A stretch of 35,087 nucleotides of DNA, from UHGV virus genome UHGV-0145327, one strand, 5' to 3'. This document shows positions 1-35,087 of this stretch, piece after piece. The notes below the pieces were generated by a model. The model was given only the letters and a program-made list of their open reading frames with translations, made no database searches and was not told the DNA's origin. How positions within the stretch are numbered: the stretch's first letter is position 1; each line of letters starts with the position of its first letter. This DNA is from a virus. A program made the translations under genes and the position numbers.

Positions 1-694
1 TATCCTGCGTCCAGGCGTTGTACCACGGTGTATCTGTAATTTTAAATAACTCTCCTTGGATAAAATCTTCAGAAGCATAAAAAAGAGGCTGACCCGGTAT
101 TCTCTCAAATAAAAAACGAGCATTTTTAAATCGACTGACATCTGGAAGAGTTGATACTTTAAAAGTAAGCCCTCGCCCATCTATCTTTTCACCACCTGTT
201 GCAACAGAAAGTAATTCTGATAGAGCTGATGTATCATCATGAACACCATCACCAATAGCCCCCCAACCTCTTACATCATAACTGTCTCTCCATCTTGCTA
301 TCTGAAGTTTTGGGTATTTATTCGCTCCATCTGGGTCTTCTAATTGCTGTCGTAACTGATCAGGATCATACTTCAGCACATTCGGAAAATAGAACTGCTG
401 CACACCATACGCATCATAAACAGCCATAGAATGGCCTTGCACAGTTACGAACTTGGCAATCTGCCCGTTATATACCGGATATCCGGCAGCGTTAATGATG
501 ATTGGTTGCGAAACAGGAACGTGAGAGCCGTCTTCATTCTCTACATAAACCTGAATCTGGTTTTCTGGATTTACCGGGTCAGTGTCAATTTTACCGATAT
601 AAATTTTGCCATTGGCTACGGCTTTAAAAGAACGCGCCATAGTGAAGAGTTGCGATGGCATTGATACGATCACATTGGCTGTAATGTCTGTCAT
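1..694 (-). CDS. Tailspike protein, N-terminal portion only (gene continues past the left edge of the window)
   Basis: Minus-strand ORF starting at ATG 694..692, not in the ORF track because it has no stop in the window. My translation begins [59 protein letters not shown]..., which matches the P22 gp9 head-binding domain as I remember it. After roughly residue 115 the sequence no longer resembles P22 gp9. Confidence 0.85.
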
Positions 695-751
695 TTAATT
701 TGCTCCAGATACAAGGAATCACCGCAGCATGGCTACGGCAATGCGTCATAG

Positions 752-766
752 AGACCACAGTGGTCT
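752..766. promoter_or_regulatory. Perfect 15-bp palindrome AGACCACAGTGGTCT, candidate Mnt operator between the divergent mnt and tailspike genes
   Basis: Seen directly: AGACCAC-A-GTGGTCT is its own reverse complement. It sits 64 bp upstream of the mnt ATG and 58 bp upstream of the tailspike ATG. It shares the CCAC-N-GTGG core with the P22 mnt operator as I recall it. Confidence 0.5.
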
Positions 767-829
767 TATTGTGGATATAACCAGTAGATCATATGATGCC
801 GATCCACTTACAAAAGTGAGGCATCAAGA

Positions 830-1081
830 ATGGGAAGAGATGACCCGCAATTTAATCTGCGGCTACCTTACGAATTAAAGGAAAAACTAAAACAGCGAGC
901 CAAATCCAATGGCCGCTCTCTTAATTCAGAATTAGTTCAGATAGTGACTGATGCTGTATCAAAGCCATCCAAAATTTCAGGCTATCGAGACGATGCGGAA
1001 CGCATCGCTGATGAGCAGTCTGAACTTGTTAAGAAGATGGTGTTTGATACGCTGAAGGATTTGTACAAAAAACCCACCTGA
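830..1081 (+). CDS. mnt: Mnt-family ribbon-helix-helix repressor (83 aa)
   Basis: Translation MGRDDPQFNLRLPYELKEKLKQRAKSNGRSLNSELVQIVTDAVSKPSKISGYRDDAERIADEQSELVKKMVFDTLKDLYKKPT is co-linear with P22 Mnt as I remember it, including the C-terminal ...DAERLADEQSELVKKMVFDTLKDLYKK segment. Confidence 0.9.
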   Translation: MGRDDPQFNLRLPYELKEKLKQRAKSNGRSLNSELVQIVTDAVSKPSKISGYRDDAERIADEQSELVKKMVFDTLKDLYKKPT

Positions 1082-1090
1082 CGGTGGGTT
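1071..1090. terminator. Hairpin AACCCACC-tgac-GGTGGGTT between convergent mnt (+) and the 322-aa gene (-); likely bidirectional terminator
   Basis: 8-bp perfect stem with a 4-nt loop that contains the mnt stop codon; A-run upstream and T-rich sequence downstream on the plus strand. Confidence 0.45.
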
Positions 1091-1096
1091 TCATAA

Positions 1097-2065
1097 TTAG
1101 ATTTCTGGTTTCATTCTTCCGAAAACCTTTTCTATTCCTTTTTCGTATTCTTCTCTTGTCTCACTCATCGCTGCGACACCAAGAAGCTTACCGATATGCT
1201 GACGCAAAGCCTTGACACCAATTTCAGAAAGGAACAGATGCAACTTATCAGATTGTTTTCCGTTCTCGTCTCGGCTGGCTCTAATTTGTTCAAGGATTTT
1301 ACCTTTACTCTTTGCTAGCGGGGTGTATATCTGCATGTTGGTTAGCTGCCCAAAACGAATAGGCCGTCCTTTCTCTGGCCTATTCAGGCCGTACAGTCGA
1401 TACCACTCCTCGTATAGCTCATCTGGAAATTCCTTTTCATATTGACGAGCCTCTTCACGAACAAACGCTTTGAACTCGTCAATGACAGCCTGAACTTCTG
1501 GACGATAACCAGCAAGCGCATACGCAACCCCCTTAATTCCCGCCTTAGCGGAGGCATTAATAAGTCTCTGTGCTGCGGCGGCTGCCTTTAACCGTGATTG
1601 TGGTAGATCGTCATTATCTTTGGCTTCTATTAGTGCCCTACCAATATCAACAATTGCTGTAATGTCATAACCTAACGCTTGATGAACGGTTTTAGACTTC
1701 GAAGTAAGTTGAAATTTATAGGGATTTTCCATTTTTCGCTGCAATTCTAGATCTCGGTATTTGCTCATATACTGAGCGCCAAGCAGTTGATCTAAATCCC
1801 TGGCATGTTCACCAATCCCTAGCAACTGAGATAATCCAGTTTTCGTAACAACGACAGTTTTCGACTCGTCATCCAGTACATAACATTCAGCATCAATGCC
1901 AAAATCATCTAAAAAGTTACCACGATGAGTTGCCCTGAGAATCTTACTTTTCCATCTTGCAGCAGCTGCTTTCTTTGCTATTTCAGAACGCTGCTCTTTA
2001 GTCAGCGACTTTGCGCGAGCGATCCCGCCCTTAGCTTTCCCTTCGCCACTTTTCTTTTCAGTCAT
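1097..2065 (-). CDS. Hypothetical protein, 322 aa, lysine/arginine-rich N-terminus, no family recognised
   Basis: Long minus-strand ORF. I place the start at ATG 2065 (MTEKKSGEGKAKGG...), which has an AAGGTG Shine-Dalgarno about 9 nt upstream; the upstream extension in the ORF track (MLVCVYSV...) has no ribosome-binding site. No catalytic motif recognised. Confidence 0.6.
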   Translation of the reverse strand: MTEKKSGEGKAKGGIARAKSLTKEQRSEIAKKAAAARWKSKILRATHRGNFLDDFGIDAECYVLDDESKTVVVTKTGLSQLLGIGEHARDLDQLLGAQYMSKYRDLELQRKMENPYKFQLTSKSKTVHQALGYDITAIVDIGRALIEAKDNDDLPQSRLKAAAAAQRLINASAKAGIKGVAYALAGYRPEVQAVIDEFKAFVREEARQYEKEFPDELYEEWYRLYGLNRPEKGRPIRFGQLTNMQIYTPLAKSKGKILEQIRASRDENGKQSDKLHLFLSEIGVKALRQHIGKLLGVAAMSETREEYEKGIEKVFGRMKPEI

Positions 2066-2160
2066 AATGCAAGCACCTTTGCTGTGATGTATGCTTGCAT
2101 TATATACACTGTACACACATACAAGCAAGCATAAAGCTAAAACAAAATGCTTGCATTACA
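2066..2160. promoter_or_regulatory. Divergent intergenic region with repeated ATGCTTGCAT / ATGCAAGCA motifs (candidate operator sites)
   Basis: ATGCAAGCA at 2067-2075 (inverted copy), ATGCTTGCAT at 2091-2100, CAAGCAAGCAT at 2122-2132, ATGCTTGCAT at 2147-2156, all between the start codons of two divergent genes. Confidence 0.4.
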
Positions 2161-2221
2161 ACCGCGCTACTCCAACTACACATTATCATCTGGTATCCTG
2201 CTCAAAACTAAGGAGGTTGGC

Positions 2222-2611
2222 GTGAAGCAATTTCTTACCGCTATGTTCTTATTCATATCTTTTGGGGCTACAGCAGAGTGCTGGGTCGTTGGAGATATGC
2301 GCGGAATAAGCTATTCAGAACGAAATAATTTCCATCCGGAAGAAGATGGTTTTAGTGGAACATTCATCATTAAGACAAACGGTGAAGATGCCAGCATCAC
2401 ATATTCTGGGACAGATGCGGGCGGCATGGCTTACAAAGCATTGTCTAAAAACTCCATCATAGGAATCGGCGCGAATGGCGAAACTCAACGCGTTATCGAC
2501 TCATGGGTAATACATCCTACTGGAACAGTTTTAATGTCAAAAACCATTTCCGGTTATGGAAATATGGATTCAACCAAAGCTTTTGTTGGAAAAGTAAAAA
2601 GAAAATGTTAG
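2222..2611 (+). CDS. Hypothetical secreted or periplasmic protein (about 129 aa) with an N-terminal signal peptide
   Basis: AGGAGG at 2211-2216 followed by in-frame GTG at 2222. Hydrophobic N-terminus VKQFLTAMFLFISFGATAEC; mature part has Cys near both ends. Plus-strand gene sitting inside a minus-strand late region. Confidence 0.6.
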   Translation: MKQFLTAMFLFISFGATAECWVVGDMRGISYSERNNFHPEEDGFSGTFIIKTNGEDASITYSGTDAGGMAYKALSKNSIIGIGANGETQRVIDSWVIHPTGTVLMSKTISGYGNMDSTKAFVGKVKRKC

Positions 2612-2635
2612 CGATTGAATCCAATTTCCCATACG

Positions 2636-4477
2636 TTACTGCTGTGTTGCCTCAGTAGCAAACAGCGGTCTGATGGCATTCGCAGCGTTATTTATCGCTC
2701 TTTCATAGGCTGGTGTTCCTGCTTTGGTGTTTGCCAAACGAAGAAGCATATTCCTTGCTGCTTTGGACTCATACAAGCGCATCATTGCACCAAAACCAGC
2801 CTCAAGCCCCATTGATACGCCAAGGGTCGCAGTTGCGCCAATCGTCCTTATCCTGTTGGCTTGCGATTGCCCCGTCTGAGTTACTACATTTGCGGTGTCT
2901 GACCTTGCTGTTTGCTGTAGAACTTCATGAAGAGCATCAAGCTCTTTCATGTGCTTTCCAGAAAAAATAGTGTTGTAAATTTCACCGCCTGACTGAGATT
3001 TCAGCTTATTAACTTCAGTGATGAACTTGGCTGGAGAGTCACCGGCCTTTTCCGCTATTTTGCTGACATAAGCTGCACGCATAGCATCTTTCCCTTTATT
3101 ATCCAATGCGCTCCAGATTCGTTTTACGTCAGATGGTTTTCTGCTTAATACAACGGTATTTATAAGTTCAGGACTGGCTTCACTGCTTGCCTTGTTGAGC
3201 TTGTTGGCAATGTTTTTATTAAGCACCTTATTATAAACGTTTGCATAATCGGAATTTGCTTTAAGGTATTTTGCTGCGTCTGATGCACCGAGGTTTTTAG
3301 CAACTGCGTTACGAAGGTCTTTTGACATTGCATTCTCTACCATATTGGTAGCTGCTTTTGCCTGGTTGGGGAAGACCATAGCATCTCCCTGAACATTAGA
3401 TCTAAATGCTGTTCTGTGCTGACGCAAGAGATCAAACGTAACATCCAAATCAGTTGCAGGGTTTGCTAATTCTTCACGTAGGTTACGCAAGGATGTAAGC
3501 AGGCTTTGATTGGCAGACGTCCCAAGCCGTTCCTGTCTTGCGATCGCTGTATTCAGAGCATTCATGGTATTTGTGGTATCAACTGCGGCATTACCCATTT
3601 TATTGGTGACGTCATTGATAACAGCGCCAGCGGCATCCTTCCGCCCCCTTAACGTGGTGGTAAGAGATTTCACCACATCATCAGGGTTGTACTCACCAAA
3701 CCGGTCAAAATAATTACTTACCAGCTTACTACGCGTTGCATATTGCTCCGCTCGCTTTGAGCCTGTCCCGAGCAAAGCCCCCTCGGCATCCTGAGTTAGG
3801 CCGCGAGTGAAAGCATTTTTCGGCGGGATAACATCAGATGTCATTGGTGTCACACCCATCGATTCTGATGTGGCAATTTTCTTCGCCACTTCTGGCGCAA
3901 TATCACCTTTTATAGCCGTTATTCCACGCCCTATTCCCTTTGCTGCTGCGGAAAGAACACCCTGAGCGGCAAGGTTAACTCCGGCATTTTTAGCTGCATT
4001 TTGTGCGAAATCGCCTTTCTGATTTGCGGCCTCTGCCAGTGATCCAATAGCCATGCTTCCTGCCGTTCCAACTCCTGGAACTAAATACCCACCAATTGTT
4101 TCACCGGCTTGCGCGTAGGGGTCTGTCGGTCTGTCTACTGGACGATAAACATCATCCAAAACCTTGGGTCCACCAAGCCCCTGACTGATTGCATTAATCA
4201 GACTTGCGCCGCCCTGCAATACGTCAAATGGTATGTTTACCAGACCACGACCAGCCTGTTCTGCAATTTGCCCTGCACTTTGACCACCAGTGAGCCAATC
4301 GCCAGCTTGTTGCATCAATGATGGTTCTTCACGTGCTGGTTCATTGCTATCCTGGCTGACAGTTTGTTGCTGAACAGACTGTCCAGCAAAATACTCATCA
4401 ATGGCAGATCCAATATCTTCCGTGCTCGTACCATCAGGGAAGGTAAATGTCTTACCGTTTGCAGTTACTTTCATCAT
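2636..4477 (-). CDS. Internal virion ejection protein, P22 gp16-like (613 aa)
   Basis: Size and position (last gene of the late operon, after the gp20-like gene) match the P22 order 7-20-16; Gly/Ala-rich sequence typical of ejection proteins. Confidence 0.8.
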
Positions 4478-5880
4478 TCCACCGTAAATTGAATGCCTGA
4501 TTTTGAGGTATATGATCCAACCTGATTCCGTGGTTCTCCTGAAGGTGTCGAATCTTGCGCTGGTGCTGCGTCAGTATTCATTGACATATACCGCTTAACG
4601 GCACTCCCCAATGATTCACCTTTTTTAACATCCAACCCCAATATCTGACCGCCATTACGCGATTGTCCAGGGTTGCCATTCGCGCTCATCCACTCGGCTT
4701 TAAACTCATTAAACTGCGCGTTTCGTCGCTCAAGGTTTGCCATTGCATCAAGCCATCTTGCGACCGTCTCAGGGTTATCCATGTCAGTTGGTGCACCCTG
4801 ACGAACGATCTCAACGTCTTTATCCGTTGCGGGGCCGGGAGGTAGGAATTTAAGAACCTGACTGTTAACAAGGGCATTTTGGCGAATGCGCAAATCACGC
4901 AATGTCGTATCGCTTCCGGTAAGTTTTGCGAACATGTTCTGTGCGTTACCGAACAAACCTGTCGTTGGTTTTTCTGTTCTGAACTGTTGAGCAAGCGCAC
5001 TCATAGAATTGGCTGAGTTTGATGATGCTGTGGCATTGTTTACAGCCGTCTCGATGCCTTTTTCCATGTTTACTGACAGCTTAGGTGCTTCGCTAATCAA
5101 CTGCTGAGCCTTTTCCTGCGCTTGCTGCATCTTAAACCCGAACTCTTGCTGATCCAGAGCCAAGCGTTGTGCTGCGATATTGTGCCCAGTCATTGCTGAC
5201 TGATAGGAAAGGTTTTGCCCTCTCGCCTGAAGTGCTTCACCAGCCTGATTGCTGCGGATTGTCTCTGCCAGCCTGCCTCGGTCAATTTCACGACCAGCCA
5301 TCTTGTCCTGAACATTGAAGTAATCAATCGGACCAAGAGCAGCCATTCCAAGGTGATCAACAAACTCACCAAATCCTGAAGGATTCTGCTGATACATCTG
5401 AGCAACGTTATTAGGGTCAACACCGACGCGCGCCAGCTCATTGGCGTTGTTTTGCAGCCATGATTGCATTGCTTCTGGAGACGATGACGCAAGGCGTGCG
5501 CCAGCCGCTAAGGTGCCGATAGAATTACGCTGATCTTCATCAATGAATCCCATGCCTTTACGAACGGATTCAATCTGGTCTGGATATTGAGTAGCCAACT
5601 GACGCAAAGCTCCGCGATCACCAGACGCATAAGCATTAGCGTACGCCTGCTGAAATTCTTTCTGCCGCTGAGCCTGCTTTTCCTGCTGAAACACCCCTGC
5701 AATACCTGAAAGACCTTGCAAAGCAGTCAGCCCAACATTGTTAGCGCCTGAACGCTCAATATCATTGTTCTGCCTGATAAGCTGAAGCGTATTGCCGATG
5801 TCATTTACGCTCGGAGCGTTTGAGTTGACGCCGCCGATACCAGCTAACAATCCGCCATTTGATCCTTGCCAAGTAGCCAT
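4474..5880 (-). CDS. Internal virion ejection protein, P22 gp20-like (468 aa)
   Basis: Size and synteny with P22 gene 20 (about 470 aa); start codon overlaps the upstream gene. Confidence 0.8.
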
Positions 5881-5889
5881 GATTACCCC

Positions 5890-6582
5890 TTAAAACAACG
5901 AGCCAAGCAATCCGATACCAGCACCAATGCCAGCGCCCCAAGGTGTTGATGTTCCCAAAAGGCTGGCAAGACCTGCACCGGCAATCGCACCAGACGTTCC
6001 GCCACTAATTGCTGTCTGAAGGCCTGATGGTTTATTGGCGTTAGCAGCGGCAAGTGCTGCGCTTTGCTGCGCAATGCTGCTCATGTTGTTGGCATATGTC
6101 TGCCCGGCGTTTGCCTGACCTTGCAGTGCGCCAAGACCAACATTTGCCAGATTCTGGTAGTTGTTCATCTGACCAGATAGCCATTGCTGACCAAGCGTTG
6201 GTGCGATTGTTGCTAACTGATTACTGGTTGCGGTGGAACCCAATCCACCTGTTGCTTCCGCTGCAGCCAGACTCTGATAGCGAGCCTGACCTGCAAGGTC
6301 TTTATACTGCTGAGAGTTGTAATACTGGTTAAGTGCCTGACCTTGCCCCTCCAGAGACGATAAGTTTTCGAGGCTGCCGACATACTTATCAGCCAGAGGA
6401 GTAAACGGCTTCAGGTTATTCATGATGGTGTTGAACTGCTGATTTTGCAGGTCTGCGGCATACTTCTGGGCTTCTGCTGCATACTTTGCGCTTTTATCAG
6501 AGCTACCACCTTTCCCGCCTTTTTCAGGGCACCAAGGTTCCTCGCCGTGCAGTTTTCTGCCCAGCTTAAATGCATATAACAT
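5890..6582 (-). CDS. Internal virion ejection protein, P22 gp7-like (230 aa)
   Basis: Size and synteny with P22 gene 7 (about 229 aa); Gly/Ala-rich C-terminus. Confidence 0.8.
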   Translation of the reverse strand: MLYAFKLGRKLHGEEPWCPEKGGKGGSSDKSAKYAAEAQKYAADLQNQQFNTIMNNLKPFTPLADKYVGSLENLSSLEGQGQALNQYYNSQQYKDLAGQARYQSLAAAEATGGLGSTATSNQLATIAPTLGQQWLSGQMNNYQNLANVGLGALQGQANAGQTYANNMSSIAQQSAALAAANANKPSGLQTAISGGTSGAIAGAGLASLLGTSTPWGAGIGAGIGLLGSLF

Positions 6583-6584
6583 GG

Positions 6585-7040
6585 CTATCTCCCGTGATTC
6601 AGGAATTCGATTAGTTCTTCGCGTGTGGCGCTGTAAAACGTCACGTCATCCACGCCTTTGAAGTATTTCTTGATGGTTCCTACACGATTAAGGCCAATCA
6701 TTGCGCAATACATCTGACCGTGGCGGAATTTGCGTGCTGCGAACGATGTGACGCACTGAACGGTGGTGTTAGTCAGAATGTATCTCCAGAAAGACAGCCC
6801 GATTTCCTTGCTGAAGCCGCGAATCTCTGGCAGGTACATGGCGTGGCAATCAAAGGTCAGCGGCTGAATCTCCTGATAGTAAACAATTCCGCCGAACTGC
6901 CCGTGCACGTTCACCTCAAAGTAACGGCATTCAGGTTTGTAGTCATATCCATCACCGTTGTTGCTCCCGGCAATAATGTCAGGGTGATTTCCGACTGCTT
7001 CTATCAGGTCGATGTTTCGCGTTGGTTTGAATGTAATCAT
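6585..7040 (-). CDS. P22 gp14-like virion assembly protein (151 aa)
   Basis: Position between the tail needle and the gp7-like gene, as in P22-like genomes. Called from synteny only. Confidence 0.6.
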   Translation of the reverse strand: MITFKPTRNIDLIEAVGNHPDIIAGSNNGDGYDYKPECRYFEVNVHGQFGGIVYYQEIQPLTFDCHAMYLPEIRGFSKEIGLSFWRYILTNTTVQCVTSFAARKFRHGQMYCAMIGLNRVGTIKKYFKGVDDVTFYSATREELIEFLNHGR

Positions 7041-7741
7041 CAGTCAATCAGCCCATGTAATCTAAGTGCCGTTTCAAGCGCCAGAATACGCTGCCGCGCC
7101 TGCTGCAAACCTGTAGCGAGAGCTGCGACTTCGGATTGCGTGTACGTAGTGCCGACAGTGTATGACTGGTTAGCGTTGAATGAGCCAAGAAGTGGCGTAC
7201 CTGTGGCTGCAGTCCATCCGGTCTGCCTTGCTCCAACGACCTGAATTCCATCAACTGAATATGATGTTTTTACATCCAGCGGTGACGCAAGAGACTGCGA
7301 TTCGGTTACGGTTTTCGATACGTAATCACTCTTAATGTCAGATACATCGCTTTCTACGCCATCCAGTCTTTGGTCAACAGTGACCAGATGCGCCTGAATA
7401 TCGATAACCTCATCCAGCAAGTAATCAACATCGCTACGTAGTACGACTATCTTCCCTTCGGCGGTTGTTAACCTGACCTCAAGGAGATTTATCGCTTTTG
7501 TGTTTGCGGTGATTCTTGCATCGTGATCTGCCAGCTCGACGTCCTGTTCATCGTTTTTCACCTGAGCATCGTAAGCGCCCTGACCAGCCTGATTTGCCTT
7601 CCCGGCAATTGCGCCAACATCAGCACCCTGATTTATGACATACAGCAGGTAAGACTGGCTGAATATATTGCGTGGCAAAATTGAAGCATCAAGGCGCGCA
7701 GCCTGAACCGCGACAGGATTATTCAGTGATGAATCCGCCAT
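7040..7741 (-). CDS. Tail needle protein, P22 gp26-like (233 aa)
   Basis: N-terminus [77 protein letters not shown] and C-terminus ...[12 protein letters not shown] closely match P22 gp26 as recalled; same length. Confidence 0.9.
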
Positions 7742-9159
7742 TACTCAATCCTTATCTGGCAGCCAGACAGAGTGACAGGTGACTTCGTGATAACGCGCAA
7801 TTTGAAGCCGACATTTTTCCTGATTCGCCCGACACGCTTCCACAAAACGCGTTTGTCGTAAACGAACGGTTCATTCTGCTCAATCATCTGCTCACGACCG
7901 TAATTGATGCCGTCAGTGGTTGCAGAGAGAAAAAGGCGGTCAGCATACTGCGCAACGCCAGTTGAAGATTCAACTTCAAGGTCGAAAACTCTGGCGTTAT
8001 CTGCTTTGAAGAGTGGAGTAAACAGCAGGTGTTCCTGCTGCTTGTCGTACTGGCTGCTGATATCGAACTGCAATTTCCCGGTAACAGATTCCAGCTTATC
8101 GCCGCACGTTATCTGATTGCCTTCGTAAATGAAGTCGATAGCGCGGTACACATCGTCATACAAGCCTGTTTTCAGTACACACCATTGCGGACCATTGGCG
8201 CTTGAAGATGCGTCGTACACGAGGACGTGGCGCGGAAGGTGGATAATCAGCAGTTCATGCGCATCAAATCGCAGCGATTCCATCACACCATCAGCCAGTT
8301 CATCAGCAGTGTAGGAGCGGAGGATTTTCTCAATGCTCGCGCTGGCGATTGGTGATACCTGACCGGAGCCGATGATGTATACAGACGGCGCACCTGTTGC
8401 CGGATTGCTGATGAACGCATACGAGTCAGCAAACGGCGTTTTGCAGTAGGTCCCGGCAATGCCTTTCTGCACCATCAGCGATGGCTGGGCGACATACAAA
8501 GCAGCACCAACGGTGGTTGCACCAGTCAGGGAGAAATATTCAATCGTCGATGAACCAAAGCAGACGATGAAGTCTCGCCATGTCCCGATACCGATGATGC
8601 CGTCCGGCTGCGATTCTGCGCGATATTGTGCACTGTATCGGTCAGGGTGCGATTCGTCTTCAAGGTCAGTGATAAACCATGAATCAGTTCCGTCTTTTGA
8701 CCACGCATAACGCCCACGTAAGCGAGTAATGTCGCGAACTGAACCTAACTCATACTGCGTGAATCCACTGTCTGTAGGCCAGTTTGAGACGGTTTTAACC
8801 GTGCCATCATAGCGATACTCGACCAGTTGACCATTAACGCCTACCGCCTGTGATGTTCGACCATGCGCCATTGATACGCGACCACTTCCGGCAACATCAC
8901 CAACCTCGCTTTCGCCCTTATACAGCTTGCCACCACACACGCGATAAACAGCATTCTGCGCCATGTTGTACTCGACGCCTCGCGATACGCCGTTCACATC
9001 AGAACGTTTGGCAATGCCCGGGAATGAGCGAAGATATCCGCTGCTGTTGAGGATTTCTTTGGGTGTAGCCAACATATTCACTGGCAGATAGTCGATATAG
9101 TCGGCGTTTCGAAAGTCTTTGCCGACACCTTTCATAAGCGGAAGTTGCTGAATCGTCAT
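7741..9159 (-). CDS. Tail hub protein, P22 gp10-like (472 aa)
   Basis: Same length as P22 gp10 and correct position between gp4 and gp26. Confidence 0.8.
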
Positions 9160-9168
9160 TTATTCACC

Positions 9169-9630
9169 TCACGTACTCGGTTCATCTTTCTCGATGTAAA
9201 ACCGATTCCACGTAAACGCGCTTTTGTTACCACTACCGCGAGGCATGTCATTTCGCCGCTCAAGTGGTGGTATTTTGGTTAAAGCGATGCAGATTGTCTG
9301 ATATGCGCTGTCAGCAGCGGTAAGGAGAGCATCCGACGGCTGAATGACGTTATCCATGCACACTTGCACAGCGAGTTTCAAAGCGACGCCATCATTTGCC
9401 CATGCAGGGATACCTGAATCATCGTCAGGTAACGGCATGATGCCGTTTTCTGTATCAGCAAACTGATATCCAAGCTCGATACCTTTCGCCTGCCATGCTG
9501 CCATCATGTCTTCGAGGTCATTAATGGCATCTTCAATTGCCTGAGGGTCGGCATCTGTCAACGTGGCATTGGAATACAGCCCGGCTTTTCGTAAAGCCTT
9601 TAGAACGAGATCACCCTTCGTTTTCGCCAT
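9169..9630 (-). CDS. Head-to-tail adaptor, P22 gp4-like (153 aa)
   Basis: MAKTKGDLVLKALRKAGLYSNATLTDADPQAIEDAINDLEDMMAAW resembles the P22 gp4 N-terminus (..KTKGDLVRAALRKLGV..ATLTD..DAVDDLEAMMAEW). Confidence 0.85.
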   Translation of the reverse strand: MAKTKGDLVLKALRKAGLYSNATLTDADPQAIEDAINDLEDMMAAWQAKGIELGYQFADTENGIMPLPDDDSGIPAWANDGVALKLAVQVCMDNVIQPSDALLTAADSAYQTICIALTKIPPLERRNDMPRGSGNKSAFTWNRFYIEKDEPST

Positions 9631-9799
9631 CTTCTTCCGCCTTAGCCACTTTTTGCTTCGTTGCGGTTTCTTCAGGAGTTTTTACCCAACCTTTTTTCAG
9701 GTGAGATTTAACTTCTTCGTCATCAACAATGATGTAATCGACAGCAAACTGACCACAGGTGATCATGTTGCCAGGCTTATAGAGCATTGTTCGTGCCAT
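9611..9799 (-). CDS. Small hypothetical protein (62 aa) between coat and gp4
   Basis: ATG at 9799 preceded by GGGAGAAG on the minus strand; the upstream part of the track ORF would overlap the coat stop codon. Confidence 0.45.
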   Translation of the reverse strand: MARTMLYKPGNMITCGQFAVDYIIVDDEEVKSHLKKGWVKTPEETATKQKVAKAEEDGENEG

Positions 9800-9840
9800 T
9801 GTCTTCTCCCAATAAAAATGGGGCCGAAGCCCCACCAAAA

Positions 9841-11094
9841 TTACTGCCCGGCAATAACGATGCCCGTATATTCAGGAACAAGTACAGAGCAACCGTACAG
9901 AGTGGTGAAACGAGCAGTGGTTACGCCTTTGATGTGGTCGAAGGCGTAAGACATGATCAGCGTAGCGCCCTGCTCGGTGGTTGCTGTCATTACCTGTGGA
10001 CCCTGACCAGTTGGGAACGCCAGTTTGCCGTACATCAGTTCAACAGAACCATCAGCCCAGAACAGGTTAGCCGGTGCGGCATTTTTGTTGAGAATGGTGA
10101 TTGCTGCGCTACTTGCCGCATTAGCATCAACGTTTGCATATGGACGGCTGGCGACATCCGAGTTGTCAGGCGGCAGAATTTTCGGGGAGATAGTTACTGT
10201 CGTTCCGCTAACTGCCAGAACGCGGAATACTTGCGGCTGCCCGGTGGTATCTTTGGTGATCTGGTGTACGGAATTCACCCCTGCGATGGTAAACGCATCG
10301 CCAACCTGCAAACCTTCAGCAGATACCGTAATGGTCCCCTGTCGGTTATCCACTGGCATATCGTTAGCATCTTTCGCTTCAACCTTGTGCGCAGGTGCTG
10401 CTGCCAGCGTAATGGAAGTTGCTGTACCCTTCGGAACACGACCAGAAATATCGGTCTTGTAGCTATCGAAGGACGCAACCGGAGGGATCTGCGCTTTTTC
10501 GTATGCTGTCAGGGTTGCGCCCTGAGCATAGGCTCGGTGACCAAGCTCGCCAGCAAGGTCTTTGTAGTTGAAGGGGTTCCAGAAAGAGCGACGGTTGATA
10601 CCCTGCGGTACACCAATCGCCGTCATGGTGGCATCAATACCTGCCGCACAGTTCCACAAATCACGGCCCTGTGAACCAGTGGTTGAGTCAGCCATTGTGA
10701 TCACGTTAGTAGCACGCTGCGTGACCATGGAAATCAGGTCCGAGTCAATCTGTGCAGCAAGGCGCATACCTGCGGCGCGACCAGCTTCAGTTTTATGTTC
10801 CGGGTCACGCATTTCACGCGCATCCAGAGTGTACAGAATGTTTTTCGGCTCCTTGAACACTGAAGGAACAAGGCGCTGAACCAGTGCTGTTGGCGTTTTG
10901 CTGCTGAGGTCTAGGCCTTCCTCAATGTTCATGTGGTAATGCTGCGGACGATACAGAACATCACCTGCTCGCTGCATTGCTGTATCACCGGGACGGAATT
11001 TTTTAGCGTTACGGGAAACTACGCAGGCGGCCTCAAAGCCTTCAACGTAGTTTTCGAACATGATTTCAAGGTCTTTTGCTAATTGGTTAGGCAT
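9841..11094 (-). CDS. Major capsid (coat) protein, P22 gp5-like (417 aa)
   Basis: ...SRNAKKFRPGDTAMQRAGDVLYRPQHYHMNIEEGLDLS... parallels P22 coat ...[38 protein letters not shown]...; length and position after scaffold fit. Confidence 0.9.
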   Translation of the reverse strand: MPNQLAKDLEIMFENYVEGFEAACVVSRNAKKFRPGDTAMQRAGDVLYRPQHYHMNIEEGLDLSSKTPTALVQRLVPSVFKEPKNILYTLDAREMRDPEHKTEAGRAAGMRLAAQIDSDLISMVTQRATNVITMADSTTGSQGRDLWNCAAGIDATMTAIGVPQGINRRSFWNPFNYKDLAGELGHRAYAQGATLTAYEKAQIPPVASFDSYKTDISGRVPKGTATSITLAAAPAHKVEAKDANDMPVDNRQGTITVSAEGLQVGDAFTIAGVNSVHQITKDTTGQPQVFRVLAVSGTTVTISPKILPPDNSDVASRPYANVDANAASSAAITILNKNAAPANLFWADGSVELMYGKLAFPTGQGPQVMTATTEQGATLIMSYAFDHIKGVTTARFTTLYGCSVLVPEYTGIVIAGQ

Positions 11095-11112
11095 GCTTAA
11101 TGCTCCGATAGG

Positions 11113-12006
11113 TTATTTTTTTGCCTTTTTAGCGGCGAAATACGGCGTCCAGTCACCAGTTTCCCGCGCCTTGGCTTTCAGTTTGTCGAGGTTATTGATT
11201 ACTGCGCCGTTGCTCCCCTTAACTGTCGGGGTTGTGGCTGCCGTGGTTTTTGCTTTTGGCATGATTCTGGCCTTCGATTCGATACGTTCCAGCAGACGAC
11301 CAATTGCTACTGGGTTGGTAGCTTCTGCCAGTTGCTTGCGCAGTTCAGCGTTGCGACCGAGCGCGAGAACAACGATTTCCGGCTTCTCTGACTCAAACAG
11401 GATCGCGTTTTGTGTCTCGATGGGGATTTCCTCGAGTACAGCCTGTTCTGCTTCCTGATAGCCAGGAACTTTGAGAGCCTTAACACGTTGCTGATATTTG
11501 GATAATCGCTCTTGATAGGCAGCCTGAAGCTCCTGCTCCTTCTGCTTGCGAGCCATCTCCTGTTGCTGGTACTTGCCGTTATCCTCTGCCCACTTAGCCA
11601 TGCGTTGCTGGTAGATTTCTTCATCGAAACCGATGTCATCATCGTCCAGTTTTGGCATTCGCGGTGGTTGAGTGATTACCGGCTGCTGCTCGACGGGTTT
11701 CTGAGACTGACGCATCAGCTCTTTCAGCTCGCGGTCTTTCTCTTTAATCGTCTTGCGCAGGTGTTTTACCAGTCCATGCTCTGCGCCATCTTCGCTGGTT
11801 GGCGAATCCAGCTTTTCGTCACCAAAGTAGAATTCCTGTTCTGATTCGTCGTCATCAGTTTCAGTAGCTTCCTCTGCATCATTGCCGGAGGACTCACTGC
11901 CATCTTCTGTTTCGACTTCTTCAACCAGTTCGACATCATCAGGAATCTGCTCTGACGCGTCGGTTTCGATTTCAACTTCTGGTGTGTTTTCTGCCATCTG
12001 GTCCAT
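11113..12006 (-). CDS. Scaffolding protein, P22 gp8-like (297 aa)
   Basis: Highly acidic N-terminal region, coiled-coil-like middle, basic C-terminus (..KAKARETGDWTPYFAAKKAKK) typical of the coat-binding end of P22-type scaffold; lies between portal and coat. Confidence 0.8.
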   Translation of the reverse strand: MDQMAENTPEVEIETDASEQIPDDVELVEEVETEDGSESSGNDAEEATETDDDESEQEFYFGDEKLDSPTSEDGAEHGLVKHLRKTIKEKDRELKELMRQSQKPVEQQPVITQPPRMPKLDDDDIGFDEEIYQQRMAKWAEDNGKYQQQEMARKQKEQELQAAYQERLSKYQQRVKALKVPGYQEAEQAVLEEIPIETQNAILFESEKPEIVVLALGRNAELRKQLAEATNPVAIGRLLERIESKARIMPKAKTTAATTPTVKGSNGAVINNLDKLKAKARETGDWTPYFAAKKAKK

Positions 12007-12096
12007 TTGTTACCCCTGTTTACTCGATGTTCAGCCCATCGGAAGGCAATAGGGTGCCAGGCCTCATAAAGACAGCCATTGCACGTTATGGGTTAA

Positions 12097-14313
12097 TTAC
12101 TGCTGTGGTTGTTGCTGAGTTGATTTTTGCAGGATGCTGCTGATGTCCATGCGCTGCGCATGGCCCTGTGCCTGACTTTTCAGGACAAGCTCTGCATCAG
12201 CACGGGCATTGTCTCCTTGCTGTTGCTGGAACTGTCCGAGCAGTTTCAGAGCCTCGCGGATATCAGATTTCTGCTGGCTATCAGCAGATGCGAGGATTTT
12301 CACAACGTTTGCCGCTGCAACCTGAGCATCAGTCTGTGCCTGGAATGCTTTAACCTGAATGGCTGCCTGCTCGTTCTGCGCTTTCTGCAATTCAGCCTGA
12401 CCAGCAAGAAGCTGACCTTGCGCAGCAACCATAGCCGGATCTGGCTGACTGGCCTGTTGTTGTTTCGCCTGCTCAACCATCTGCTGTTCTTCTGGCGTTC
12501 TCGGCTTGATAACTCCAGACAGAAGCAACTGATTGCGGTTGTATTCTTTAAGGTCGTCCATCCCTTCGCCGTCCATATTGTCGAGGATCATCGACGATAC
12601 AAGGTCGTGTTTCGACGTTCCTGGCGGGATAAGTGCCAGCATGGAAAGTAACGACTTAACCGTTGCGTCACGGCGAGTAGCGAACGACTGACCGACATCG
12701 ACAGTCACTTCATAGTTACCCTGAGAAAGGTCGTTAAGCGCGATAACCTGCCCTGTCTGACGGTCAACCACTTCACCAGTCATCAGCGCCACGTCATCGC
12801 TGCCGTCCTCATTAACGATACGCATCGGCGTATCACTACCATAGACCTCACGTGCCATAGAAAGCCACACGACGCCAGCACGGCGCATGGATTTAGCCAT
12901 GTTGTCCATGTAGATATAGGACTGCGTGTCCATCCGGTTAAAGATGCTATCAACGGTATCGGTAGCGACGTTGCTCGGCATGTTCTCAAGCTGCGACGCA
13001 CCTGTAATTTGCTGAATAGCCGTTCCGGTGTACTGCAATAGCCCGGCAAGAGCTGGCGGCATTTGTGTCGGAGGTGTATAACTGCTGACCTGAGCCTGCG
13101 CAGTAATATCTCCGTTTTTGTTTTTCAGACTGACCATCGGCAGGAACGCCGGGCGCTTTTTGTTGCGCTCCGCCCAATGAGTGGCAAGAGGACCAGGAAT
13201 CATGTCAACATCAACTACAGGAATGCCATCACCGCCAGCCTGAGTAGCGTTATCTGCAATCATGGAAACCATCAGGTTCTCAAGACGCTGTGCATCCATC
13301 GCTTTTGCTGCGTGGCCTTCTATTCGCTCCTGATTATCAACAAATGAGCGACGCCCATATACCGGGATGAGAGGAATATGTTCGCCCGGAATACGCTTCG
13401 GTTCTTCCAGCCATTCAGCGCCAGACAGAAGACCGCAATAAACTCTGCGTTTCTTCACTGTCCGCTCACCAATCAGTTCGAATGCGCCATCGGTCAGCTC
13501 GTCGACAATATCTTTGATTTGCTCTTCATCATAGATTGCCGTTTCTCCGCTAACAGGGTTGCGCCATGCCGTGAGCTTCACCTTCTCTATGCGAACTTCG
13601 TAGTAGCGACCAACATAGATGGCATCTGGCGTTGACCAGTCATATTGAGTGCCAGTGTCATCACGAGAAAGGCTTGCCGCGATGGAATCAGGGTATTCAG
13701 CCTCGAACGCTTTAGGCGTCATGGAGAACATTTCCATAGCCCACATAGCATCAGAGCGGTCATATTGCTTGCTGTCCTGATCGAAGAAAACGCATGTCGC
13801 TGGGTCGTAAACAGGAAGAAGGCTGATGCGTCGCTGCTCGTTACTTGGGTCCATTTCATCTTCGTAATCGGCACACATGCGGAAACAACCGAATCCGCCC
13901 GTTACAGCATCATCAAATGCGTTATCACACGCTTCGCCACCGGATGTTTCCTGATAGTCAGCGCGGAATTTGCCGTTCATCTTTTCGGCTAACGCTTCCG
14001 ATGCCTTGTCATCCTTCGGCCTGAATTTAACGCTGATGCGATTCTGTCGATACTCGCCAATGATGCGATCACATTCACGGGCAATCTTATTCAGTTCAAA
14101 GCGCGGATAATGCTCAAACCTGCCTTCATCAAATGAGTAACCAGCGTTTGTGCTGCCTTCCCACTGTGCGCCGGACACCCGGACGAAACGTTGAGCCTCA
14201 ATAATCTGCTCTCGCATATCCTGCGTTGCTGACCAGGCATTATCAAAGTTGCACAGCACCTTGCGATGCCAGTCAGTCATCTTTCTATCATCAGCCATCA
14301 TCCAACTCCGCAA
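12097..14313 (-). CDS. Portal protein, P22 gp1-like (738 aa)
   Basis: Size and position between terminase large subunit and scaffold; Gln-rich C-terminal helical tail as in P22 portal. Confidence 0.85.
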   Translation of the reverse strand: MRSWMMADDRKMTDWHRKVLCNFDNAWSATQDMREQIIEAQRFVRVSGAQWEGSTNAGYSFDEGRFEHYPRFELNKIARECDRIIGEYRQNRISVKFRPKDDKASEALAEKMNGKFRADYQETSGGEACDNAFDDAVTGGFGCFRMCADYEDEMDPSNEQRRISLLPVYDPATCVFFDQDSKQYDRSDAMWAMEMFSMTPKAFEAEYPDSIAASLSRDDTGTQYDWSTPDAIYVGRYYEVRIEKVKLTAWRNPVSGETAIYDEEQIKDIVDELTDGAFELIGERTVKKRRVYCGLLSGAEWLEEPKRIPGEHIPLIPVYGRRSFVDNQERIEGHAAKAMDAQRLENLMVSMIADNATQAGGDGIPVVDVDMIPGPLATHWAERNKKRPAFLPMVSLKNKNGDITAQAQVSSYTPPTQMPPALAGLLQYTGTAIQQITGASQLENMPSNVATDTVDSIFNRMDTQSYIYMDNMAKSMRRAGVVWLSMAREVYGSDTPMRIVNEDGSDDVALMTGEVVDRQTGQVIALNDLSQGNYEVTVDVGQSFATRRDATVKSLLSMLALIPPGTSKHDLVSSMILDNMDGEGMDDLKEYNRNQLLLSGVIKPRTPEEQQMVEQAKQQQASQPDPAMVAAQGQLLAGQAELQKAQNEQAAIQVKAFQAQTDAQVAAANVVKILASADSQQKSDIREALKLLGQFQQQQGDNARADAELVLKSQAQGHAQRMDISSILQKSTQQQPQQ

Positions 14314-15794
14314 GGTATGTTGTAGCTTGAGTAATCAATCTCTTTAGGATCTTTGATGTCTCGCATCTGTATTGCAAAACGCCTCATCATGTAGCCATAG
14401 CGAACAGCAGAAAGGATGTCGTCATTTAGCTTGACGATCTTCCCGTTCTCATCGCGGTGATACAGGCGAAACTCTTCAAAGAATGGCTCGCAGGTGTTAA
14501 ATACCTTGAAACGACCGTCGAGCATCATGTCGCGTATCTCTGCTATCCCGGGTTCGACCGCATTACCTCCATCAGGCCATGTTGCATGATCTGGCAACAT
14601 GTCGAACCCAGCGTCGGCGTATTGTTCCTTGAGCTGAGCGCCGCCTCCCTTTTCGTGCTGATGCCCGTCATGAGGCCAAGCCGTAGGGGTGTTTTTGCTC
14701 CATGCTTTAACAGCACTCCATGCCTCTGTCGCCTTCTTCTGTTTGGCCTTCCAGACGCGAGAAAGATAAATCACGTCCTCGTCTTTATCCCACCAAAGCT
14801 GGATATGTGCCTGTGGGTGATCCCATCCGAAGTCCATTGCATTGATGACGTAGAAGTGATCAGGACACTCGAACGGCTGACACTTAATCGTCTCTTCCGG
14901 TATCTGGAAGATTCGACCACTACCCATCGTAGGAATACCGCGAGTACGCGCCTCTCTCTCATGCTCAGGATAGGATGCGATGATTTGCTCTTTCTGCTCG
15001 TCGGTATAGTGCTCAGCGTCATAGATGGTCATGTTGACCACTTTCTGCGACTTGCTGGGATTCTTCAGGAACTTGGTAACAACGTCAGACATCCCCATCA
15101 GCGGGGTAAACGTCAGAATTGAGAATTGCCCGTATTTGTTGGTACGGGTAAGACCTTCGCCATAAATGCTGTATGGTGGCTCTTCGTCAAACCACACGCC
15201 GTGGATTGTGTCACCCTGCCAGCGAGCACGGCCTTGCGAGTATGGTTTGAAGTAGCAGATTGAAATGCCATCTTCAACGCCATCAGCCGTGTGATGCTTA
15301 ACCAGAAGGTGATCAACAAGGTTCGGAAAGAAAGGAGACTTCTTCCAGCTAATGATGTCTTCTTTCGGTATGGAACCGTAGCCTGGCTCGTCATTCTCTT
15401 CGATACGACCGCACAGGATGCGTTGAGTCGTTTTGGTTACCGTCTCGTTTGTCTCGCCGCCAATCCAGAAGACAACAGGCTCATAGAAACGCTTACCTTT
15501 CCACTCACCGCCATATTTACCATCAGCAGGATAGCCTTTTGTGCCCGGATAACGCCCGGTAAGGTGAAACGCGACTTCAGCAGCACCAGTAAATGACTTA
15601 CCAAGCTGGTTACCAGCCATAAAACATCGCTCTGGATAGTCATGCCCGGCGTCGATGAACTCACGCTGTTTGCTGTATGGCGTAAATTCATATAGCAGGT
15701 GTGTGTTCCGGTAGTTTTCTTCTTCTTCGAGTAGCTCGAGCAATTCGATTTGCTCTTCGTCGCTCAGGTTATCAAGAATCGCGTCCAGTTCCAC
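14298..15794 (-). CDS. Terminase large subunit (498 aa)
   Basis: Length matches P22 gp2 (499 aa); lies between the small-subunit and portal genes with overlapping starts. Confidence 0.85.
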
Positions 15795-16296
15795 GGTTGA
15801 ATAGCTCCTTGATACGAGAGCGTCGCTTATCGCGATCTCCCTTATCAGGTGTCACGTCTTCAACTTGCGACTGCTCTTTGAGGCCCAAATCACGGGCGAT
15901 GATGTTAGCGTTGAGAAGGTCAGCGGCTGCGCCAGAGAATTTCTGGTCGTAGATGATGTCTTCCGCTCGTGATGTGACGTCAGAAAAACCTTCCATTGAC
16001 CGGAAGGTTCCCCATGTTTGCCTGGTGATATCAAGGAAGGTACACAATCCTGAAATAGTCATGGCTCGCATCTTAGGGACATTAGCCTTAATTATTTCTC
16101 CCTGATATGAAAATACCTTACCCTCCCATAGCGGGTTATCATCAGCCCACTCGAAGTATTCACAACAAGCAGCCCACAGCGCCTCAGGCGATTCGAATTT
16201 AGGATTTCGCCCATGACTACTGCGGGCCTCCCAAAATCGGTTGCCCTTTGGTGCTGCCATATGATTATTTCCCTTCTGCTTGCTTATCCCATTCAT
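15772..16296 (-). CDS. Terminase small subunit (start uncertain; MNGISK... or internal [11 protein letters not shown]...)
   Basis: Immediately upstream of and overlapping the large-subunit gene; size fits P22/Sf6-type small subunits. Confidence 0.75.
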
Positions 16297-16338
16297 CGCG
16301 GAATTTGGATGGGTTGTCGAAACCTTGAGTTGCCATGT

Positions 16339-16581
16339 TTATGCTCCGGTAGTGAACAGGTCTAACGCTTCCTTCGATTTACGCACCGCTTCAAATGTGC
16401 GGATCGTGATATCTGAATTAGCGCCGCCTGACTGGAAGTGAATTTTGAATAGCTCAAGCTTCAACTCGTCAGTGCCAATGAACTGAAATGCTTCCTCTGC
16501 GGCTGCGTTCTGGTTCATGACCAGTTTGTAAATCTCTAACTGGAATTTCTGTTCTTCAGTCATGGGAATAATCTCTGCCAT
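16339..16581 (-). CDS. Hypothetical protein (80 aa) upstream of terminase
   Basis: Complete ORF with appropriate spacing before the terminase small-subunit gene; no family recognised. Confidence 0.5.
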   Translation of the reverse strand: MAEIIPMTEEQKFQLEIYKLVMNQNAAAEEAFQFIGTDELKLELFKIHFQSGGANSDITIRTFEAVRKSKEALDLFTTGA

Positions 16582-17028
16582 TGTTGGCTCCGTTTATCCG
16601 TTAAAAGGGATATCAGTTAAGTTATCCCGTGTAGGGTATAAGCCATTGTCGAGACCACTCATTGAATGGTCTCTGCAATAACCGATGTCTTTCCATCAGT
16701 CCGCCACCACAAAGAATCTTTTTTGCCATAAGGCAGGAGGTTCATCTTTCAGTGGCTGCCAGTGTTATTTTCCCACTTTCTGGCTTGGGTTGTTTCGCTG
16801 TACTGCCGTAACTGGTTACCCAGAATAAATTCCGGTTTCATTATCAAGCCCACCCGTAGATGGGCTTTGTAATGAACTGGCTCTTATCTCAACGCAGCCC
16901 CTTACCGCGCGCCAGATGCTCAACTTCAAGCATCAGCAATGAGATGTTTAATCTGGATTCACTCCAGAAGTGATCACCACCCTGTCTACAGAGCCAGATG
17001 TGAAGGATGATGAGTAAAATTATCGCTA

Positions 17029-17466
17029 TCATCGAAGGCATTGCGTCCTGATGTATTCCTGCAAGTAGTTAACCTGCGCGGTTATCCTGTCGATTCCACT
17101 TCGGAGACGGTAATAATTGAGTTCAGCATCTGCTGTAAGTCCTGGGCTTTCTCCATCGCCCATGCTGCTGGCTCCGGTCGTTGACTTTGCACAGGTGGCG
17201 GCGACTTGCAGGCGCTTACGACCAGCAGAAACATCAGCACGGAGACTTTCGATAGTCGCGTTAGCATCAGCAAGTTCCTTTGTATATCTTGCGTCGAGTT
17301 CTGCTACATCACGTTGACGCTTCTGCATATCAGCGATGATGGATGTGGCTTTATCGCGCTGTTCTTTGTAGGCGATGGCGTTATCACGGTAATGATTAAC
17401 AGCCCATGACAGGCAGACGATGATGCAGATAACCAGAGCAGAGATAATCGCGGTGACTCTGCTCAT
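17029..17466 (-). CDS. Rz: Spanin inner-membrane subunit Rz (145 aa)
   Basis: [31 protein letters not shown]... matches the lambda Rz N-terminus; start overlaps the R stop. Confidence 0.9.
17082..17273 (-). CDS. Rz1: Spanin outer-membrane lipoprotein Rz1 (63 aa), embedded in the +1 frame of Rz
   Basis: [27 protein letters not shown]...: signal peptide with lipobox VSAC and a proline-rich mature part, entirely inside Rz. Confidence 0.85.
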
Positions 17467-17939
17467 ACCTCAATCTCTCTGACCGTTCCGCCAGCTTCTT
17501 TGAATTTTGCAATCAGGCTGTCAACCTTATGCTCGAACTGACCGTAACCAGCCCCCGGCAGTGAAGCCCAGATATTGCTGCAACGGTCGATTGCCTGACG
17601 GATATCACCGCGATCAATCATCGGTAAAGCGCCACGTTCCTTAATCTGTTGCAGTGCCACAGCGTCCTGGCTTTTCGGAGAGAAGTCTTTCAGGCCAAGC
17701 TGCTTACGATAGGCATCCCACCAACGGGAAAGAAGCTGGTAACGTCCGGCTGCTGTTGATTTGAGTTTGGGGTTTAGCGTGACAAGTTTGCGAGGGTGAT
17801 CGGAGTAATCAGTGAATAGCTCTCCGCCAACAATGACGTCATAACCATGATTTCTGGTTTTCTGACGTCCGTTATCAGTTCCCTCCGACCACGCCAGCAT
17901 ATCGAGGAACGCCTTACGTTGATTATTGATTTCCACCAT
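17463..17939 (-). CDS. R: Endolysin, lambda R-type lytic transglycosylase (158 aa)
   Basis: [53 protein letters not shown]... is essentially the lambda R sequence as recalled. Confidence 0.95.
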
Positions 17940-18246
17940 CTTCTACTCCGGCTTTTTTAGCAGCGAAGCGTTTGATAAGCGAACCAATCGAGTCAGTGCC
18001 GATATAGCCGATGAACACGCTCGTTATATAAGCGAGATTGCTACTTAGTCCGGCGAAGTCGAGAAGGTCACGAATGAACCAGGCGATAATGGCGCACATC
18101 GTTGCGTCGATTACTGTTTTTGTAAACGCACCGCCATTATATCTGCCGCGAAGGTACGCCATTGCAAACGCAAGGATTGCCCCGATGCCTTGTTCCTTTG
18201 CCGCGAGAATGGCGGCTAACAGGTCATGTTTTTCTGGCATCTTCAT
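17923..18246 (-). CDS. S: Holin/antiholin, lambda S-type (107 aa, dual Met1/Met3 start)
   Basis: [62 protein letters not shown]... is nearly identical to lambda S107 as recalled, including the M-K-M dual-start motif. Confidence 0.95.
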
Positions 18247-18964
18247 GTCTTACCCCCAATAAGGGGATTTGCTCTATTTAATTAGGAATAAGGTCGATTA
18301 CTGATAGAACAAATCCAGGCTACTGTGTTTAGTAATCAGATTTGTTCGTGACCGATATGCACGGGCAAAACGGCAGGAGGTTGTTAGCGCAGCCTCTTGC
18401 CACCCGCTTTCACGAAGGTCATGTGTAGAAGGCCGCAGCATAACTATCACTGATGAATTCAGGATAGCCAGTGGCTACGGCTCAGTTTGGATTGTGGCGA
18501 CCGGTGCTGATCTCCGGTTTGCTGCAACTGCCTACAGCGGGCTACGTGGCCACACCGAATCCAGCGAAAGATTCTTGCCCTTACACATCAGCCTGTGCAT
18601 TCACCACAACTGAAAGAGCACTTGCGGAGTCGAACCGCCTTGGCTTCTAGAACTTTCGCATATAGCTAATCGCTAGTCTCCGTCACCAGTAATGCTCTTT
18701 CCGTTGTGTGCCCATTATTAATCACACCGGGCCAGTGCGCCGAATTTGTTTACAAGGAGTCGGAAGACCTTGCTGACTTACAGGCTATTACGCCGCCATC
18801 AGAACAACATCATCGTTTGCATTTATCTTTGTGGTCAGTTTCTAAAAAACCGCAAAGTCGCCAACTCTGACGAAAACTATCGTTGTGCTGCCACAACGAT
18901 AAGAGCACTCGGTGCATTTAAGCCAAGCCCCATAAGGGAGAATGCTCTTACCTGTTACACAGAT

Positions 18965-19024
18965 ATAAAAAATCCCGAAACCGTTATGCAGGCTCTAACT
19001 ATTACCTGCGAACTGTTTCGGGAT
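18965..19024 (-). terminator. tR'-like intrinsic terminator ending the short PR' transcript
   Basis: On the minus strand, CCCGAAAC...GTTTCGGG (with an inner GCAGG...CCTGC pairing) is followed by ATTTTTTAT. Confidence 0.6.
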
Positions 19025-19165
19025 TGCATTTTGCAGACCTCTCTGCCTGCAATGGTTGGAGTTCCAGACGATACGTCGAAGTGACCAACTAGGCGGAATC
19101 GGTAGTAAGCGCCGCCTCTTTTCATCTCACTACCACAACGAGCGAATTAACCCATCGTTGAGTCA

Positions 19166-19194
19166 AATTTACCCAATTTTATTCAATAAGTCAA
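19166..19194 (-). promoter_or_regulatory. Late promoter PR' (-35 TTGACT, 17-bp spacer, -10 TAAATT), with the Q-utilisation region expected to overlap it
   Basis: On the minus strand: TTGACTtattgaataaaattgggTAAATTtgactcaacgatggg, just downstream of the Q stop. Confidence 0.6.
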
Positions 19195-19236
19195 TATCAT
19201 GCCGTTAATATGTTGCCATCCGTGGCAATCATGCTG

Positions 19237-19860
19237 CTAACGTGTGACCGCATTCAAAATGTTGTCTGCGATTGACTCTTCTTTGTGGCATTGCACCACC
19301 AGAGCGTCATACAGCGGCTTAACAGTGCGTGACCAGGTGGGTTGAGTAAGGTTTGGGATTAGCATCGTTACAGCGCGATATGCGGCGCTTGCTGGCATTC
19401 TTGAATAGCCGACACCTTTGCATCTTCCGCATTCTTTCTCAACAACTCTCCCCCACAGTTCTGTTTTGGCTATATCAACCGCCCGACCTGTACCGTGGCA
19501 ATCTCTGCATCTTGCGCCCGGCGTCGCGGCACTACGGCAATAATCAGCATAAGCGAATGTTGCGAGCACTTGCAGTACCTTTGCCTTAGTATTTCCTTCA
19601 AGCTTTGCAACGCAACGGTATTTCCCCGATACCTTGTGTGCAAATTGCATCAGATAGTTGATGGCTTTTTGTTTGTCATTCTGGCTGAGTTCGTGCTTAC
19701 CACAGAACGCAGCCATTCCAAATCCGGCTTGTGATTGCGCCATCCCCATAGCAGCCATCACATCAGTACCGGAAAGAGAGTCAGAAGCCGTAGCCCGTGG
19801 TGAGTCGCTCATCATCGGGCTTTTTGGCGAATGAAATTTAGCCACGCTTTCGAGTCTCAT
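19237..19860 (-). CDS. Q: Late-gene antiterminator Q (207 aa)
   Basis: [82 protein letters not shown]... is near-identical to lambda Q as recalled. Confidence 0.95.
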
Positions 19861-20522
19861 GCGCCTTCTCCCTGTACTTGAATCAATGTGAGGTTTCCGC
19901 AGAACACTGCGCCGGTATCGATATACATCTGGTTGGCAAACTTGAGTGGTTTCACTGCTGGCGTATGACCAAAGATGAACGTGTCCGCGCCTTTGATTTC
20001 TTTCACGATCCCGTCTTGTGAGTTGCTGATTCGTTCGCGGTTCCAGATTACCTGCTGATGATCAACTGGCTTTCCAAACTCGTATTCGTCACAAGGATAA
20101 TCGGCGTGGCAGATGACATATTTTTTATCTTTGCTCACCAGTTCGATGATTAACGGAAGTTCATCTGCTTTATGGGCAAGAGCTTTAGCCAGAATTTCTT
20201 TGTCGTAATCGAGATTAAAGAACCAGCCACCGCCATTAAGCAGCCAGTGATTGACGTTTCCACGCTCTGATAAGCCATCAATCATCATTTGCTCATGGTT
20301 TCCACGTACAGCTCTGAACCAGGGGGATGTGATTAATTCCAGGCATTCGACGTTCTCTGTACCGCGATCAACCAAATCGCCCACCGAGATAAGCAGGTCT
20401 TTTTTGGTGTCGAATCCTATCGTCTCCAGTTTTTTCATCAGGTTCGTGTAGCATCCGTGCAGATCGCCAACTACCCAAATATTTCGGTATTTGCTGCCAT
20501 CAATTCTTTCGTAATAGCGCAT
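19857..20522 (-). CDS. Ser/Thr protein phosphatase, lambda NinI-like (221 aa from [12 protein letters not shown])
   Basis: GDLHG and GNHE metallophosphatase motifs ([25 protein letters not shown]); matches the lambda phosphatase as recalled. Confidence 0.9.
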
Positions 20523-20706
20523 CTCTTTCACTCCATCCGCGATGAACCATAAGAACGTCGTTGACGATGGCGTGCATTTTCCCGTCTTTATCATCAACGT
20601 ATTTTCTGACCGTGCCGCGACTACATTTCAGTCTGCGTGCTACTTCTGTCTGGTTTCCGTATGCTTCAACGAGCATGTCTGGAATGGTTTTTACTGAGAA
20701 CGTCAT
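20500..20706 (-). CDS. ninH: NinH (68 aa)
   Basis: [51 protein letters not shown]... is lambda NinH-like. Confidence 0.85.
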
Positions 20707-21305
20707 GCGGCCTCACTTCTGCTGTTTCGCAGGTCTTTGAGTTTCTGCTGATACTCCGCCTTGATGGCCCTGCACTCTTCGACAGTCCAGCGATGGCGGT
20801 TATGGTTTGATTCGATTTCGTCTACTGCTTCCTGCCCGATGCGGCTAATCAGTTCGACGCGATACGGAACGAGATTCCCGCTTTTGTGCTGGTTGCACAC
20901 CACGCATTGCTTGTGAATATTGCGTTCATCAAATCGGAGTTGAGGCGCCGCAGCAGTTGTCCGGTAATGCCCGGCATCCCACTGAGCAGACGTGAGCGTT
21001 CCGCACGAGATACATGGTAAGTCGCGGTCTCTTTCTCTGATGAAGGCGTTTACAGCTTGTTGGGCTTGTTTAATCCAGTAACTGCGGGGCTTTAAGGCGA
21101 GTTTTCGAATCTTAAGTTTATCTTTCTGTTTCTGCTCCTCTCGTCGTCGTTTCTTCTCTGCTGCCTTTTCCGCTTTTTCGCGTTCTTTGCTTCGTCGTTC
21201 GAGTGCTATCTTGGTTCCACAAATCTCATTACACCAATATTGATTTTGATATTTTGGTATAAACCATTCATTGCAACATTTACATTTCCTTCGATAGATT
21301 CGCAT
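20703..21305 (-). CDS. ninG: NinG/Rap recombination protein, restarted at an internal Met (about 200 aa)
   Basis: ...[81 protein letters not shown]... matches lambda NinG as recalled; ATG at 21305 ([15 protein letters not shown]). Confidence 0.85.
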
Positions 21306-21846
21306 AAGTGCTCCTTTCGTTGCCGGAAAAATCACCGTAATACTTATCTCGGGCTTCTTCAGCAACTAGTACCGCTAACTCCAGATCATCAAAGCATCCG
21401 AAGTGTTTACTCTTGCCATGGAAACCTAGCCTAACATTCCATTTTTTCTGTCGTTTGTGCCAAGTAACTCCTCTGCAACCTGATTTGCTATTCTTTCGGA
21501 TCCTTATATTTCTTGAATTTTCTATTGGCAGGCATTCTCTTAAATTTTCTGGCCTATTGTCGGTCCTAATTCCATTAACGTGGTCAATTTGACCAGCAGG
21601 CCAACGATTATGAGTTATGTAAAAAACTAAGACGTGAGTTTTATATCTACGCCCATCTATCATGATCATTGAATAACCGTTGGAATCAAAAGTTCCAGCA
21701 ACACTATTTAATGCTATCCTTCCCTGAGTGGGAACTTTCCATCTAAATACCCCGGTAGATTTATCGAAACTTAGTAACTCAAATATCCTTTTAACAGTTA
21801 AATCTTCTCTTTTACGGTTACATCGTCTTCGCGCTGGTTTAGCCAT
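21280..21846 (-). CDS. HNH homing-type endonuclease with an AP2-like DNA-binding domain (188 aa)
   Basis: HNH core [15 protein letters not shown]; N-terminal ...[17 protein letters not shown]...; AP2-like ...[50 protein letters not shown]. Gene is visibly AT-rich against GC-richer flanks. Confidence 0.8.
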
Positions 21847-22009
21847 TGTCTTCTTCCTCGTGCATCGAACTATTCGGATCGCTCATCAGTTCTGCGCAGC
21901 AGTGCTCACACACGTGAACTTCCAGCACATGCAACTTCTGACCGCAGTTAGCGCACGTTAAAGCCCGCTCGACGCTTTCTTGTTCGTAACTTCGATTTGG
22001 GTCAATCAC
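21839..22009 (-). CDS. ninF: NinF (56 aa, GTG start), not in the ORF track
   Basis: My translation [56 protein letters not shown] matches lambda NinF as recalled; GTGA overlap with the ninE stop. Confidence 0.75.
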
Positions 22010-22188
22010 CTTGTTTTCCTCGCACGTTCTCTAAGCCACCGGATATCCCACAGGTGAGCCGTGTAATTGAAGGTTTTTACGTCAGATTCTTTTGGGATTG
22101 GCTTGCGTTTATTTCTGGAGCGTTTCGTTGGAAGGTATTTGCAGTTTTCGCAGATTATGTCGGTGATACTTCGTCGCTGTCGCCTCAT
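22006..22188 (-). CDS. ninE: NinE (60 aa from [10 protein letters not shown])
   Basis: [60 protein letters not shown]; ATGA overlap with the upstream methyltransferase stop. Confidence 0.75.
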
Positions 22189-22712
22189 GCCGCCCTCCTG
22201 ACGCCCTGCCCGATCGCCATCAATGCCGCTTTGGATACGGTAGTAAACATCCGTCGAGGACTGATGAACGGTCGCCAAATCAGCAGCATGGAACCTTTGC
22301 TGTTTCCCTTCTTCTCCAACCCAGTCGATGGTTCGATAAAATTAATCCGTCCATCAGTGATGATGCGAACTTCGTCAACACTCTCCAGAGCCTTACTGAA
22401 CCATCCTACAGACATATCCTCTGGCACAAGCATCACTACCGTCTGTCGCTGTTGTATGCACTGCTCAGCGGCTTTTTCCACCCACGGCCTGATATTGCTG
22501 TACGGTGGGTTATTCCAGATTGCACCGTGGCTTACCCACTCAGAATTGAGCGCGTCGTCGGCCTCAGTTAACCAGTGAGCGCACAGAGCATTTTTGTCGC
22601 TCGCTGCCGAATCCAGCCAGAATCCAAACTCAATATCCAGTGCATCAAAAAGCCAAAGCGGCGTTTGCCAGCAGTCCTTGTCGTGTGCTGGCGTATTTGA
22701 TTTGATAGTCAT
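22185..22712 (-). CDS. Phage DNA N6-adenine methyltransferase (about 175 aa from [13 protein letters not shown])
   Basis: NPPY catalytic motif ([14 protein letters not shown]) and the [14 protein letters not shown]-terminal region typical of the phage N6A methyltransferase family; ATGA overlap with the ninB stop. Confidence 0.8.
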
Positions 22713-23149
22713 GCAGCCCGATCTCCCCATCGCGCTTTCCATTCGAGAGCCAGTCGCGCTTCGTCTGACCACTTAACGCCACGCTCTGTACCGAATGCCT
22801 GTATAAGCTCTAATAGCTCCGCAAATTCGCTTACACGCATCCTGCTGGTTGACTGGCCTATTACAACAAAGCCATTCCCGGCAAGGTTAGGAACAACGTC
22901 CTGCTGCTTTAATGCTGCTGTAAAAACGCACTTCCAGCTTTCTGCATCCAGCCGGCGACCATGCCATTCAACCTGACGCGAAACGTCACCAAGGCAAGCC
23001 CAAAGCTTCCGATTTTGGTCTAAGCTGCGGTTGCGCTCCTGAATGGTTACTACTATTGGTTTGGTTGGGTCTGGAAGGATTTGCTGTACTGCGTGAATAG
23101 CGTTTTGCTGATGTGCTGGAGATCGAATTTCAAAGGTTAGTTTTTTCAT
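22709..23149 (-). CDS. ninB: NinB recombination protein (146 aa)
   Basis: MKKLTFEIRSPAHQQNAIHAVQQILPDPTKPIVVTIQERNRSLDQNRKLWACLGDVSRQVEWHG... is near-identical to lambda NinB as recalled. Confidence 0.9.
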   Translation of the reverse strand: MKKLTFEIRSPAHQQNAIHAVQQILPDPTKPIVVTIQERNRSLDQNRKLWACLGDVSRQVEWHGRRLDAESWKCVFTAALKQQDVVPNLAGNGFVVIGQSTSRMRVSEFAELLELIQAFGTERGVKWSDEARLALEWKARWGDRAA

Positions 23150-23342
23150 GACTTCCCTCTCTAACAGATTTCAGGTTATTCCACTCCGTTACCGCACTGC
23201 GATAATTCGCGGACGCCACAGCGGCGTGGTTAGCGCAGTAGATTTGGCACCCGTTCTCCATGTCGAATATTGTCGGTGATTTTCCGCATTTACATTTTTT
23301 GGCACGCGGTGCGTCTGAACACATTCCGTTAACGGTGTCCAT
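23130..23342 (-). CDS. Small Cys-rich hypothetical protein (70 aa) between helicase and ninB
   Basis: ATG at 23342 with a GAGGGGGA Shine-Dalgarno 5 nt upstream on the minus strand; CKCGK...CQIYCANH suggests zinc binding. Confidence 0.5.
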   Translation of the reverse strand: MDTVNGMCSDAPRAKKCKCGKSPTIFDMENGCQIYCANHAAVASANYRSAVTEWNNLKSVREGSHEKTNL

Positions 23343-23366
23343 CAGGATCCCCCTCGTTCTTAATCC

Positions 23367-23396
23367 AATAAAAAAGGGCTACTGTGTAAATAGCCC
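23367..23396 (-). terminator. Intrinsic terminator after the helicase gene (tR2-equivalent position)
   Basis: On the minus strand, GGGCTA-tttacacag-TAGCCC is followed by TTTTTTATT. Confidence 0.5.
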
Positions 23397-23423
23397 CTGT
23401 TATTAGCTCAGTGATGTAGATGG

Positions 23424-24800
23424 TCATACGTCAGCCCCTTGTGCATATCGTCTGCCACGTGCAGCGGGTGCATTTGATGCTGTGCAAATCTGTCTGGCTT
23501 CATCCTGGTCACATGCAACAAAGTGTCCGTTACAGAACCGCTGGTAAACCGTACCAAGCGAGCCAAAACGGTTTTTCGTCACGATGATTTCAGCAAATGG
23601 CGCGGCGCTACTGTTCTCGTCATATACCGCTTCCCGATAGAGCATGATGATTGAGTCTGCGTCCTGCTCAATGCTTCCTGAATCACGCAAATCTGCGTTT
23701 GTCGGGCGTTTGTTTGGTCGCTTCTCAACATCGCGCGAAAGCTGACTTAGGGAGATCACAGGCGTTTTCAGGTCTTTCGCCATCGCCTTAAGGCTTCCGG
23801 AGATGTGAGCAATTGCGAGGTCGTTGCGATCTGCTTTCGGCTTCTCAATCAGGCCAAGATAATCCGCCATGATGAGTGACAGGTTTGGATTTTCCTGTTT
23901 GTGCCGTTCTGCGATTGAGCGTATTTCTTCGACCGATAACCGCGAGGCATCGACTACCCATACATCCAAATCTGCAAGCTGACTCATGCCGTTAGCAACA
24001 CGCGCCCAGCCCTCGTCATCCATCGATGCAGGATTTCGCAGTACGCTAACCGACATCCTCCCGGCGTTGGCAATGCTTCGCTCTGCAATCTGCAATGCGC
24101 TCATTTCCATTGAGAAAATCAATACTCCGCGCCGGACGTCAGAACCAGGAATAACACGACTTGCAACGCCTTCGGCAATCTTCAGCGCCAGCTCTGTTTT
24201 CCCCATACCAGGACGAGCAGCGATTATCACCAGGTCTTCTGCGTTCATCCCTCCGGTGATGGCGTCAAGTTCTTCGATTCCGGTCTTCAGGGTATCTGAC
24301 TCTTCTCCGTTCCTCAGACGCCTGTCAAGCGTGTCAGTGTAGTCAGTGATGATTTCCCCTAACCGTACCGGTTTAACCTCGTCACGGGGCTTTCTGATGG
24401 CTGAGAGACGCTTTACAAGTTCATCCATCGCCTGACTCGATGCGTCGATGGTTCCGCTCTGAATTGGTTCACGCATTTCATCCATGATTTCCAGCACCAG
24501 ACGGCGGTGATAGTTATCCGCGACCATTCCGGCATATCCCTTCAGGTTTGCGGCACTCGGGCAGTTTTTGCTGGTCATCAGGATTGACGTGAAATGCTCC
24601 TCTCCGCACGCCTCGGCAACCATCAGCGCATCGATTAGGTTTCTGTTTCTCGCCTGCTTGCGAATAACCTCGAAGGCTTTCCGGTAGAGCGGAATTGAAA
24701 ACGCTTCCGGCTCCAGCGTTGCCAGAACGTCACTGGCGGTTGGAGTTAATCCACCAATCAGCAGGCCACCGATAACGCTCGCTTCGATATCTTGTCTCAT
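23424..24800 (-). CDS. Replicative DNA helicase, DnaB family (458 aa; P22 gene 12-like)
   Basis: Walker [19 protein letters not shown] and DnaB C-terminal domain motifs; same length as P22 gp12. Confidence 0.9.
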
Positions 24801-25744
24801 GCAATCCCCCTGTCTGCAAACTTCCCTTCCCGAACTCCCGTTAACGAGTCTTCTCTCAGCAGGTAATCAAAATCAGCCGTCCAGCCCGTGTCGTTGTCTC
24901 CGAAGTAAAACGGCTTGGCCTGATGCACAAACGCCCTGACATACGCTCTGAAACCGTCCACGTTTGGCGTTTTCAGTTGCGGGATGATTTTCTTCAGGCG
25001 ACGTTTGCGTTTCTCGTTGACCGCAACAGCGTGTGGCAGTCTGTCACCGACTTCGGTGTTGTAGGCGTTCAGGAAGGATTCGTAGTCGATTCGTTCTGCC
25101 TTGCGACGTTCAGGTTTAACCTGCCCATCGCCTCCCCCATTGGGGGGTAGGGGGGTATTATTTATATTCTTGTTAATACCTTCTTGTTCATGATGTGCGG
25201 TTGTTTGTGCGGCTTCATGTGCGCTTTCATGTGCGGCATGTGCGCTGAAAGCCGCGCCATTACTGGCTTCGTCATGTGCGGCATCATGTGCGGTTGTTTG
25301 TGCGGCTTCATGTGCGGGTAAATTGTCCATTTTTTGAGCATATTCATGGTAATTTGTGATGGTTATCACACGACCTTTTTGCTTCTCTCCATCAATGGAG
25401 ATCATCCCCTCTTTCACAAAAACCTGAAGCATCCGCTCAACCTGATCACGGCTTGCTGGCTTGCCATGCCTGTCGCATAACTGAAGACCTAAATCAGCTG
25501 CTGTCACAACCAGTTGACCGGGTTGCAGATGCCATTCATGACCTTTGAAATTCGCTTTGTATGGCTTTCTGGCGGCATTCAGGAGAAGGTTTTCCCACAG
25601 GGTGCGAAGATAAACATCTTTCGCCCATGACTGTTTCAGAATGCTCCGGTACAACGGAATGTAACCAGTTTTCTGGTTCTCCATCCTGTTGCTCCTGCGC
25701 TCGTGTGCGGCGCTGAAATCGTAGATTTTTGCTGTATTGCTCAT
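24797..25744 (-). CDS. Replication initiation protein (lambda O-like in role, 315 aa) with an internal His/Ala-rich repeat region
   Basis: Immediately upstream of and overlapping the helicase gene; central repeats [14 protein letters not shown]...[14 protein letters not shown] are encoded by DNA direct repeats; C-terminal ...[19 protein letters not shown]... resembles a conserved phage replication-protein C-terminal domain. Confidence 0.75.
25130..25320. repeat. Candidate replication origin inside the initiator gene: about 35-bp direct repeats with several CATGTGCG(G) units, next to an AT-rich stretch and a C5/G6 inverted repeat
   Basis: catgatgtgcggttgtttgtgcggcttcatgtgcg at 25189-25223 recurs as catcatgtgcggttgtttgtgcggcttcatgtgcg at 25283-25317; further CATGTGCG units at about 25229, 25238 and 25273; AT-rich tattatttatattcttgttaatacc at 25156-25180; CCCCCATTGGGGGG at 25133-25146. 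Confidence 0.5.
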
Positions 25745-25746
25745 AA

Positions 25747-26019
25747 CTACCTGCCTTGACGAAAGACCTTAAGAACATCGTTAAACTGACTTACGGATAT
25801 GTCTTCTTTGAGCAGCTTTTCCAGAAATGCGTTTGGAATGAACGTATATCCCTCCTCTTTTGGTAGAGACGGGAGCAACGCCCTCGCCTCAGCCTTCAGA
25901 AGCTCAGTTCTGGCAACTTTCACAAAAGAGATTTGAGTTCTTTCGTCAATGGAACGAAGGAAGCGCAAGCGCTTGGCTTCTTTGTGTGTATCAGGTGGAT
26001 TAAAGCCTTTGTTTCGCAT
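25747..26019 (-). CDS. Hypothetical protein (90 aa) between cII and the replication initiator
   Basis: ATG at 26019 with GAGGTAATTAT upstream; the longer track ORF (25747..26328) overlaps cII in another frame and is rejected upstream of this start. Confidence 0.5.
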   Translation of the reverse strand: MRNKGFNPPDTHKEAKRLRFLRSIDERTQISFVKVARTELLKAEARALLPSLPKEEGYTFIPNAFLEKLLKEDISVSQFNDVLKVFRQGR

Positions 26020-26041
26020 ATAATTACCTCGTTGGATGTTG

Positions 26042-26335
26042 TTAAAATTCCATTTGTATTTGATCAGAACGCTCGGTTGCCGCCGGGCGTTTTTTATTGG
26101 TGAGAATCGAAGCAACTTGTCGTGCCAATCGAGCCATATCGTCGTCAACGACGCCCCATTCAAGAACAGCAAGCAGCATTGAGAACTTTGGAATCCAATC
26201 CCTCTTCCACCTGCTGATCTGCGACTTATCAACTCCCACAGCTTCCGCTGTCTTCTCAGTTCCAAGCATTGCGATTTTGTTAAGCAACGCACTCTCGATT
26301 CGTAGAGCCTCGTTGCGTTTGTTTGCACGAACCAT
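26042..26335 (-). CDS. cII: Transcriptional activator CII (97 aa)
   Basis: MVRANKRNEALRIESALLNKIAMLGTEKTAEAVGVDKSQISRWKRDWIPKFSMLLAVLEWGVVDDDMARLARQVASILTNKKRPAATERSDQIQMEF matches lambda CII as recalled; the leader AGGAAATACTTACAT-ATG is also lambda-like. Confidence 0.95.
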   Translation of the reverse strand: MVRANKRNEALRIESALLNKIAMLGTEKTAEAVGVDKSQISRWKRDWIPKFSMLLAVLEWGVVDDDMARLARQVASILTNKKRPAATERSDQIQMEF

Positions 26336-26393
26336 ATGTAAGTATTTCCTTAACAAATAAGAAGTTATGCGCATCAACTTATGCGCGTTGTAT

Positions 26394-26436
26394 TCCCGCA
26401 TTTCGGCGGGAATGAGGACCATGACTGTTAAAGAGC
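26394..26436 (-). promoter_or_regulatory. nutR: boxA (CGCTCTTTAAC) and boxB hairpin (TCCCGC-cgaaat-GCGGGA) between cro and cII
   Basis: Read on the minus strand: accGCTCTTTAAcag ... tTCCCGCCGAAATGCGGGAat. boxA precedes boxB as in lambdoid nut sites. Confidence 0.6.
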
Positions 26437-26444
26437 GGTGTTAC

Positions 26445-26669
26445 TTATGCTGCCTGATTCGGTTTTGGAAACAGGTGTGGCAAATCGGGGCGAATTTCGT
26501 AAGCCTTGATCTGCCCTCCAGTGGCGTTAACGATGGCGGTAACTTTCTCTGGAGAGACCAACCCGCCTTTCAGCCATTTGTGTACTGCTGGCTGCGTTAC
26601 ACCACACTTGTCGGCAAGGCGCTTTTGGCTACCGACAATTTTCAAGGCTCGTTGAATTACTAAATTCAT
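26445..26669 (-). CDS. cro: Cro-like HTH repressor (74 aa from MNLVIQRALK)
   Basis: Small HTH protein (QKRLADKCGVTQPAVHKWLKG) transcribed divergently from cI; AAGAGG Shine-Dalgarno 7 nt before the MNLV ATG. Confidence 0.75.
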   Translation of the reverse strand: MNLVIQRALKIVGSQKRLADKCGVTQPAVHKWLKGGLVSPEKVTAIVNATGGQIKAYEIRPDLPHLFPKPNQAA

Positions 26670-26705
26670 GAGCATACCTCTTGTGGTCATTACTTATAAC
26701 CAAAG

Positions 26706-26768
26706 ATAACTCAAGTTATAAAAAATAGCAATAACCTTTGTTATTTTACTTTGGATAACCGTAGTTAT
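26706..26768. promoter_or_regulatory. OR operator cluster: three ATAAC-N4-GTTAT sites between cro and cI (PR/PRM region)
   Basis: ATAACtcaaGTTAT (26706-26719), ATAACctttGTTAT (26731-26744), ATAACcgtaGTTAT (26755-26768). Confidence 0.6.
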
Positions 26769-26780
26769 AGATTTGTGGGT

Positions 26781-27488
26781 ATGAAAACATTCGCAGAAAG
26801 ACTAAATGCAGCCATGAGCTCAGCAGGGGTATCACAATCACAGCTTGCTGACATGGTTGGAATATCTCAGCCAGCCATACAGAAGATGTCGTCCGGTAAA
26901 ACAAACGGATCTCGCAAGATGGTTGAATTAGCCAATGCTTTAAAAGTGCGCCCTGAATGGCTTAGTTCTGGTATTGGTGAAATGAGGGATGGTGCACATG
27001 AAGAACCATCCAATGTCCGTGAGTCATCTTTAAAAGCTGTGGTATGGGAAGACATTAAAAGAAACGATGACGAGTTTGTTGCGTTGCCTCTTCTTAACGT
27101 TTCGCTTTCAGCTGGAAGCGGTAGCTGCGAGCTAGAGGAATCATCGGAGTTCTCTTTGGTTTTCAGAAAGCACTATCTGAAAAAGATGGGAGTATCTGAA
27201 AGATCAGCCAAGCTAGTTAGGGTTGTAGGGCAAAGCATGGAACCAACGCTTCACGATGGCGATGTTGTTGGTGTTAACACGCAAGATACCACCATCAGAG
27301 ATGGTAAAACCTACGCTATTTGCCAGTCTGATTTGTTACGAGTAAAAACATTAATCGCCACCCCTACATCGGTGATAATCAGATCAATAAATCGCGAAGA
27401 GTACCCGGATGAAGTAATGGATAGAGATGAATTTCATGAAACCGTAAGGATTATTGGCAGAGTATTCTGGTCGTCTCATAGTTGGTAA
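26781..27488 (+). CDS. cI: CI-type prophage repressor with HTH and LexA-like S24 autocleavage domain (235 aa from MKTFAERL)
   Basis: HTH QSQLADMVGISQPAIQKM; C-terminal S24 motifs (VVGQSMEPTLHDGDVV Ser, downstream Lys). ATG 26751 is an alternative start but would overlap the third operator. Confidence 0.85.
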   Translation: MKTFAERLNAAMSSAGVSQSQLADMVGISQPAIQKMSSGKTNGSRKMVELANALKVRPEWLSSGIGEMRDGAHEEPSNVRESSLKAVVWEDIKRNDDEFVALPLLNVSLSAGSGSCELEESSEFSLVFRKHYLKKMGVSERSAKLVRVVGQSMEPTLHDGDVVGVNTQDTTIRDGKTYAICQSDLLRVKTLIATPTSVIIRSINREEYPDEVMDRDEFHETVRIIGRVFWSSHSW

Positions 27489-27528
27489 CCGATAATCAGA
27501 AGAAGACTTACGGAAGTGCGGAGGGATA

Positions 27529-27825
27529 ATGGAATTTCTGATAGTTTTTGTTGTTGTTTTGGTCATCATTCTTTTTGTTTTGCTAAGCATTAGTAAAAAG
27601 CTATCTCAAGTGATTGAACATAGCTCTAATCGCGCAAAAGAAGAAGAGCATCTAATTGATATAAAAGAGATTCTCTCTGATATAAAAATCACATTAGATG
27701 AAATAAAATACACAACAGATCTAATTGAACAGTATAAAATACCAACCCCAAACGAGAGAAAAGCAATAGATCAATATCGTATTGACTTAGAAATCGACGA
27801 AATGCTAAGCAAAAGAAAAGACTAA
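27529..27825 (+). CDS. Small membrane-anchored hypothetical protein (98 aa) in the rexAB position, very AT-rich
   Basis: Directly downstream of cI on the same strand; N-terminal hydrophobic segment MEFLIVFVVVLVIILFVLLSI followed by a charged, helix-prone region; followed by an intrinsic terminator. Confidence 0.6.
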   Translation: MEFLIVFVVVLVIILFVLLSISKKLSQVIEHSSNRAKEEEHLIDIKEILSDIKITLDEIKYTTDLIEQYKIPTPNERKAIDQYRIDLEIDEMLSKRKD

Positions 27826-27830
27826 AAACA

Positions 27831-27858
27831 CCCGGCCTCAGCGCCGGGTTTTCTTTTC
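27831..27858 (+). terminator. Intrinsic terminator ending the cI/rex-slot operon
   Basis: CCCGGC-ctcagc-GCCGGG followed by TTTTCTTTTCC, 5 bp after the stop codon. Confidence 0.65.
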
Positions 27859-27978
27859 CTGCCGTTCACCACCCAATCACCCATCATCATCATAGACAAG
27901 CATCAAGCCAAAGGTAACACCTTCACCCCGCACGCAAGCCCTCAAACACCAATCAATCAGCAACATTTACAAAAATAA

Positions 27979-28064
27979 AATACCTTTGTTATCCATCACT
28001 TATAACTTATTTACCACAAAATATAAATTAGGTTATTGACCACACCTATAACCTAAGTTATCTT
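27979..28064. promoter_or_regulatory. OL/PL region: operator-like sites of the same ATAAC-N4-GTTAT family and a candidate PL (-35 TTGACC at 28036-28041)
   Basis: ATAACctaaGTTAT at 28048-28061 is a full site; ATACCtttgTTAT near 27980-27992 is a degenerate copy; TTGACC with TATCTT 17 bp downstream, pointing toward N. Confidence 0.5.
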
Positions 28065-28110
28065 TAAGCCATCAGCAGGGCGCTGGTAGCCAAACGGAAC
28101 AGATTGGCAG

Positions 28111-28151
28111 GCTCTTTAACATTGATGGGATTGTCCCGCCGAAATGCGGGA
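28111..28151 (+). promoter_or_regulatory. nutL: boxA (GCTCTTTAA) and boxB hairpin (TCCCGC-cgaaat-GCGGGA) upstream of N
   Basis: boxA at 28111-28119; boxB at 28134-28151 has the identical sequence to the boxB found in nutR. Confidence 0.6.
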
Positions 28152-28258
28152 ACCAAAGAGTAGTTGGCTTTGGGGTGGCGTGAAGTGCAGCTGCACGACG
28201 GCAACCGGAAGATAAGCACCCGGCGCGTCACCGCCAAAGTCAATCATCGGAGGTCAAC

Positions 28259-28531
28259 ATGACAGTAGTCATTACATATCTGGCTGACGATAACGCCAGA
28301 AATCGCCGCAGAGCACGCAGACAGGCTCAACGTGAACAGGCAATGCAAGAGCAGCGACTGGCGCGAAAAATTGCGCTAAAGCTCTCTGGTTGCGTCAGAG
28401 CAGATAAAGCAGCATCACTCGGAAGCCTTCGCTGCAAGAAGGCAGATGAATGCAGTGGAAGTATTTGCCTGCCAAACGTAGCCATTTACGCGGCAGGCTA
28501 CCGGAAATCAAAACAACTGACGGCGAGATGA
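28259..28531 (+). CDS. N: N-type transcription antiterminator (90 aa; P22 gp24-like)
   Basis: Arginine-rich motif DNARNRRRARRQAQREQ near the N-terminus; C-terminal LPNVAIYAAGYRKSKQLTAR matches the P22 gp24 C-terminus (LPGVALYAAGHRKSKQITAR) as recalled. Confidence 0.85.
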   Translation: MTVVITYLADDNARNRRRARRQAQREQAMQEQRLARKIALKLSGCVRADKAASLGSLRCKKADECSGSICLPNVAIYAAGYRKSKQLTAR

Positions 28532-28547
28532 TAAATTAATTTGCTAA

Positions 28548-29129
28548 TTACTTGTTTTTGCCATGCTTATACTGAGCGATAAGTTCATCCATAAGACTGT
28601 CTTTCTTCCCAGCAAACCTAATGTAGCACTCATTTCTATAGCGTTCCGGGATAACAAAACGGTCGATTTCAGGATATCCAGTAGCAGAAGGTACCCGAAT
28701 AAGAAGCCCTTTTTCGAGCAATGAGATTGCTTCAGGGCTTCCCTTTTCTGTCTTTAGCTGGTTATTAGCGGCTACAGCGAATGCCAAATACGCTCTTTCT
28801 CCAAGAGTTAACGAATCAAACAAATCTTGCACGTATTTCTCTTCTTTAGATTTGCGCTTCTGAGCAGCGAATATCTCAATTCTTTCAGTCACAGCGTGAT
28901 AAGCGGAATTAACAACGCCGTTAAGCACATAGCTAACGCAAAACAACAGGATGTAATACATCCAGTAATGAGGAAGGATTTCTGGATTATGCAGGTTTAT
29001 CCATTCTTTTACGCTTACAGGCATAACAATAATCAATATGATTAGGATGATTAGCATATGAATCAACTGTTTAAGTGTCATTCCTTGCAGGAAAAAATGC
29101 ATTAGTTCCTGCCACCATGAGTTGTTCAT
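28548..29129 (-). CDS. sieB: Superinfection exclusion protein SieB-like membrane protein (193 aa)
   Basis: Lies next to N on the opposite strand as sieB does in lambda; similar size (about 192 aa); N-terminal transmembrane segments (LIHMLIILIILIIVMPV, YWMYYILLFCVSYVL). Confidence 0.75.
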   Translation of the reverse strand: MNNSWWQELMHFFLQGMTLKQLIHMLIILIILIIVMPVSVKEWINLHNPEILPHYWMYYILLFCVSYVLNGVVNSAYHAVTERIEIFAAQKRKSKEEKYVQDLFDSLTLGERAYLAFAVAANNQLKTEKGSPEAISLLEKGLLIRVPSATGYPEIDRFVIPERYRNECYIRFAGKKDSLMDELIAQYKHGKNK

Positions 29130-29343
29130 CGGCGTTTCTCTTTTGCTCTCTGTAGGGGTGAATAGAGTTTATCCGATTTCTCGCTGTAGGGGTACACGAG
29201 AACCACCGAGCCTGATGTGGTTAAAAGACAGGCATACTAATAAACACTGCACTGTGTATTCATTCCAACGAGTGAATACACTGAGCAATGTCGCTCGTAA
29301 CTAAACAGGAGCCGACTTGTTCTGATTATTGGAAATCTTCTTT

Positions 29344-29369
29344 GCCCTCCAGTGTGAGGGCATTTTTTT
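29344..29369 (+). terminator. Intrinsic terminator in the PL operon (tL-like)
   Basis: GCCCTC-cagtgt-GAGGGC followed by ATTTTTTT. Confidence 0.6.
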
Positions 29370-29381
29370 GACGGAGAAAAT

Positions 29382-29693
29382 ATGAAATTACGTGTCTGGC
29401 ATATCCCGCAAGTACCTATGAAGCCGTTCATTGTAGAAGTGGCAAGTGTTGAAGAGGGTGTTCGCCTGATGGATGCACTGGCTGATTATGATGCCTTTCA
29501 GTATGACAACAATATCAAGCCTGACTACTGCAATGCTAACGGCCTTGAGATGTGGGATGAGAGCCTTATCGATGAAGATTTATCAGATATGGGGCTTACT
29601 GATCGCTGGGTGGATTGGTACAGCGAATGCCAATGTTACGACGACCCACGTAAATATCTCGAAAGCCTGAAAGAAGAAACATCAGCCGCCTAA
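29382..29693 (+). CDS. Hypothetical acidic protein (103 aa), first gene after sieB in the PL operon
   Basis: GGAGAAAAT-ATG start; Cys-containing acidic protein. Position corresponds to P22 gene 17 / lambda ral region, but I cannot confirm the family from sequence. Confidence 0.55.
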   Translation: MKLRVWHIPQVPMKPFIVEVASVEEGVRLMDALADYDAFQYDNNIKPDYCNANGLEMWDESLIDEDLSDMGLTDRWVDWYSECQCYDDPRKYLESLKEETSAA

Positions 29694-29768
29694 GCGCGGC
29701 TTTACCGCATACCAATAACGCTTCACTCGAGGCGTTTTCGTTATGCAATCAAACAGAAGGAGAATCCT

Positions 29769-29939
29769 ATGCAACAGTTCGCTATTGCAGGGGCGGCATC
29801 GGTTCGCCCTTTCAACCCGATTTTATCGGTACAGCATTCACGAAAAAATATTTTAACCGGAGCAGACTTTAAACAACCAAGAATGAAAAGTTTGCTCGAA
29901 AAGCTTTGGGATATTTTGAAACAACAAGGCCGTCCATGA
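29769..29939 (+). CDS. cIII: CIII-like FtsH inhibitor (56 aa), not in the ORF track
   Basis: My translation MQQFAIAGAASVRPFNPILSVQHSRKNILTGADFKQPRMKSLLEKLWDILKQQGRP resembles lambda CIII (MQYAIAG...SLLERITRKLRDGWKRLIDILNQPG); AAGGAG Shine-Dalgarno 7 nt upstream. Confidence 0.75.
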   Translation: MQQFAIAGAASVRPFNPILSVQHSRKNILTGADFKQPRMKSLLEKLWDILKQQGRP

Positions 29940-30020
29940 GTTTTACAGATAACTGGTCAGACGAAGAATTCATTCGTCAGATGAAAGAAATGCTCAATCA
30001 GCACAAAGAACAGGAGAAAG

Positions 30021-30332
30021 ATGATGATTCTGACTCTGAAAGATGAGCGTGAAATATCGCAAATAATCGCAAGTTTTACTGATGAAGATTACGAACGAAT
30101 CAACAGTGAAGTTGATCGCCTCTGCAAACGTTGCGACCCAATAAGCGAAATGCTTCGCTCATATAAACCAGATGAACACACTAAGGACGCTATCGACTGG
30201 CTGGAAGATTATGACTGTAACTATCAGGAAAAAGCCGCTGAATGGTTCTGGGATGCAATAACCGAAAGAGTTAAGGCTGAATATGCCTTCGCAATATTCA
30301 AACGCAGACACGTTTATGGAGAAGCAGCATGA
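30021..30332 (+). CDS. Hypothetical protein (103 aa)
   Basis: ORF translationally coupled to recT (stop overlaps the recT ATG); no family recognised. Confidence 0.5.
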   Translation: MMILTLKDEREISQIIASFTDEDYERINSEVDRLCKRCDPISEMLRSYKPDEHTKDAIDWLEDYDCNYQEKAAEWFWDAITERVKAEYAFAIFKRRHVYGEAA

Positions 30333-31240
30333 GCAATATCGTTGAATTCGTTAAACAGCAAGAGCAGTTATTCTGCGGAGCATTGACTGAACAGACGGTG
30401 ACATGGGCTAAGGAAAGCCAGTTTGCAATTCAGTATTTCCAGAAAAATGATTACCTGGCTAAAACAGCACTGGCAAATCCAACCAGCGCACAGAACGCCA
30501 TCATCAATGTTGCGGCGATCGGTATCACCTTAAACCCGGCTAGCAAACTGGCTTATCTGGTTCCGCGCGACGGCATGGTGTGCCTTGATATCAGTTATAT
30601 GGGATTGCTCCATATTGCAATGGAGTCTGGTGTTATCTCATGGGGTCAGGCAAAACTTGTTCATGCTAACGATACCTATGAGTCAAACGGGCTTGATAAA
30701 GCACCAACCCATAAATACAACGCCTTCGGTGATCGTGGTGATATTGTTGGCGTTTACTGCACAGTTAAGACGCCAGCAGGTGATTATCTAACGGAAGAGA
30801 TGAGTCTGGCTGAAATTGAAGCTGTAAGGAAAACAAGCAAGGCAGCATTCAGCGATAAAGGACCATGGGTAAATCACTGGAATGAGATGGCGCGAAAGAC
30901 GGTCGTAAAGCGTGCAAGCAAGTATTGGCCTAAGGCATCACGTCTTGATAGTGCTATTCACGTACTAAACGAAGAAGAAGGTGTGTGGACTGAACCAGTT
31001 ATGCCGCACAAATCAGAGGAAGATATCCGCGAAGATGAACGGAAACGACAGCAGGAAATTATGGAAAAAGCACAACTTCTTTGTGATGAAATGGCTCAGG
31101 CTGAAAACATGGATGATTTGAAGCGATATTTTGCAGAAGCATATCGCCTGACATCTGGAATGAAATTGCAGCAGAACGTACAAGCCATTTACATAGAATG
31201 CAAAGCGAAACTGGAGGTTGCCAGTGAGCAAACTGTATGA
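30329..31240 (+). CDS. recT: RecT-family single-strand annealing recombinase (303 aa)
   Basis: ...VRKTSKAAFSDKGPWVNHWNEMARKTVVKRASKYWP... aligns with the RecT signature region (...GPWVTHWEEMAKKTAIRRLFKYLP...). Confidence 0.85.
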   Translation: MSNIVEFVKQQEQLFCGALTEQTVTWAKESQFAIQYFQKNDYLAKTALANPTSAQNAIINVAAIGITLNPASKLAYLVPRDGMVCLDISYMGLLHIAMESGVISWGQAKLVHANDTYESNGLDKAPTHKYNAFGDRGDIVGVYCTVKTPAGDYLTEEMSLAEIEAVRKTSKAAFSDKGPWVNHWNEMARKTVVKRASKYWPKASRLDSAIHVLNEEEGVWTEPVMPHKSEEDIREDERKRQQEIMEKAQLLCDEMAQAENMDDLKRYFAEAYRLTSGMKLQQNVQAIYIECKAKLEVASEQTV

Positions 31241-31706
31241 AATTGCCAATGAATACGCAAAATTGATGGATTCAGATTTAGAGCCAGAGATGATTGCTGA
31301 CACAATAGAAGGCATGGAAGGAGAATTTACCGATAAAATAGAGCAACTTCTCGCCATTATTAAAAATGAATCTGGTTATGCTGAACGCCTCAAGGAAGAG
31401 GCAAAGTCACTAAATGAGAGAGCCGCAGTAATTCAAAATAAGATTGACAGCATTATGGCGTATATAGCGTCATCGCTTGAAATGGTTGGCAAGAAAAAGA
31501 TTCGAGCAGGTATTCACCAGGTAACAATTCGCAAACCGTCAGAAATTGTAGAAATAATCGACTCAAGCGCCCTTCCTCCTGAATACGTTGAGTTTGAAAC
31601 GACAATTAAAGCCGACAAACTGGCAATCAAACACCAACTAAAAGCAGGAATAAATATCCCCGGCGCTCAACTCAAAGTTGGGAAACCTTCACTTCTTATC
31701 AAATAA
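31224..31706 (+). CDS. Hypothetical protein immediately after recT (about 160 aa; possibly a Gp157-like recT-associated protein)
   Basis: GGAGG at 31213-31217 then GTG at 31224; coiled-coil-like sequence; family assignment is a guess from gene context. Confidence 0.5.
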   Translation: MSKLYEIANEYAKLMDSDLEPEMIADTIEGMEGEFTDKIEQLLAIIKNESGYAERLKEEAKSLNERAAVIQNKIDSIMAYIASSLEMVGKKKIRAGIHQVTIRKPSEIVEIIDSSALPPEYVEFETTIKADKLAIKHQLKAGINIPGAQLKVGKPSLLIK

Positions 31707-31717
31707 CGGTATCGCCT

Positions 31718-32032
31718 ATGAAAAAGACTCCATGGGAGAAATGGGAAGTCGATTTCTTGCGCGAAGTGGCGGCGACAATGCCAGTTGAAGTTATCGCTGA
31801 AAAACTGGAAAGGACTGAAAAAGCAGTAATGGCGAAAGCAACAAGGATTGGCGCTGACATTGTTAGCCGACTTCGTGGAAGACGATGGACAAGAGCCGAA
31901 GTATCACTTTTCGGTAAGTTCTCCGCAGAAGAAATAGCAATTGCAACCTGCCGCTCAATTTATTCAGTAAGGGCTATGCGATACAAGCTAAAAAAACTCG
32001 ATGAAGAAAGAGCAGGCATACGAATAAATTAA
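31718..32032 (+). CDS. Hypothetical protein (104 aa)
   Basis: Complete ORF in the co-oriented early-left gene array; basic, possibly DNA-binding. Confidence 0.5.
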   Translation: MKKTPWEKWEVDFLREVAATMPVEVIAEKLERTEKAVMAKATRIGADIVSRLRGRRWTRAEVSLFGKFSAEEIAIATCRSIYSVRAMRYKLKKLDEERAGIRIN

Positions 32033-32048
32033 CATGGAGTAATTAACA

Positions 32049-32330
32049 ATGAAGCTAAACATCGACCTCGGCAAATACGTTATTACTGGAACAAAACACG
32101 ACCTGATTCTTAATGAAAGAGGAATTATCAAAGAAGGTGAGAATGCAGGGAAAGAAACACTAAGCCGTATCGGTTATTACAGCAAGTTTGAGCATCTGGT
32201 TAAAGAATTATGCAACCGTGAAATCCTGTTATCTCAGGCGCAGACGCTACAGGATATTCAGCAGCATATCGAAACTTTAGGTATGTCACTTAGCATGGCT
32301 ATTGACCAGTTCGTGGAGAGTAAATCATGA
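32049..32330 (+). CDS. Hypothetical protein (93 aa)
   Basis: Complete ORF in the co-oriented early-left gene array. Confidence 0.5.
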
Positions 32331-32487
32331 GAGGTCTTGCATACAATCCCGGCATTCTTCCGGCAGAAATGATTATTCGCCAACGCGTAAAGCCAATGCC
32401 ATCGAGAGAGGAATTGCTTAAGAGAAATTCTTTTCCATCAGTGAATCAAAACAAATATCTGAATGCGATGTGGCGGGGTGGGAAGAA

Positions 32488-33117
32488 ATGAAACAAATGT
32501 CACTAATTGAGATGGATGGATTTCTGAAAGGTAAATGCATCCCACGAGATTTAAAGGTTAACGAAACAAACGCTGAATATCTGGTGCGTAAGTTCGGTGA
32601 AGCGGAGGCCAAGATTTCGGCTCTGTCCGAAGACCAGCAGAGAGCGATTGAGTCAATTAAGCAGGCTGATGCGGCTGTTAAGTTGGCACACGAGAAGTTT
32701 TCGGCGCTGGCGGCGGAGAATGAACTGGCTCGTAAGGCAGTTCAGGCATTCTGCGATGTTGTTGGCGACAACACCGAGGTTATCGCTGAGGTGGTTGGGA
32801 GAGATGGCGTTCTGGTTATTTTGGAGGCCATGAAGGCAACAGGAAATATGCCTGCCACCGATGCTTTCCTGTCTGAAATACGTGCGGAGGCACGCAACGA
32901 GGGGATTAACTACACCGCAAGCCGCCTTGCTGCTGCGTTCAATCACGGATTTATCAATAAGTCTTTACGTGAAGTTTTCGACGTTACACGCATGATTCTG
33001 TCAGCGAAAGAAGAGTTGGCTAATGAACCGCATCCGATTGATGGCCTGTCTGGTGAATATGCGGAGAAATCCCTTGAAGAATGGGCGGAACAGATTCGCA
33101 AAGGAGTTCAGTCATGA
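32488..33117 (+). CDS. Hypothetical protein (about 209 aa from [11 protein letters not shown])
   Basis: ATG at 32488 overlaps the stop of an upstream small ORF (ATGA); the 32470 start in the track is less likely. Confidence 0.5.
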
Positions 33118-33347
33118 GCATCCGAACTGAACATGGATTTGGTCCTTCAACGGTCGAAGTCGAATGGCTTGATGATTGCCCTAAGTGCCAGCACGGCAAA
33201 GCCAAGGTAACAGGATGGTCGGTAACCAAAGATTCTTTGTGGGCGGGTGATGAGGCCGTTTGTTCCAAATGCGGTCACAAAGGTGAAATCGATGCTGATG
33301 GAGAGAATGCCTGGGTGGAATGGGACGAAATCGAGGAGGCGCAATGA
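33114..33347 (+). CDS. Small zinc-ribbon-like protein (77 aa)
   Basis: Two Cys pairs (CPKC ... CSKC); ATGA start overlap with the upstream gene. Confidence 0.55.
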   Translation: MSIRTEHGFGPSTVEVEWLDDCPKCQHGKAKVTGWSVTKDSLWAGDEAVCSKCGHKGEIDADGENAWVEWDEIEEAQ

Positions 33348-34009
33348 GCAACATCGACATCGACACACTGGCGCTGCGTGAGGCGGCAGAACGTGCAATT
33401 CCGGCAATGGAACGCCTGTTAATGTTGCCAGTTGATGATGATCTGATAAGTGAACAGGAACTTAAAGATTACGGTGTGGATATTGATGCGCTCAACGCCT
33501 TCAAATTTCTGGCCGGACCAGAAACCGTGCTGGCGCTTCTGGATGAACGGGAAAGAAACCAGCAATACATAAAACGCCGCGATCAGGAGAACGAGGATAT
33601 TGCGCTAACGGTAGGGAAACTGCTAATCGAAAACGGCCGGCTTGTTGCCGATACGCTACGCCACTTAGCTGATAACGAAATCGACTCTGATTATTTTGCT
33701 ATCACCTCAACGAATGAGAACGGTACTGAAATTGATCATGAGATGGCTATTACCGATTACGCACTGCAAGCTGCCGGAACTGTAGACGAATTGGTTGCGG
33801 CGCTGGAATCCGCAGAGAAGCGCATAGCAGAACTGGAAGCGCGGGAAATACTGCTCCCGGAACGTAGCAGTATGCTTCATCGAACAGATTTTCACGATGA
33901 TTACCAAACGGTAATGGCATACAAAGTTTCTGAAGTCATCGCTGCAATCCGCGCCGCTGGCATTCGCATCAAAGGAGGCGCAGGAGAACAAAACGATGAA
34001 AAACCGTAA
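33344..34009 (+). CDS. Ead/Ea22-like early-region protein (221 aa)
   Basis: N-terminus MSNIDIDTLALREAAERA resembles the conserved N-terminus of Ead/Ea22-like phage proteins (..ALREAAEKA..); ATGA overlap with the upstream gene. Confidence 0.6.
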   Translation: MSNIDIDTLALREAAERAIPAMERLLMLPVDDDLISEQELKDYGVDIDALNAFKFLAGPETVLALLDERERNQQYIKRRDQENEDIALTVGKLLIENGRLVADTLRHLADNEIDSDYFAITSTNENGTEIDHEMAITDYALQAAGTVDELVAALESAEKRIAELEAREILLPERSSMLHRTDFHDDYQTVMAYKVSEVIAAIRAAGIRIKGGAGEQNDEKP

Positions 34010-34189
34010 AGCAAAATTACTTCTTTTATCGCGTTCGACGGGGTACGAGAAGCTACCAATCAGCAATCACAAACGGGCGGTGATCGGCATGTTTGGTAGG
34101 GTGGTATTCGCATTTAACTATAAACCCACCGCGTCGCGGAACAGACGAGAGAAGGGGTACGCAGTGCGATGAAAAACCGTAAGGCAAAG
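33993..34189. repeat. Two copies of a roughly 21-bp direct repeat CGATGAAAAACCGTAARGCAAA, 174 bp apart, each starting a short ORF beginning MKNRKAK
   Basis: Copy 1 at 33993-34015 spans the 3' end of the Ead-like gene; copy 2 at 34167-34189. Confidence 0.5.
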
Positions 34190-34361
34190 ATGCTGATAGC
34201 AAAGCCGGGGCAGCGTATCCGTATCTCAAATCGGCTTGTTATTTACTATAGATATCTGGGTTTTAGGGGGTGTTCCTCTATTCGTTTTTACGGTGTCTGG
34301 CGAAACAGAAGCGCAGCACAAAACCGCTGGAAAAACCACTTTCGCACTAAAGGAGAGTGAT

Positions 34362-35087
34362 ATGACCACTATAACCGATAAGAAACAGTATCCAGGCGAG
34401 CAATATCTTAATGAGCTGATCACCAACATAGAGTTTGCTGCAAGGGCACCAGTTGAAGTCGTGAGAGCAATGGCAGCAGAGCTACAGAAGCGGCGCGAAG
34501 CTGATAGTGCCGAACCTGCAAGTAATCATGAAGAGTTGCCACTTGATTATCTCCAAGGTCAAAAAGATGGTCTTGAATGGGCTGCGCAGCTTGCAGAAGC
34601 AAATCACCCACAAACTGGCGACTGGCTTTACGATGACCCGCTGGAGCTGGCTAAAGCTATCAGAAAAGGTCCTGACATGCCCGAATTCGATGGACCAACT
34701 CCGATAACGCCGGAGGCCATTGAAAACGCAATTGAATATATCCGCAGTATCGCTTTTCACATCGATGAAGACGATTACCACGGCAAGCATATTGCGTATT
34801 TCATGCGACAAGCACTGGTCTGGCTGGAAGGGCATTCATGCAGCGACGACAGACAGGGTAAAGCCGAGAATCAACCAGTACGCGGCAACCAGGCTGCCGA
34901 ATCCAATCGCGGTAATGAGTGGACCGGCAATCCTGATATTGATAACGCCATCATCATGCTCGATCGCATAGATACGCTGGAAAGTTGCGATGATGACCGT
35001 ATTGAGGCGGTTAAGACTGTTTTGCGTAGACTGGCTGGCAACTATCCGGTAACTCCGGATGGTTGGATAAGCTGTAGTGAGCGAATG
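34362..35087 (+). CDS. Hypothetical early-region protein, 5' portion (gene continues past the right edge of the window)
   Basis: AAAGGAGAG Shine-Dalgarno then ATG at 34362; open reading frame (MTTITDKKQYPGEQYLNELITNIEFAARAPVEVVRAMAAELQKRREADSAEP...) runs to the window end without a stop, so it is absent from the ORF track. Confidence 0.55.
   Translation, partial: MTTITDKKQYPGEQYLNELITNIEFAARAPVEVVRAMAAELQKRREADSAEPASNHEELPLDYLQGQKDGLEWAAQLAEANHPQTGDWLYDDPLELAKAIRKGPDMPEFDGPTPITPEAIENAIEYIRSIAFHIDEDDYHGKHIAYFMRQALVWLEGHSCSDDRQGKAENQPVRGNQAAESNRGNEWTGNPDIDNAIIMLDRIDTLESCDDDRIEAVKTVLRRLAGNYPVTPDGWISCSERM

Follow-up and report, generated by a model that had tools for sequence, protein, structure and literature searches.

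The window analysed here (the whole stretch of DNA, 35,087 nucleotides) carries on its minus strand, in this order, genes for the terminase, portal, scaffold, coat, gp4, gp10, gp26, gp14, gp7, gp20 and gp16, followed by a P63C/Mnt region and a tailspike gene, an order that is collinear with that of P22 and CUS-3. The other genes of the window include a lysis cassette, a Q-like antiterminator, nin genes, a helicase, a CI-like repressor, an N-like protein and SieB. The window represents a genome of the P22-like type (Lederbergvirus), in which scans with Rfam and for tRNA genes found no families and no tRNA. The tailspike gene follows the ejection proteins and the immI region and lies last in the late operon, which is where a P22-like tailspike is found.

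The gene starts with an ATG at window position 694 and its frame is open to base 1, giving 231 codons with no stop. Since the frame reaches base 1 and the full-length relatives have 981 amino acids, the gene is cut by the edge of the window, which holds its first 24% (231 of 981 codons); the truncation had been recognised in the original prediction, and the peptide quoted there corresponds to residues 127-181 of the product. The GGAG Shine-Dalgarno sequence is found 8 nt upstream of the ATG. Some short ORFs (41-77 amino acids) lie on the plus strand inside positions 1-694, antisense to the tailspike gene, and were treated as chance ORFs. Using megablast, the 694-nt fragment could be aligned along its whole length (100%) with siaK1 of phage CUS-3 at 97.1% nucleotide identity, and phage vB_EcoP-720R6 obtained an equal score. 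At the protein level 227 of the 231 residues are identical to CUS-3, 229 to the prophage spike of E. coli G749 and 228 to that of elppa4. The features of the gene and of the region upstream are given in the table.

Table. Features of the tailspike gene fragment and its upstream region (window coordinates).
Feature	Position	Strand	Basis
5' part of CUS-3-type endosialidase tailspike gene (231/~981 codons)	1..694	-	Open frame, match to CUS-3 siaK1
Start of the catalytic beta-propeller (19 residues, aa 213-231)	2..58	-	Pfam PF12217, identity to CUS-3, G749 and K1F
Endosialidase N-terminal extension domain (aa 146-212)	59..259	-	Pfam PF12218, identity to K1F, PDB
Linker/neck module (aa 114-145), with the junction to the head-binding domain at its upstream end	260..355	-	Ends of alignments, identity to K1F
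Head-binding (particle-attachment) domain (aa 1-113)	356..694	-	Pfam PF09008, PDB matches, identities
44-nt leader with GGAG (703-706), travelling with the tailspike gene	695..738	-	Identity to CUS-3 and G749
Terminator-like hairpin and T-run behind the upstream P63C gene, placed as t-ant is in P22	1064..1092	-	RNAfold

The head-binding segment is covered by the full profile (1-113 of 113) of the Pfam family Head_binding, with 223 bits against a cut-off of 24 (E=6.3e-67). Its identity in segment blastp was 76.1% to P22, 92.0% to Sf6, 95.6% to HK620 and 98.2% to both CUS-3 and the G749 prophage, and no real match was obtained to the K1F endosialidase endoNF. Among solved structures, P22 gp9 aligns over residues 1-117 (E=2.5e-51, with P22 gp9 structures overall at 1e-45 to 1e-51) and Sf6 gp14 over residues 1-118 (E=2e-66), and the isolated P22 head-binding domain 1LKT is among the PDB matches of residues 1-113. 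The N-terminal domain of ~110 amino acids homologous to the head-binding domain of P22 gp9, by which P22-like tailspikes are recognised, is in this way present, as had been predicted for the first ~115 residues.

The similarity to the receptor-binding domains of P22, Sf6 and HK620 is lost after residue ~113-117. The junction is located just after a YDPDQ motif, and megablast alignments to HK620, Sf6, IME10 and N7 end at gene nt 339-347. When residues 114-231 were compared by blastp with full-length P22 gp9, Sf6 gp14 and HK620 gp9, only chance matches of 10-17 residues were returned (E>=0.2), and therefore the break after residue ~113-117 is real and far beyond chance. Identity of the P22 type does not continue through the fragment, residues 114-231 being without a meaningful match to P22 gp9, and the statement that the sequence ceases to resemble the P22 receptor-binding domain at about residue 115 was borne out. 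In NCTC8623 the upstream region and the head-binding domain are shared with the window and the divergence starts from nt 340, the gene there encoding a 642-aa spike that lies beside a gtr-type glycosyltransferase.

The linker that follows the junction is 56% identical to residues 214-245 of K1F endoNF. Taken in its wider limits (245-355 on the minus strand; aa 114 to ~150) it is a mosaic module of its own. It is common to the non-endosialidase P22-like tailspike of phage Gally, which is 91% identical over residues 1-159 and then unrelated, and in which no endosialidase Pfam domains were found. It is also present in a solved 843-aa tail spike (PDB 9vvr_A, residues 214-259). Occurring in Gally, 9vvr_A and K1F, the linker thus joins at least two adaptor types to several types of receptor-binding domain.

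Beyond the linker, residues 146-212 match the complete profile (1-67 of 67) of the Pfam family End_N_terminal, described as 'N-terminal extension of bacteriophage endosialidase' (E=1.7e-37, 127 bits, cut-off 26.3), and are 61% identical to residues 246-312 of K1F endoNF. The last residues of the fragment correspond to profile positions 1-19 of 367 of the family End_beta_propel with 23.5 bits, a score that stays just under the cut-off of 24 because only 19 residues of the propeller are inside the window; all 19 are identical in CUS-3 and G749 and 17 of the 19 in K1F (313-331). Searched against solved structures, residues 145-231 matched the K1F endosialidase entries 3GVJ/K/L and 1V0E with E ~1e-34 and 4HIZ with E=4e-31. 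Over the whole of residues 114-231 the identity is 100% to G749, 98.3% to CUS-3 and 64.4% to residues 214-331 of K1F endoNF (E=2e-53). The record of CUS-3 siaK1 describes an 'endosialidase tailspike protein' with endo-alpha-sialidase activity under the evidence code IDA (direct assay), citing PMID 16689790. The original prediction had considered the receptor specificity to be unknown; an identity of 98-100% to CUS-3-type endosialidases and of 64% to the crystallised K1F enzyme points instead to the alpha-2,8-polysialic acid K1 capsule as the likely target.

The full-length relatives give an indication of what is expected further downstream. The spikes of G749 and CUS-3, both of 981 amino acids, carry the Pfam domains End_beta_propel, End_beta_barrel, End_tail_spike and Peptidase_S74, with the propeller at 213-662, the barrel inside it at 324-406, the stalk at 663-817 and the Peptidase_S74 chaperone from 818 onwards. 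In these relatives, which are 99-100% identical, the beta-propeller domain reaches 775 bits. The residue aligned to K1F Ser911, reportedly the cleavage site (Schwarzer/Schulz et al.), is kept in G749 and CUS-3, and so are K1F H350, E581, R596 and R647, as H250, E488, R503 and R554. A deep mutational scan of the K1F spike found these four K1F residues to be catalytic and intolerant to substitution, and endosialidases are described as combining a sialidase domain, built as a six-bladed beta-propeller into which a beta-barrel is inserted, with a stalk and a C-terminal chaperone domain that is cleaved (PMC12632334). In the present copy the catalytic residues, the stalk and the chaperone domain are all beyond codon 231 and so out of view, because only 231 of ~981 codons are inside the window.

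Upstream of the tailspike gene, the leader is identical to CUS-3 at 42 of 44 positions and to G749 at all 44. The similarity to CUS-3 stops at window position 738, 44 nt before the ATG, and beyond this point only 5 of 22 positions are identical. This end of the leader falls inside a sequence annotated in CUS-3 as 'bsq1 boundary sequence'.

A gene of the Mnt/Arc family (830-1081, plus strand; Pfam Arc and Repressor_Mnt) is divergent to the tailspike gene, the intergenic region being 695-829. A perfect 15-bp palindrome, AGACCACAGTGGTCT, is found at 752-766 between the two genes, beside a promoter-like site facing mnt (TTGTGG-17nt-TATGAT, 769-797). The palindrome and the promoter-like site resemble the P22 mnt operator arrangement, except that here the tailspike gene, and not arc-ant, is on the other side.

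The hairpin listed in the table consists, on the minus strand, of a GC-rich stem of 10 bp with TTTTTTG after it, and has a folding energy of -16.2 kcal/mol (RNAfold); on both strands it folds at -14 to -16 kcal/mol. It sits between the convergent ends of the Mnt and P63C genes, with an A-run on its other side. A scan for consensus terminators did not list this hairpin. In P22 a terminator separates ant from gene 9, and the hairpin is a terminator-like site ahead of the tailspike gene that would have a corresponding function. In the slot of the antirepressor Ant of P22 and CUS-3 the window has a gene for a 343-aa P63C-domain protein (1097-2128, minus strand; PHROG 2384, function unknown), and G749, elppa4 and NCTC8623 are arranged in the same way. 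A further ORF of 154 amino acids (2147-2611, plus strand), antisense to the late operon, occupies the place of sieA in P22, with the gp16-like ejection gene on one side and the P63C gene on the other. Its product has a signal-peptide-like hydrophobic stretch (MFLFISFGATA) and belongs to PHROG 2651, of unknown function; no Pfam match was found for it. It may be a moron or an exclusion gene.

We consider it highly probable that positions 1-694 of the minus strand are the first quarter of a tailspike gene of the CUS-3 (siaK1) type, in a temperate E. coli K1 phage or prophage that is P22-like (Lederbergvirus). This reading is carried by the domains in the fragment, by its being nearly identical to CUS-3-type genes, by where the junction lies and by the phage context. 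The remaining ~750 codons are probably intact, as judged from the sequence of the relatives, and by analogy with CUS-3 and K1F, for which endosialidase activity has been demonstrated, the present copy would be expected to be active. The gene might also begin as a CUS-3-type endosialidase and be degraded or recombined downstream (a pseudogene, a truncated spike or a second swap), leaving no working K1 spike. The window ends at codon 231, the prophage is a mosaic different from CUS-3 and P22-like prophages are sometimes defective, as illustrated by the pseudogenised ejection gene of the NCTC8623 prophage. However, over the 349 nt that follow the junction the window has an identity of 100% to elppa4 and of 99.2-99.6% to CUS-3 and G749, whose three genes are all intact at 981 amino acids, and every virion gene of the window looks like a long intact ORF, so that we find such a loss of the spike very unlikely.

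The original prediction had seen in the gene a chimeric tailspike in which a domain swap changes the O-antigen specificity. The chimera stands, with a swapped receptor-binding part; the change of O-antigen specificity does not, since the target would pass from the O-antigen to the capsule. A beta-helix tailspike of new O-antigen specificity would agree with the conserved N-terminal domain and the abrupt loss of similarity to P22, Sf6 and HK620, which is the pattern of O-antigen spike swaps, and a weak Pect-lyase-like match was indeed obtained at residues 141-163 (E=0.065). This match to a pectate-lyase-type beta-helix, explained by a common 'GAxGDGVxDDT' motif, is below threshold (13.5 bits against a cut-off of 27) and was rejected, as it is overridden by the endosialidase families. 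For residues 146-231 the matches are to Pfam families specific for endosialidases and to crystal structures of endoNF, the full-length relatives have a beta-propeller architecture in place of the beta-helix that had been expected, and the fragment is nearly identical to CUS-3 siaK1; we give an O-antigen-specific beta-helix next to no probability. Set beside HK620, Sf6 and CUS-3, the gene proved to be of the CUS-3 type itself, with HK620 and Sf6 unlike it after the junction. We also hold it to be very unlikely that the unseen three quarters of the gene differ from CUS-3, for instance through another swap beyond the N-terminal extension domain, by which the substrate preference would be altered (e.g. 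towards O-acetylated polysialic acid), or, as a separate matter, that the linker (aa 114-150) is a dedicated recombination cassette for the exchange of receptor-binding domains of several kinds between P22- and T7-type adaptors.

Following the reading as a CUS-3-type endosialidase spike, residues 1-113 would plug the trimeric spike onto the tail hub (virion structures of P22 and Sf6 are among the PDB matches) and residues 114-145 would form a short linker between this domain and the enzyme. From residue 146 on, the product would be a GH58-type endosialidase (endo-N-acetylneuraminidase), beginning with the N-terminal extension domain and continuing with a six-bladed beta-propeller that has a beta-barrel inserted in it, then with a stalk and, at the C-terminus, with a self-cleaving intramolecular chaperone domain; everything after the first 19 propeller residues would be beyond the window. 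By analogy with the known enzymes, the spike would cut the polysialic acid K1 capsule, allowing the virion to reach the outer membrane and restricting the host range to K1 strains. Its transcription would presumably come from the antiterminated late operon, reading through the hairpin as is the case of the terminator before P22 gene 9.

The DNA that corresponds to window 1-345 was found at an identity of at least 99% in 183 genomes altogether, among them 148 of the 5,426 complete E. coli genomes, and the matches always fall in a 'phage tailspike protein'. These genomes include O7:K1 CE10 and the O2:K1:H5 strains APEC E19035 and IMT5155. When the CUS-3-type spikes are compared with the window, the identity is 92.9-95.3% (4.7-7% divergence) for the head-binding DNA (nt 1-339), whereas the linker stretch (nt 340-450) is 98.2-100% and nt 451-694 are 99.2-100% identical, linker and endosialidase DNA together being 0-1.1% diverged. 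Since the head-binding DNA is the more diverged, one endosialidase allele sits on several head-binding alleles, which suggests recent crossovers at gene nt ~340-345 that would have placed this allele onto different head-binding alleles.

The chimera of a P22 head-binding domain and an endosialidase is real but ordinary, as it has already been described; the swap of these domains was reportedly published by Stummeyer et al. in 2006. The fusion is a textbook case of tailspike module exchange (Stummeyer et al. 2006; review PMC5380687), present in ~3% of complete E. coli genomes. For annotation its value is that the spike would mark the window as a K1-capsule-specific, CUS-3-like temperate phage. 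CUS-3-like phages normally carry the phase-variable capsule O-acetyltransferase gene neuO just downstream of the spike, and CUS-3 and neuO are tied to K1 strains, neuO being present in 43.5% of 8,659 K1 genomes and in 88% of ST95; neuO bears on the virulence and the phage resistance of ExPEC K1 strains (PMC13001214; PMC3046976), and its expected position is outside the window. The heptanucleotide repeat of neuO and the CUS-3 att core are absent from the window, as is to be expected because both sit beyond its ends. In G749 and elppa4 an acyltransferase gene in the neuO position follows the spike, and then an integrase gene; the order in G749 is spike, acyltransferase, intS and tRNA-Arg, as in CUS-3.

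Only 49% of the window can be aligned with CUS-3 DNA. A search of 50,697 phage records and 5,426 complete E. coli genomes gave no close match to the window as a whole. In the best E. coli genome 84% of the first 12 kb is matched at 98.2% identity, and the best coverage by a phage record is 63% (phage JEP4). The window therefore represents a distinct mosaic phage with the same CUS-3-type spike, and not CUS-3 itself. The blocks with no DNA similarity to CUS-3 are 14336-16332, 18516-22709 and 26453-35087, and they include a different terminase and a 245-aa CI-like repressor. The nin region, also dissimilar to CUS-3, has an HNH endonuclease (21280-21846) and a NinI-like phosphatase (19857-20597), and a DNA methyltransferase (22185-22772) is among the dissimilar modules. 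Genes for RecT-like and Gam-like recombination proteins (30329-31706) are found in place of Erf.

With P22 gp9, Sf6 gp14 and HK620 gp9 the spike of the window has the head-binding domain in common, and all are encoded where the late operon finishes, past the ejection genes and the immI region. For binding the receptor these three have right-handed beta-helix O-antigen endoglycosidases, and the window spike is unlike them after residue ~117. The endoNF of K1F, a lytic T7-like phage (gp17; PDB 1V0E, 3GVJ/K/L), is homologous to the tailspike from the linker onward, with a domain order shared by the full-length CUS-3-type relatives, and attaches to the particle by an N-terminal domain of the T7 gp17 type (Pfam Phage_T7_tail), not by a P22 head-binding domain.

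In phage CUS-3 itself, SiaK1 (ABQ88383.1 / CAJ29292.1; Stummeyer et al. 2006, PMID 16689790) has the same architecture, junction and gene position as the window spike and differs from it by four amino acids (P43T, V98A, P121T and A207V); its head-binding DNA is 95.3% and its endosialidase DNA 99% identical. The N-terminal domain has been described as common to CUS-3, HK620, Sf6 and P22, and CUS-3's catalytic domain as a K1-specific endosialidase shared with K1F (PMC5380687, citing Stummeyer et al. 2006). The window differs from CUS-3 in having a P63C protein in place of Ant and one Mnt gene instead of two, and in its terminase, nin, immunity and recombination modules. The closest overall are the CUS-3-like prophage spikes of E. 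coli G749 and elppa4 (WP_061157932.1 and WP_228587230.1), which have the same order of P63C, Arc-Mnt and tailspike genes and 98.7-98.9% nucleotide identity over window 1-2200. The remainder of these two prophages matches the window only in part; in their spikes, residues 114-231 are 100% identical and the 2-3 amino acid differences are all in the head-binding domain.

Follow-up and report, generated by a model that had tools for sequence, protein, structure and literature searches.

The window analysed here is a 35,087-nucleotide stretch of virus genome UHGV-0145327. Near its left end lie a tailspike gene and, divergent from it, a gene for a Mnt-type repressor (Table 1). The tailspike gene is truncated by the left edge of the window. 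By Pfam, its product starts with a head-binding domain of the P22 type, after which comes the N-terminal portion of an endosialidase, and the gene shares 97% DNA identity with the K1-specific siaK1 tailspike gene of phage CUS-3. Direct reading places the tailspike ATG at the reverse complement of 692-694 and the mnt ATG at 830, with a spacer at 695-829, so the 135 bp that a preliminary description gave between the two start codons is correct. On its other side mnt converges on a P63C-domain gene (1097-2065, minus strand), which lies in the variable ‘ant moron’ and has a terminator hairpin in common with mnt. This hairpin folds with −14.2 kcal/mol on the plus strand (z −3.0) and −16.2 kcal/mol on the minus strand (z −3.5), with a U-run 3′ of it on the minus strand. 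The same gene is also a neighbour of complete immI regions, as seen in phage 611R6 and locus L054; the presence of the P63C gene is therefore independent of the loss of ant.

Table 1 Features of the tailspike-mnt region, in window coordinates
Feature	Position	Strand	Sequence elements	Basis
Tailspike gene, 5′ part	2..694	-		Pfam Head_binding E 6e-67, End_N_terminal E 2e-37
Tailspike-leader hairpin	718..742	-	core CCGUAGC-CAU-GCUGCGG	11-bp stem in centroid structure
Mnt operator (predicted), Gln6 class	752..766	.	AGACCAC-A-GTGGTCT	position and conservation
Pmnt	769..797	+	-35 TTGTGG 769-774, 17-bp spacer, -10 TATGAT 792-797	
Pant relic, decayed	774..802	-	-35 TCGGCA 802-797, 17-bp spacer, -10 TATATC 779-774	
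Shine-Dalgarno of mnt	818-821	+	GAGG	
mnt, 83-aa ribbon-helix-helix repressor, Gln6 class	830..1081	+		homology searches, Pfam, alignment
Bidirectional terminator hairpin of mnt and the convergent P63C-domain gene	1070..1091	.		fold energy

The tailspike-proximal part of the spacer is shared with other phages. The leader hairpin lies within the ‘boundary sequence’ common to P22, HK620 and CUS-3, spanning the conserved leader (695-738); the same element is found upstream of P22 gene 9, and the annotation at this place in CUS-3 is bsq1. BLAST homology to CUS-3 and HK620 stops at 738, the mosaic boundary. G-U pairs in the hairpin form solely in the tailspike-sense RNA, and the spacer classes show compensatory differences in it. 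In P22 the tailspike gene is transcribed by read-through from the late operon. As the default expectation from P22, the tailspike gene of the window is most likely transcribed in the same way.

The repressor was described at the outset as strongly P22-like, and its 76% identity to P22 Mnt bears this out. It matches the Mnt structure 1mnt over residues 3-77 (E 3e-34) and the tetramerisation domain structure 1qey (E 3e-12, 28 of 31 residues identical), along with the Pfam families Arc (E 3e-22) and Repressor_Mnt (E 2e-18). The N-terminal ribbon-helix-helix domain and the C-terminal tetramerisation domain of the Mnt family are thus both present. A weak Mnt-like tblastn match inside gene 20 (5128-5322, E 0.001) was judged spurious.

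Residue 6 of Mnt contacts the half-site region around position 5, and the His6 to Pro change is the classic altered-specificity mutant. Aligned with P22 Mnt, the window protein has Gln in place of His6, the substitution that the preliminary description had noticed; two further changes in the strand are Phe9 to Leu and Met11 to Leu. Knight and Sauer reportedly assigned the base contacts of the Mnt strand to Arg2, His6, Asn8 and Arg10, and in the alignment the window protein keeps all of these except residue 6. The P22 Arc strand, PQFNLRWP, is nearer to the window strand (PQFNLRLP) than that of P22 Mnt (PHFNFRMP) is, and Gln6 occupies the position of Arc Gln9. The codon usage of the strand differs from that of arc, and we therefore see no sign of recent gene conversion. 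Unlike Arc, the window protein has an N-terminal arm, the C-terminal tetramerisation domain and an operator of the Mnt type.

The absence of arc and ant, noted from the reading frames, held up when the 35-kb window was searched with P22 Arc and Ant by tblastn: Arc matched mnt only. No tblastn match to sieA or orf59a was found in the whole window, and an Rfam search gave no family at all, hence no sar RNA. The arc-ant pair was also sought in the adjacent DNA, represented by the 99.4%-identical prophage of E. coli G749, and was not found there; past the tailspike gene this prophage, which sits at argW, carries solely an acyltransferase gene and the intS integrase gene. The window lacks arc, ant, sar and the strong Pant of a complete P22-type immI.

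Between mnt and the tailspike gene we confirmed the perfect 15-bp palindrome reported earlier (AGACCACAGTGGTCT, 752-766), with 7-bp arms around a central A and a core, GACCAC-N-GTGGTC (753-765), that is conserved in relatives. The P22 operator core with which it had been contrasted, GGTCCAC, agrees with the operator annotated in BK000583. The P22 mnt operator is AGGTCCAC-N-GTGGACCT, from which the window palindrome differs symmetrically at ±5 and ±7; the ±5 change, from P22 to the window, is T:A to A:T. Read in the mnt sense from the operator to the Pmnt -10, P22 has AGGTCCAC-C-GTGGACCT A TTGAGA (17) TATCAT and the window AGACCAC-A-GTGGTCT TA TTGTGG (17) TATGAT. The distance from operator centre to Pmnt -35 is equal in the two, which makes the window palindrome the positional homologue of the P22 mnt operator. 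According to a published summary of quantitative data on Mnt, the best half-site is GTGGACC and position 7 has an effect of less than 3-fold, so the meaningful change in the operator is that at half-site position 5.

By itself the palindrome is unremarkable. The whole window contains 5 palindromes whose arms measure 7 or more and whose loop does not exceed 1, against 4.5 expected, and the chance of one arising in a shuffled 135-bp spacer is 0.015. What gives it weight is that it sits at the homologous position and is conserved among relatives. Across 26 distinct spacers of mnt-only (‘solo’) loci, both 6-bp arms are nearly invariant, while each of the four bases is found at the centre, and substitutions and indels distinguish the left flanks. 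The right arm extends into the stretch immediately upstream of the Pmnt -35, and its conservation could be due in part to the promoter. The pattern GACCACNGTGGTC occurs once in the window, and a search of the whole window for further operator copies with up to two mismatches gave none, with no second cis target evident. On this sequence evidence, binding of the palindrome at 752-766 by the Mnt tetramer has most likely persisted.

The P22 entry BK000583 places the mnt operator, Pmnt, Pant and the arc operator in the interval from mnt to arc. The window Pmnt, directed away from the tailspike gene, aligns with the P22 Pmnt annotated there (TTGAGA-17-TATCAT), and its hexamers are kept in all mnt-only lineages (TTGTGG or TTGAGG, 17 bp, TATGAT or TAAGAT). 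A consensus promoter scan of 500-2300 found no promoter on the minus strand. It also missed Pmnt itself, its threshold being too strict for the 3+5 matches of this promoter, and hexamers were instead compared at homologous positions. At the place where P22 has Pant (TTGACA-17-TATATT), the window and phage L read TCGGCA-17-TATATC, the largest solo subclass TCGGCA-16-TTGCAT and a second solo lineage CTGGCA-17-CATATC. The TTGACA -35 is present in 9/9 complete immI regions compared, against 0/7 mnt-only representatives scored. Complete regions of both specificity classes (see below) combine it with a -10 of TATATT, TATTAT, CATTAT, CATCAT or TATCTT, in which the second base is A and the sixth is T; the one exception is L242, a complete region whose -10, TATAAC, lacks the final T.

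The preliminary description had proposed that a promoter directed into the tailspike gene is now under the control of Mnt. In this account the operator overlaps a working tailspike promoter, and Mnt represses the tailspike gene in the lysogen and allows an early burst of its expression on infection. The geometry inherited from P22, with the operator covering the Pant start, speaks for it, as do a weak hexamer pair at the correct spacing (TCGGCA-17-TATATC) and the presence of TATGAT on the minus strand also, ATCATATGAT being palindromic. In P22, moreover, Pant transcripts continue towards gene 9. It has also been proposed in print that the ant moron influences how often transcription from the late promoter gets to the tailspike gene. 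Against this, the -10 is without the invariant final T, and two of the six -35 positions have been lost; the largest solo subclass has TTGCAT here, so that no promoter-like element is conserved on that strand. With Pant decayed in all solo loci scored and the scan negative, the proposal was not borne out, and we regard it as improbable. A weak, non-consensus minus-strand promoter may nevertheless be present in the spacer sequence.

We compared about 125 related loci overall; a profile scan of IMG/VR gave 80 loci. All 43 IMG/VR loci whose Mnt starts MGRDDPQFNLRLP (Gln6) lack arc and ant, have mnt adjoining the tailspike gene and carry GACCAC-N-GTGGTC; phage L, phage 720R6 and the window are like them in all these respects. 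All 37 loci whose Mnt starts MARDDPHFNFRMP (His6) have ant, and most carry GGTCCAC-N-GTGGACC, the exception being a CUS-3-like group without a cognate site in cis. Complete mnt-operator-arc-ant regions of the Gln6 class came from a pattern scan and a second protein scan (hits in an exact-pattern scan of IMG/VR were mostly due to chance, mnt, arc or ant lying nearby in only 29 of 120 loci). Their Mnt starts MARDDPQFNLRM and has an unrelated C-terminal domain, and their operator is AGACCAC-C-GTGGTCT; the pairing of Gln6 with GTGGTC was seen in L226-L232 and L240. It recurs in more distant repressors (SREDPQFKLRMP / MSREDPQFKLRMP) associated with three GGACCAC-N-GTGGTCC sites. In at least three protein backgrounds, Gln6 thus occurs together with T at half-site position 5; His6 occurs together with A in two backgrounds, those of the P22 type and of a Pluralibacter prophage.

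That residue 6 and the operator had changed together was at first only hinted at by the comparison with P22; the pairing across about 125 loci and several lineages now makes co-varied specificity well supported at the sequence level. The number of independent events is small, as the Gln6/His6 split among P22-like phages is essentially one between two clades. No complete immI of the Gln6 class was found in E. coli genomes or GenBank phages, and the nearest cultured relative of the Gln6 complete regions is Erwinia phage Midgardsormr38. An Arc-family gene beside ant in Stx phages was considered as a target class and rejected, since the equivalent position is Lys and the repeats are different.

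Other Mnt-like repressors, in phage 611R6 (L003:3330-3660) and in L088, L092 and L090-L104, have other residues at positions 6 and 8 and correspondingly different upstream palindromes: Pro/Ser, Pro/Gly, Lys/Met and Gln/Arg at residues 6/8 pair with half-sites such as GTGATA, GTGTAG, GTGACAT and GTGTGAC. These repressors and their palindromes form a ready natural data set for ribbon-helix-helix recognition rules.

Within the solo clade, mnt has a dN/dS of 0.07-0.13 at a dS of about 0.5, and its reading frame is intact in 47 of the 47 solo loci examined. The window and phage L have reached saturation at synonymous sites of the DNA-binding domain (32/37), yet they agree in all of the first 17 residues. 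The dN/dS is 0.05 in a second solo lineage (L236-L241), whose left operator arm is degenerate. The contiguous mnt-tailspike arrangement is found in 104 of 5426 complete E. coli genomes, and also in many Salmonella phages. Such strong purifying selection means that solo mnt is no decaying relic: as judged from substitution patterns, the gene is maintained by selection. Operator conservation indicates that the cis operator is maintained in the lineage of the window but not in every lineage.

It is very improbable, then, that mnt and the palindrome are merely left over from a deleted immI and have no present function. That possibility is raised in the phage L paper, in its passage on the mnt-only region, and the decay of Pant and the solo lineage with a degenerate left arm would fit it. 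It is contradicted by purifying selection acting across solo lineages that have diverged to synonymous saturation, by the uniformly intact reading frames, by the conservation of Pmnt and by wide retention in Salmonella and E. coli phages and in the E. coli genomes counted above.

Two further observations concern these lineages. In L236:2360-2500 and L241:2360-2500 the right arm, GTGGTCT, and Pmnt are intact beside the degenerate left arm, which in L241 reads GTTCCAC and is nearer to the P22-class GGTCCAC than to GACCAC. When positions 830-1081 of the window are compared with phage L (L001:2812-3060), synonymous sites of mnt are saturated, and the 135-bp spacer upstream is about 95% identical; this combination implies either a recombination junction at the mnt start or very strong constraint on the control region.

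CUS-3 (L247:4728-5257), L049-L052 and L085 carry tandem ribbon-helix-helix genes, the second of which encodes a P22-type, His6 Mnt. The GGTCCAC-N-GTGGACC operator is absent throughout the 5-kb CUS-3-like loci, and from its sequence context this second Mnt looks like an orphan repressor, able to act only in trans.

Solo Mnt might likewise act mainly in trans, repressing the antirepressor promoter of superinfecting phages and so protecting the prophage, with the cis operator incidental. We consider this possible, though not likely. It would account for the selection on mnt in the lineage that has a degenerate left arm in cis; complete immI regions sharing the operator class do occur in nature, and the CUS-3-like loci offer a His6-type Mnt that has no cognate operator in cis. 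On the other hand, no ant phage of the Gln6 class was found in the E. coli and Salmonella collections searched, and the lineage of the window has conserved its palindrome in cis. We also put forward, quite tentatively and as a rather unlikely proposition, that the Gln6 solo Mnt is a stand-alone trans-acting prophage defence that has outlived its own antirepressor and the promoter it targeted in cis, and that is retained because it silences antirepressor promoters of related phages entering the cell. Gln6/GACCAC and His6/GGTCCAC would then constitute two natural immI immunity specificities that do not cross-react with each other and depend for the most part on a single residue and a single base pair in each half-site.

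Our preferred explanation is that the spacer probably contains the control elements of a ‘solo-mnt’ ant moron, which is what is left of a P22-type immI minus arc, sar and ant. Retained are a selected mnt (Gln6), an operator of the cognate type (GACCAC-N-GTGGTC) and Pmnt, directed away from the tailspike gene. The operator abuts the Pmnt -35 as in P22, and the strong Pant that it formerly blocked has decayed. With Pant gone, Pmnt would no longer compete with a strong divergent promoter, and the operator could at most serve autoregulation of mnt and the occlusion of weak residual leftward transcription. Retention of mnt would then probably reflect a function in trans in the lysogen; a speculative candidate is that Mnt silences the antirepressor promoter in incoming phages whose operator belongs to the same class.

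An mnt-only ant moron is already on record in the published literature for ST64T, ST104, Para1 and phage L. The window has the same make-up, with gene 16 on one side of mnt and the divergently oriented tailspike gene on the other, and no arc or ant. It is thus a further example of this published arrangement, in an E. coli K1 prophage. It resembles ST64T, ST104 and L (and also SE1 and ST160) in the order gene 16, variable gene or genes, mnt and divergent tailspike gene; in its 135-bp spacer, which aligns without gaps and with few differences, about 95% identical from the operator to the ATG; and in the Gln6 N-terminus (MGRDDPQFNLRLPYE) and the GACCAC-N-GTGGTC palindrome. It differs from them in its E. 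coli host, its K1 endosialidase tailspike and the P63C-domain gene that lies downstream instead of orf62. Mnt's C-terminal domain is P22-like in the window and diverged in L, with 70% identity overall.

Compared with P22 immI, the distance from operator to Pmnt, the divergent orientation relative to gene 9 and the tailspike leader are shared, whereas the window lacks arc, sar, ant and Oarc, and its Pant is decayed. The complete immI regions of the Gln6 class (L226-L235, L240, L242) share with the window the Gln6 N-terminus and the spacing to Pmnt, but they have kept arc and ant and a consensus Pant (TTGACA), and the C-terminal domain of their Mnt is unrelated.

The phage L paper, in the part dealing with its mnt-only region, offers either another function or a remnant as the explanation. 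To this we add the evidence for selection, the two classes defined by operator and residue 6, and the consistent decay of Pant. Taken together, selection on mnt, conservation of the cognate operator and Pmnt, and the consistent loss of Pant point to function. The comparison also defines at least two natural specificity classes of Mnt and its operator, distinguished by residue 6 and half-site position 5, which would be the natural counterpart of the classic engineered altered-specificity work on Mnt. Their relevance lies mainly in phage immunity and ribbon-helix-helix recognition; no new kind of system is involved.

A separate feature was observed on the far side of the P63C-domain gene. Positions 2067-2156 hold four copies of the 10-mer ATGCTTGCAT, two exact and two with one mismatch, in alternating orientation and spaced 24, 32 and 24 bp. 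They lie in the divergent promoter region between the P63C-domain gene and a gene for a small secreted protein (2222-2611, plus strand), and by its sequence the array resembles operator sites for a putative regulator.

Follow-up and report, generated by a model that had tools for sequence, protein, structure and literature searches.

The Hex exclusion protein has been known genetically since 1980. The name stands for "heterologous exclusion" and, as recounted in PMC3564112 with reference to Susskind and Botstein, was given for the exclusion of P22 from lambda-imm434 lysogens of Salmonella. In phage 434, hex follows cI directly and is transcribed together with it from PRM, and the published mechanism of the protein is cytoplasmic (PMC3564112). 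SieA (PF26849), a polytopic inner-membrane protein, blocks DNA injection by P22-like phages (PMC10883804); the SieA paper contains no discussion of alternative cargo in the sieA slot. P63C proteins (PF10546), which take their name from p63 of Myxococcus phage Mx8, include L0095 of phage 933W and ORF23 of ST104, and our literature search found nothing functional on them.

We analysed a stretch of 35,087 nucleotides (the window; UHGV-0145327), the source of which is a P22-like prophage of E. coli. The first-pass annotation of this sequence had placed two open reading frames between gene 16 and the tailspike, and both were confirmed, in the interval from mnt to gene 16: ORF-A on the minus strand (1097-2065) and ORF-B on the plus strand (2222-2611). 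The neighbouring genes are also those that it had named. The N-terminus of the tailspike is encoded at 2-694 (minus strand). The Arc/Mnt-family repressor gene mnt (830-1081, plus strand; Pfam Arc, 2.8e-22, and Repressor_Mnt, 2.2e-18) is convergent with ORF-A. The gene 16 homologue, which encodes a DNA ejection protein, occupies 2636-4477 (minus strand) and was identified by RefSeq names and by PF26808 on the equivalent 613-aa protein. Between the gene 16 homologue and the tailspike no sieA, arc or ant was found, again in agreement with the annotation, and the tailspike start and the mnt start are only 135 nt apart. The view of the annotation that arc and ant had been replaced has to be modified: both genes are deleted, and the two ORFs fill the sieA/orf59a slot alone, from mnt to gene 16. 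The RefSeq call for ORF-A is identical to ours. For ORF-B, RefSeq uses an internal ATG that yields a protein of 122 aa. We favour the upstream GTG, which lies 5 nt past the Shine-Dalgarno (SD) sequence AGGAGG, because homologues start at the same codon and the SD sequence is directly ahead of it.

The plus-strand leader in front of ORF-B (2169-2221, with the SD sequence at 2211-2216) is common to 69 P22-like phages, in the records of which the stretch beginning at 2169 or 2191 and ending at 2224 is found upstream of sieA-slot genes. The break points seen in relatives define recombination joints at 2169-2204 and 2224-2230, and the sieA coding sequence has been swapped for ORF-B exactly at the start codon. 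It follows from this exact exchange that ORF-B uses the leader and ribosome-binding site that belong to the sieA slot of other P22-like phages. ORF-B lies in the interval bounded by gene 16 and mnt, runs antisense to the late operon and follows the conserved leader and SD sequence, which together define a sieA-slot gene, and in sister prophages SieA or a membrane-anchored protein takes its place. Thus, ORF-B and SieA share slot, orientation, leader and SD sequence, and both are envelope proteins, ORF-B by prediction. The importance that the annotation had attached to the location was borne out, in that the slot is a site for prophage-expressed genes. In relatives, ORF-B shares an operon with mnt, which lysogens express, and with a gene for a homologue of Rap1a, a periplasmic immunity protein.

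ORF-A and ORF-B are two separately mobile accessory genes and not an evolutionary pair. Among 5426 complete E. coli genomes, ORF-B DNA is present in 147 and ORF-A DNA in 73, and the junction between the two in 11. The "two-gene module" of the first-pass annotation was therefore not upheld, as the two ORFs recombine independently. The partner of ORF-A in other prophages is SieA, a membrane-anchored coiled-coil protein or an unknown protein of 161 aa; ORF-B is found in other genomes paired with the Rap1a homologue, or without ORF-A.

Neither family had been recognised by the first reading. Both proteins, however, belong to PHROG families (about 1e-61 to 1e-104), and ORF-A contains the P63C domain of Pfam. 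ORF-B matches phrog_2651, the family of 434 Hex and Sf6 gp38, over its full length (2.9e-61), as does 434 Hex itself (1.4e-58). The Hex reading frame was confirmed against the published residue numbering, the 158-aa ORF being the annotated 134-aa ORF plus 24 residues. Pairwise, ORF-B and 434 Hex are just 27% identical (E 3e-12), which, like the location of hex downstream of cI and not in the sieA slot, counts against an exclusion role for ORF-B. The proteins are nevertheless alike in that ORF-B aligns with Hex and Sf6 gp38 from end to end and shares with them a similar size, a signal-like N-terminus, a C-W motif at the start of the mature chain, a conserved Trp and a C-terminal Cys, and the phages that carry the genes for ORF-B and Hex are temperate and lambdoid or P22-like. 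They differ in context, as ORF-B resides next to the ejection-protein genes. In 49 diverse members of the Hex family, C20, W95 and C129 are conserved, together with a hydrophobic, signal-like N-terminus that is followed by C-W. A Pfam scan of these 49 members gave no credible match, NCBIfam gave no match for ORF-A or ORF-B, and a sequence-profile search of the PDB with the Hex family and the ORF-A family returned nothing. No Pfam or PHROG match to SieA (PF26849/phrog_7745) was obtained with ORF-B, whereas the true SieA in the slot of another locus (L002) scores 1.8e-107.

The 129-aa ORF-B protein begins with MKQFLTAMFLFISFGATA followed by EC; in form this is a Sec signal peptide, with AXA as the site of cleavage. 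The predicted signal peptide covers residues 1-18 (2222-2275), with cleavage between ATA and EC, and is the sole hydrophobic segment of the protein. It would leave a mature chain of about 111 aa (2276-2611, stop codon included), which was modelled as an all-beta, up-and-down barrel. The model is that of a confident small beta-barrel, in which the first 17 or so residues have low pLDDT. The conserved residues Cys20 and Cys129 are located at opposite ends of the barrel, and a disulfide between them would probably close it. The barrel fold is a generic one and indicates no ligand or target. In contrast to the polytopic SieA, ORF-B is thus predicted to be a soluble barrel exported by means of a cleavable signal peptide, and the two are unrelated in sequence and fold.

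From the predicted signal peptide, the Hex relationship and the slot, we infer that ORF-B is a Sec-exported periplasmic exclusion protein made by the prophage. The lysogen would make ORF-B, as lysogens make SieA, and the protein, at work in the periplasm, would exclude incoming phages, most likely by interference at the envelope stage, that is, with the conduit formed by ejection proteins or with passage through the cell wall. The proposal of the annotation that the exported protein may take part in superinfection exclusion is therefore credible, given a full-length homologue of Hex behind the sieA-slot leader and SD sequence. Its suggestion of a defence function fared less well, as no model of PADLOC-DB v2 was matched by either protein at E values up to 1.

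The only biochemical study of Hex assigns it a cytoplasmic role (PMC3564112), which counts against a periplasmic ORF-B. If ORF-B acted in the manner published for Hex, then it would remain in the cytoplasm and stabilise lysogeny by shielding the repressor of the prophage from autocleavage stimulated by RecA. Deletion of hex led to approximately 30-fold more spontaneous induction in a recA-dependent fashion, and sHex, a fragment of 61 residues, partly complemented the deletion and, in vitro, kept the 434 and P22 repressors from being cleaved (PMC3564112). The prophage that carries ORF-B has an S24-type repressor, which speaks for such a role. We nonetheless consider a cytoplasmic role improbable, since the family has kept its signal-like N-terminus and its terminal pair of cysteines. 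sHex starts exactly at the predicted signal peptidase site, between ANS and ECW, and covers only about half of the predicted barrel; the toxicity of overexpressed full-length Hex may be of the kind that secretion-jamming exported proteins can cause. Moreover, ORF-B is unlinked to cI, the cI-like gene (26751-27488) being approximately 24 kb away, and lies in the slot of an exclusion gene that acts at the envelope, and in relatives it shares its operon with the homologue of Rap1a, the immunity protein of the periplasm. In view of the predicted export of the family, we doubt that inhibition of RecA-stimulated autocleavage is the native role of Hex proteins.

A periplasmic location would also be compatible with a role of ORF-B, like that of PliC/MliC or Rap1a, as an inhibitor of, or immunity protein against, peptidoglycan-degrading enzymes such as T6SS amidase effectors and lysozymes, which would make it a host-protecting factor of lysogenic conversion. 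We think that this is equally improbable. The structural match to PhiA ranks 47th and stands among generic barrels, the Pfam and PDB profile searches showed no sequence similarity to any inhibitor family, and the one family member for which there are genetic data has a phage-exclusion phenotype. Exclusion by a periplasmic protein remains the reading of ORF-B that we prefer.

ORF-A starts with ATG and encodes a Lys/Arg-rich protein of 322 aa that begins with MTEKKSGEGKAKGG. It comprises a basic helix pair of the form KGG..ARA..LT.EQRSEIAKKAAAARW (aa 11-38), an alpha/beta domain (aa about 40-195) and the P63C domain (aa 199-286). The last of these scores 52.7 bits against PF10546, for which the gathering cut-off is 26.1, and covers positions 3-92 of the 93 in the profile. 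The full-length P63C architecture is represented by phrog_2384, which ORF-A matches at 1.7e-104 (aa 6-321 on profile positions 4-328 of 338). Besides P63C, nothing in Pfam was matched by ORF-A at E values up to 1, and residues 40-198 of eight homologues had no Pfam match at E values up to 10; in fold, there is a weak resemblance to winged-helix and DnaD domains. Accessory regions of Stx, Salmonella, Burkholderia and Gordonia phages encode full-length relatives that are 25-30% identical. ORF-A genes resemble lambda rexAB and 933W stk in being cargo of slots next to cI or in immI. The basic N-terminal motif of ORF-A recurs in loci of the insertion sequence (IS) type, where a small downstream gene encodes a protein that has the motif as its C-terminal tail. 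The N-terminus of the small protein has what we take to be a HicB-like appearance, which Pfam does not support; if so, the basic tail presumably occupies the position of the DNA-binding domain of HicB antitoxins. A P63C pseudogene beside DnaB in E. coli MRE162 proved to be a deletion artefact and was uninformative.

The annotation missed an element of ORF-A in the intergenic region, the conservation of which extends across phyla. This element consists of four oriented copies of ATGCAAGCAT, with the pattern TGCAAGCA/TGCTTGCA, all read on the minus strand. Box 1 (ATGCAAGCAT, 2147-2156) is the most distal and the nearest to ORF-B. Box 2 (ATGCTTGCTT, 2123-2132) contains the predicted −35 sequence TTGCTT (2123-2128), which an 18-nt spacer separates from the predicted −10 sequence TATAAT (2099-2104). 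Box 3 (ATGCAAGCAT, 2091-2100) abuts the −10 sequence and covers the predicted transcription start, and box 4 (GGTGCTTGCATT, 2066-2077) lies between the SD sequence and the start codon of ORF-A. A sigma-70 consensus promoter scan found no promoter for ORF-A or ORF-B, which in the case of ORF-B speaks against our reading; the ORF-A promoter was identified by cross-species comparison only, from sequence and conserved geometry. In 62 distinct upstream regions, a −35 sequence TTGCAT is placed in box 2, the spacer is 17-18 nt long and a −10 sequence TAnaAT ends in box 3, and the geometry of the SD sequence and ATG is conserved likewise. On the other side of the gene, a hairpin (CCCACC-TGAC-GGTGGG, 1067-1093, minus strand) was read from the sequence between the convergent mnt and ORF-A, although the consensus scan did not list it. 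Because TTTTTT follows the hairpin on the minus strand, it is predicted to be an intrinsic terminator for ORF-A, weaker in the direction of mnt.

The window as a whole has seven matches to the box with at most one mismatch, four of which are within 90 bp, and no further box clusters were found in the flanks. At least three exact TGCWWGCA boxes are present in the 143 nt upstream of the gene in 55 of 85 homologous loci, against a background of 0.007 per 143 nt, while 14 of the 85 have no exact box. In 65 of 89 loci, the boxes stand in the order AA-TT-AA-TT, spaced at 22-25, 30-34 and 22-25 nt. Over 248 boxes, the GCAAGCA core is invariant to at least 96%, and the spacers are unrelated to each other. 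Our literature search on the box sequence gave nothing functional. Its similarity to the CytR octamer, which we take to be GTTGCATT, may be mentioned, as may a weak LexA-like sequence, CTGT-N8-ACAA, at 2109-2124.

One interpretation of the boxes is that they form hairpins in RNA or single-stranded DNA, for example in a leader in which the SD sequence and the start codon are masked, and are not an operator bound by protein. A perfect 12-bp inverted repeat (2064-2075/2092-2103) does include the start codon, and the 126-nt box region can form a long hairpin, in RNA or DNA, with a folding energy of −45.5 kcal/mol (z −3.9). However, the box 3/4 hairpin by itself is unexceptional (z −1.0), and deviations from the consensus mostly break pairing: for each box pairing, 45-63 cells were broken compared with 8-13 that were compensated. 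It is the sequence itself that is conserved, beyond its complementarity. In addition, the conserved −10 sequence abuts box 3, so that the transcript should start in box 3 and would not contain boxes 1 and 2. Rfam has no family for the region and gave only spurious microRNA-type matches, far below gathering scores. The absence of covariation and the conserved position of the −10 sequence led us to set the hairpin model aside as very unlikely.

We therefore favour an operator, and ORF-A is predicted to be a self-repressing DNA-binding protein. The ORF-A protein would bind the boxes, probably as a dimer of dimers, and in this way repress its own gene, with a possible further effect on the divergent promoter of the sieA slot beside box 1. 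The ORF-A cassette would be self-contained, as it includes the gene, its promoter and terminator and the four operator boxes. Another factor could bind the boxes in place of ORF-A; a host factor was considered and judged unlikely because the motif is invariant across phyla. The C proteins of restriction-modification systems, with their C-boxes, offer a parallel in that they, like ORF-A, are encoded by mobile genes with their own palindromic operator boxes over the promoter. They are, however, much smaller than ORF-A and unrelated to it in sequence, and ORF-A has an additional conserved domain and a regulatory role that is assigned to it by inference.

Next to the ORF-A homologue, a divergent DDE transposase of the IS1 family is encoded 110-190 nt upstream in 46 of 80 homologous loci, which come from other taxa. 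The segment shared by such IS-type loci consists of transposase, boxes and P63C gene, with the small gene optional, and in three loci (L027, L051 and L077) terminal inverted repeats beginning with GGGTAGTG surround the whole unit; the search for terminal repeats was clearly successful in only 3-4 of 28 loci. ORF-A could accordingly be the leftover accessory or regulatory gene of an IS1-family element, with boxes that regulate the transposase and no role in the prophage. The linkage, the shared segment and the enclosing repeats all favour this origin, and P63C genes enclosed with a DDE transposase recall IS1-family elements that carry an extra gene. The locus in the window, by comparison, has only the gene with its boxes. 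No transposase was found beside ORF-A or beside the P63C genes of enterobacterial prophages in the loci examined, and no terminal repeats were found at its locus in the window, yet the gene is intact and identical in several E. coli strains. A Klebsiella homologue that is 80% identical lies in a different slot and has kept all of the boxes, and many loci that are free of transposase carry four. The boxes follow P63C and not the transposase: they are found with the gene in the presence or absence of a transposase, and in three kinds of prophage slot. For these reasons, we regard a mere IS1 remnant as unlikely, if somewhat less so than the alternatives considered above. The unit of gene plus boxes is mobile across phyla, often as the partner gene of an IS1-family IS and also in "rex-type" slots next to cI. 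Within P63C, it is the phrog_2384-type subfamily that shows the box array and the IS1 linkage, and we found neither of these two described in the literature.

The position of ORF-A in the immI region of a prophage that has lost ant raises the question of whether it is an antirepressor-type regulator that substitutes for Ant. Pfam credits P63C to the Iyer-Koonin-Aravind domain set of Bro/KilA-type phage regulators. This substitution seems highly improbable, because relatives exist in which a P63C gene is present alongside both arc and ant, and ORF-A matched none of P22_AR, ANT, KilA-N and Bro-N. Furthermore, the P63C gene also occurs in insertion sequences and in settings outside phages, and ORF-A lies on the sieA side of mnt and not on the ant side.

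Taken as a whole, the locus is best explained, though at little better than even confidence, as two moron cassettes juxtaposed by recombination, with ORF-B as a periplasmic excluder and ORF-A as a self-repressing DNA-binding cassette. The family memberships, the mosaic structure, the conserved boxes and the promoter geometry are observations, and export, exclusion, DNA binding and autoregulation are predictions from them. A more far-reaching version, which we hold tentatively and consider doubtful, is that ORF-A and its ATGCAAGCAT boxes are an undescribed mobile self-repressing unit, IS1-borne or stand-alone, that in P22-like prophages gates the neighbouring exclusion gene of the sieA slot, and that the Hex family consists of periplasmic barrel proteins with phage exclusion at the envelope as their true role. 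If this were true, then an operator would have spread almost unchanged across phyla, into prophage slots for exclusion and defence genes, and the published RecA-based mechanism of Hex would be overturned.

The sieA slot is a swap site, with the start codon as the exact point at which one coding sequence gives way to another, and one of its alternative cargoes is a relative of Hex. If export and the probably disulfide-closed barrel hold for the Hex family, the sole published mechanism of Hex would need to be revisited. Rarely is a 10-bp motif as close to invariant as in the control region of ORF-A, where the number, order and spacing of its copies are kept ahead of a single gene family throughout many phyla. 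P63C is a large family, common in temperate phages and in IS1-type elements, and the box region gives an experimental route into it.

The prophage in the window is of the Lederbergvirus type (P22-like) and belongs to E. coli, with its late genes on the minus strand. Between the N-terminus of the tailspike (2-694, minus) and the gene 16 homologue (2636-4477, minus) lie mnt (830-1081, plus), a hairpin terminator at about 1067-1093 between mnt and ORF-A, the 322-aa ORF-A (1097-2065, minus), a 156-nt intergenic region and the 129-aa ORF-B (2222-2611, plus); no sieA, arc or ant was found from the tailspike to gene 16. This gene order bears out the first-pass annotation as to the position of the two ORFs and the loss of sieA, arc and ant. 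Its suggestion that the ORFs had also replaced arc and ant proved incorrect: those genes are deleted, ORF-A coexists with arc and ant in relatives, and what ORF-A and ORF-B fill is the sieA/orf59a slot alone, between mnt and gene 16. The deletion of arc and ant leaves mnt as an orphan repressor here. A perfect 15-bp palindrome, AGACCACAGTGGTCT, at 752-766 (within 695-829) lies where the Mnt operator and Pant would be, and since it now stands directly upstream of the tailspike gene, we propose that tailspike transcription may be under Mnt control.

The two ORFs had further been taken as one uncharacterised module. The region is real, but ORF-A and ORF-B are not a unit; they are two independently mobile cassettes, of families that are catalogued but functionally obscure. 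Among 5426 complete E. coli genomes, ORF-B DNA was found in 147 and ORF-A DNA in 73 (near full length in 46), and the junction between them as in the window in 11. Similarity to relatives having ORF-A and lacking ORF-B ends at window positions 2224-2230, which is the ORF-B start codon, and similarity to those having ORF-B and lacking ORF-A ends at 2169-2204. The neighbour of ORF-A in other prophages is SieA, the membrane-anchored coiled-coil protein phrog_5962 or an unknown 161-aa protein. Salmonella phage Emek has ORF-B but no ORF-A, and ORF-B is also found in an operon with mnt and a Rap1a homologue. The phrog_5962 protein, with a transmembrane anchor and a coiled coil, fills the slot next to the P63C boxes in phage 611R6 (L003:4081-4485), and only a truncated remnant of it is seen at another locus (L011:3761-3919).

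ORF-B gave no match in Pfam, NCBIfam or PADLOC; it matches phrog_2651 (2.9e-61). A translated search of phage genomes identified full-length matches (27% identity) in 434, Sf6, HK446, HK633 and Sf101, each directly downstream of cI; the Sf6 match is gene 38, and the 434 match is annotated 'repressor protection protein'. The 434 protein likewise matches phrog_2651 (1.4e-58) and aligns with ORF-B end to end (E 3e-12). We identify the 434 gene as Hex because the residue numbering of the published ORF fits the annotated one: the published 158-aa ORF is the annotated 134-aa ORF with 24 additional upstream residues, and the fragment 'E43-N103' in 158-aa numbering corresponds to E19-N79 of the 134-aa ORF. 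Hex takes its name from heterologous exclusion, in which Salmonella lysogens of lambda-imm434 exclude P22, and was later reported to lower RecA-dependent induction (PMC3564112).

An exhaustive profile search yielded 119 cluster representatives of the Hex family, nearly all of 120-140 aa, and conserved across 49 members are a hydrophobic N-terminus followed by Cys-Trp, a Trp at position 95 and a C-terminal Cys. The AlphaFold2 model of ORF-B (pLDDT 84.9) is an up-and-down beta-barrel from residue 18. The first strand of such a barrel adjoins the last, so that Cys20 and Cys129 are positioned for a disulfide that would close the modelled barrel. A few long proteins (P0223, P0230, P0245 and P0258; 597-835 aa) match the Hex-family profile three to six times in tandem, and the barrel thus also occurs as a repeated module.

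The sequence of the phage 434 hex locus (L005:2501-2905), which we set against the published account (PMC3564112), is difficult to square with the cytoplasmic mechanism proposed there. The active fragment, sHex (E43-N103), starts exactly at the predicted signal-peptidase site (ANS/ECW) of the 134-aa ORF and covers no more than about half of the predicted barrel, and full-length Hex was toxic on overexpression. Hex is probably an exported protein, which is at odds with an action in the cytoplasm, on RecA and the repressor, as proposed.

The 34-62 nt upstream of the ORF-B start codon, including the Shine-Dalgarno sequence AGGAGG, are common to 69 P22-like phage records, in which this leader precedes the genes of the sieA slot. 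The slot acts as a place of exchange for cargo located in the envelope, the kinds of which are SieA, a membrane-anchored coiled-coil protein and the predicted-exported ORF-B. The first-pass proposal of a role in exclusion is well founded for ORF-B; on homology and position, it is best read as a lysogen-made exclusion protein of the periplasm. In many P22-like prophages (L013-L019, for example L013:3399-4390), an operon with mnt and the gene for a Rap1a homologue of 111 aa (PF18602) ends with an 87%-identical homologue of ORF-B. Rap1a confers periplasmic immunity to an amidase effector of type VI secretion, and this immI operon thus seems to deliver periplasmic protective proteins. The immunity region of the window (26751-29129) contains a cI-like repressor (HTH and peptidase S24; 26751-27488), followed in the rex/hex-type slot by a 98-aa protein (27529-27825) that has a coiled coil and, at its N-terminus, a transmembrane segment, similar in style to the phrog_5962 protein of 611R6, and a SieB homologue (28548-29129, minus; Pfam 1.1e-25). 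With these last two, the prophage carries several candidate exclusion genes.

ORF-A passes the Pfam threshold for P63C, a large family (1682 hits), and matches phrog_2384 end to end; it matched none of the known defence models in PADLOC. Having its own control region and a strong terminator after its stop codon, it has the anatomy of an autonomous cassette. Its homologues recur beside cI-type repressors and in the sieA slot, a placement that points to an accessory role expressed from the prophage. Many temperate phages have, at scattered places in their accessory regions, full-length P63C-type paralogues of 25-30% identity; among these phages are 933W (L0095), ST104 (ORF23), the Gordonia phages Barco and Petra (gp34) and Burkholderia phages.

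The intergenic region contains four near-palindromic boxes, at 2147-56 (box 1), 2123-32 (box 2), 2091-2100 (box 3) and 2067-76 (box 4, nearest the ORF-A start). With up to one mismatch allowed, the window has only seven matches to the motif, four of them these boxes, where chance would give about 8.4 in 35 kb. Identically spaced copies of the boxes precede an 80%-identical P63C gene in Klebsiella lambdoid prophages, where it follows cI and a terminator in the slot of lambda's rexAB, and another P22-like prophage of E. coli has them in front of a gene of 52-54% identity. When one genome per species was scanned, 80 P63C loci (41-72% identity) were obtained, from Enterobacterales, Burkholderiales, Rhizobiales, Acidobacteriota, Myxococcota, Verrucomicrobiota, Abditibacteriota and Firmicutes (metagenome-assembled genomes). 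At least three exact TGCWWGCA boxes were present within 143 nt of the start in 55 of 85 loci, against an average of 0.007 per 143 nt in the flanks, and in 65 of 89 the boxes run in the order TGCAAGCA, TGCTTGCA, TGCAAGCA, TGCTTGCA, spaced by 22-25, 30-34 and 22-25 nt. In a comparison of 62 distinct upstream regions, the spacers are unrelated but the core, GCAAGCA, has an invariance of at least 96%. No exact TGCWWGCA box was found in 14 of the 85 loci (among them L026, L036, L040, L044, L046, L052, L054, L059, L062 and L072), which may use a different operator. In at least six box-less loci, mostly of Acidobacteriota, the P63C gene has an extra N-terminal segment (..FKLTS.AAKELS.LGAAKGG..), and in some the gap to a neighbouring transposase is bigger.

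The layout is constant across the 62 upstream regions: a −35-like TTGCAT lies inside box 2, a −10 element (TAnaAT) follows 17-18 nt past it and has the first base of box 3 as its last, the Shine-Dalgarno sequence directly precedes box 4, and the ATG follows or overlaps box 4. The predicted ORF-A promoter in the window, on the minus strand, has a perfect TATAAT (2104 to 2099) and TTGCTT (2128 to 2123) as its −35. A weak LexA-box-like CTGT-N8-ACAA between boxes 2 and 3 (2109-2124), matching 13 of 20 consensus positions, is probably not significant. One could envision that the box region works as folded RNA, as it can fold as a whole (z −3.9). However, departures from the consensus mostly disrupt the potential pairing (45-63 cells broken versus 8-13 compensated, per box pairing), an Rfam search of the region matched no family, and the predicted transcription start inside box 3 would leave boxes 1 and 2 outside the mRNA. 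The evidence favours recognition of the boxes as DNA sequence by a protein.

In 46 of the 80 loci, a divergent IS1-family DDE transposase (Pfam DDE_Tnp_IS1, 2e-7) lies 110-190 nt upstream of the P63C gene. The segment common to unrelated genomes, about 2.0-2.5 kb, consists of transposase, boxes and P63C gene, with or without a small gene, and terminal inverted repeats beginning GGGTAGTG flank the entire unit in three loci, L027, L051 (20/20 matches) and L077. The transposase linkage and the enclosing repeats indicate that the P63C gene is commonly the partner of an insertion sequence outside enterics. The three units (L027:3972-6276, L051:4001-6519 and L077:3990-6276; repeats GGGTAGTG..TCAG), of about 2.3-2.5 kb, are apparently an undescribed IS1-family element containing the transposase, four boxes and the P63C gene, the last often with a convergent gene of 73-98 aa. 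Where the transposase is missing, the boxes stay with the P63C gene, an argument that it is ORF-A they serve and not the transposase.

ORF-A is the sole protein common to all box contexts, and the boxes occur nowhere else in the flanks of P63C loci; from these two observations we infer negative autoregulation, in which ORF-A would repress its own synthesis via the boxes. A hint in favour is that its N-terminal basic motif (KGG..ARA..L..E.R.EIAKKAA.ARW) recurs as the C-terminal tail of the small protein encoded downstream in the IS-type loci. The N-terminus of this small protein looks HicB-like but had no Pfam match; if that reading holds, the tail stands at the position of the DNA-binding domain of HicB antitoxins. 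We found no description in the literature of the cross-phylum conservation of the ORF-A operator array or of its IS1 link. The most unexpected result of this analysis is the conservation of this putative operator array across phyla and, with it, the link to IS1-type elements.

Follow-up and report, generated by a model that had tools for sequence, protein, structure and literature searches.

An operator-like array of four decamers at the promoter of a P63C-domain gene in P22-like prophages and other mobile elements

A stretch of 35,087 bp of viral DNA (UHGV-0145327; the whole of it is referred to here as the window) contains two divergent genes separated by 156 bp of intergenic sequence in which a short palindrome recurs, and the questions that this locus raises are what these repeats are for, which of the two genes they belong to and which protein, if any, reads them. 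The window is of the P22-like type (Lederbergvirus; CUS-3/HK620-type), an E. coli prophage that is here read in reverse, and the features discussed below are collected in Table 1. An earlier note on this DNA had correctly placed the region 2066-2221 between the two divergent start codons and its positions for ATGCTTGCAT (2091-2100 and 2147-2156) and for ATGCAAGCA (2067-2075; 2067-2076 when the following C is included) are all exact. The further 'partial' copy that it gave at 2122-2132 is present, but is better read as AAGCAAGCAT at 2123-2132, with one mismatch to the near-palindrome ATGCWWGCAT of which all four are copies.

Table 1. Coordinates of the features discussed (positions in the window, unless a locus is named)
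Feature	Position	Strand	Remarks
Tailspike N-terminus	1-695	minus	
mnt	830-1081	plus	Arc and Mnt Pfam domains (PF03869, PF11423)
Intrinsic terminator of the P63C transcript	1063-1092	minus	hairpin followed by U6; -16.2 kcal/mol, z-score -3.8
P63C-domain gene, 322 aa	1097-2065	minus	presumed autoregulator; PF10546, phrog_2384
Intergenic region with the array	2066-2221		156 bp, between minus-strand ATG (2065-2063) and plus-strand GTG (2222)
Site 4	2067-2076	minus	plus strand ATGCAAGCAC, gene strand GTGCTTGCAT; between Shine-Dalgarno AAGG (2079->2076) and ATG (2065->2063)
Site 3	2091-2100	minus	plus strand ATGCTTGCAT, gene strand ATGCAAGCAT; spans the -10 hexamer to the inferred transcription start (~2092)
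-10 hexamer TATAAT of the P63C promoter	2099-2104	minus (2104->2099)	its final AT also opens site 3
LexA-box-like element	2109-2124		CTGT-ACACACAT-ACAA, in the promoter spacer; candidate optional second control layer, weak in the window
Site 2	2123-2132	minus	plus strand AAGCAAGCAT, gene strand ATGCTTGCTT; includes the -35 hexamer TTGCTT (2128->2123)
Site 1 (distal)	2147-2156	minus	plus strand ATGCTTGCAT, P63C-gene strand ATGCAAGCAT; ~2 bits/base in 68 non-redundant loci
Constant leader, with ribosome-binding site, ahead of the divergent 'cargo' gene	2184-2221	plus	..ATCATCTGGTATCCTG..AAGGAGGTTGG; outside the operator
129-aa gene	2222-2611	plus	signal-peptide protein, exchangeable neighbour of the cassette; phrog_2651, function unknown, similar to Sf6 gp38
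Ejection-protein genes gp16, gp20, gp7	beyond the 129-aa gene		
IS1-family transposon with P63C cassette, L094	246-3286		
IS1-family transposon with P63C cassette, L099	720-3477		
IS1-family transposon with P63C cassette, L102	1792-4467		
IS1-family transposon with P63C cassette, L113	430-4228		
Small KGG-motif protein, L094	2968-3261	minus	
Small KGG-motif protein, L113	3920-4198	minus	

The four sites and their promoter

The centres of the four sites are 24, 32 and 24 bp apart. In the direction in which the P63C gene is read, the elements come as site 1 (ATGCAAGCAT), 14 bp, site 2 (ATGCTTGCTT), an 18-bp spacer, TATAAT and site 3 (ATGCAAGCAT), followed by 14 bp that end in the Shine-Dalgarno sequence AAGG, site 4 (GTGCTTGCAT), a single T and the ATG, with the last G of AAGG serving as the first base of site 4. 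The inverted repeat to which the earlier note assigned 9-bp arms in reality has perfect arms of 12 bp (2064-2075 / 2092-2103). Counting the motif elsewhere, which had been proposed as a check, showed that single copies are at chance level, seven matches to ATGCWWGCAT with at most one mismatch being found in the 35,087-bp window against 8.4 expected, with four of the seven lying inside 90 bp. No other exact copy of the decamer and no second four-site arrangement was found in the window, and in the complete genome of the related phage vB_EcoP-611R6 the motif is clustered at the P63C gene and nowhere else. The lack of clustering elsewhere in the window and in the 611R6 genome thus indicates that there is no wider regulon.

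The predicted sigma-70 promoter of the P63C gene, as read from the sequence, is TTGCTT-18-TATAAT. It was not listed by a consensus promoter scan of the window because its -35 hexamer agrees with the consensus in no more than 3 of 6 bases. Comparison with other P63C loci (68 when near-duplicates are collapsed, see below) reveals that the positions of both hexamers are conserved. The -35 within site 2 is TTGCAT or TTGCAA in other loci and TTGCTT in the window, the spacer between TTGC and the -10 is 16-18 bp in relatives and 18 bp in the window, and the TAnnAT hexamer, the last two bases of which open site 3, carries 1.2-1.5 bits at its 'TA' over the 68 loci. From the conserved hexamers we infer a transcription start on the 3' border of site 3 (~2092), which would give a 5' leader of ~27 nt. 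The P63C gene therefore appears to have its own promoter and, at its other end, has a good intrinsic terminator, so that the unit is self-contained. This terminator, which was absent from the output of the promoter/terminator scan, is compact and bidirectional (CCCACC-tgac-GGTGGG between A and T runs) and is shared back-to-back between the ends of the convergent mnt and P63C genes.

The position of the transcription start bears directly on an alternative in which the inverted repeats would fold into hairpins of RNA (or single-stranded DNA), with sites 3 and 4 pairing to sequester the start codon and so control translation, and sites 1 and 2 pairing into an insulator or terminator. The 12-bp arms would give a hairpin of -16.5 kcal/mol ending at the AUG, and site 4 does always lie between the Shine-Dalgarno sequence and the AUG, but this hairpin could form only if transcription began within or upstream of the -10 hexamer, that is at least 12 nt further upstream, whereas the hexamers put the predicted start at the 3' edge of site 3, which would leave the 5' arm untranscribed, and the predicted leader folds into no stable structure (-4.6 kcal/mol, z-score +1.2). 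Among the P63C loci, partner sites are complementary no more often than by chance from the third position past the cores onward, there is no compensatory covariation, and where sites 1 and 3 have changed they have done so in parallel (GCAGGC in locus L083, GCTAGC in locus L146) with sites 2 and 4 uncompensated. Furthermore, the same sequence is found at all four sites, which a purely structural constraint would not need, and a scan of 1800-2500 against Rfam with permissive filters yielded nothing better than E = 0.09, all matches being far below the gathering scores; these were dismissed as sub-threshold miRNA/snoRNA noise. Regulation by hairpins is thus quite improbable. The combination of invariant decamers, free spacers and pairing that stops at the decamer edge favours protein sites on double-stranded DNA over RNA hairpins, and it is very probable, as judged from the sequence comparisons, that the decamers are functional protein-binding operators of the P63C promoter.

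The promoter spacer may hold a second control element. Of 25 enteric-type loci, 11 have a sequence YTGT-N8-ACAG at this place, compared to none of 43 others. The version in the window is weak and scores 10.3 bits, compared to 14 - 16.7 bits in relatives, on a position weight matrix (PWM) made from known LexA boxes, which themselves score 13.2 - 27.2 bits. The decamers themselves do not fit the LexA box (CTGT-N8-ACAG). A LexA-like layer at this position should be regarded as a lead and not as a result. The top match to the same matrix in the whole window is TATTGTGGATATAACCAGTA (767-786, 16.6 bits), which directly follows a Mnt-type operator palindrome, AGACCAC-A-GTGGTCT, at 752-766, upstream of mnt; this phage is without arc and ant.

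Conservation of the array and its ownership

Loci containing P63C homologues at 40 - 100% identity were collected from viruses (75) and from one-genome-per-species contigs (79), the sources including Klebsiella, Yersinia, Rahnella, Burkholderia, Rhodanobacter, Magnetospirillum, Myxococcus, Acidobacteriota, Oscillospiraceae, Heliobacteriaceae and Abditibacteriaceae. An array was defined as the cores GCAAGC / GCTTGC / GCAAGC / GCTTGC, placed 22-25, 30-33 and 22-25 bp apart and ending 6-9 nt before the P63C start codon, and the window fits this definition with spacings of 24/32/24 and no core mismatches. The four-core architecture, in the same order and orientation, was found in 117 of ~150 P63C loci (68 after near-duplicates were collapsed), which are distributed over Enterobacterales, other Proteobacteria, Acidobacteriota, Firmicutes and Myxococcus. 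The core-to-core spacings stay within these limits in all loci but one, and the start codon lies 6-9 nt past the GCTTGC core in 67 of the 68. Over the non-redundant loci the decamers carry ~2 bits/base and the spacers ~0 - 0.4 bits. Part of this cross-phylum conservation may reflect horizontal spread by a transposon (see below) and not independent retention, but invariant decamers set against free spacers show constraint even with horizontal spread.

It could be argued that the repeats are a chance or compositional feature, or are mere promoter hexamers, and the chance frequency of one-mismatch singles in the window would be in keeping with this. However, four of the seven singles crowd into 90 bp, the four-site architecture was not found in any of 6036 control segments taken from the same loci, and sites 1 and 4, which have no promoter role, nevertheless hold ~2 bits/base over phyla. 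This explanation has hardly any probability left to it and can be regarded as already refuted by the comparative data.

The array is kept in varied neighbourhoods: in some loci it follows terminators or a tRNA gene, and in others it lies within the P22 immI region or beside an IS1-family transposase. The only constant neighbour is the P63C gene. The reverse test gave a corresponding result. An exact-pattern scan of IMG/VR for ATGCAAGCAT-N12-16-ATGCTTGC returned at least 120 stretches and, among the matches listed, 72 of the 80 loci examined adjoin a P63C gene (69 by HMM search, two edge-cut loci and one deletion variant), the remaining eight being isolated single site pairs, a number which, on a rough estimate, is of the order expected by chance. 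The earlier note suggested that a dedicated regulator, which might be the 322-aa protein, binds at these repeats, and this gains support from comparison, in which the decamers are almost invariant, the spacers free and P63C the sole constant gene, with the decamers lying over the conserved -35 and -10 hexamers and the translation start region of that gene. Natural deletion variants that keep one site pair only also occur (the L034-L043 group, L070 and L184); sites 1 and 3, or 1 and 4, have apparently recombined with the loss of ~55 bp, which shows that the repeated decamers are themselves probable recombination substrates.

The earlier note had treated the array as lying between two genes, which it does, but it is owned by the P63C gene and not equally by the 129-aa gene. 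Phage vB_EcoP-611R6 matches positions 1067-2224 of the window at 98.3% identity, a segment that comprises the P63C gene and the entire intergenic region, with five substitutions in the 156 bp and none in the decamers, whilst the gene that follows the shared segment differs from the 129-aa gene. Phage Emek matches from 2184 onward only, that is the 129-aa gene and its leader, and its upstream sequence is different. Because both matches break at the module boundary, the array can be assigned to the P63C gene. Similarly, 66 of 5426 complete E. coli genomes have the region, each time beside a gene annotated as P63C, and ~290 further E. coli genomes have the 3' leader part only, without P63C. In related prophages this leader (ATCATCTGGTATCCTG..CAAAACTAAGGAGGTTGG followed by GTG or ATG) stands ahead of at least ten different ORFs of 62-164 aa, mostly encoding membrane or secreted proteins, with the P63C array nearly always just upstream; the leader and ORF look like an exchange slot for accessory 'cargo' genes.

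Candidate binders and a proposed mechanism

The 322-aa protein contains a P63C domain (PF10546; 52.7 bits against a cut-off of 26.1, residues 199-286), belongs to phrog_2384 (E = 1.7e-104) and has at least 1682 homologues at E <= 1e-5. The domain reportedly goes back to a 2002 survey of domain shuffling by Iyer, Koonin and Aravind. Papers searchable in PubMed Central and bioRxiv gave no DNA target, operator or function for P63C proteins. A basic N-terminal KGG...ARW motif (residues 10-38), in which G13 G14 R17 ... R37 W38 are invariant, is followed by an alpha/beta domain (43-150) and a helical C-terminal part with the P63C domain. An AlphaFold2 model of the protein has a mean pLDDT of 80.6, with moderate confidence for the N-terminal helices (residues 11-38, pLDDT ~60-73). 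No solved structural homologue of the model was found, and matches to the predicted viral protein structures of BFVD, which involve the alpha/beta domain, are weak, the similarity in fold being below significance (best E-value 1.6e-3, TM-score <= 0.5), but are enriched in Ant-N, Bro-N and 'repressor domain' models. No PADLOC model matched either this protein or the 129-aa protein.

The N-terminal motif and the array tend to go together. Four homologues without the KGG...ARW N-terminus (L135, L136, L142 and L149) have 0-1 cores and no array, a negative class that consists of four loci only which are not phylogenetically independent, the motif having been scored by the presence of 'RW' and by eye. 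In an Acidobacteria subgroup, whose N-terminus has an insertion following the RW, the palindrome is a different one, CTCGGGCAAGTA. In a group of recombinants (L071-L078) the first 39 residues are unchanged and all four cores are present upstream, with the rest of the protein being only 54% identical. There are P63C subfamilies with upstream palindromes that differ from the array (L097, L101, L103, L108, L110, L115, L118, L125 and L143, and also L084 and L152), either TATACTTGCYCGGGCA ... CTCGGGCAAGTATA around a TTGACT/TATAGC promoter or ATGCTAAGCAT / TGTCAAGCA, and the variant-palindrome subfamilies have altered N-termini (LSxLGAAKGGEARA and an RWxKAGKxPxP insertion).

Outside the enteric bacteria the P63C cassette is found as cargo of an IS1-family transposon with perfect inverted repeats, GGTAGTGTCTCAGTTTGA, at its ends (L094, which is a Rhodanobacter element, L099, L102 and L113). 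The P63C-carrying transposon was encountered in Gamma- and Alphaproteobacteria and in Binatia, and that of L113 also has a toxin-antitoxin-like gene pair. In the window neither a transposase nor these inverted repeats, even at three mismatches, could be found. Of 43 non-enteric loci, 17 have a full-length divergent DDE_Tnp_IS1 transposase (PF03400), ~5 have fragments and 17 have none, the count excluding antisense ORFs that run over the conserved operator; in transposon loci the transposase diverges from the same array, with mirror-image promoter-like hexamers. A small protein with the same KGG...RW motif lies at the far end of the element, and at least 11 loci, L094 and L113 among them, encode such small proteins (~92-97 aa) that end in ...KGGxARAKKLTAEERSxIAKKAAKxRW. 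These have no Pfam family (best match HTH_32, E = 0.05), but since the same motif is found in them and in the P63C N-terminus, the KGG...RW motif may be suggested to be an autonomous, probably nucleic-acid-binding, module.

These transposon loci raise the alternative of a binder other than P63C, which might be the N-terminal HTH of the IS1-family transposase, the small KGG-motif protein, a host transcription factor, or another phage repressor such as Mnt or C2. The full-length transposase is divergent from the array in the 17 non-enteric loci, the small KGG...RW protein is often near the array, and IS1 InsA is known to repress from a site that overlaps its own promoter. Against this, the candidates are encoded neither in the window nor in the 25 non-redundant enteric-type loci, all of which lack the transposase and have unrelated upstream neighbours (terminators, a tRNA gene, the P22 immI region), yet the array is intact there, and it is difficult to envisage a host factor with an identical 10-bp specificity in Firmicutes, Acidobacteriota and Proteobacteria. 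Another binder is therefore unlikely. Mnt and C2 were rejected, as the Mnt palindrome at 752-766 is unrelated and the motif occurs nowhere else in the phage, the immunity region included. Two host factors were considered and rejected as well: CytR (GTTGCATT-like octamers), because the array is conserved in phyla without that factor, and CRP (TGTGA at 2083-2087), because TGTGA is not conserved even in 611R6 and the array is present in phyla without CRP. It is rather likely that the P63C protein is itself the binder of the decamers.

Even with P63C as the binder, the array might primarily be a functional DNA target and not an operator of transcription: it could resemble an origin or a partition site, control transposition, or be a switch that works in both directions and also drives the neighbouring cargo or transposase gene. 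The array is dyad-symmetric, many non-enteric loci have a mirror -35 (TTGCAT, in site 3) and a -10-like nATAAT/AACAAT abutting site 2 that face the transposase, and in P22-like prophages the small membrane ORFs behind the constant leader lie beside it. However, the leftward -10 of the window (CATACA) is degenerate, a search for a sigma-70 promoter toward the 129-aa gene found none, most other enteric loci have a terminator and not a divergent gene upstream of site 1, and there are neither iteron-like direct repeats nor replication genes nearby. Such a role as the primary one is accordingly very unlikely, and repression by P63C of its own promoter via the four sites is the reading that is probably correct on the basis of sequence comparison.

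In the mechanism proposed, the P63C protein would bind the four decamers cooperatively, as an oligomer, and shut off its own promoter. Contact with the DNA would probably be made by the helical KGG...ARW segment at the N-terminus, which is basic and invariant, and the Bro-N/Ant-N-like alpha/beta domain may also take part. Occupancy of sites 2 and 3 would occlude RNA polymerase, from the -35 and from the -10 to +1 respectively, whilst the flanking sites 1 and 4 would contribute a roadblock and make binding more cooperative. It counts against this scheme that, at a centre spacing of 24 bp, partner sites face different sides of the helix, an uncommon arrangement in simple dimer-of-dimer operators, as do the poor match of the -35 hexamer to the consensus and the moderate model confidence for the N-terminal helices. 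Together, the predicted promoter, the operators, the ORF and the terminator make up a self-contained cassette that moves among P22-like prophages, other enterobacterial prophages and islands and, outside the enteric bacteria, as IS1-family transposon cargo.

A promoter-embedded operator array with probable autoregulation is a familiar kind of mechanism. The operator, its near-identity across phyla and the link to P63C are, though, absent from Rfam and from the searchable papers, and, as cis-regulatory sites tend to diverge fast, an operator kept nearly base-for-base over phyla is out of the ordinary. The P63C domain (PF10546) is found widely in phages and mobile elements, and a precise 10-bp recognition sequence in a fixed geometry at the gene's own promoter offers the first directly testable molecular hypothesis for the family, that of a DNA-binding autoregulator. 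In IS1-family transposons the cassette may control the transposase, and in P22-like prophages it flanks a hot spot at which small membrane genes are swapped behind a constant leader, which is relevant to the carriage and control of accessory or exclusion genes by prophages. A broader proposal, which is put forward tentatively and may well prove wrong, is that P63C proteins constitute an unrecognised class of sequence-specific DNA-binding autoregulators in which the KGG...ARW module reads ATGCAAGCAT, forming a mobile control cassette near-unchanged over phyla that gates the transposase in IS1-family transposons and, from its position beside the small membrane 'cargo' slot of P22-like prophages, may control the cargo too.

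Comparison with known systems

One comparison is with P22 immI, where the ribbon-helix-helix proteins Mnt and Arc act on O_mnt and O_arc between the divergent promoters P_ant and P_mnt. The neighbourhood is the same, with mnt adjacent to the P63C gene in the window, and both systems have short palindromic operators lying over promoter hexamers in a compact arrangement suited to tight repression of a phage accessory gene. They differ in the operator, which is the 752-766 palindrome in the one case and ATGCWWGCAT in the other, in the number of sites (one or two adjacent half-site pairs, compared to four sites at 24/32/24 bp) and in the presumed binder, P63C being a protein of 322 aa that, unlike Mnt and Arc, has no ribbon-helix-helix domain. 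The lambdoid operators O_R and O_L, bound by CI and Cro (C2 in P22), resemble the array in that several near-identical pseudo-palindromes lie over the -35 and -10, and cooperative occupancy and negative autoregulation would be expected in both. However, lambdoid operators are 17-18 bp long, are adjacent, are bound by helix-turn-helix dimers and vary by immunity type, whereas the P63C sites are 10 bp long, widely spaced and near-identical over phyla; the P63C gene is not an immunity repressor and, unlike in lambdoid systems, there is no other copy of the array in the phage.

A likeness to regulators of the Bro-N, KilA-N and Ant type lies in the weakly Ant-N/Bro-N-like alpha/beta domain of P63C and in the location of the gene, at a locus that is home to antirepressors. 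Inverted repeats in the promoter are also a feature of autoregulated defence or toxin-antitoxin cassettes, such as those with BrxR/CapW-type regulators, and the P63C unit resembles them in being a self-contained mobile-element cassette, with its own promoter and terminator, beside exchangeable small membrane 'effector' genes; it differs in that P63C has no WYL or helix-turn-helix domain and no PADLOC match. Finally, IS1 InsA autoregulates at the left terminal inverted repeat. The P63C array is internal to the element and not within the terminal inverted repeats GGTAGTGTCTCAGTTTGA, and is kept where the transposase is absent, but in non-enteric cassettes it occupies the upstream region of an IS1-family transposase (PF03400), and the analogy with InsA suggests that element-encoded repression of transposase transcription may take place there.

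Follow-up and report, generated by a model that had tools for sequence, protein, structure and literature searches.

The DNA analysed here, referred to below as the window, is a stretch of 35,087 nt with the character of a P22-like mosaic of E. coli phages, in which Kapi1, CUS-3 and E212 match in patches at ~96-97% identity. On its minus strand, inside a nin region, lies a gene for a phage N6-adenine DNA methyltransferase that is flanked upstream by ninB and downstream by ninE. Pfam matches place a DnaB-like helicase gene and an O-type replication gene upstream of the nin genes, and the order after ninE is NinF, an endonuclease with HNH_3 and AP2 domains, NinG, NinH, a metallophosphatase and a Q-type antiterminator. 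The features considered are as follows:

22185..22712, minus strand: orphan phage N6-adenine DNA methyltransferase gene (open reading frame and sequence; matches to PF05869, TIGR01712, phrog_111 and the PADLOC orphan-methyltransferase models; identity to VT2-Sakai orf32)
22709..22712, minus strand: ATGA overlap of the ninB stop TGA (22711-22709) with the methyltransferase ATG (22712-22710), read from the sequence
22185..22188, minus strand: ATGA overlap of the methyltransferase stop TGA (22187-22185) with the ninE ATG (22188-22186), read from the sequence
22709..23149, minus strand: ninB, upstream neighbour, Orf-family recombination mediator (PF05772, 3.4e-54)
22006..22188, minus strand: ninE, downstream neighbour (PF05322, 3.2e-43, for 22009-22188)
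22500..22511, minus strand: codons AAC CCA CCG TAC for NPPY, catalytic motif IV, residues 68-71 (sequence, alignments and AF2 model)
22611..22613, minus strand: codon for Asp34, which closes the first beta strand within the conserved LDxAA segment (invariant in both alignments; strand 31-36 in the model)
21280..21846, minus strand: HNH_3+AP2 endonuclease gene, 188 aa, between ninF and ninG (Pfam)
23374..23398, minus strand: candidate tR2-like intrinsic terminator, located after the DnaB-like replication gene and before the nin genes (10-pair stem and T run; a pattern match only)

The methyltransferase coding sequence comprises 175 codons in 528 nt and encodes 175 residues, and the longest mechanical open reading frame reaches upstream to a GTG at 22772. 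We take the ATG at 22712 to be the real start because the family models (Pfam, NCBIfam) align from residues 2-4, the 528-nt gene is also the one annotated in VT2-Sakai and in RefSeq genomes, and a GGAG is found ~10 nt upstream. An earlier sequence-only reading of this DNA had described a methyltransferase with an NPPY motif in the nin region, translationally coupled through ATGA overlaps to ninB on one side and ninE on the other, and this description holds in full, as the coding sequence matches exactly, NPPY occupies residues 68-71 and both junctions can be read directly.

Its assignment to the N6-adenine methyltransferases is likewise borne out by the profile searches. The protein matches PF05869 ('Dam') at 6.4e-65, with 218.4 bits against a cutoff of 28.1 and coverage of profile positions 1-167 of 169, and the equivalog model TIGR01712 ('phage_N6A_met') at 9.7e-80, with 265.9 bits against a cutoff of 97.05 and coverage of all 165 positions (1-165). 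It is also assigned to phrog_111, and its top PADLOC matches are the orphan-methyltransferase (oMTase) models. Given the PF05869 and TIGR01712 scores the reading frame is, as judged by profile similarity, no chance one, and by its sequence the product belongs, over its full length, to the phage N6-adenine methyltransferase family that includes HP1-Dam and M.EcoVT2Dam. In an alignment of 11 diverse phage members T17, P18, D34, L55, NPPY, R122 and F125 were invariant, and the same positions were invariant among 38 close homologues, with all of them intact here. An AF2 model built from the 38-sequence alignment (pLDDT 89.7, pTM 0.87) predicts one Rossmann-type alpha/beta domain in which NPPY follows the strand 64-68 and D34 closes the strand 31-36, so that Asp34 is a candidate SAM-binding motif I residue. 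A methyltransferase fold is predicted, with no separate target-recognition domain in the model.

The nearest solved folds to the model found by Foldseek are all N6-adenine methyltransferases (PCIF1/CAPAM, CamA and EcoDam), and these predicted likenesses support the class assignment. Closest among them is PCIF1/CAPAM, a cap-specific adenosine N6-methyltransferase, which at E 1e-4 and a query TM of 0.55-0.60 stands well ahead of EcoDam, with a likeness to the modelled protein that is at the fold level only (~14-16% identity). PCIF1/CAPAM is a eukaryotic RNA-cap (mRNA m6Am) enzyme with large extra domains. The alpha-class enzymes E. coli Dam and T4 Dam (PF02086) share with our protein the reported chemistry and target, N6 methylation of GATC, and the same general Rossmann fold; however, the structural likeness of the model to EcoDam is weak (Foldseek E ~0.03, TM ~0.34), and Pfam returned no PF02086 match in the protein at E <= 0.01. 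EcoDam carries a separate DNA-recognition domain, and this domain is missing from the 175-residue protein. Because there is no PF02086 match and the structural match to EcoDam is both weak and partial, we place the protein outside the EcoDam/T4Dam family, of which it is a functional analogue and not a member. Searches for a solved PF05869-family structure, by single sequence and by family profile, returned chance-level matches only (SdiA, Med31, Cas13b), and the family seems to have no member of known structure.

The sequence-only reading had described the target sequence as not known, and on this point it has to be corrected. The protein is identical at 175 of 175 positions to the product of VT2-Sakai orf32 (NP_050531), a 528-nt gene that likewise sits between NinB and NinE. 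In the 60.9-kb VT2-Sakai genome orf32 is the sole annotated methyltransferase gene, and no methyltransferase domain was found in the giant orf71 of that phage. Since it is the only methyltransferase gene in the VT2-Sakai record, we infer that orf32 encodes the enzyme named M.EcoVT2Dam; a locus-level mapping of that name was not found in the supplements of PMC6602927. The 2001 study that cloned M.EcoVT2Dam (Radlinska & Bujnicki, Acta Microbiol Pol, PMID 11720311) is cited in PMC6602927 and PMC7556043, and the enzyme is reported to methylate GATC. PMC6602927 itself places it among the orphan methyltransferases, with the words 'known to target 5'-GATC-3'', and PMC7556043 counts VT-2 together with HP1 among the phages with genes for Dam-like proteins. 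GATC is thus the reported target, taken second-hand from the literature on the identical VT2 protein, and the gene is already known, being an ordinary, widely annotated and previously characterised lambdoid-phage GATC Dam.

The correspondence with M.EcoVT2Dam extends from the protein to the ninB-ninE position, the gene length, the orphan state and the reported target, and the same gene is also annotated in 933W-type Stx phages, HK97, 434, SfI and Sf6. What sets the present genome apart from VT2-Sakai is that it is a P22-like mosaic with podovirus-type structural genes and not a Stx phage, and that an HNH gene is inserted further downstream. More distant relatives are HP1 Dam (orf13 of Haemophilus phage HP1; 38% identity, 1e-32) and T1 Dam (ST20; 33% identity, 2e-26), whose record is annotated as similar to the phage HP2 dam protein. 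Both belong to the same family and size class, share the motifs T17-P18, D34, NPPY and R122/F125 with our protein, and are orphans in phage early/replication modules; they differ in having divergent sequences and other genomic neighbourhoods, and T1 Dam is also extended at its N terminus and carries an insertion ahead of the GR motif.

An enzyme of different or relaxed specificity, not strictly limited to GATC, or a copy that has become inactive, has to be weighed against this. The 175-residue protein is modelled as a single domain, with the target-recognition domain absent from the prediction, and some prophage adenine methyltransferases are non-specific, such as M.EcoGI/GII (PMC6602927) and an enzyme of the Serratia prophage OS31 (PMC7556043). 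Moreover, in dam+ hosts the published methylomes cannot separate this activity from that of host Dam (PMC6602927). However, the sequence is identical to that of an enzyme reported to be GATC-specific, every invariant family residue is intact, the cited non-specific enzymes are not linked here to the PF05869/TIGR01712 family, and the methylomes of O111 strains carrying two copies of the gene gave no additional unexplained m6A motif (PMC6602927). On account of the identity to the characterised enzyme and the lack of unexplained m6A motifs in the O111 strains, we regard relaxed specificity or an inactive copy as very improbable.

The sequence-only reading had also stated that no cognate restriction enzyme is encoded nearby. 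We found no restriction-endonuclease families among the neighbours of the gene or in the early-left region of the window, nor any in VT2-Sakai or in the homologous loci of Serratia, Yersinia and Providencia, and the methyltransferase is an orphan without a restriction partner. This part of the statement stands, and the qualification it needs is the HNH_3+AP2 endonuclease gene, the only nuclease-like gene nearby, which lies 339 bp downstream of the methyltransferase gene and shares 8 nt with the end of ninF and ~26 nt with the start of ninG. As close neighbours that share a strand and an operon, the two genes might be thought to form a restriction-modification pair. Their distributions speak against it: a ninF-HNH-ninG arrangement occurs in 29 of 5426 complete E. 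coli genomes, as against 1540 with the methyltransferase gene, and HK97, 434, SfI and VT2-Sakai, like most phages that carry the methyltransferase, are without the HNH gene, with alignments ending at its edge. The HNH gene is nearly identical in the Stx1 phages AU6Stx1 and SH2026Stx1, its product falls in PHROG homing-endonuclease families whose relatives are scattered over unrelated phages in other contexts, and no defence-system match was obtained for it with the PADLOC models. It looks like a sporadic selfish insertion, of the free-standing homing-endonuclease type, that has invaded the nin region. Its rare and sporadic distribution, together with the lack of a defence-model match, leads us to conclude that it is not the restriction partner; a pairing of the two genes is effectively refuted by their distribution and retains next to no probability.

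The methyltransferase gene itself is common. At >=95% nucleotide identity it is present in 1566 of 5426 complete E. coli genomes (~29%), where RefSeq names it 'phage N-6-adenine-methyltransferase' and where it is flanked by NinB and NinE. It is found in HK97, 434, SfI, Sf6, IME10, the mEp phages and many Stx1 and Stx2 phages, and a protein at least 99% identical is encoded in 201 phage records. Homologues at 60-80% identity occur in prophages of Pectobacterium, Serratia, Edwardsiella, Providencia, Yersinia, Photorhabdus and others. In the Serratia, Yersinia and Providencia prophages (65-73% identity) the stop/start overlaps with the adjoining genes are kept while the adjoining genes differ: the Serratia homologue follows DUF1367 and not NinB, that of Providencia follows a replication gene and, in 2 of 3 loci, is followed a few genes later by a Lar-type restriction-alleviation gene, and that of Yersinia lies within a block bounded by a YqaJ-type exonuclease gene and the integrase gene. 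A conserved linkage of NinB and Dam was therefore rejected, since the neighbours differ in these three genera; the gene keeps its place in tightly packed early operons and its neighbours vary. We also note several database entries (P0002, P0013, P0022 and P0117) in which the Dam domain is fused with NinE or NinB, for example a 233-aa PF05869+PF05322 protein; these gene calls probably arose through frameshifts or misassembly at the ATGA junctions and do not represent real fusions.

With regard to expression, the candidate terminator at 23374-23398 occupies a position that we take to be analogous to that of lambda tR2. Because the methyltransferase gene lies behind this tR2-like site in the early-right operon, delayed-early expression is expected, and production of the enzyme would require antitermination. 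Between this site and the methyltransferase gene there is also a cysteine-rich ORF of 70 aa (23130-23342, minus strand) that overlaps the ninB start by 20 nt and has no Pfam or PADLOC match. We considered whether it is a Lar-like anti-restriction gene, as found at the equivalent position in VT2-Sakai, and rejected this because there is no similarity and no Pfam match. In the early-left region of the window we find genes for a CI-type repressor, SieB, gp17, RecT, Gp157 and Ead/Ea22. Two of these are superinfection-exclusion genes, SieB (PF14163; 28548-29129, minus strand) and gp17 (PF17420; 29382-29693, plus strand), and they adjoin RecT (30329-31240) and the Gp157-family gene.

Taken together, we consider it very probable that the gene encodes a lambdoid-phage 'mini-Dam', namely M.EcoVT2Dam, a single-domain, SAM-dependent orphan GATC N6-adenine methyltransferase that should be made as a delayed-early protein and would supplement host Dam on replicating phage DNA. 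During lytic growth or after induction, when antitermination is active, the methyltransferase would be produced; host Dam may be too slow to keep up with phage replication, and the phage enzyme would top it up so that the GATC sites of the progeny become fully methylated. Full methylation would in turn remove the substrates for MutH nicking, and would allow the packaged DNA to resist methylation-sensitive GATC restriction enzymes of the MboI/DpnII type in the next host. Previous studies have described elements of such a scheme. Host Dam leaves the DNA in virions of P22, lambda and phage L under-methylated (PMC8022706). Unmethylated GATC is a MutH substrate, and phage yield is lowered in dam- mutH+ cells (Deschavanne & Radman 1991, as cited in PMC5014478), and the Dam enzymes of T-even phages have been suggested to guard against accidental MutHLS cleavage (PMC8541194, again citing Deschavanne & Radman 1991). 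At the same time PMC7556043 says of the part that phage Dam enzymes play in the life cycle that it 'is still not well understood', and as E. coli hosts are normally dam+ the benefit of a phage Dam may be small or conditional. The two functions put forward in the sequence-only reading, protection against restriction and gene regulation, are both plausible.

A more specific suggestion is that the main purpose of the enzyme is something other than generic protection. The tight coupling to the gene for the recombination mediator NinB could reflect a functional link: if GATC sites in replication and recombination intermediates were methylated fast, MutHLS would be kept from aborting or cutting phage recombination products. 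Alternatively, an enzyme predicted to be without a target-recognition domain might serve substrates beyond the reach of host Dam, such as single-stranded or hemimethylated replication intermediates. We think a reading of this kind very improbable.

The window contains 79 GATC sites, whereas its base composition predicts 136 and a Markov estimate gives 193 (observed/expected ~0.4-0.6), which makes GATC the second most depleted 4-bp palindrome of the window, after CTAG. Depletion of GATC is a long-known pattern in enterobacteriophages (McClelland 1984, as cited in PMC5014478), and the depletion seen here is consistent with selection acting on GATC sites in such phages. In the window it coexists with a phage-encoded GATC methyltransferase.

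The main role of the enzyme might instead be that of an epigenetic regulator in the lysogen or in the decision between lysis and lysogeny, for instance through methylation, on top of that by host Dam, of GATC sites with a regulatory function. According to Murphy et al. 2008 (cited in PMC3342100), stable lysogeny of the Stx phage 933W requires host Dam, and expression of a putative Dam methyltransferase gene of Phi24B, possibly the same gene as the one studied here, was detected in lysogen cultures, where a similar or supplementary role was suggested for it (PMC3342100). Phase variation of P22-type gtr operons also depends on Dam and OxyR (PMC8022706). However, the gene belongs to the early-right operon, which is repressed, and a terminator-like site precedes it, so that expression in a stable lysogen is unexpected, and the signal from lysogen cultures may stem from spontaneous induction. 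Host Dam moreover methylates ~99.9% of chromosomal GATC sites in lysogens (PMC6602927), which would leave little for a second enzyme, and nowhere in the window did we find three or more GATC sites clustered within 120 bp. We therefore regard a primarily regulatory role as unlikely and prefer a delayed-early enzyme that supplements host Dam during phage replication.

As a discovery the gene is of small value, given that ~29% of complete E. coli genomes annotate it and that, according to the papers citing the 2001 report, an identical protein was assigned GATC in that year. What it brings into view are two puzzles that concern the whole family and are not features of the window: what selective advantage GATC-depleted phages of dam+ hosts derive from a GATC methyltransferase of their own, and how an enzyme of 175 residues recognises GATC without a recognition domain.

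Follow-up and report, generated by a model that had tools for sequence, protein, structure and literature searches.

In lambdoid phages the replication origin lies within the gene for its own initiator, with iterons and an AT-rich tract in the central part of O (PMC7466680). Distinct iterons inside the gene are a feature of lambda O, of P22 gp18 and of gp18 of Salmonella phage L, and the six imprecise 11-bp repeats in gene 18 of phage L were proposed as an origin by the same reasoning that we follow here, as a prediction only (PMC8022706). The Stx phages 933W and P27 have six iterons, and the extra ones lengthen the initiator since the origin is coding sequence (PMC7466680). An O-like gene together with a DnaB-type helicase gene forms the Stx-phage replication module named 'Eru2'; the paper on this module makes no mention of iterons, and it ties the regulation of Stx-phage replication to the amount of toxin produced (PMC8044961).

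The iterons of lambda are four dyads of 18-19 bp, TCCCTC-N5-GAGGGA, each occupied by one O dimer, and the partner of lambda O is the P loader. Iterons are also found at plasmid origins such as those of pSC101, R6K, P1 and F, where direct repeats lie by an AT-rich unwinding element and are bound by the winged-helix domains of the plasmid's own initiator. These plasmid iterons are about 17-22 bp long with a spacing of roughly 22 bp, lie outside the rep gene and are usually accompanied by DnaA boxes.

We analyzed the O-like initiator gene of a P22-like or lambdoid phage, UHGV-0145327, whose 35,087 nucleotides are referred to below as the window. The initial annotation of this DNA had proposed a probable origin inside the initiator gene. 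Our analysis, which is based on sequence comparison, upholds that proposal and describes an array of nine short direct repeats that is likely to be the phage's replication origin, of the lambdoid kind that resides inside the initiator gene. It is apparently a lambdoid origin with a distinct and previously undescribed class of iterons.

Results

The initiator gene and its operon

The early-right operon of the phage is on the minus strand of the window. The genes relevant here are as follows, and ninB comes after the helicase gene in the same operon.

26751-27488, plus strand: cI-like repressor gene
26445-26690, minus strand: cro-like gene, early-right operon
26042-26422, minus strand: lambda-type cII, early-right operon
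25747-26019, minus strand: 90-aa ORF, early-right operon
24797-25744, minus strand: 948-bp gene for the 315-aa O-like replication initiator, with the whole predicted origin inside it (from the ORF list, Pfam and PHROG)
23424-24800, minus strand: gene for a 458-aa DnaB-type replicative helicase, analogue of P22 gp12, overlapping the initiator stop codon

Residues 20-132 of the initiator match the Pfam family Phage_rep_O (PF04492) with an E value of 3.2e-15 and a score of 56.9 against a cut-off of 28.7, and the protein matches phrog_345, 'replication initiation O-like', at E 3e-100. A BLASTP comparison with lambda O itself was marginal (E 0.005 over 65 aa). When a model of the N-terminal domain was compared with the PDB by Foldseek, the matches were weak and generic winged-helix DNA-binding ones only (best E about 0.01), which speak to the fold class only. 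Because the fold search was weak and the BLASTP match marginal, the homology of the initiator to lambda O rests on the Pfam and PHROG profiles. A PDB sequence search with the 315-aa initiator gave no match at E <= 1, and the Pfam search of the protein gave no match to a plasmid Rep family; neither search revealed homology to plasmid Rep proteins. The neighboring helicase contains the DnaB_C domain (E 9.5e-78) and the DnaB N-terminal domain (E 4.5e-13) and matches phrog_19 (E 9e-136).

The initiator gene is 99% identical to gene O of phages CUS-3 and HF4s and 98.5% identical to its counterpart in about 48 Stx2a-converting phages. CUS-3 provides the closest phage record, in which the region is without an origin annotation. 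In a search for protein homologues, the matches were mostly partial proteins.

Anatomy of the repeat array

The elements of the predicted origin and the two domains that flank it are listed below in the direction of transcription.

25316-25744, minus strand: N-terminal winged helix-turn-helix (HTH) domain, aa 1-143, the predicted iteron-binding module
25273-25318, minus strand: iteron cluster I, four cores CCGCACA(T/A) at 12-bp spacing
25246-25272, minus strand: central spacer that separates the two clusters (coding strand GAAGCCAGTAATGGCGCGGCTTTCA; peptide EASNGAAF)
25192-25245, minus strand: iteron cluster II, five cores (C/G)CGCACA(T/A)
25156-25191, no strand assigned: AT-rich segment adjoining the last core, the predicted DNA-unwinding element
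25161-25171: mosaic junction inside the AT-rich segment
25134-25155: inverted repeat C5-ATT-G6 and then TA-G6 (coding strand CCCCCCTACCCCCCAATGGGGG), a part of the origin's right arm, which is of the HK97/P22 type
24797-25177, minus strand: C-terminal domain, aa 190-315, of the HK97/P22 gp18 type, the putative helicase-recruiting module

The core reads (C/G)CGCACA(T/A) on the coding strand, which corresponds to TGTGCGS on the plus strand. There are 19 occurrences of TGTGCGS in the window when both strands are counted, and nine of them, all on the plus strand, fall within 25194-25317. These begin at 25275, 25287, 25299 and 25311 in cluster I and at 25194, 25206, 25218, 25230 and 25239 in cluster II, where the spacing is 12, 12, 12 and 9 bp. 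Shuffled sequence is expected to contain 12.4 occurrences per window on both strands, or about 0.022 per 124 bp of one strand, and the probability of nine or more in such a stretch is about 3e-21. Tandem Repeats Finder, a check of the kind that the initial annotation had proposed, independently reported arrays of period 12 at 25206-25237 and 25272-25317. The direct repeats of about 35 bp noted in that annotation are real, the two copies being identical at 34 of 35 positions; the first lies where it had been placed, at 25189-25223, while the second is at 25282-25316 and not at 25283-25317, a correction of one base.

The nine cores occupy nucleotides 428-551 of the gene (aa 143-184), which code for the linker between the domains of aa 1-143 and aa 190-315. 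All nine share one reading frame of the 315-aa ORF, xxC GCA CAw, and specify X-Ala-His/Gln, making up the His/Ala-rich peptide that had been recognized earlier. The cores are all in one orientation, arranged head-to-tail and mostly at a 12-bp phase. A search for gapped inverted arms found no perfect 6-nt arms in the array of the window or in that of a Klebsiella phage, whereas the same search returned three to four perfect dyads per 96 bp in the iteron regions of lambda and P22, which served as positive controls. Five near-matches were detected in the array of the window, all of them in the central spacer. The iterons in this phage are direct repeats without dyad symmetry.

Other sequence elements were searched for as well. 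One-mismatch matches to the DnaA box numbered 8 against 7.5 expected, with none within 1.4 kb of the array. No match was obtained when the whole window was scanned against Rfam with gathering thresholds, and no known RNA element accounts for the repeats. No sigma-70 promoter was found in a scan of 24700-26800. A terminator-like match at 25207-25224, inside the array, was rejected as a weak 5-bp stem made by the repeats themselves, the count of such matches being at the level of shuffled sequence.

The AT-rich segment and the right arm

The segment at 25156-25180, singled out as AT-rich in the initial annotation, has a GC content of 0.16. Judged by nearest-neighbour free energy, no other 25-bp duplex in the whole window is as unstable as 25156-25181, even though this is coding sequence (-24.9 kcal/mol versus a mean of -34.9 with a standard deviation of 2.8), and the 40-bp stretch 25156-25196 ranks sixth lowest in duplex stability, in the top 0.15% of the window. 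An AT-rich stretch beginning with CATCATGAACAAGAA and having a GC content of 0.2-0.3 directly follows the array in nearly all relatives. Beyond it lies the palindrome, with C5 at 25134-25138, ATT, G6 at 25142-25147 and a second G6 at 25150-25155. Its inverted repeat had been described correctly except for a slight shift in coordinates, 25134-25147 being the actual position and not 25133-25146. A homologous CCCCC..GGGGG element is present in HK97 and in P22, where it is inside the annotated rep_origin. As the palindrome encodes Pro-Pro...Gly-Gly, it may be conserved for the sake of the protein.

The AT-rich segment also contains a mosaic junction, which is placed at about 25161-25171 by the extent of the phage matches, with domain-wise protein matches in agreement. 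Phages of the HK97 type match 25100-25171 only and those of the Klebsiella/Yersinia type match 25161-25399. The junction joins an N-domain and iteron module known from the Klebsiella and Yersinia phages to a palindrome, C-domain and helicase module of HK97, ST104 and P22.

Comparison with described origins

The locus resembles the lambda origin in its position within the linker-coding middle of the initiator gene and in the order of its elements, namely N-domain, iterons, AT-rich tract, right arm and C-terminal recruiting domain. The lambda iterons are likewise annotated inside O, the N-domains belong to the same Pfam family, and close relatives of the N-domain and iteron module studied here are even combined with a genuine right arm of the lambda type (..GAGAATTCTGGCGAATCCTCTGAC) and with a P loader. 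The locus differs from lambda in having nine 8-bp direct cores in place of four dyads, a DnaB-type helicase as the partner in place of the P loader, and a C-domain that is not of the lambda type. The likeness to lambda drawn in the initial annotation, therefore, holds for the layout, with repeats inside an O-family gene and the same element order, but not for the type of iteron, which is an 8-bp direct core at a 12-bp phase and not a dyad of about 19 bp. Phages 933W and P27, with their lambda-type dyad iterons, O dimers and P loader, differ from this phage in the same way.

The origins of P22 gene 18 and HK97 O, whose kind of module goes by the name 'Eru2' in Stx phages (PMC8044961), share with this locus a homologous C-domain, the AT-rich tract, the CCCCC..GGGGG element and the same 458-aa DnaB-type helicase encoded next. 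The C-domain of aa 190-315 is 97.6% identical to the C-terminus of HK97 O and 60.5% identical to that of P22 gp18, and C-domains of this type co-occur with a DnaB-type helicase gene. The rep_origin of P22 is annotated inside gene 18, which matches the layout found here. P22 and HK97 differ in the N-domain and in the iterons, those of P22 being TTTACC-N5-GGTAAA dyads and those of HK97 being repeats of its own. The core of the predicted origin of Salmonella phage L (TGTCCAACGGA) is also different from that of this phage. Iteron plasmid origins are set apart by the 12-bp phase and the coding nature of the array here, as well as by the lack of a nearby DnaA box and of Rep homology.

We consider it likely on these grounds that the array is the origin, a reading that draws on the observed anatomy, the constraint on the DNA of the cores, the co-inheritance and co-variation of cores and N-domain, the local instability of the duplex and the homology of the modules to the origins of lambda, P22 and HK97. 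The cores might instead be true binding sites for the initiator that serve a purpose other than initiation, such as autoregulation or a transcript roadblock, incompatibility or exclusion, or titration, with replication starting elsewhere. Sites inside the gene could indeed keep transcription from reaching the distal part of O and the helicase gene, cloned lambda iterons inhibit related phages (PMC3349717; see also PMC4488673), and the evidence presented here does not separate binding from initiation. However, the array always adjoins a very AT-rich segment of minimal stability, and the replication region showed no other conspicuous repeat cluster accompanied by an AT-rich segment. The same layout, moreover, is the experimentally shown origin in lambda and Stx phages (PMC7466680) and the annotated origin in P22. 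An array with only such a non-initiation role appears improbable to us. Roles of this kind and that of an origin do not exclude one another.

The array follows the N-terminal domain

Residues 3-143 of the initiator are 74-81% identical to their counterparts in Klebsiella and Yersinia phages, where they are followed by a lambda-type C-terminus and then a P loader. Counterparts of residues 190-315 are found in HK97 and P22, where they stand behind a different N-domain that does not align with the one here. The gene of the Klebsiella and Yersinia phages contains the CCGCACA array at the corresponding position. No CCGCACA core was found in HK97 or P22, both of which have their own repeats at the same spot; the AT-rich tract and the CCCCC..GGGGG element that come next are shared with the window.

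A scan with an alignment of N-domains, restricted to one genome per species, identified 63 prophage loci across Enterobacterales with 41-87% identity, and arrays occur among them with lambda-type, HK97-type and other C-termini. The initial annotation had tied its reading to the occurrence of repeats in homologous initiator genes. The array is present in 51 of 51 initiator genes with an N-domain identity of at least 63%, and other repeats occupy the same position when the N-domain differs, an outcome in favor of that reading. The usual form in the relatives consists of three cores, a 45-bp gap and three more cores, all in one frame, followed by CATCATGAACAAGAA and the AT-rich tract; the number of cores varies among 6, 8 and 9, with an 81-bp amplification in the relative L136. 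The core sequence shifts with the lineage of the N-domain while the layout is kept, giving CCGCACAT, CCGCGCAT, CCGATGAA, GGTAACAA and AACCATCC. The last three belong to more distant N-domains, in which the same blueprint is preserved including the central spacer (..CAGTAATGRCGCGG..), an element that the family shares despite the differences in the cores. These comparisons support the conclusion that the array goes with the N-terminal winged-helix domain, whatever C-terminal domain and helicase or loader are attached. A separate N-domain scan of viral contigs produced 80 loci, which at 99-100% identity throughout were of no use for the analysis of co-variation.

A natural cassette swap was found in Yersinia. 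Two genes that are about 99% identical elsewhere differ, in a DNA alignment, only over gene nucleotides 235-521, a block that comprises the codons for the HTH and wing as well as the iteron array and that ends exactly at the last core. Since the two genes differ only in these codons and the array, the recognition elements moved together with their sites as one cassette.

The repeats are constrained as DNA

The arrays of the relatives are almost purely CCGCACAT or CCGCGCAT, and the difference between the two is synonymous, the Ala codon being GCA or GCG. In a peptide-anchored codon test, the genes were classed by protein residue 100 alone and the Ala-[His/Gln] dipeptides of the linker were scored. 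GCA was used in 141 of 146 such dipeptides in genes with Asp100 and GCG in 120 of 124 in genes with His100, counts that are not independent events, as descent and recombination connect the 51 sequences of the comparison, which represent essentially two clades plus recombinants. A Fisher P value for these counts is accordingly not to be read as a literal probability. The link of Asp or His to A or G could thus be partly co-inheritance. The third base of the codon before the core Ala was C in 264 of 270 cases, whatever the amino acid. Ala codons outside the array in the same genes are evenly used, with about 20% each for GCA and GCG compared to more than 96% in the cores.

The pattern of conservation along the array was examined in 18 aligned arrays of the 3+3 form. 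In these, the 8-bp cores do not vary at all and the 4-bp gaps do so freely. The conservation values for third codon positions were 0.91 and 0.89 in the two clusters versus 0.87 and 0.89 at positions 1 and 2, while the central spacer regains the usual coding pattern, with 0.69 at third positions versus 0.79 at positions 1 and 2. The spacer is therefore probably a motif maintained at the protein level. For the repeats themselves, the observations support constraint as DNA. Gene conversion was considered as a source of the uniformity of the cores and rejected, since it would also homogenise the 4-bp positions between the cores, which vary.

These results bear on the possibility that the repeats are a mere by-product of a His/Ala-rich linker, a flexible or metal-binding spacer generated by slippage with no function as DNA. 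Such an origin of the repeats would suit an array that is in frame and encodes X-Ala-His-X units and that varies in core number and carries the amplification noted above, as a slippage-prone sequence would. It would not be expected to fix the synonymous sites of the cores, as found for both the Ala codon and the preceding C, nor to leave the amino acids between the cores free to vary while the DNA of the core is not. Moreover, the same Ala-His peptide is written as GCA-CAT or GCG-CAT strictly in accordance with residue 100 of the DNA-binding domain. We regard it as very unlikely, accordingly, that the repeats merely reflect the linker. That an alternate-frame ORF in this region (61 aa, minus strand, 25162-25347, or 45 aa, plus strand, 25184-25321) is a real overlapping gene that constrains the DNA is most improbable: both ORFs exist in the window and an overlap would constrain the synonymous sites of the initiator frame, but the frames are open over the array in only 0-10 of 51 relatives depending on the frame (10 of 51 for 25162..25347, already taken for an artefact in the initial annotation), and only the 8-bp cores are conserved, with 4-bp gaps that vary, a pattern that is not codon-like in any frame.

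Candidate recognition residues

The N-terminal domain was modeled with AlphaFold2. The pLDDT is about 90 over aa 30-135, and the model contains a helix at 82-88, a helix at 99-111 and a beta-hairpin at 115-129 that forms the wing. Two residues tell the two core types apart in all 51 of the 51 sequences, namely residue 100 (Asp or His) and residue 82 (Ala/Pro or Ser/Thr/Leu). In the model, the first helix of the HTH starts with residue 82, and the recognition helix (99-111) has residue 100 in its first turn. Both residues are thus candidate determinants of specificity.

We offer a more detailed scheme as a tentative one, which we think somewhat more apt to fail than to hold in full. The first turn of the recognition helix would supply a single residue, Asp100 versus His100 with residue 82 as its partner, that reads one base pair of the core, A:T versus G:C at core position 5. 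There would be at least two replicon specificities, which differ by a synonymous change in every repeat. Single winged-helix domains, not symmetric dimers, would be arranged head-to-tail at a 12-bp phase in two clusters of three to five. A cassette of about 290 bp, composed of the HTH and the iterons, would be exchanged as a unit and so reset the specificity of the origin. If this is true, the switchable recognition code and the exchange of the cassette could matter for co-resident Stx2a prophages.

Discussion

We propose that initiation at this locus would proceed in three steps. The N-terminal winged-helix domain of the initiator would bind the nine direct cores of 8 bp that its own gene contains in the linker-coding part. 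The resulting nucleoprotein complex would destabilise the adjacent AT-rich segment at 25156-25191, and the C-terminal domain of the HK97/P22 gp18 type would then bring the phage's own DnaB-type helicase onto the opened DNA, such that replication would start at the array. As the cores are head-to-tail without dyad symmetry, it is probable that one winged-helix domain occupies each core in a head-to-tail array. Since the lambda iterons that have been characterised by experiment are dyads and those of this phage are not, the binding mode of lambda is not simply transferable to the latter.

That an origin lies inside the initiator gene is a textbook idea, and the present finding extends known biology and does not overturn it. 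No description of this type of core was found in the literature searched, which takes in few papers from subscription journals (those on the HK97, HK620 and CUS-3 genomes, for example, lie outside it). At 98-99% identity, this type of initiator and origin is found both in CUS-3-like phages of E. coli K1 and in many Stx2a-converting phages of E. coli O157:H7. The comparison leads to a precise and testable hypothesis about the residues that recognize a given base and the 290-bp cassette that determines specificity. With five natural core types on one structural blueprint, the family lends itself to the study of how initiator-origin specificity evolves at sites that are coding. Growth of the array from the usual six cores to the nine of this phage lengthens the linker, as the additional iterons of 933W and P27 lengthen their initiators.

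Sequence elements within the initiator gene

The nine iteron cores within the initiator gene form two clusters, which are separated by a short spacer.

25246-25272, central spacer of the iteron array, containing ..CAGTAATGGCGCGG.. (peptide SNGAA)

This ..CAGTAATGGCGCGG.. segment is kept also in the prophage loci L136, L140 and L142-L146, which belong to lineages with wholly unlike iteron cores. Judged by its codon-position pattern, the conservation of the spacer suggests a motif that would be maintained at the protein level. Alternatively, the spacer may be a second DNA site, for a host factor for example.

Tandem Repeats Finder identified two copies of GGGGGGTA at 25142-25157, directly adjoining the AT-rich tract, the predicted unwinding element. 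On the coding strand, this element reads as two C6 runs followed by a G5 run, a C5..C5..G5 pattern that it shares with P22 and HK97, two phages with the same type of initiator C-domain. Three of the five CCC proline codons in the initiator gene lie inside the element.

Possible growth of the iteron array

At L136 (Martelella alba contig NZ_SZPQ01000041.1), an 81-bp tandem repeat is present in about 3.5 copies at about nt 410-700 of the gene. The amplified unit consists of a cluster plus the spacer, and the result is four clusters of AACCATCC cores. This amplification suggests duplication of that unit as the way in which the array grows. The majority of the database homologues of the N-domain (P0001-P0072) are 'partial' proteins that end at about 150-210 aa, which is the position of the array; short-read assemblies broken at the iteron repeats would fit these ends.

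Neighboring early genes

Upstream of the initiator gene lie two further ORFs and a hairpin.

25747-26019, minus strand, 90-aa ORF between cII and the initiator gene; phrog_2519 match (E 2e-57), unknown function
26066-26093, plus strand, strong hairpin resembling a terminator, AACGCTCGGTTGCCGCCGGGCGTTTTTTATT; a T run follows its 12-bp stem
26445-26690, minus strand, cro-position ORF; Pfam matches YdaS_toxin (E 1.5e-17) and P22_Cro (E 1.3e-5)

The 90-aa ORF, which had no Pfam match, occupies the position of P22 orf48 and HK97 gp53. The cro-position ORF matched YdaS_toxin more strongly than P22_Cro. The hairpin lies opposite the 3' end of lambda-type cII, in antisense orientation, and may be an oop antisense RNA terminator like that of lambda; a scan of the whole window at gathering thresholds returned no Rfam match for it.

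A database record under a Staphylococcus phage name

The 2.7-kb GenBank record OR850084.1 (hits H59 and H132) bears the name 'Staphylococcus phage SA 1298 Kay' and encodes a full-length relative of the enterobacterial initiator. Its product is 62% identical in amino acids to the initiator of the window, with 85% nucleotide identity over the C-terminal side, and the record is probably mislabelled or contaminated.

Follow-up and report, generated by a model that had tools for sequence, protein, structure and literature searches.

The question raised by this locus is whether two inverted copies of a short hairpin sequence, placed on either side of a set of phage regulatory genes, are the boxB elements of nutR and nutL, and whether they are paired with the N protein encoded nearby. 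Both had been proposed in a sequence-only reading of the viral genome UHGV-0145327. The 18-mer in question, TCCCGCCGAAATGCGGGA, has exact copies at 26394-26411 (minus strand) and 28134-28151 (plus strand) only in the whole 35,087-nt stretch of DNA that was analysed (the window), so the claim that both sites carry the same boxB was correct. No further matches with two mismatches or fewer were found anywhere in the window, the number expected from 100 shuffles being 0. As argued below, these hairpins are very probably nutL and nutR of a P22-like (Lederbergvirus-type) prophage of E. coli, which also encodes the cognate N.

The anatomy of the two sites is the same. On the same strand as each boxB hairpin, and 5' of it, stands a boxA 11-mer, GCTCTTTAACA, of which the window holds two exact copies only. 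The nutR boxA (GCUCUUUAACA) is located at 26426-26436 on the minus strand, starting 8 nt past the stop codon of cro, and the identical nutL boxA at 28111-28121 on the plus strand, some 40 nt past the inferred start of pL transcription. The boxA-like GCTCTTTAA, already noticed ahead of each boxB in the sequence-only reading, is included in this 11-mer; the spacer between its end and the hairpin is 16 nt long at nutR and 14 nt long at nutL. We take the boxA found here to be the E. coli rrn boxA consensus GCUCUUUAACA, and not the shorter form of lambda.

When folded as RNA, the 18-mer (UCCCGC-CGAAAU-GCGGGA) forms a stem of 6 bp with a CGAAAU hexaloop at -9.7 kcal/mol, while the same procedure gave -7.9 kcal/mol for the lambda boxB and -7.1 kcal/mol for that of P22. 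The nutL hairpin is kept in both the minimum free energy (MFE) and the centroid structures of the entire 205-nt pL leader, as is the nutR hairpin in those of the 121-nt interval between cro and cII. Besides boxB, the leader of N holds a second, longer hairpin. A search against Rfam (E-value mode, positions 25500-29500) gave only chance-level matches and no nut or boxB family.

The position of the hairpins becomes meaningful on the map of the region, whose gene order is that of a standard lambdoid immunity region (cII, nutR, cro, OR/pR, cI, pL/OL, nutL, N, sieB), with the plus strand of the window corresponding to the leftward direction of lambda. The three operators OR1-OR3, all matching ATAACNNNNGTTAT, occupy 26706-26768 between the two operons, and pR would direct transcription along the minus strand; its hexamers, TTGCTA-17-TATCTT, were read by eye and fall beneath the threshold of the promoter scan. 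They are followed on this strand by cro (26445-26669), recognized as an open reading frame with Pfam matches to YdaS_toxin and HTH_3 and a sub-threshold match to P22_Cro, then by nutR, and by cII (26042-26338; Pfam Phage_CII, 5e-48) as the first gene beyond it. Between nutR and cII, at 26369-26386 of the minus strand, a further predicted hairpin, GCGCAU-AAGUUG-AUGCGC, takes the position of tR1, which in HK620 comes directly after nutR; it is a putative terminator. On the plus strand, the cI repressor gene (26781-27488; Pfam HTH_3 and Peptidase_S24) is followed, ahead of OL, by a 98-aa open reading frame and a terminator (27830-27849). The pL promoter, TTGACC-17-TATCTT, was called by the promoter scan at 28036-28064 with OL1 overlapping it, and corresponds to the annotated pL/OL of HK620; two or three OL operators, with matches to ATAACNNNNGTTAT at 28048-28061 and 28023-28036, overlap this promoter. 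The N gene comes next, at 28259-28531, as the first open reading frame downstream of pL and nutL, with sieB beyond it on the opposite strand. An intrinsic-terminator-like hairpin with a T-run at 29343-29362 (plus strand), which the terminator scan placed beyond N in the pL operon, is a candidate tL. Both boxB hairpins are thus read in sense orientation, the one between cro and cII from pR and the one between pL and N from pL, each in company with boxA, as in other lambdoid N/nut systems. Elsewhere, the window is P22-like (Lederbergvirus), with mosaic kinship to JEP4, E212 and CUS-3.

The protein encoded by this first gene of the pL operon has 90 amino acids, is preceded by a GGAGG ribosome-binding site, and belongs to the N_peptide family of Pfam (PF25694; 1.1e-15, over the family cut-off) and to PHROG 271, 'anti-termination protein N-like' (4e-34). 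It carries the predicted N-terminal arginine-rich motif (ARM), NARNRRRARRQAQREQ at residues 12-27, with the core NARNRRRARR at residues 12-21. We delimit the motif as DNARNRRRARRQAQREQA, codons 11-28 (28289-28342, plus strand), read from the sequence as the putative boxB-binding segment. The assertion that the C-terminus resembles that of P22 gp24 holds for the last 20 residues or so (LPxVAxYAAGxRKSKQxTAR), where most of the likeness is concentrated; overall it is modest, at 36% identity. With 98% identity to N of phage HK620, and 100% to the protein of JEP4, this N is, by its sequence, better termed HK620-type than P22-gp24-like. A PDB sequence search with N gave no relevant match, the solved N peptides being too short and too divergent for phmmer.

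Phage HK620 also provides the precedent for the nut sites. Its record AF335538 marks 'nutL; putative N-utilization leftward' and 'nutR' over stretches with identical boxA, spacer and boxB, placed in the same way relative to pL, cro and cII; both boxBs described here, and the nutL boxA, lie inside the stretches that correspond to these annotations. Because the HK620 annotation covers identical sequences, the nut/N module is already on record, and the pair is not new but known as annotation. The closest known system is that of HK620, along with the N genes from HK140, HK630 and JEP4; like HK620, this prophage has boxB UCCCGCCGAAAUGCGGGA at both nut sites and an N with the YLADDNARNRRRARRQAQREQ motif. 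The kinship does not extend to the immunity cassette that the nut sites enclose (cI, cro, the operators and the extra open reading frame), which is unlike that of HK620 and closest to that of the Stx1a-converting phage Stx1a_10051, nor to cII, which is of lambda type here and of P22 c1 type in HK620. The segment from nutL to the N motif was found in 547 of 5426 complete E. coli genomes (about 10%), the exact 18-mer in at least 120 IMG/VR contigs, and relatives of this N on about 500 viral contigs. Already annotated in HK620 and carried by roughly one complete E. coli genome in ten, the module must be regarded as ordinary. The searchable literature gave us neither biochemical nor structural work on an HK620-type N/boxB pair, and no open-access paper was found to mention the literal boxB sequence.

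What can be learned beyond annotation comes from the mosaic structure of N, which makes a comparison of nut sites among phages with the closest N homologues informative. N of HK629 combines a phage-21 ARM with the central and C-terminal parts found in N of this prophage, and its nut sites have phage-21 boxBs. In an E. albertii prophage (L208), a P22 ARM is joined to a similar C-terminal tail (…DECSGSICLPNVALYAAGYRKSKQLTAR), and the boxB is that of P22, GCGCUGACAAAGCGC. Conversely, N of CUS-3 and that of another locus (L207) have the HK620-type ARM with a different C-terminus, accompanied by the HK620-type boxB at nutR in the former and at both nut sites in the latter. A scan of GTDB genomes yielded 7 loci, two informative N chimeras among them.

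The same pattern was obtained when 203 distinct N contexts, comprising all the loci fetched, were scored for boxB upstream, although part of this set (loci L003-L122) had been chosen by boxB itself. The HK620-type ARM was accompanied by its own boxB in 111 of 114 contexts, the phage-21 ARM in 35 of 36, and the P22 ARM in 52 of 53; the boxB of another type was found with none of the three. As every ARM type was found with several C-terminal modules, boxB is matched to the ARM independently of the remainder of N in this partly boxB-selected set. Thus, the comparison with the closest homologues, like the chimeras, indicates that boxB follows the ARM, and we conclude from these co-occurrences that the HK620-type ARM and the HK620-type boxB are strictly linked in nature.

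At nutL, physical linkage might suffice to explain such an association, as only 107 nt separate boxB from the start codon of N. The nutR copy is situated 1.15-3 kb from nutL, across variable immunity regions, and was kept in 99 of the 111 contexts with the HK620-type boxB at nutL, 11 of the 12 others having a short upstream sequence. Physical linkage cannot account for this association across variable cassettes. In loci selected by N, 0 of 18 boxB columns were variable against a background of about 10%, which fits constraint but is not significant alone; since the hairpin is invariant, there is no compensatory covariation. The sequences upstream were heterogeneous among these loci in a MAFFT alignment.

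Of the three exceptions, in which the HK620-type ARM occurs without the HK620-type boxB, at least two come from rearranged loci. At pL, mEp213 has a lambda-type N together with the nutL and nutR of lambda; its intact HK620-type N is an orphan about 1.4 kb downstream, preceded by a decayed boxB and lacking boxA. Such orphan copies raise the possibility that the module of the present prophage is likewise a decayed, non-functional remnant of a defective prophage, as the nutL of mEp213 has decayed next to a working lambda-type set. We consider this hardly credible here, given that N is intact, 100% identical to that of JEP4 and the sole N-type open reading frame listed between pL and sieB, and that the two nut sites are likewise intact, together with the promoters, the operators, cI, cro and cII.

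Two other explanations would deprive the hairpins of their connection with N. Inverted copies that enclose an exchangeable immunity cassette might act as DNA, serving as boundaries, as recombination sequences or as a palindrome bound by a protein. Indeed, boxB pairs flank immunity regions of many sequences and of at least nine size classes (this prophage represents the 1740-bp class), and recombination joints occur beside or inside the copies, for instance in the gap between boxA and boxB when HK629 is compared with this prophage, and within boxB in mEp213. However, the copies were divergent in 87 of 87 two-copy IMG/VR loci among the matches listed and the loop is asymmetric; therefore, in all of these loci the outward transcript has CGAAAU in the loop. 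In addition, boxA precedes each copy on the transcribed strand, and the boxB sequence tracks the ARM of N, not the type of repressor or operator. A role in marking recombination boundaries would be a by-product, compatible with nut function, and a DNA-level role in place of the RNA one seems to us very improbable.

It could also be proposed that the hairpins do work as RNA, for example as terminators or as RNase III or stability elements, while N recognises something else and its ARM merely hitch-hikes with them. The short distance between the nutL boxB and the N start codon would favour such co-inheritance, and the additional hairpin in the N leader speaks on the same side. A role as terminators was discarded: the terminator scan called neither copy, and neither has a T-run after it. 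The retention of the distant nutR copy together with the ARM, described above, is not expected from hitch-hiking, and the corresponding hairpin is the one that N binds in the paradigms of lambda, P22 and phage 21 (1A4T, 1NYB; PMC12550061). We therefore leave this explanation only a very small probability. The identification of the hairpins as nutL and nutR with a cognate N is supported, at the level of comparative sequence evidence, by their position and orientation, by the anatomy of boxA and hairpin, by the family of N, and by the co-occurrence of ARM and boxB; the pairing put forward in the sequence-only reading is upheld to the same degree.

The mechanism that we propose is modelled as a whole on the paradigm of lambda, P22 and phage 21. 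In each transcript, from pL and from pR, boxA (GCUCUUUAACA) would come first and the boxB hairpin with its CGAAAU loop second. The N-terminal ARM (about residues 11-28) would bind boxB on the nascent transcripts, boxA would be bound by NusB/S10, and the central and C-terminal parts of N would contact NusA and RNA polymerase. Tethered by RNA, the complex could allow the polymerase to resist terminators located past nutR, in the tR1 region before cII, and past N, such as that at 29343-29362. By analogy with these phages, binding, the use of Nus factors and antitermination are thus what we infer for this N/nut pair.

In practical terms, the results fix the early regulatory map of the prophage, with pL, nutL and N on one side and pR, cro, nutR and cII on the other, and assign its N/nut specificity to the common HK620 type, borne by some 10% of complete E. 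coli genomes. The locus is also a clear natural example in which the ARM and both boxBs stay matched, while the C-terminus of N and the immunity cassette are freely shuffled. The residual novelty lies in the fact that a widespread specificity class is seemingly without biochemical or structural characterisation, unlike those of lambda, P22 and phage 21.

A comparison with these three systems shows where the HK620 type stands. P22 gp24 belongs to the same protein family as N of this prophage and has in common with it the N-terminal MTV(V)ITY, the core NA(K/R)xRRxxRR and the C-terminal motif given above. The P22 nutR boxB, CCGC-CGACAAC-GCGG, shares its stem with the HK620 type and resembles it in the loop, differing mainly by an extra C. 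The P22 loop is the GACAA pentaloop (PDB 1A4T), in which C is looped out, leaving a GNRA-like fold (PMC12550061); the CGAAAU loop lacks this looped-out C. Nevertheless, this prophage falls outside the P22 gp24 class, defined by the motif GNAKTRRHERRRKLAIERD and boxBs with GACAA loops, as its motif and both boxBs differ, and none of the 53 contexts with the P22 motif had an HK620-type boxB. N of phage 21 shares the central segment LARKIALKLSGCVRADKAASLGSLRCKK nearly exactly, and both phages have boxA and the stretch ahead of nutL in common as well, whereas its ARM, GTAKSRYKARRAELIAERR, and its boxB sequence are completely unlike those found here; an HK620-type boxB was found in 0 of 36 contexts with the phage-21 motif GTAKSRYKARRAELIAERR, the class of which has boxBs with CUAAC loops. 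Both boxBs have loops of 6 nt, however, CUAACC in phage 21 (PDB 1NYB) and C-GAAA-U here, and the CUAACC hexaloop folds into a GNRA-like turn of 4 nt bordered by a non-canonical C-C pair (PMC12550061, where both solved N peptide-boxB complexes, 1A4T and 1NYB, are cited).

Lambda has the same overall system and gene order, and a similar RRRxRR core (the lambda-type N of mEp213 has MDAQTRRRERRAEKQAQW). Its boxB loops, GAAAA and GAAGA, are purine-rich and of the GAAA type, as here, but have 5 nt instead of 6; the HK620-type ARM has no equivalent of lambda Trp-18, and boxA is GCUCUUUAACA in this prophage versus GCUCUUA in the lambda-type nut sites of mEp213. The loop therefore differs from those of lambda and P22, as had been remarked from the sequence, and from the CUAACC type of phage 21 too. 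By analogy, the CGAAAU hexaloop could form a true GNRA (GAAA) tetraloop flanked by a C-U pair, in a layout like that of the phage-21 hexaloop. If so, the HK620-type ARM and boxB may represent a fourth mode of recognition between N peptide and RNA, orthogonal to those of lambda, P22 and phage 21, in which a GAAA (GNRA) tetraloop with a non-canonical C-U closing pair would be read by an arginine-rich helix that has neither the Trp of lambda nor the contacts of P22 with a looped-out C. We offer this idea tentatively, rating its chances at a little under even; if true, it would add a natural orthogonal pair for RNA tethering to those of lambda, P22 and phage 21, and a test of the use, or the absence, of the extruded base.

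The nutL region of the window (28095-28133) was compared with the nutL of two comparison loci, L203 and L204. A stretch that begins upstream of boxA and ends immediately ahead of boxB (ATTGGCAGGCTCTTTAACAT...) is shared by the window phage and phages bearing a phage-21-type nutL (HK629, DE3), and divergence from the latter starts at boxB. Such an arrangement, in which similarity runs up to boxB and is lost there, places the exchange joint between specificity classes in the boxA-boxB spacer.

In phage mEp213, the recombination joint lies in the boxB interior. The pL operon of this phage (NC_019720, 30879-34130; see also comparison locus L175, 2016-3773) contains two N genes. The first encodes a protein with the lambda motif and is paired with lambda nutL and nutR boxBs, while the second, located about 1.4 kb downstream, is intact and of HK620 type, its product being 98.9% identical to the N protein of the window. 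The nutL of this second gene is decayed (CCCTCCGAAATGCGGG) and devoid of boxA.

E. coli-type N/nut modules also occur on short contigs binned as MAGs of Segatella copri (Bacteroidota; L206 and L210) and Oxalobacter (L209). Most likely, these are mis-binned enterobacterial prophage contigs.

A 98-aa ORF (27529-27825, + strand) with a hydrophobic N-terminus, flanked by cI on one side and a terminator (27830-27849) on the other, occupies the position of rexAB/hkaS. It matched PHROG 18389, a family of unknown function, with no match in Pfam or PADLOC, and is probably an accessory gene expressed in the lysogen.

The MFE and centroid structures predicted for the pL leader both contain a long imperfect hairpin (28163-28245, + strand) that separates the nutL boxB from the N start codon. 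As its position resembles that of the stem cleaved by RNase III in the leader of lambda N, it may have a role in regulating N translation.

Folding predictions for the cro-cII interval (26330-26450, - strand; z-score -3.5) show the nutR boxA (CUCUUUAACA) base-paired to the cII ribosome-binding region (UGUUAAGGA). This predicted pairing could be a coincidence, or boxA occupancy could be linked to cII translation. Antisense to the cII 3' end, a strong terminator-like hairpin accompanied by a T-run (26066-26093, + strand) is placed at the same position as the terminator of lambda oop RNA.

Follow-up and report, generated by a model that had tools for sequence, protein, structure and literature searches.

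Putative CI/Cro operators of the ATAAC-N4-GTTAT class in the immunity region of a P22-like lambdoid prophage

Genes, promoters and palindromes of the immunity region

The window, i.e., the whole stretch of 35,087 bp analysed here, contains two divergent regulatory genes separated by a gap of 111 bp. On the minus strand lies cro (26445..26669; 74 aa; Pfam YdaS_toxin, 1.1e-17, and P22_Cro, 1.1e-5), with the Shine-Dalgarno sequence AAGAGG at 26682..26677, and on the plus strand cI (26781..27488; 235 aa; Pfam HTH_3 and Peptidase_S24). Between cI and the next terminator, in the rex position, is found orf98 (27529..27825, plus strand), presumably co-transcribed with cI, which encodes a small membrane-anchored protein of 98 aa belonging to no Pfam family (phrog_18389, function unknown). 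The terminator itself (27830..27849, plus strand) is an intrinsic one, ending the cI operon at the position where tIMM is annotated in HK620 and considered its equivalent. Further to the right, nutL (28110..28151, plus strand) comprises a boxA-like GGCTCTTTAAC and the boxB hairpin TCCCGC-CGAAAT-GCGGGA (28134-28151), and is ~89% identical to the HK620 element annotated as nutL; it is followed by the gene for the N antiterminator (28259..28531, plus strand; 90 aa; Pfam N_peptide, 1.1e-15). On the other side of cro, the same hairpin read on the minus strand forms the nutR boxB (26394..26411). The product of cII (26042..26332, minus strand) is 98% identical to lambda cII, in agreement with the lambda-like flank proposed in an earlier, sequence-only reading, and the cII box TTGCGTTTGTTTGC (PRE -35) is situated at 26313-26326 on the plus strand. 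The remainder of the window is that of a P22-like podovirus, in which 57-63% of the first 25 kb align with JEP4, E212 and CUS-3 at ~96% identity.

A promoter scan called PL (28036..28064, plus strand), with TTGACC at 28036-28041, a 17-bp spacer and TATCTT at 28059-28064. PR and PRM were not called by the scan, each matching 8/12 of the sigma-70 consensus at a threshold of 9, and were assigned solely by eye and conservation. The putative PR (26703..26731, minus strand) would consist of TTGCTA (26731..26726) and TATCTT (26708..26703), and the putative PRM (26745..26773, plus strand) of TTTACT (26745-26750) and TAGATT (26768-26773), both with a 17-bp spacer. The TAnAnT hexamer and a TTnA of PRM are conserved in five divergent phages, across which no cI Shine-Dalgarno sequence is conserved; the predicted PRM start falls on the cI ATG or 1 nt before it, so that the cI mRNA would be leaderless.

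Three evenly spaced 14-bp sites had been described between cro and cI, and these were recovered: the palindrome ATAACNNNNGTTAT (ATAAC-N4-GTTAT) occurs exactly at 26706-26719, 26731-26744 and 26755-26768, with start-to-start spacings of 25 and 24 bp, and once more at 28048-28061. The cro-proximal OR1 (ATAACtcaaGTTAT; 26706..26719) overlaps the PR -10 by 3 bp, and its position at -74/-75 from the cI ATG is kept in PA28, Entomohabitans, Hafnia and HK639. OR2 (ATAACctttGTTAT; 26731..26744), whose central TT is invariant in the five phages aligned, overlaps the PR -35 by 1 bp and adjoins the PRM -35, and the cI-proximal OR3 (ATAACcgtaGTTAT; 26755..26768) fills the spacer between the -35 and -10 of PRM. 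Another ATAAC half-site (26696..26700), directly downstream of the PR -10, is present in the window and PA28 only and absent in HK639 and Hafnia, and is thus probably not essential.

To the right of cI, OL had been read as one full plus one degenerate copy. Both are present, at 28048-28061 and 27979-27992, but this account was incomplete, as it missed OL2 (28023-28036). OL1 (ATAACctaaGTTAT; 28048..28061), an exact copy, overlaps the PL -10 by 3 bp, and OL2 (ATAAAttagGTTAT; 28023..28036), with one mismatch, overlaps the PL -35 by 1 bp, an arrangement identical to that of OR1 and OR2 over PR. The deviation of OL2 (ATAAA/ATAAT) recurs in every relative. The distal element AATACctttGTTAT (AATACCTTTGTTAT; 27979..27992) has two mismatches, with a degenerate left half and a conserved right half (GTTATC, invariant in five relatives), and its position is that of the annotated OL3 of HK620. 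A decayed site, ATAACttatTTACC (28002..28015), retains only an intact left half (ATAAC, 28002-28006); at the equivalent position a full site is found in HK639 (ATAACTTATGTGAT) and in Enterobacter bugandensis.

Site counts were compared with those in 100 dinucleotide-preserving shuffles of the window. Four exact ATAAC-N4-GTTAT sites stand against 0.01 expected, none of the 100 shuffles reaching four, and six sites with at most one mismatch against 0.65 expected in the whole window. The first of the two additional ones is OL2 itself (ATAAATTAGGTTAT at 28023-28036), exactly 25 bp from the full OL site at 28048; the second (ATAGCCCCTGTTAT; 23390-23403) was set aside as a further operator, since about one chance match is expected.

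Conservation in relatives and likeness to known immunity systems

The immunity region is 99.2% identical in the Stx1a-converting phage Stx1a_10051, in the P22-like prophage of strain H19 and in many O26:H11 genomes; cro-cI is 94.7% identical in the O157:H7 Stx1 phage SH2026Stx1, and the region is 78.5% identical in PA28 and ten Sp15-like Stx1 phages. All of them carry three OR sites at 25/24 bp, a perfect OL1 and an ATAAA-type OL2, with variation among them in the central four operator bases. The same layout is found in PA28, SH2026Stx1, HK639, Entomohabitans, Hafnia and E. bugandensis, even though CI identity drops to 41-43% in this set. In HK639, the OR sites are ATAACccaaGTTAT, ATAACctttGTTAT and ATAACctcgGTTAT, and the OL sites ATAACttatGTGAT, ATAAAttagGTTAT and ATAACtaagGTTAT.

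A motif-blind alignment of the whole cro-cI intergenic region of the window, PA28, Entomohabitans, Hafnia and HK639 left 28/30 half-site positions invariant, as opposed to 12/69 of the other intergenic positions (Fisher p = 4.7e-13) and 3/12 of the central ones. In this five-phage alignment, no repeated element besides the palindromes was found in the 111-bp region. OL sites are equally conserved in the corresponding OL alignment, where the elements at 27979 and 28002 are kept too. Positions 1-5 and 10-14 carry 1.4-2.0 bits of information and positions 6-9 carry 0.3-0.5 bits, a partly circular measure. The sites have, in this sense, the form of a twofold-symmetric 14-bp operator with conserved outer half-sites and weakly constrained central 4 bp.

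In a collection of 50,697 phage records, identity to the CI N-terminal domain of the window reaches 80% or more in 22, namely Stx1 phages, HK639 and two prophage fragments, and stays below 60% in all others. HK639, the PA28/Sp15-type phages, SH2026Stx1 and Stx1a_10051 resemble the window in operator half-sites, number and spacing at both OR and OL, in the CI N-terminal domain (85-100%, same helix) and in Cro (82-100%), and differ in the central four bases, the inter-operator spacers and the virion and replication modules. By CI helix, N-terminal domain, Cro, half-sites and layout, the window belongs to the HK639/Sp15-PA28/SH2026Stx1 immunity class. HK639, a Hong Kong coliphage that forms plaques and is known for antitermination by put RNA, differs further in its CI C-terminal domain and in using this RNA in place of N/nut. 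Cro is 76-85% identical in PA28, Hafnia and HK639 and is co-conserved with the operators. Hafnia, Gilliamella and E. bugandensis carry the CI recognition helix of the window (SQPAIQK) at an overall CI identity of 40-43%, which is this low because the C-terminal domain has been exchanged; the CI N-terminal domain, the operators and Cro (76-85%, helix QPAVHKW) travel together there.

The CI N-terminal domain (residues 4-67) matched 434 repressor chains in the PDB (phmmer, E 8e-8 to 7e-7), and ~60 residues align with 434 R1-69 at ~38% identity (E ~1e-7). It is a five-helix HTH_3 domain homologous to 434 R1-69, with SQPAIQK (Q30-K35) as recognition helix. Residue n of the window CI corresponds to residue n-2 of 434, so that Q30 is equivalent to Gln28, P31 to Gln29, A32 to Ser30, Q34 to Glu32, K35 to Gln33 and R45 to Arg43. 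All 22 homologues keep Q30, the Gln that opens the recognition helix, and its counterpart, the first operator base, is A in every operator class. In 434 co-crystals, Gln28 reportedly reads A at position 1, Gln29 is said to contact positions 2-3 and Gln33 positions 4-5, and the central operator bases are said to lack contacts. The C-terminal domain of CI is an S24 autocleavage domain (Peptidase_S24, 1.4e-17) with A111-G112, S152 and K189, as in self-cleaving repressors of the LexA/CI type; G112, S152 and K189 are invariant in the 22 homologues. Cro is an all-alpha HTH protein of the YdaS/P22-Cro type with recognition helix TQPAVHKW, its nearest solved structure being Xfaso 1 Cro (PDB 3bd1, 5e-5). 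CI and Cro have HTH domains of different families, and both recognition helices begin with Q-P-A.

The operators had been held not to be those of lambda, 434 or P22, and this was borne out. With 434 the window shares 14-bp operators of conserved outer and variable central bases, the combination of an initial Gln in the helix with an initial A in the operator, and retention of the Arg43 equivalent (R45). The 434 repressor and 434 Cro have QQ in common at the start of the recognition helix, and similarly both proteins of the window share their first helix residues, QPA. On the other hand, the helix is SQPAIQK instead of TQQSIEQ, the half-site is ATAAC instead of ACAA(G/T/A) (434 operators being ACAA-N6-TTGT), and Cro is of the YdaS/P22-Cro/Xfaso family and not a paralogue of the repressor N-terminal domain. 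Assignment to imm434 was accordingly discarded on helix and half-site, and since helix, half-site and Cro family differ, a phage of the window type and 434 are predicted to be heteroimmune. The likeness to lambda lies in the layout, with three sites at 24-25 bp between divergent cI and cro, O1/O2 over the -10/-35 of the lytic promoter and O3 over PRM, a PRM -10 TAGATT followed by leaderless cI, S24 autocleavage, and a nearly identical cII with an identical-type cII box. Unlike here, annotated lambda operators are 17 bp long, of the TATCACCGC type and unrelated in sequence, CI is 23% identical, and OL of the window lies ~1.3 kb from OR with one small ORF in the place of rexAB; imm-lambda was thus rejected. 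The same holds for imm-P22 (C2/Cro, 18-bp operators), with a marginal match to the C2 N-terminal domain (E 0.0098) and best P22-group matches to the window CI of ~31-32% identity.

Several other candidates were also discarded as carriers of the same immunity. HK620 (AF335538) is ~89% identical to the window over the PL/OL/nutL/N DNA, and in a gap-free alignment of the OL scaffold its annotated OL1, OL2 and OL3 correspond to the OL positions of the window; its operators, however, are AATAC-N5-GTATT (15-17 bp), and neither its CI nor its Cro is related in sequence. The OL region of HK620 appears to be a homologous scaffold, and HK620, mEpX2 and HK630 (OL-N part ~89% identical) were rejected as the same immunity on the grounds of the differing HK620 operators, CI and Cro. 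H-19B was considered because Escherichia coli strain H19 has this immunity region at 99.2%, but the H19 copy sits in a separate P22-like prophage, and cI and cro of H-19B, whose intergenic repeats are TTTATCA-like, have no significant similarity. The next-closest phage CI, that of Yersinia phage YP3 (41% identity), is not accompanied by ATAAC-N4-GTTAT sites. ATAAC is also present in OR1 of the BAA2326 repressor, but the sites described for it (Chakraborty et al., PMC5977221) are asymmetric 16-18-mers of a different repressor, and differ from the operators of the window.

Covariation of recognition helix and half-site

CI homologues across Enterobacterales, from 99% down to ~44% identity, were used to fetch 60 genomic loci, 56 of which fall into helix classes. 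Loci were classed by those CI residues that align with the recognition helix, and 5-N4-5 palindromes were counted in the 130 bp upstream of cI. With classes drawn up after inspection of the data, and over loci that are phylogenetically non-independent, at least two sites with the half-site ATAAC were found at 5/6 SQPAIQK loci (a class of six distinct loci), with ACAAC at 16/18 SQAAIQK loci, with ATAGC at 12/18 xQPSxWK loci (four more having ATAAC-like sites), and with ATCGC at 4/6 xQSSxWK and 8/8 AQSSxNK loci. None of the six SQPAIQK loci had at least two sites of another class and none of the 18 SQAAIQK loci had at least two ATAAC sites. In every helix class the operator is 14 bp long with A as first base. 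The Gilliamella locus (L021) has one site only upstream of cI.

In IMG/VR, a scan for pairs of ATAAC-N4-GTTAT sites separated by 10-11 bp returned at least 120 contigs, with 70 distinct OR sequences among the matches listed. A helix of the type xQPA[IVY] ([S/T/K/A]-Q-P-A-[I/V/Y]) lies within 700 bp in 104 of the 120 motif-selected contigs among the matches listed, compared with 3/114 control windows taken from the same contigs at a distance of 2.5 kb or more. Among the matches listed, SQPAIQK itself occurs in 90 contigs and a Cro helix S/TQPAVHK in 94, and other CI lineages are represented by SQPAVQK, SQPAYQA, SQPAIAK and SQPAIKK. No QPA helix was found nearby in the other 16/120 motif-selected contigs among the matches listed; some of these are GC-rich phages in which the site pair flanks TTGAC and CI has the helix SQVSIAK, and others have no repressor nearby. 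A CI with SQVSIAK at an ATAAC site implies either that QPA is not the sole way to read the site or that some matches arise by chance. It is an evenly balanced question whether Q-P-A acts as a portable determinant for ATAAC in CI (434 fold), in Cro (YdaS/P22-Cro fold) and in independent CI lineages, with Pro-to-Ala in the helix (SQPAIQK to SQAAIQK) paired with T-to-C at operator position 2 (ATAAC to ACAAC). If so, this pair of changes would constitute a minimal and experimentally tractable switch of phage immunity specificity.

The proposed switch, its alternatives and its distribution

[quoted passage not shown] Their earlier designation as immunity operators is upheld by their overlap with PR, PRM and PL, by their standing out as conserved blocks and by their covariation with the CI helix in both directions, all of it evidence from sequence. 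Judged in the same way, the operator set is standard in kind, with a repressor/operator family of the 434 type on a promoter architecture like that of lambda. ATAAC appears as a specificity class of its own within that family, one base away from the sister class ACAAC and one helix residue away (Pro vs. Ala). The claim of a distinct immunity group stands as far as the operators have their own sequence; they are not distinct in kind, being of the 434-type 5-N4-5 form, and the cassette is shared with HK639, PA28, SH2026Stx1 and Stx1a_10051.

The analogy with lambda and 434 supplies what is proposed here on binding, cooperativity, activation of PRM, the order in which the sites fill and the residue-base contacts. 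Dimers of CI and of Cro would bind the palindromes, each 14-bp site offering two contacted 5-bp half-sites around four central bases largely devoid of contacts, as in phage 434. CI on OR1 and OR2 would occlude PR at its -10 and -35, and CI at OR2, beside the PRM -35, may activate its own leaderless transcript. With OR3 situated within PRM, negative autoregulation is predicted, OR3 being also the expected preferred site of Cro. OL1 and OL2 would occlude PL with the same geometry as at PR, and two weaker elements lie upstream. RecA-stimulated self-cleavage of CI through the S24 domain upon SOS induction would then release PR and PL.

It is hardly credible that the palindromes arose by chance in AT-rich DNA, or that they accompany promoters and bind no protein: the region is indeed AT-rich, and matches at two mismatches are frequent across the window (29 vs. 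12 expected), but chance does not account for four exact sites where 0.01 are expected, for the fixed 24-25-bp spacing, for the selective conservation of half-site bases (p = 4.7e-13) or for the two-way covariation with the helix. The different HTH families of CI and Cro could suggest that a single regulator, or some further protein, for instance a host factor or a different phage regulator, binds the palindromes and that CI finds its specificity elsewhere. This is very unlikely, given that both helices start with Q-P-A, that both proteins are co-conserved with the sites across the swap of the CI C-terminal domain, that the palindrome changes at the same positions when the CI helix class changes alone, and that the 111-bp intergenic region holds no other repeated element.

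It is also unlikely that the region is a variant of a well-characterised, footprinted immunity group (434, 21, phi80, HK022, HK97 or 933W). The 14-bp 5-N4-5 geometry, the A at position 1 and the 434-like fold of the CI N-terminal domain would fit such a relationship. Against it, only 22 of 50,697 phage records are at or above 80% in the CI N-terminal domain, the rest being below 60%; lambda (CI 23%), HK620 and H-19B, compared directly, all differ; 434 itself combines the helix TQQSIEQ with the half-site ACAA; and the 14-mers have no match in a literature that was partly covered for the older lambdoid work, nor does the HK639 record annotate operators. The claim of a distinct immunity group had been said to fall if operators and repressor matched a well-characterised region exactly; the matches found are all to sequenced regions that lack operator annotation and whose operators have no description in the searchable literature. 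We thus retain the reading of the palindromes as very probable operators of both CI and Cro, in a class probably separate from the footprinted groups.

As far as found, the operator sequence already exists in HK639 and several Stx1 phages, undescribed and unannotated as operators. The HK639 GenBank record marks a "putative pR" and a "putative pL" with no operators, and no operator annotation is present in the records of HK639, the PA28/Sp15-type phages, SH2026Stx1 or Stx1a_10051. In 8 million searchable papers, with partial coverage of older lambdoid work, neither the 14-mers of the window, PA28 and SH2026Stx1 nor the generic notations, nor both half-sites together with "operator" and "repressor", gave a match. 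A paper on CI clades of Stx phages (PMC8951638) does not treat operators, and no account of HK639 immunity was found in the papers examined that mention this phage.

Which temperate phages can live together in a strain, superinfect it or be induced from it depends on immunity specificity. By sequence comparison, this cassette would control Stx1-converting phages (SH2026Stx1, Stx1a_10051 and the PA28/Sp15 type) as well as a common P22-like prophage of the O26:H11 type. If this is correct, the P22-like prophages of O26/O111 strains that carry no Stx would share immunity with O157/O26 Stx1 phages, and residents could gate the acquisition or induction of Stx1 phages. With the operator sequence known, cross-immunity becomes predictable from sequence, and reporter or decoy constructs can be designed. 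Besides, the correspondence of helices and half-sites, four related operator classes against four helix variants, provides a small natural data set on specificity change in the 434 type; the understanding of such switches is unchanged, with one more specificity class filled in. The segment comprising cro, OR and the N-terminal domain of cI is present in 163/5,426 complete E. coli genomes (~3%), 102 of which match at no less than 99% identity, and the annotation of its regulators is in all cases that of a generic XRE or transcriptional regulator.

Probable exchange points in and around cI

The N-terminal domain of CI travels together with the OR operators and Cro as a single inherited cassette, whereas the C-terminal (S24) domain of CI has been swapped (cI, 26781-27488; compared loci L013, L031 and L069, with the CI homologues P0092, P0105, P0110 and P0117). 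Identity to these homologues is about 85% in the N-terminal domain vs. 41-51% overall, which implies that cI would have recombined internally close to the hinge, around residues 70-95. When the cro-OR-cI (N-terminal domain) segment was searched in complete E. coli genomes, 166 copies were found across 163 of them, and thus approximately three genomes carry two prophages that share this immunity region, an arrangement unexpected for homoimmune phages.

On the OL side, the PL/OL scaffold (27971-28260) aligns base for base with that of phage HK620 (L003, 3001-3290) at about 89% identity, and only the bases of the operator half-sites are exchanged (ATAAC-N4-GTTAT vs. AATAC-N5-GTATT). The repressors of these phages nevertheless show no relationship in sequence, and the putative mosaic junction lies exactly at OL1 and the -10 hexamer of PL. 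Both nutR (26394-26411) and nutL (28134-28151) contain the same 18-nt boxB hairpin (TCCCGC-CGAAAT-GCGGGA). Since this hairpin is shared with N proteins of the HK620 type, an origin different from that of both the adjoining lambda-type cII and the immunity cassette is predicted for the N/nut module.

Operator reading by other recognition helices

Asymmetric operators, such as ATAACttaaGGTAT, with half-sites ATAAC and ATACC, occur in the loci whose CI carries the recognition helix SQPSIWK (L014, L016, L023 and L030), and operators of this type recur at -49 and -25. This asymmetry suggests that position 4 of the operator may be read by the SQPSIWK class in a relaxed or asymmetric manner. Pairs of ATAAC-N4-GTTAT sites flanking a TTGAC -35 hexamer were also found in four GC-rich viral contigs, from phages of 60-65% GC (L087, L140, L117 and L096). 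The CI near these pairs bears the helix SQVSIAK, not QPA, possibly an independent solution to the reading of the same operator.

Genes flanking the immunity region

The O-like replication-initiator gene (24797-25744, minus strand) contains a repetitive stretch at about 25160-25350, with His/Ala-rich repeats encoded in several frames, which probably represents the origin iterons. The rexAB position, between cI and its terminator, is occupied by a plus-strand ORF of 98 aa (27529-27825) with an N-terminal transmembrane helix. This ORF matches phrog_18389 (function unknown), and no Pfam family was found for it; lysogens probably express it, which makes it a candidate for an exclusion or moron gene. 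Just past N, an antisense ORF of 193 aa (28548-29129, minus strand) matches phrog_1301 (E = 1e-122), described as “superinfection exclusion; inhibits SieB.”

Follow-up and report, generated by a model that had tools for sequence, protein, structure and literature searches.

A gene for a 98-residue predicted membrane protein, best filed as a new occupant of the cI-N hotspot of lambdoid prophages

The open reading frame (ORF) at positions 27529..27825 (+ strand) of UHGV virus genome UHGV-0145327 is best regarded as a new and so far unstudied gene of an established hotspot between the repressor gene cI and the antiterminator gene N, and as a cargo gene of the repressor operon that is probably expressed in lysogens. 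We refer to the whole stretch of DNA that was analysed, 35,087 nucleotides, as the window. The cI-N interval is the classic site of lysogen-expressed genes in temperate phages, and studies have dealt with only a few of the genes found there (rexAB, bstA). The logic of the slot is itself textbook; the new part is the protein, which has neither an annotation nor a homologue of known function and which, at 98 residues, is among the simplest occupants possible. The family to which it belongs keeps to the repressor operon with unusual fidelity and consists of proteins of minimal size; it is common in the prophages of STEC, and characterised phages almost lack it.

Organisation of the immunity region

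The ORF is surrounded by an immunity region of lambdoid type, and the phage genome is P22-like. The repressor gene cI (26781..27488, + strand) encodes a 235-residue protein that matches Peptidase_S24 (1.4e-17) and HTH_3 (7.8e-7) in Pfam, and PHROG 4, transcriptional repressor (4.5e-53). Divergent from it is cro (26445-26690, - strand), with cII at 26042-26422 (- strand). The OR operators, three perfect ATAAC-N4-GTTAT sites with a spacing of 24-25 bp, are located between cro and cI (26706-26768). Two more such sites, at 28023-28036 and 28048-28061, represent OL, which together with a PL-like promoter occupies 28023..28064 (+ strand); the promoter, TTGACC-17-TATCTT, is at 28036-28064, and one OL site overlaps its -10. 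In total the window has six of these sites compared with 0.65 expected. OL/PL bounds the immunity region on the right, and is followed by nutL boxA/boxB (about 28111-28150), by the gene for an N-type antiterminator (28259-28531; PF25694, 1.1e-15) and by sieB (28548-29129, - strand; PF14163, 1.1e-25; PHROG 1301), which is convergent with N. This order, cro, cI-ORF-terminator, OL/PL-nutL, N, sieB, mirrors that of cro, cI-rexA-rexB, OL, nutL, N, sieB in annotated lambda, and bears out the first-pass annotation, which had assigned the gene to the rexA/rexB position downstream of cI.

Two further genes of the window deserve mention. Just beyond sieB, a P22 gp17-type "superinfection exclusion" protein is encoded at 29382-29693 (+ strand; PF17420, 4.3e-55); with this protein and a SieB homologue near its immunity region, the phage already has at least one recognised exclusion function. 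A 315-residue protein of the replication region (24797-25744, - strand) has a low-complexity stretch rich in His and Ala, in which the motif HEAAQTTAH is repeated.

Expression signals and base composition

The ORF extends from an ATG at 27529 to a TAA at 27823-27825, and begins 40 nt past the cI stop codon (27486-88). The 40-nt spacer between the two genes (27489..27528, + strand) carries a Shine-Dalgarno (SD) sequence, GGAGG, at 27520-27524, 4 nt before the ATG. An intrinsic terminator (27830..27856, + strand) begins 4 nt past the ORF stop codon; it consists of a 7-bp GC-rich stem, ACCCGGC/GCCGGGT, with a 6-nt loop (27830-27849), and a T-run, TTTTCTTTT. With a folding energy of -13.7 kcal/mol (z = -2.4 compared with shuffles), it matches its earlier description as clean, and it is presumed to end the cI-ORF transcript. 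A weaker reverse-strand form of the terminator is due to an A-run upstream. The only promoter-like match near the ORF is inside cI (27454-27482), agrees with the consensus at 9 of 12 positions and has a chance-level frequency, and the ORF appears to depend on the cI promoter.

The GC content of the ORF is 30.3% (GC3 26%), compared with 43.6% for cI, 51.3% for N and 47.7% for the 35-kb window as a whole, so that the claim that the gene is far more AT-rich than cI and N holds when calculated. It is the lowest-GC 297-nt stretch in the 35 kb, with 0.03% of stretches of that length being as low. Both the deviant base composition and the gene's own terminator are traits of a moron in the sense of Juhala and Hendrix.

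Downstream of the terminator and before OL, a spacer of ~100 nt (27857-27960) is strongly C-rich and G-poor on the + strand, the GC skew being about -0.38 to -0.39 in segments spanning 27700-28099. The spacer has no ORF and no Rfam match, and could serve as a rut-like backup site for termination or have been left behind by an exchange of cassettes. The Rfam scan likewise gave no match over the whole 35-kb window.

Selection and integrity of the gene

A short, AT-rich ORF that is labelled only as a hypothetical protein, and is not annotated in the sole GenBank phage record that carries it, could be read as a chance ORF in an AT-rich spacer, or as a decaying and non-functional remnant. The pattern of conservation effectively refutes this reading, to which we attach a negligible probability. 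Between the window ORF and the Citrobacter genes dS is 0.8-1.0 and dN 0.13-0.24, giving dN/dS values of 0.15-0.24 with synonymous sites near saturation; for the most divergent pair with an estimable dS, the values are 1.9 for dS and 0.12 for dN/dS. All of the full-length E. coli copies that could be read are intact (34/34), and these comprise 15 nucleotide haplotypes and 11 protein variants. The conserved C-terminal motif is kept in proteins of as little as 35% identity, and both the SD sequence and the terminator are conserved. We conclude that the ORF is a real gene under purifying selection.

A single copy outside the 34 is split by an insertion sequence. In E. coli strain 3CM (locus L002, 2767-3995) an IS3-family element lies inside the ORF at codon ~36, equivalent to 27635-27639 of the window; these 5 bases align on both sides of the element, and are likely to be a 5-bp target duplication. 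This insertion is a natural knockout of the ORF; the prophage concerned retains cI and cro.

Linkage to the repressor operon

Contexts were examined for 12 relatives whose proteins are 35-77% identical to that of the window. These comprise the Citrobacter loci L004, L006 and L008, the metagenome or SRA loci L009, L012, L013, L014, L016, L049, L051 and L057, and L050, in which the protein is identical to one from Yersinia frederiksenii. In every case, down to 35% identity, the gene is immediately downstream of an S24 repressor gene and on the same strand; cro and cII are divergent on the other side of the repressor, and N follows wherever the contig is long enough. Between the stop codon of the repressor gene and the ATG there are 0-54 nt (0 in L057 and 1 in L051). 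An SD-like purine run precedes the ORF at each homologous locus, and a hairpin and T-run come directly past the stop codon in eight of the nine loci checked. Given the short gaps and the lack of a credible promoter, we infer that the ORF is co-transcribed with the repressor in most loci; the gaps of 0-1 nt suggest translational coupling at some loci, in which the ORF is probably translated together with the repressor. The base composition is also a shared feature: in each of the nine loci measured, the GC content of the ORF (30-41%) is markedly below that of cI and of the locus on average (about 48%).

The neighbouring repressors differ widely. They are 20-41% identical in most pairs, and include lambda-type C-terminal domains on two different DNA-binding domains. 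Between the window and L004 the ORF products are 77% identical and the cI proteins 25%, so that the ORF is the better conserved of the two genes.

Every clear relative (E ≤ 6e-6) is carried by a phage and bound to the repressor operon. Three relatives that match more weakly (E ≥ 2.6e-5, 24-35% identity; L010 5001-5351, L011 1229-1570 and L056 4001-4342) are found outside lambdoid immunity regions, their contexts being a Pelagicoccus genome, a SHOCT-domain gene with an IS200 transposase, and a position near a tyrosine integrase. They share the motif Y-K-L-P...E-[RQ]...D...E. It is uncertain whether they belong to the family, and the C-terminal motif may predate the association with lambdoid phages.

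An exchangeable cassette

Closely related immunity modules define the limits of the cargo. Locus L054, which has a cI gene 99.2% identical to that of the window, aligns with it up to 27490 and again from 27830 on; in between it has 769 bp of unrelated DNA with ORFs of 120 and 42 residues (L054 3454-3959), the terminator being retained despite the change of cargo. Homology stops at 27490/27488 in L052 and L053, and resumes at 27961/27971. Behind cI, L052 has genes for a DUF3024 protein and a 177-residue protein (3246-4310), a cargo that is carried by strain 2014C-3061, and the slot of L053 has only an antisense ORF of 69 residues (3361-3570, - strand). An O157:H7 relative, with a cI 79% identical, has no same-strand cargo in the slot. 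Other slot genes are found in modules that have the same Cro protein and cI proteins 93-99% identical. From these homology breakpoints the exchangeable cassette, comprising the SD sequence and the ORF, is placed at 27491..27829 (+ strand). The complementary comparison is with the Citrobacter loci, where cI is unrelated and homology to the window starts at the SD sequence and stops just after the terminator. The mobile unit is the SD sequence and the ORF, with or without the terminator.

Cargo is thus swapped between near-identical immunity modules exactly from the cI stop codon to the terminator, and these swaps confirm the horizontal acquisition that had been proposed from base composition. 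In E. coli, cII-cro-cI-ORF-terminator-OL/PL-nutL forms one cluster, and this is joined to at least six replication modules and to at least 7-13 left-arm regions. The interval as such is presented as a hotspot of mosaic accessory genes in the passages of PMC8585504 and PMC7067206 that cite Degnan 2007, and genes 44/45 of epsilon34 are further occupants of it (PMC2629481).

The strict linkage to cI over at least 12 immunity types, including gaps of only 0-1 nt, might be explained if the protein modulates the lysis-lysogeny switch, tuning establishment or induction through FtsH/HflKC, RecA or Clp proteases. A domain at the membrane that faces the cytoplasm, as predicted below, would be where FtsH/HflKC act. 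Regulatory side-activities are also reported for lambda RexB and phage 434 Hex. However, the ORF does not co-vary with the type of cI, cro or N, as its conservation beside the dissimilar repressor of L004 illustrates. Moreover, the same cro and near-identical cI genes function with other cargo, with none, or with the IS-disrupted copy; since cI and cro occur in these combinations, the immunity switch works without the ORF, and the swaps disfavour a core regulatory role. We consider a modulator of the switch improbable.

Distribution and database searches

The protein belongs to PHROG 18389, the sole PHROG with a significant match, and aligns with it from end to end (residues 1-98 on profile positions 1-98, E = 1.8e-61); this family is annotated "unknown function", so that no function follows from membership. 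The family is very small. When 5.8 billion protein clusters were searched by a word index, only 11 matched, all from E. coli and Citrobacter and at 73-99% identity, and an exhaustive HMM search of 1.84 billion representatives at 50% identity found 14 clusters of 94-126 residues, with no host homologue among these representatives. A profile search of species-representative genomes gave 49 pattern matches, none of which was confirmed, and no extra loci.

The ORF segment is present in 99 of 5,426 complete E. coli genomes (~2%), always as a "hypothetical protein". Many of these strains are O26/O111-type STEC, and the gene is enriched in the prophages of STEC of this type and of ExPEC. The exact protein is recorded on about 600 contigs, and members of the family also occur in Citrobacter and Yersinia prophages. 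Among 50,697 GenBank phage records, searched by tblastn with three family members, only Stx1a_10051 gives a match, and the ORF is unannotated there. Assignment of the H19 copy to phage H-19B was rejected, as that copy is located in a P22-like prophage without stx.

No significant match to the ORF was found in Pfam, NCBIfam or PADLOC, the best in PADLOC-DB v2 being ZorB3 (E = 0.01, 13 bits), over the membrane helix only. The 19 aligned members of the family gave only sub-threshold matches in Pfam, to transmembrane or coiled-coil DUFs (DUF948, DUF4446, DUF5385), and Foldseek gave 0 matches in BFVD and the PDB. The homology and structure searches that the first-pass annotation had named as a check on an exclusion function have thus yielded a full-length match to one family, PHROG 18389, and neither a defence, Sie or Abi family nor a match to a known fold. 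No paper in the literature search mentions the RefSeq accessions or the PHROG identifier.

Predicted structure of the protein

The ORF product is predicted from its sequence to be a bitopic inner-membrane protein, with an anchor formed by residues 3-22 and a cytoplasmic helical domain formed by residues 23-98. The anchor (FLIVFVVVLVIILFVLLSIS) has a mean Kyte-Doolittle hydropathy of 3.5 and is followed by KK; it is uniformly hydrophobic, with no polar residue able to line a pore. A single small protein of 98 residues with one membrane helix, in the rexAB slot, is what had first been described, and the charged C-terminal region of that description is likewise found, the last 76 residues including 14 K+R and 18 D+E. 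The flank before the helix has no K or R in any of the 19 family members, and has an acidic residue wherever such a flank exists; the flank after the helix has K or R in all 19. From these charges the positive-inside rule predicts an N-out/C-in topology with the conserved domain in the cytoplasm, and the lack of a basic n-region disfavours a cleavable signal peptide.

In the family alignment the hydrophobic helix at the N terminus is followed by a linker that varies and then by a conserved C-terminal block, I-K-Y-T-T-D-x-I-E-x-Y-K-[LI]-P-x-x-x-E-R-x-x-[IL]-D-x-x-x-x-D-x-E-[IV]. Y69, P72, D81 and E88 are invariant in 19/19 sequences. AlphaFold2 gives all-helical models, with pLDDT values of 78-81 and a pTM that is low, 0.29-0.30, for the monomer. 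Helices comprise residues 2-38, 45-68 and 74-97 when 9 sequences are used, and residues 2-69 and 74-97 when 19 are used; the two models disagree on the helix break at residues 39-44, and in both the chain turns at Y69-K-I-P72. Over residues 42-68, the heptad a/d positions are 87.5% hydrophobic compared with 44% overall, and a PDB profile search with the family found designed coiled coils only, which together suggest oligomerisation. Residues R77, D81, R84 and E88 (i, i+4, i+7, i+11) are located on one face of the last helix.

Several known types of small phage protein were considered and rejected. An i-spanin or antiholin (Rz, T4 RI) would have the opposite topology as judged by charge, the lysis genes are elsewhere in the window, and there is no PHROG match to such proteins. 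A type I toxin is rejected by the size of the protein, by the conservation of its soluble domain and by the lack of any antisense feature, and a substitute for cIII is rejected because cIII genes co-occur with the ORF.

Comparison with known systems

Like rexAB of lambda, the ORF is located downstream of cI on the same strand, and before a terminator, OL/PL, N and sieB. Expression from the repressor promoter in lysogens, as for rexAB, is presumed for the ORF; in both cases a membrane protein is involved, and the genes are more AT-rich than their neighbours (rexA 40% and rexB 42.5% GC in lambda, compared with 45% for cI and 50% for N). RexAB excludes T4 rII and other phages by membrane depolarisation, and pairs a soluble sensor with the polytopic RexB, which has four membrane helices. 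The ORF, in contrast, encodes one single-pass protein of 98 residues. Its anchor has no polar residues, so that the protein is unlikely to be a pore itself and a RexB-like channel is unlikely. Alignment of the family profile with lambda RexB (hhalign) gives a probability of 1.2% over 15 membrane-helix columns, and no Rex model in PHROG or Pfam matches the ORF.

BstA, from the Salmonella prophage BTP1, is a much larger, soluble protein. As with the ORF, its gene forms a single-gene cargo downstream of cI and ends in a Rho-independent terminator of its own; the cI promoter drives its transcription, and the BstA family shows a striking association with the repressor locus (PMC8585504, PMC7067206). 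BstA works where phage DNA is being replicated, and not at the membrane (PMC8585504). The two are unrelated in sequence, the ORF sharing no Pfam, PHROG or PADLOC model with BstA.

HK97 gp15 (YebO), T4 Imm and Sp, P22 SieA and lactococcal Sie2009 resemble the ORF product, as predicted, in being small prophage-expressed inner-membrane proteins whose gene is in an AT-rich, horizontally moved cassette with a terminator; by this analogy the ORF is a candidate genome-entry blocker (PMC3594210, PMC10883804). Models for YebO, SieA, SieB, Imm and Sp do not match the ORF, with no YebO match in Pfam even at E ≤ 1; for SieB (PF14163), the homologue in the window is the separate gene at 28548-29129 (- strand). 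Whereas gp15 is encoded by a moron of the tail operon that bears a promoter, and has many homologues in hosts, the ORF family has no detectable promoter of its own, is found in the repressor operon only and has no host homologues. A further difference from the gp15-type proteins is that the conserved domain of the ORF product is predicted to be cytoplasmic.

Possible function in exclusion

The first-pass annotation had favoured a phage-exclusion function. That the ORF product excludes other phages is, in our estimate, a little short of an even chance. The support for this claim is the precedent set for the slot by rexAB, bstA and genes 44/45 of epsilon34. Of these, lambda rexAB and BTP1 bstA are both co-transcribed with cI and are both abortive-infection systems (PMC8585504, PMC7067206). 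Such an argument is biased, since studies have covered only those occupants of the slot that have a phage phenotype. Proteins that block injection usually work through parts located in the periplasm or within the membrane. The ORF product, in contrast, would expose almost nothing outside the cytoplasm, which counts against exclusion.

If exclusion is the function, the following mechanism can be proposed. The ORF would be an accessory lysogenic-conversion gene, read together with cI from the repressor transcript of PRM/PRE type, which would put its product in every lysogen and also supply it during establishment. Two residues would be in the periplasm, the featureless hydrophobic helix would serve only as an anchor, and ~76 residues would be in the cytoplasm. 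Residues 42-68 would form a heptad-patterned stalk, probably oligomerising, that folds back at Y69-K-[IL]-P72 on to the last helix with its R77/D81/R84/E88 charge ladder. The resulting membrane-tethered hairpin might then bind a partner at the cytoplasmic side of the inner membrane, either a host component that phages use for genome entry or a protein that the incoming phage delivers or makes early. Heteroimmune phages would thereby be halted during DNA entry or just after it, by superinfection exclusion or possibly by abortive infection.

A featureless anchor combined with a conserved cytoplasmic surface favours tethered binding of this kind over a RexB-like channel. Precedents exist for the separate elements: HK97 gp15 is a small prophage-encoded inner-membrane protein that blocks genome entry (PMC3594210), DicB interferes with entry from the cytoplasmic side (PMC6832061), and SNIPE is a membrane-bound cytoplasmic effector (PMC13190303). 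Capture at the cytoplasmic face would differ from the action of RexAB channels, of the periplasm-acting Sie proteins and of BstA. The full proposal, of a new, repressor-operon-specific, single-gene family of prophage defence proteins in enterobacterial lambdoid phages whose hairpin captures an entry-site or early phage component, is tentative and somewhat unlikely as a whole.

Lysogenic conversion could instead act on host physiology, the protein being a tethered coiled-coil adaptor that acts on envelope stress, transport or division and brings a gain in fitness unrelated to phages. The architecture is generic enough for this, with its weak, sub-threshold matches to DUF948, DUF4446 and DUF5385, and the possible distant relatives of 24-35% identity outside lambdoid immunity regions, as well as the enrichment of the gene in O26/O111-type STEC and ExPEC prophages, would fit. 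Against this, the clear relatives (E ≤ 6e-6) are without exception phage-borne and tied to the repressor operon, and the 1.84 billion representatives hold no host homologue, unlike the case of HK97 gp15/YebO-type morons. We judge an effect on host physiology unlikely, though less so than a modulator of the switch.

Should the ORF exclude phages, it would be a minimal and mechanistically new defence protein, and the phage susceptibility of STEC lineages, and with it the choices made in phage therapy, would be affected. The gene is small, has a conserved motif and lies in a cleanly bounded cassette, and so lends itself easily to experiment.

Other genes of the slot

The alternative cargo found in L052, L053 and L054 is likewise uncharacterised, and its genes are candidates for further functions expressed in lysogens. 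A small ORF of 68-74 residues is located, in Citrobacter and related loci, on the opposite strand between the ORF terminator and OL/N (- strand; L004 6324-6530, L006/L008 6324-6548 and L009 2402-2611), and its product in L009 is a DUF2767 protein (3.7e-33). Absent from the window, this ORF looks like a second small cargo gene of the same hotspot.
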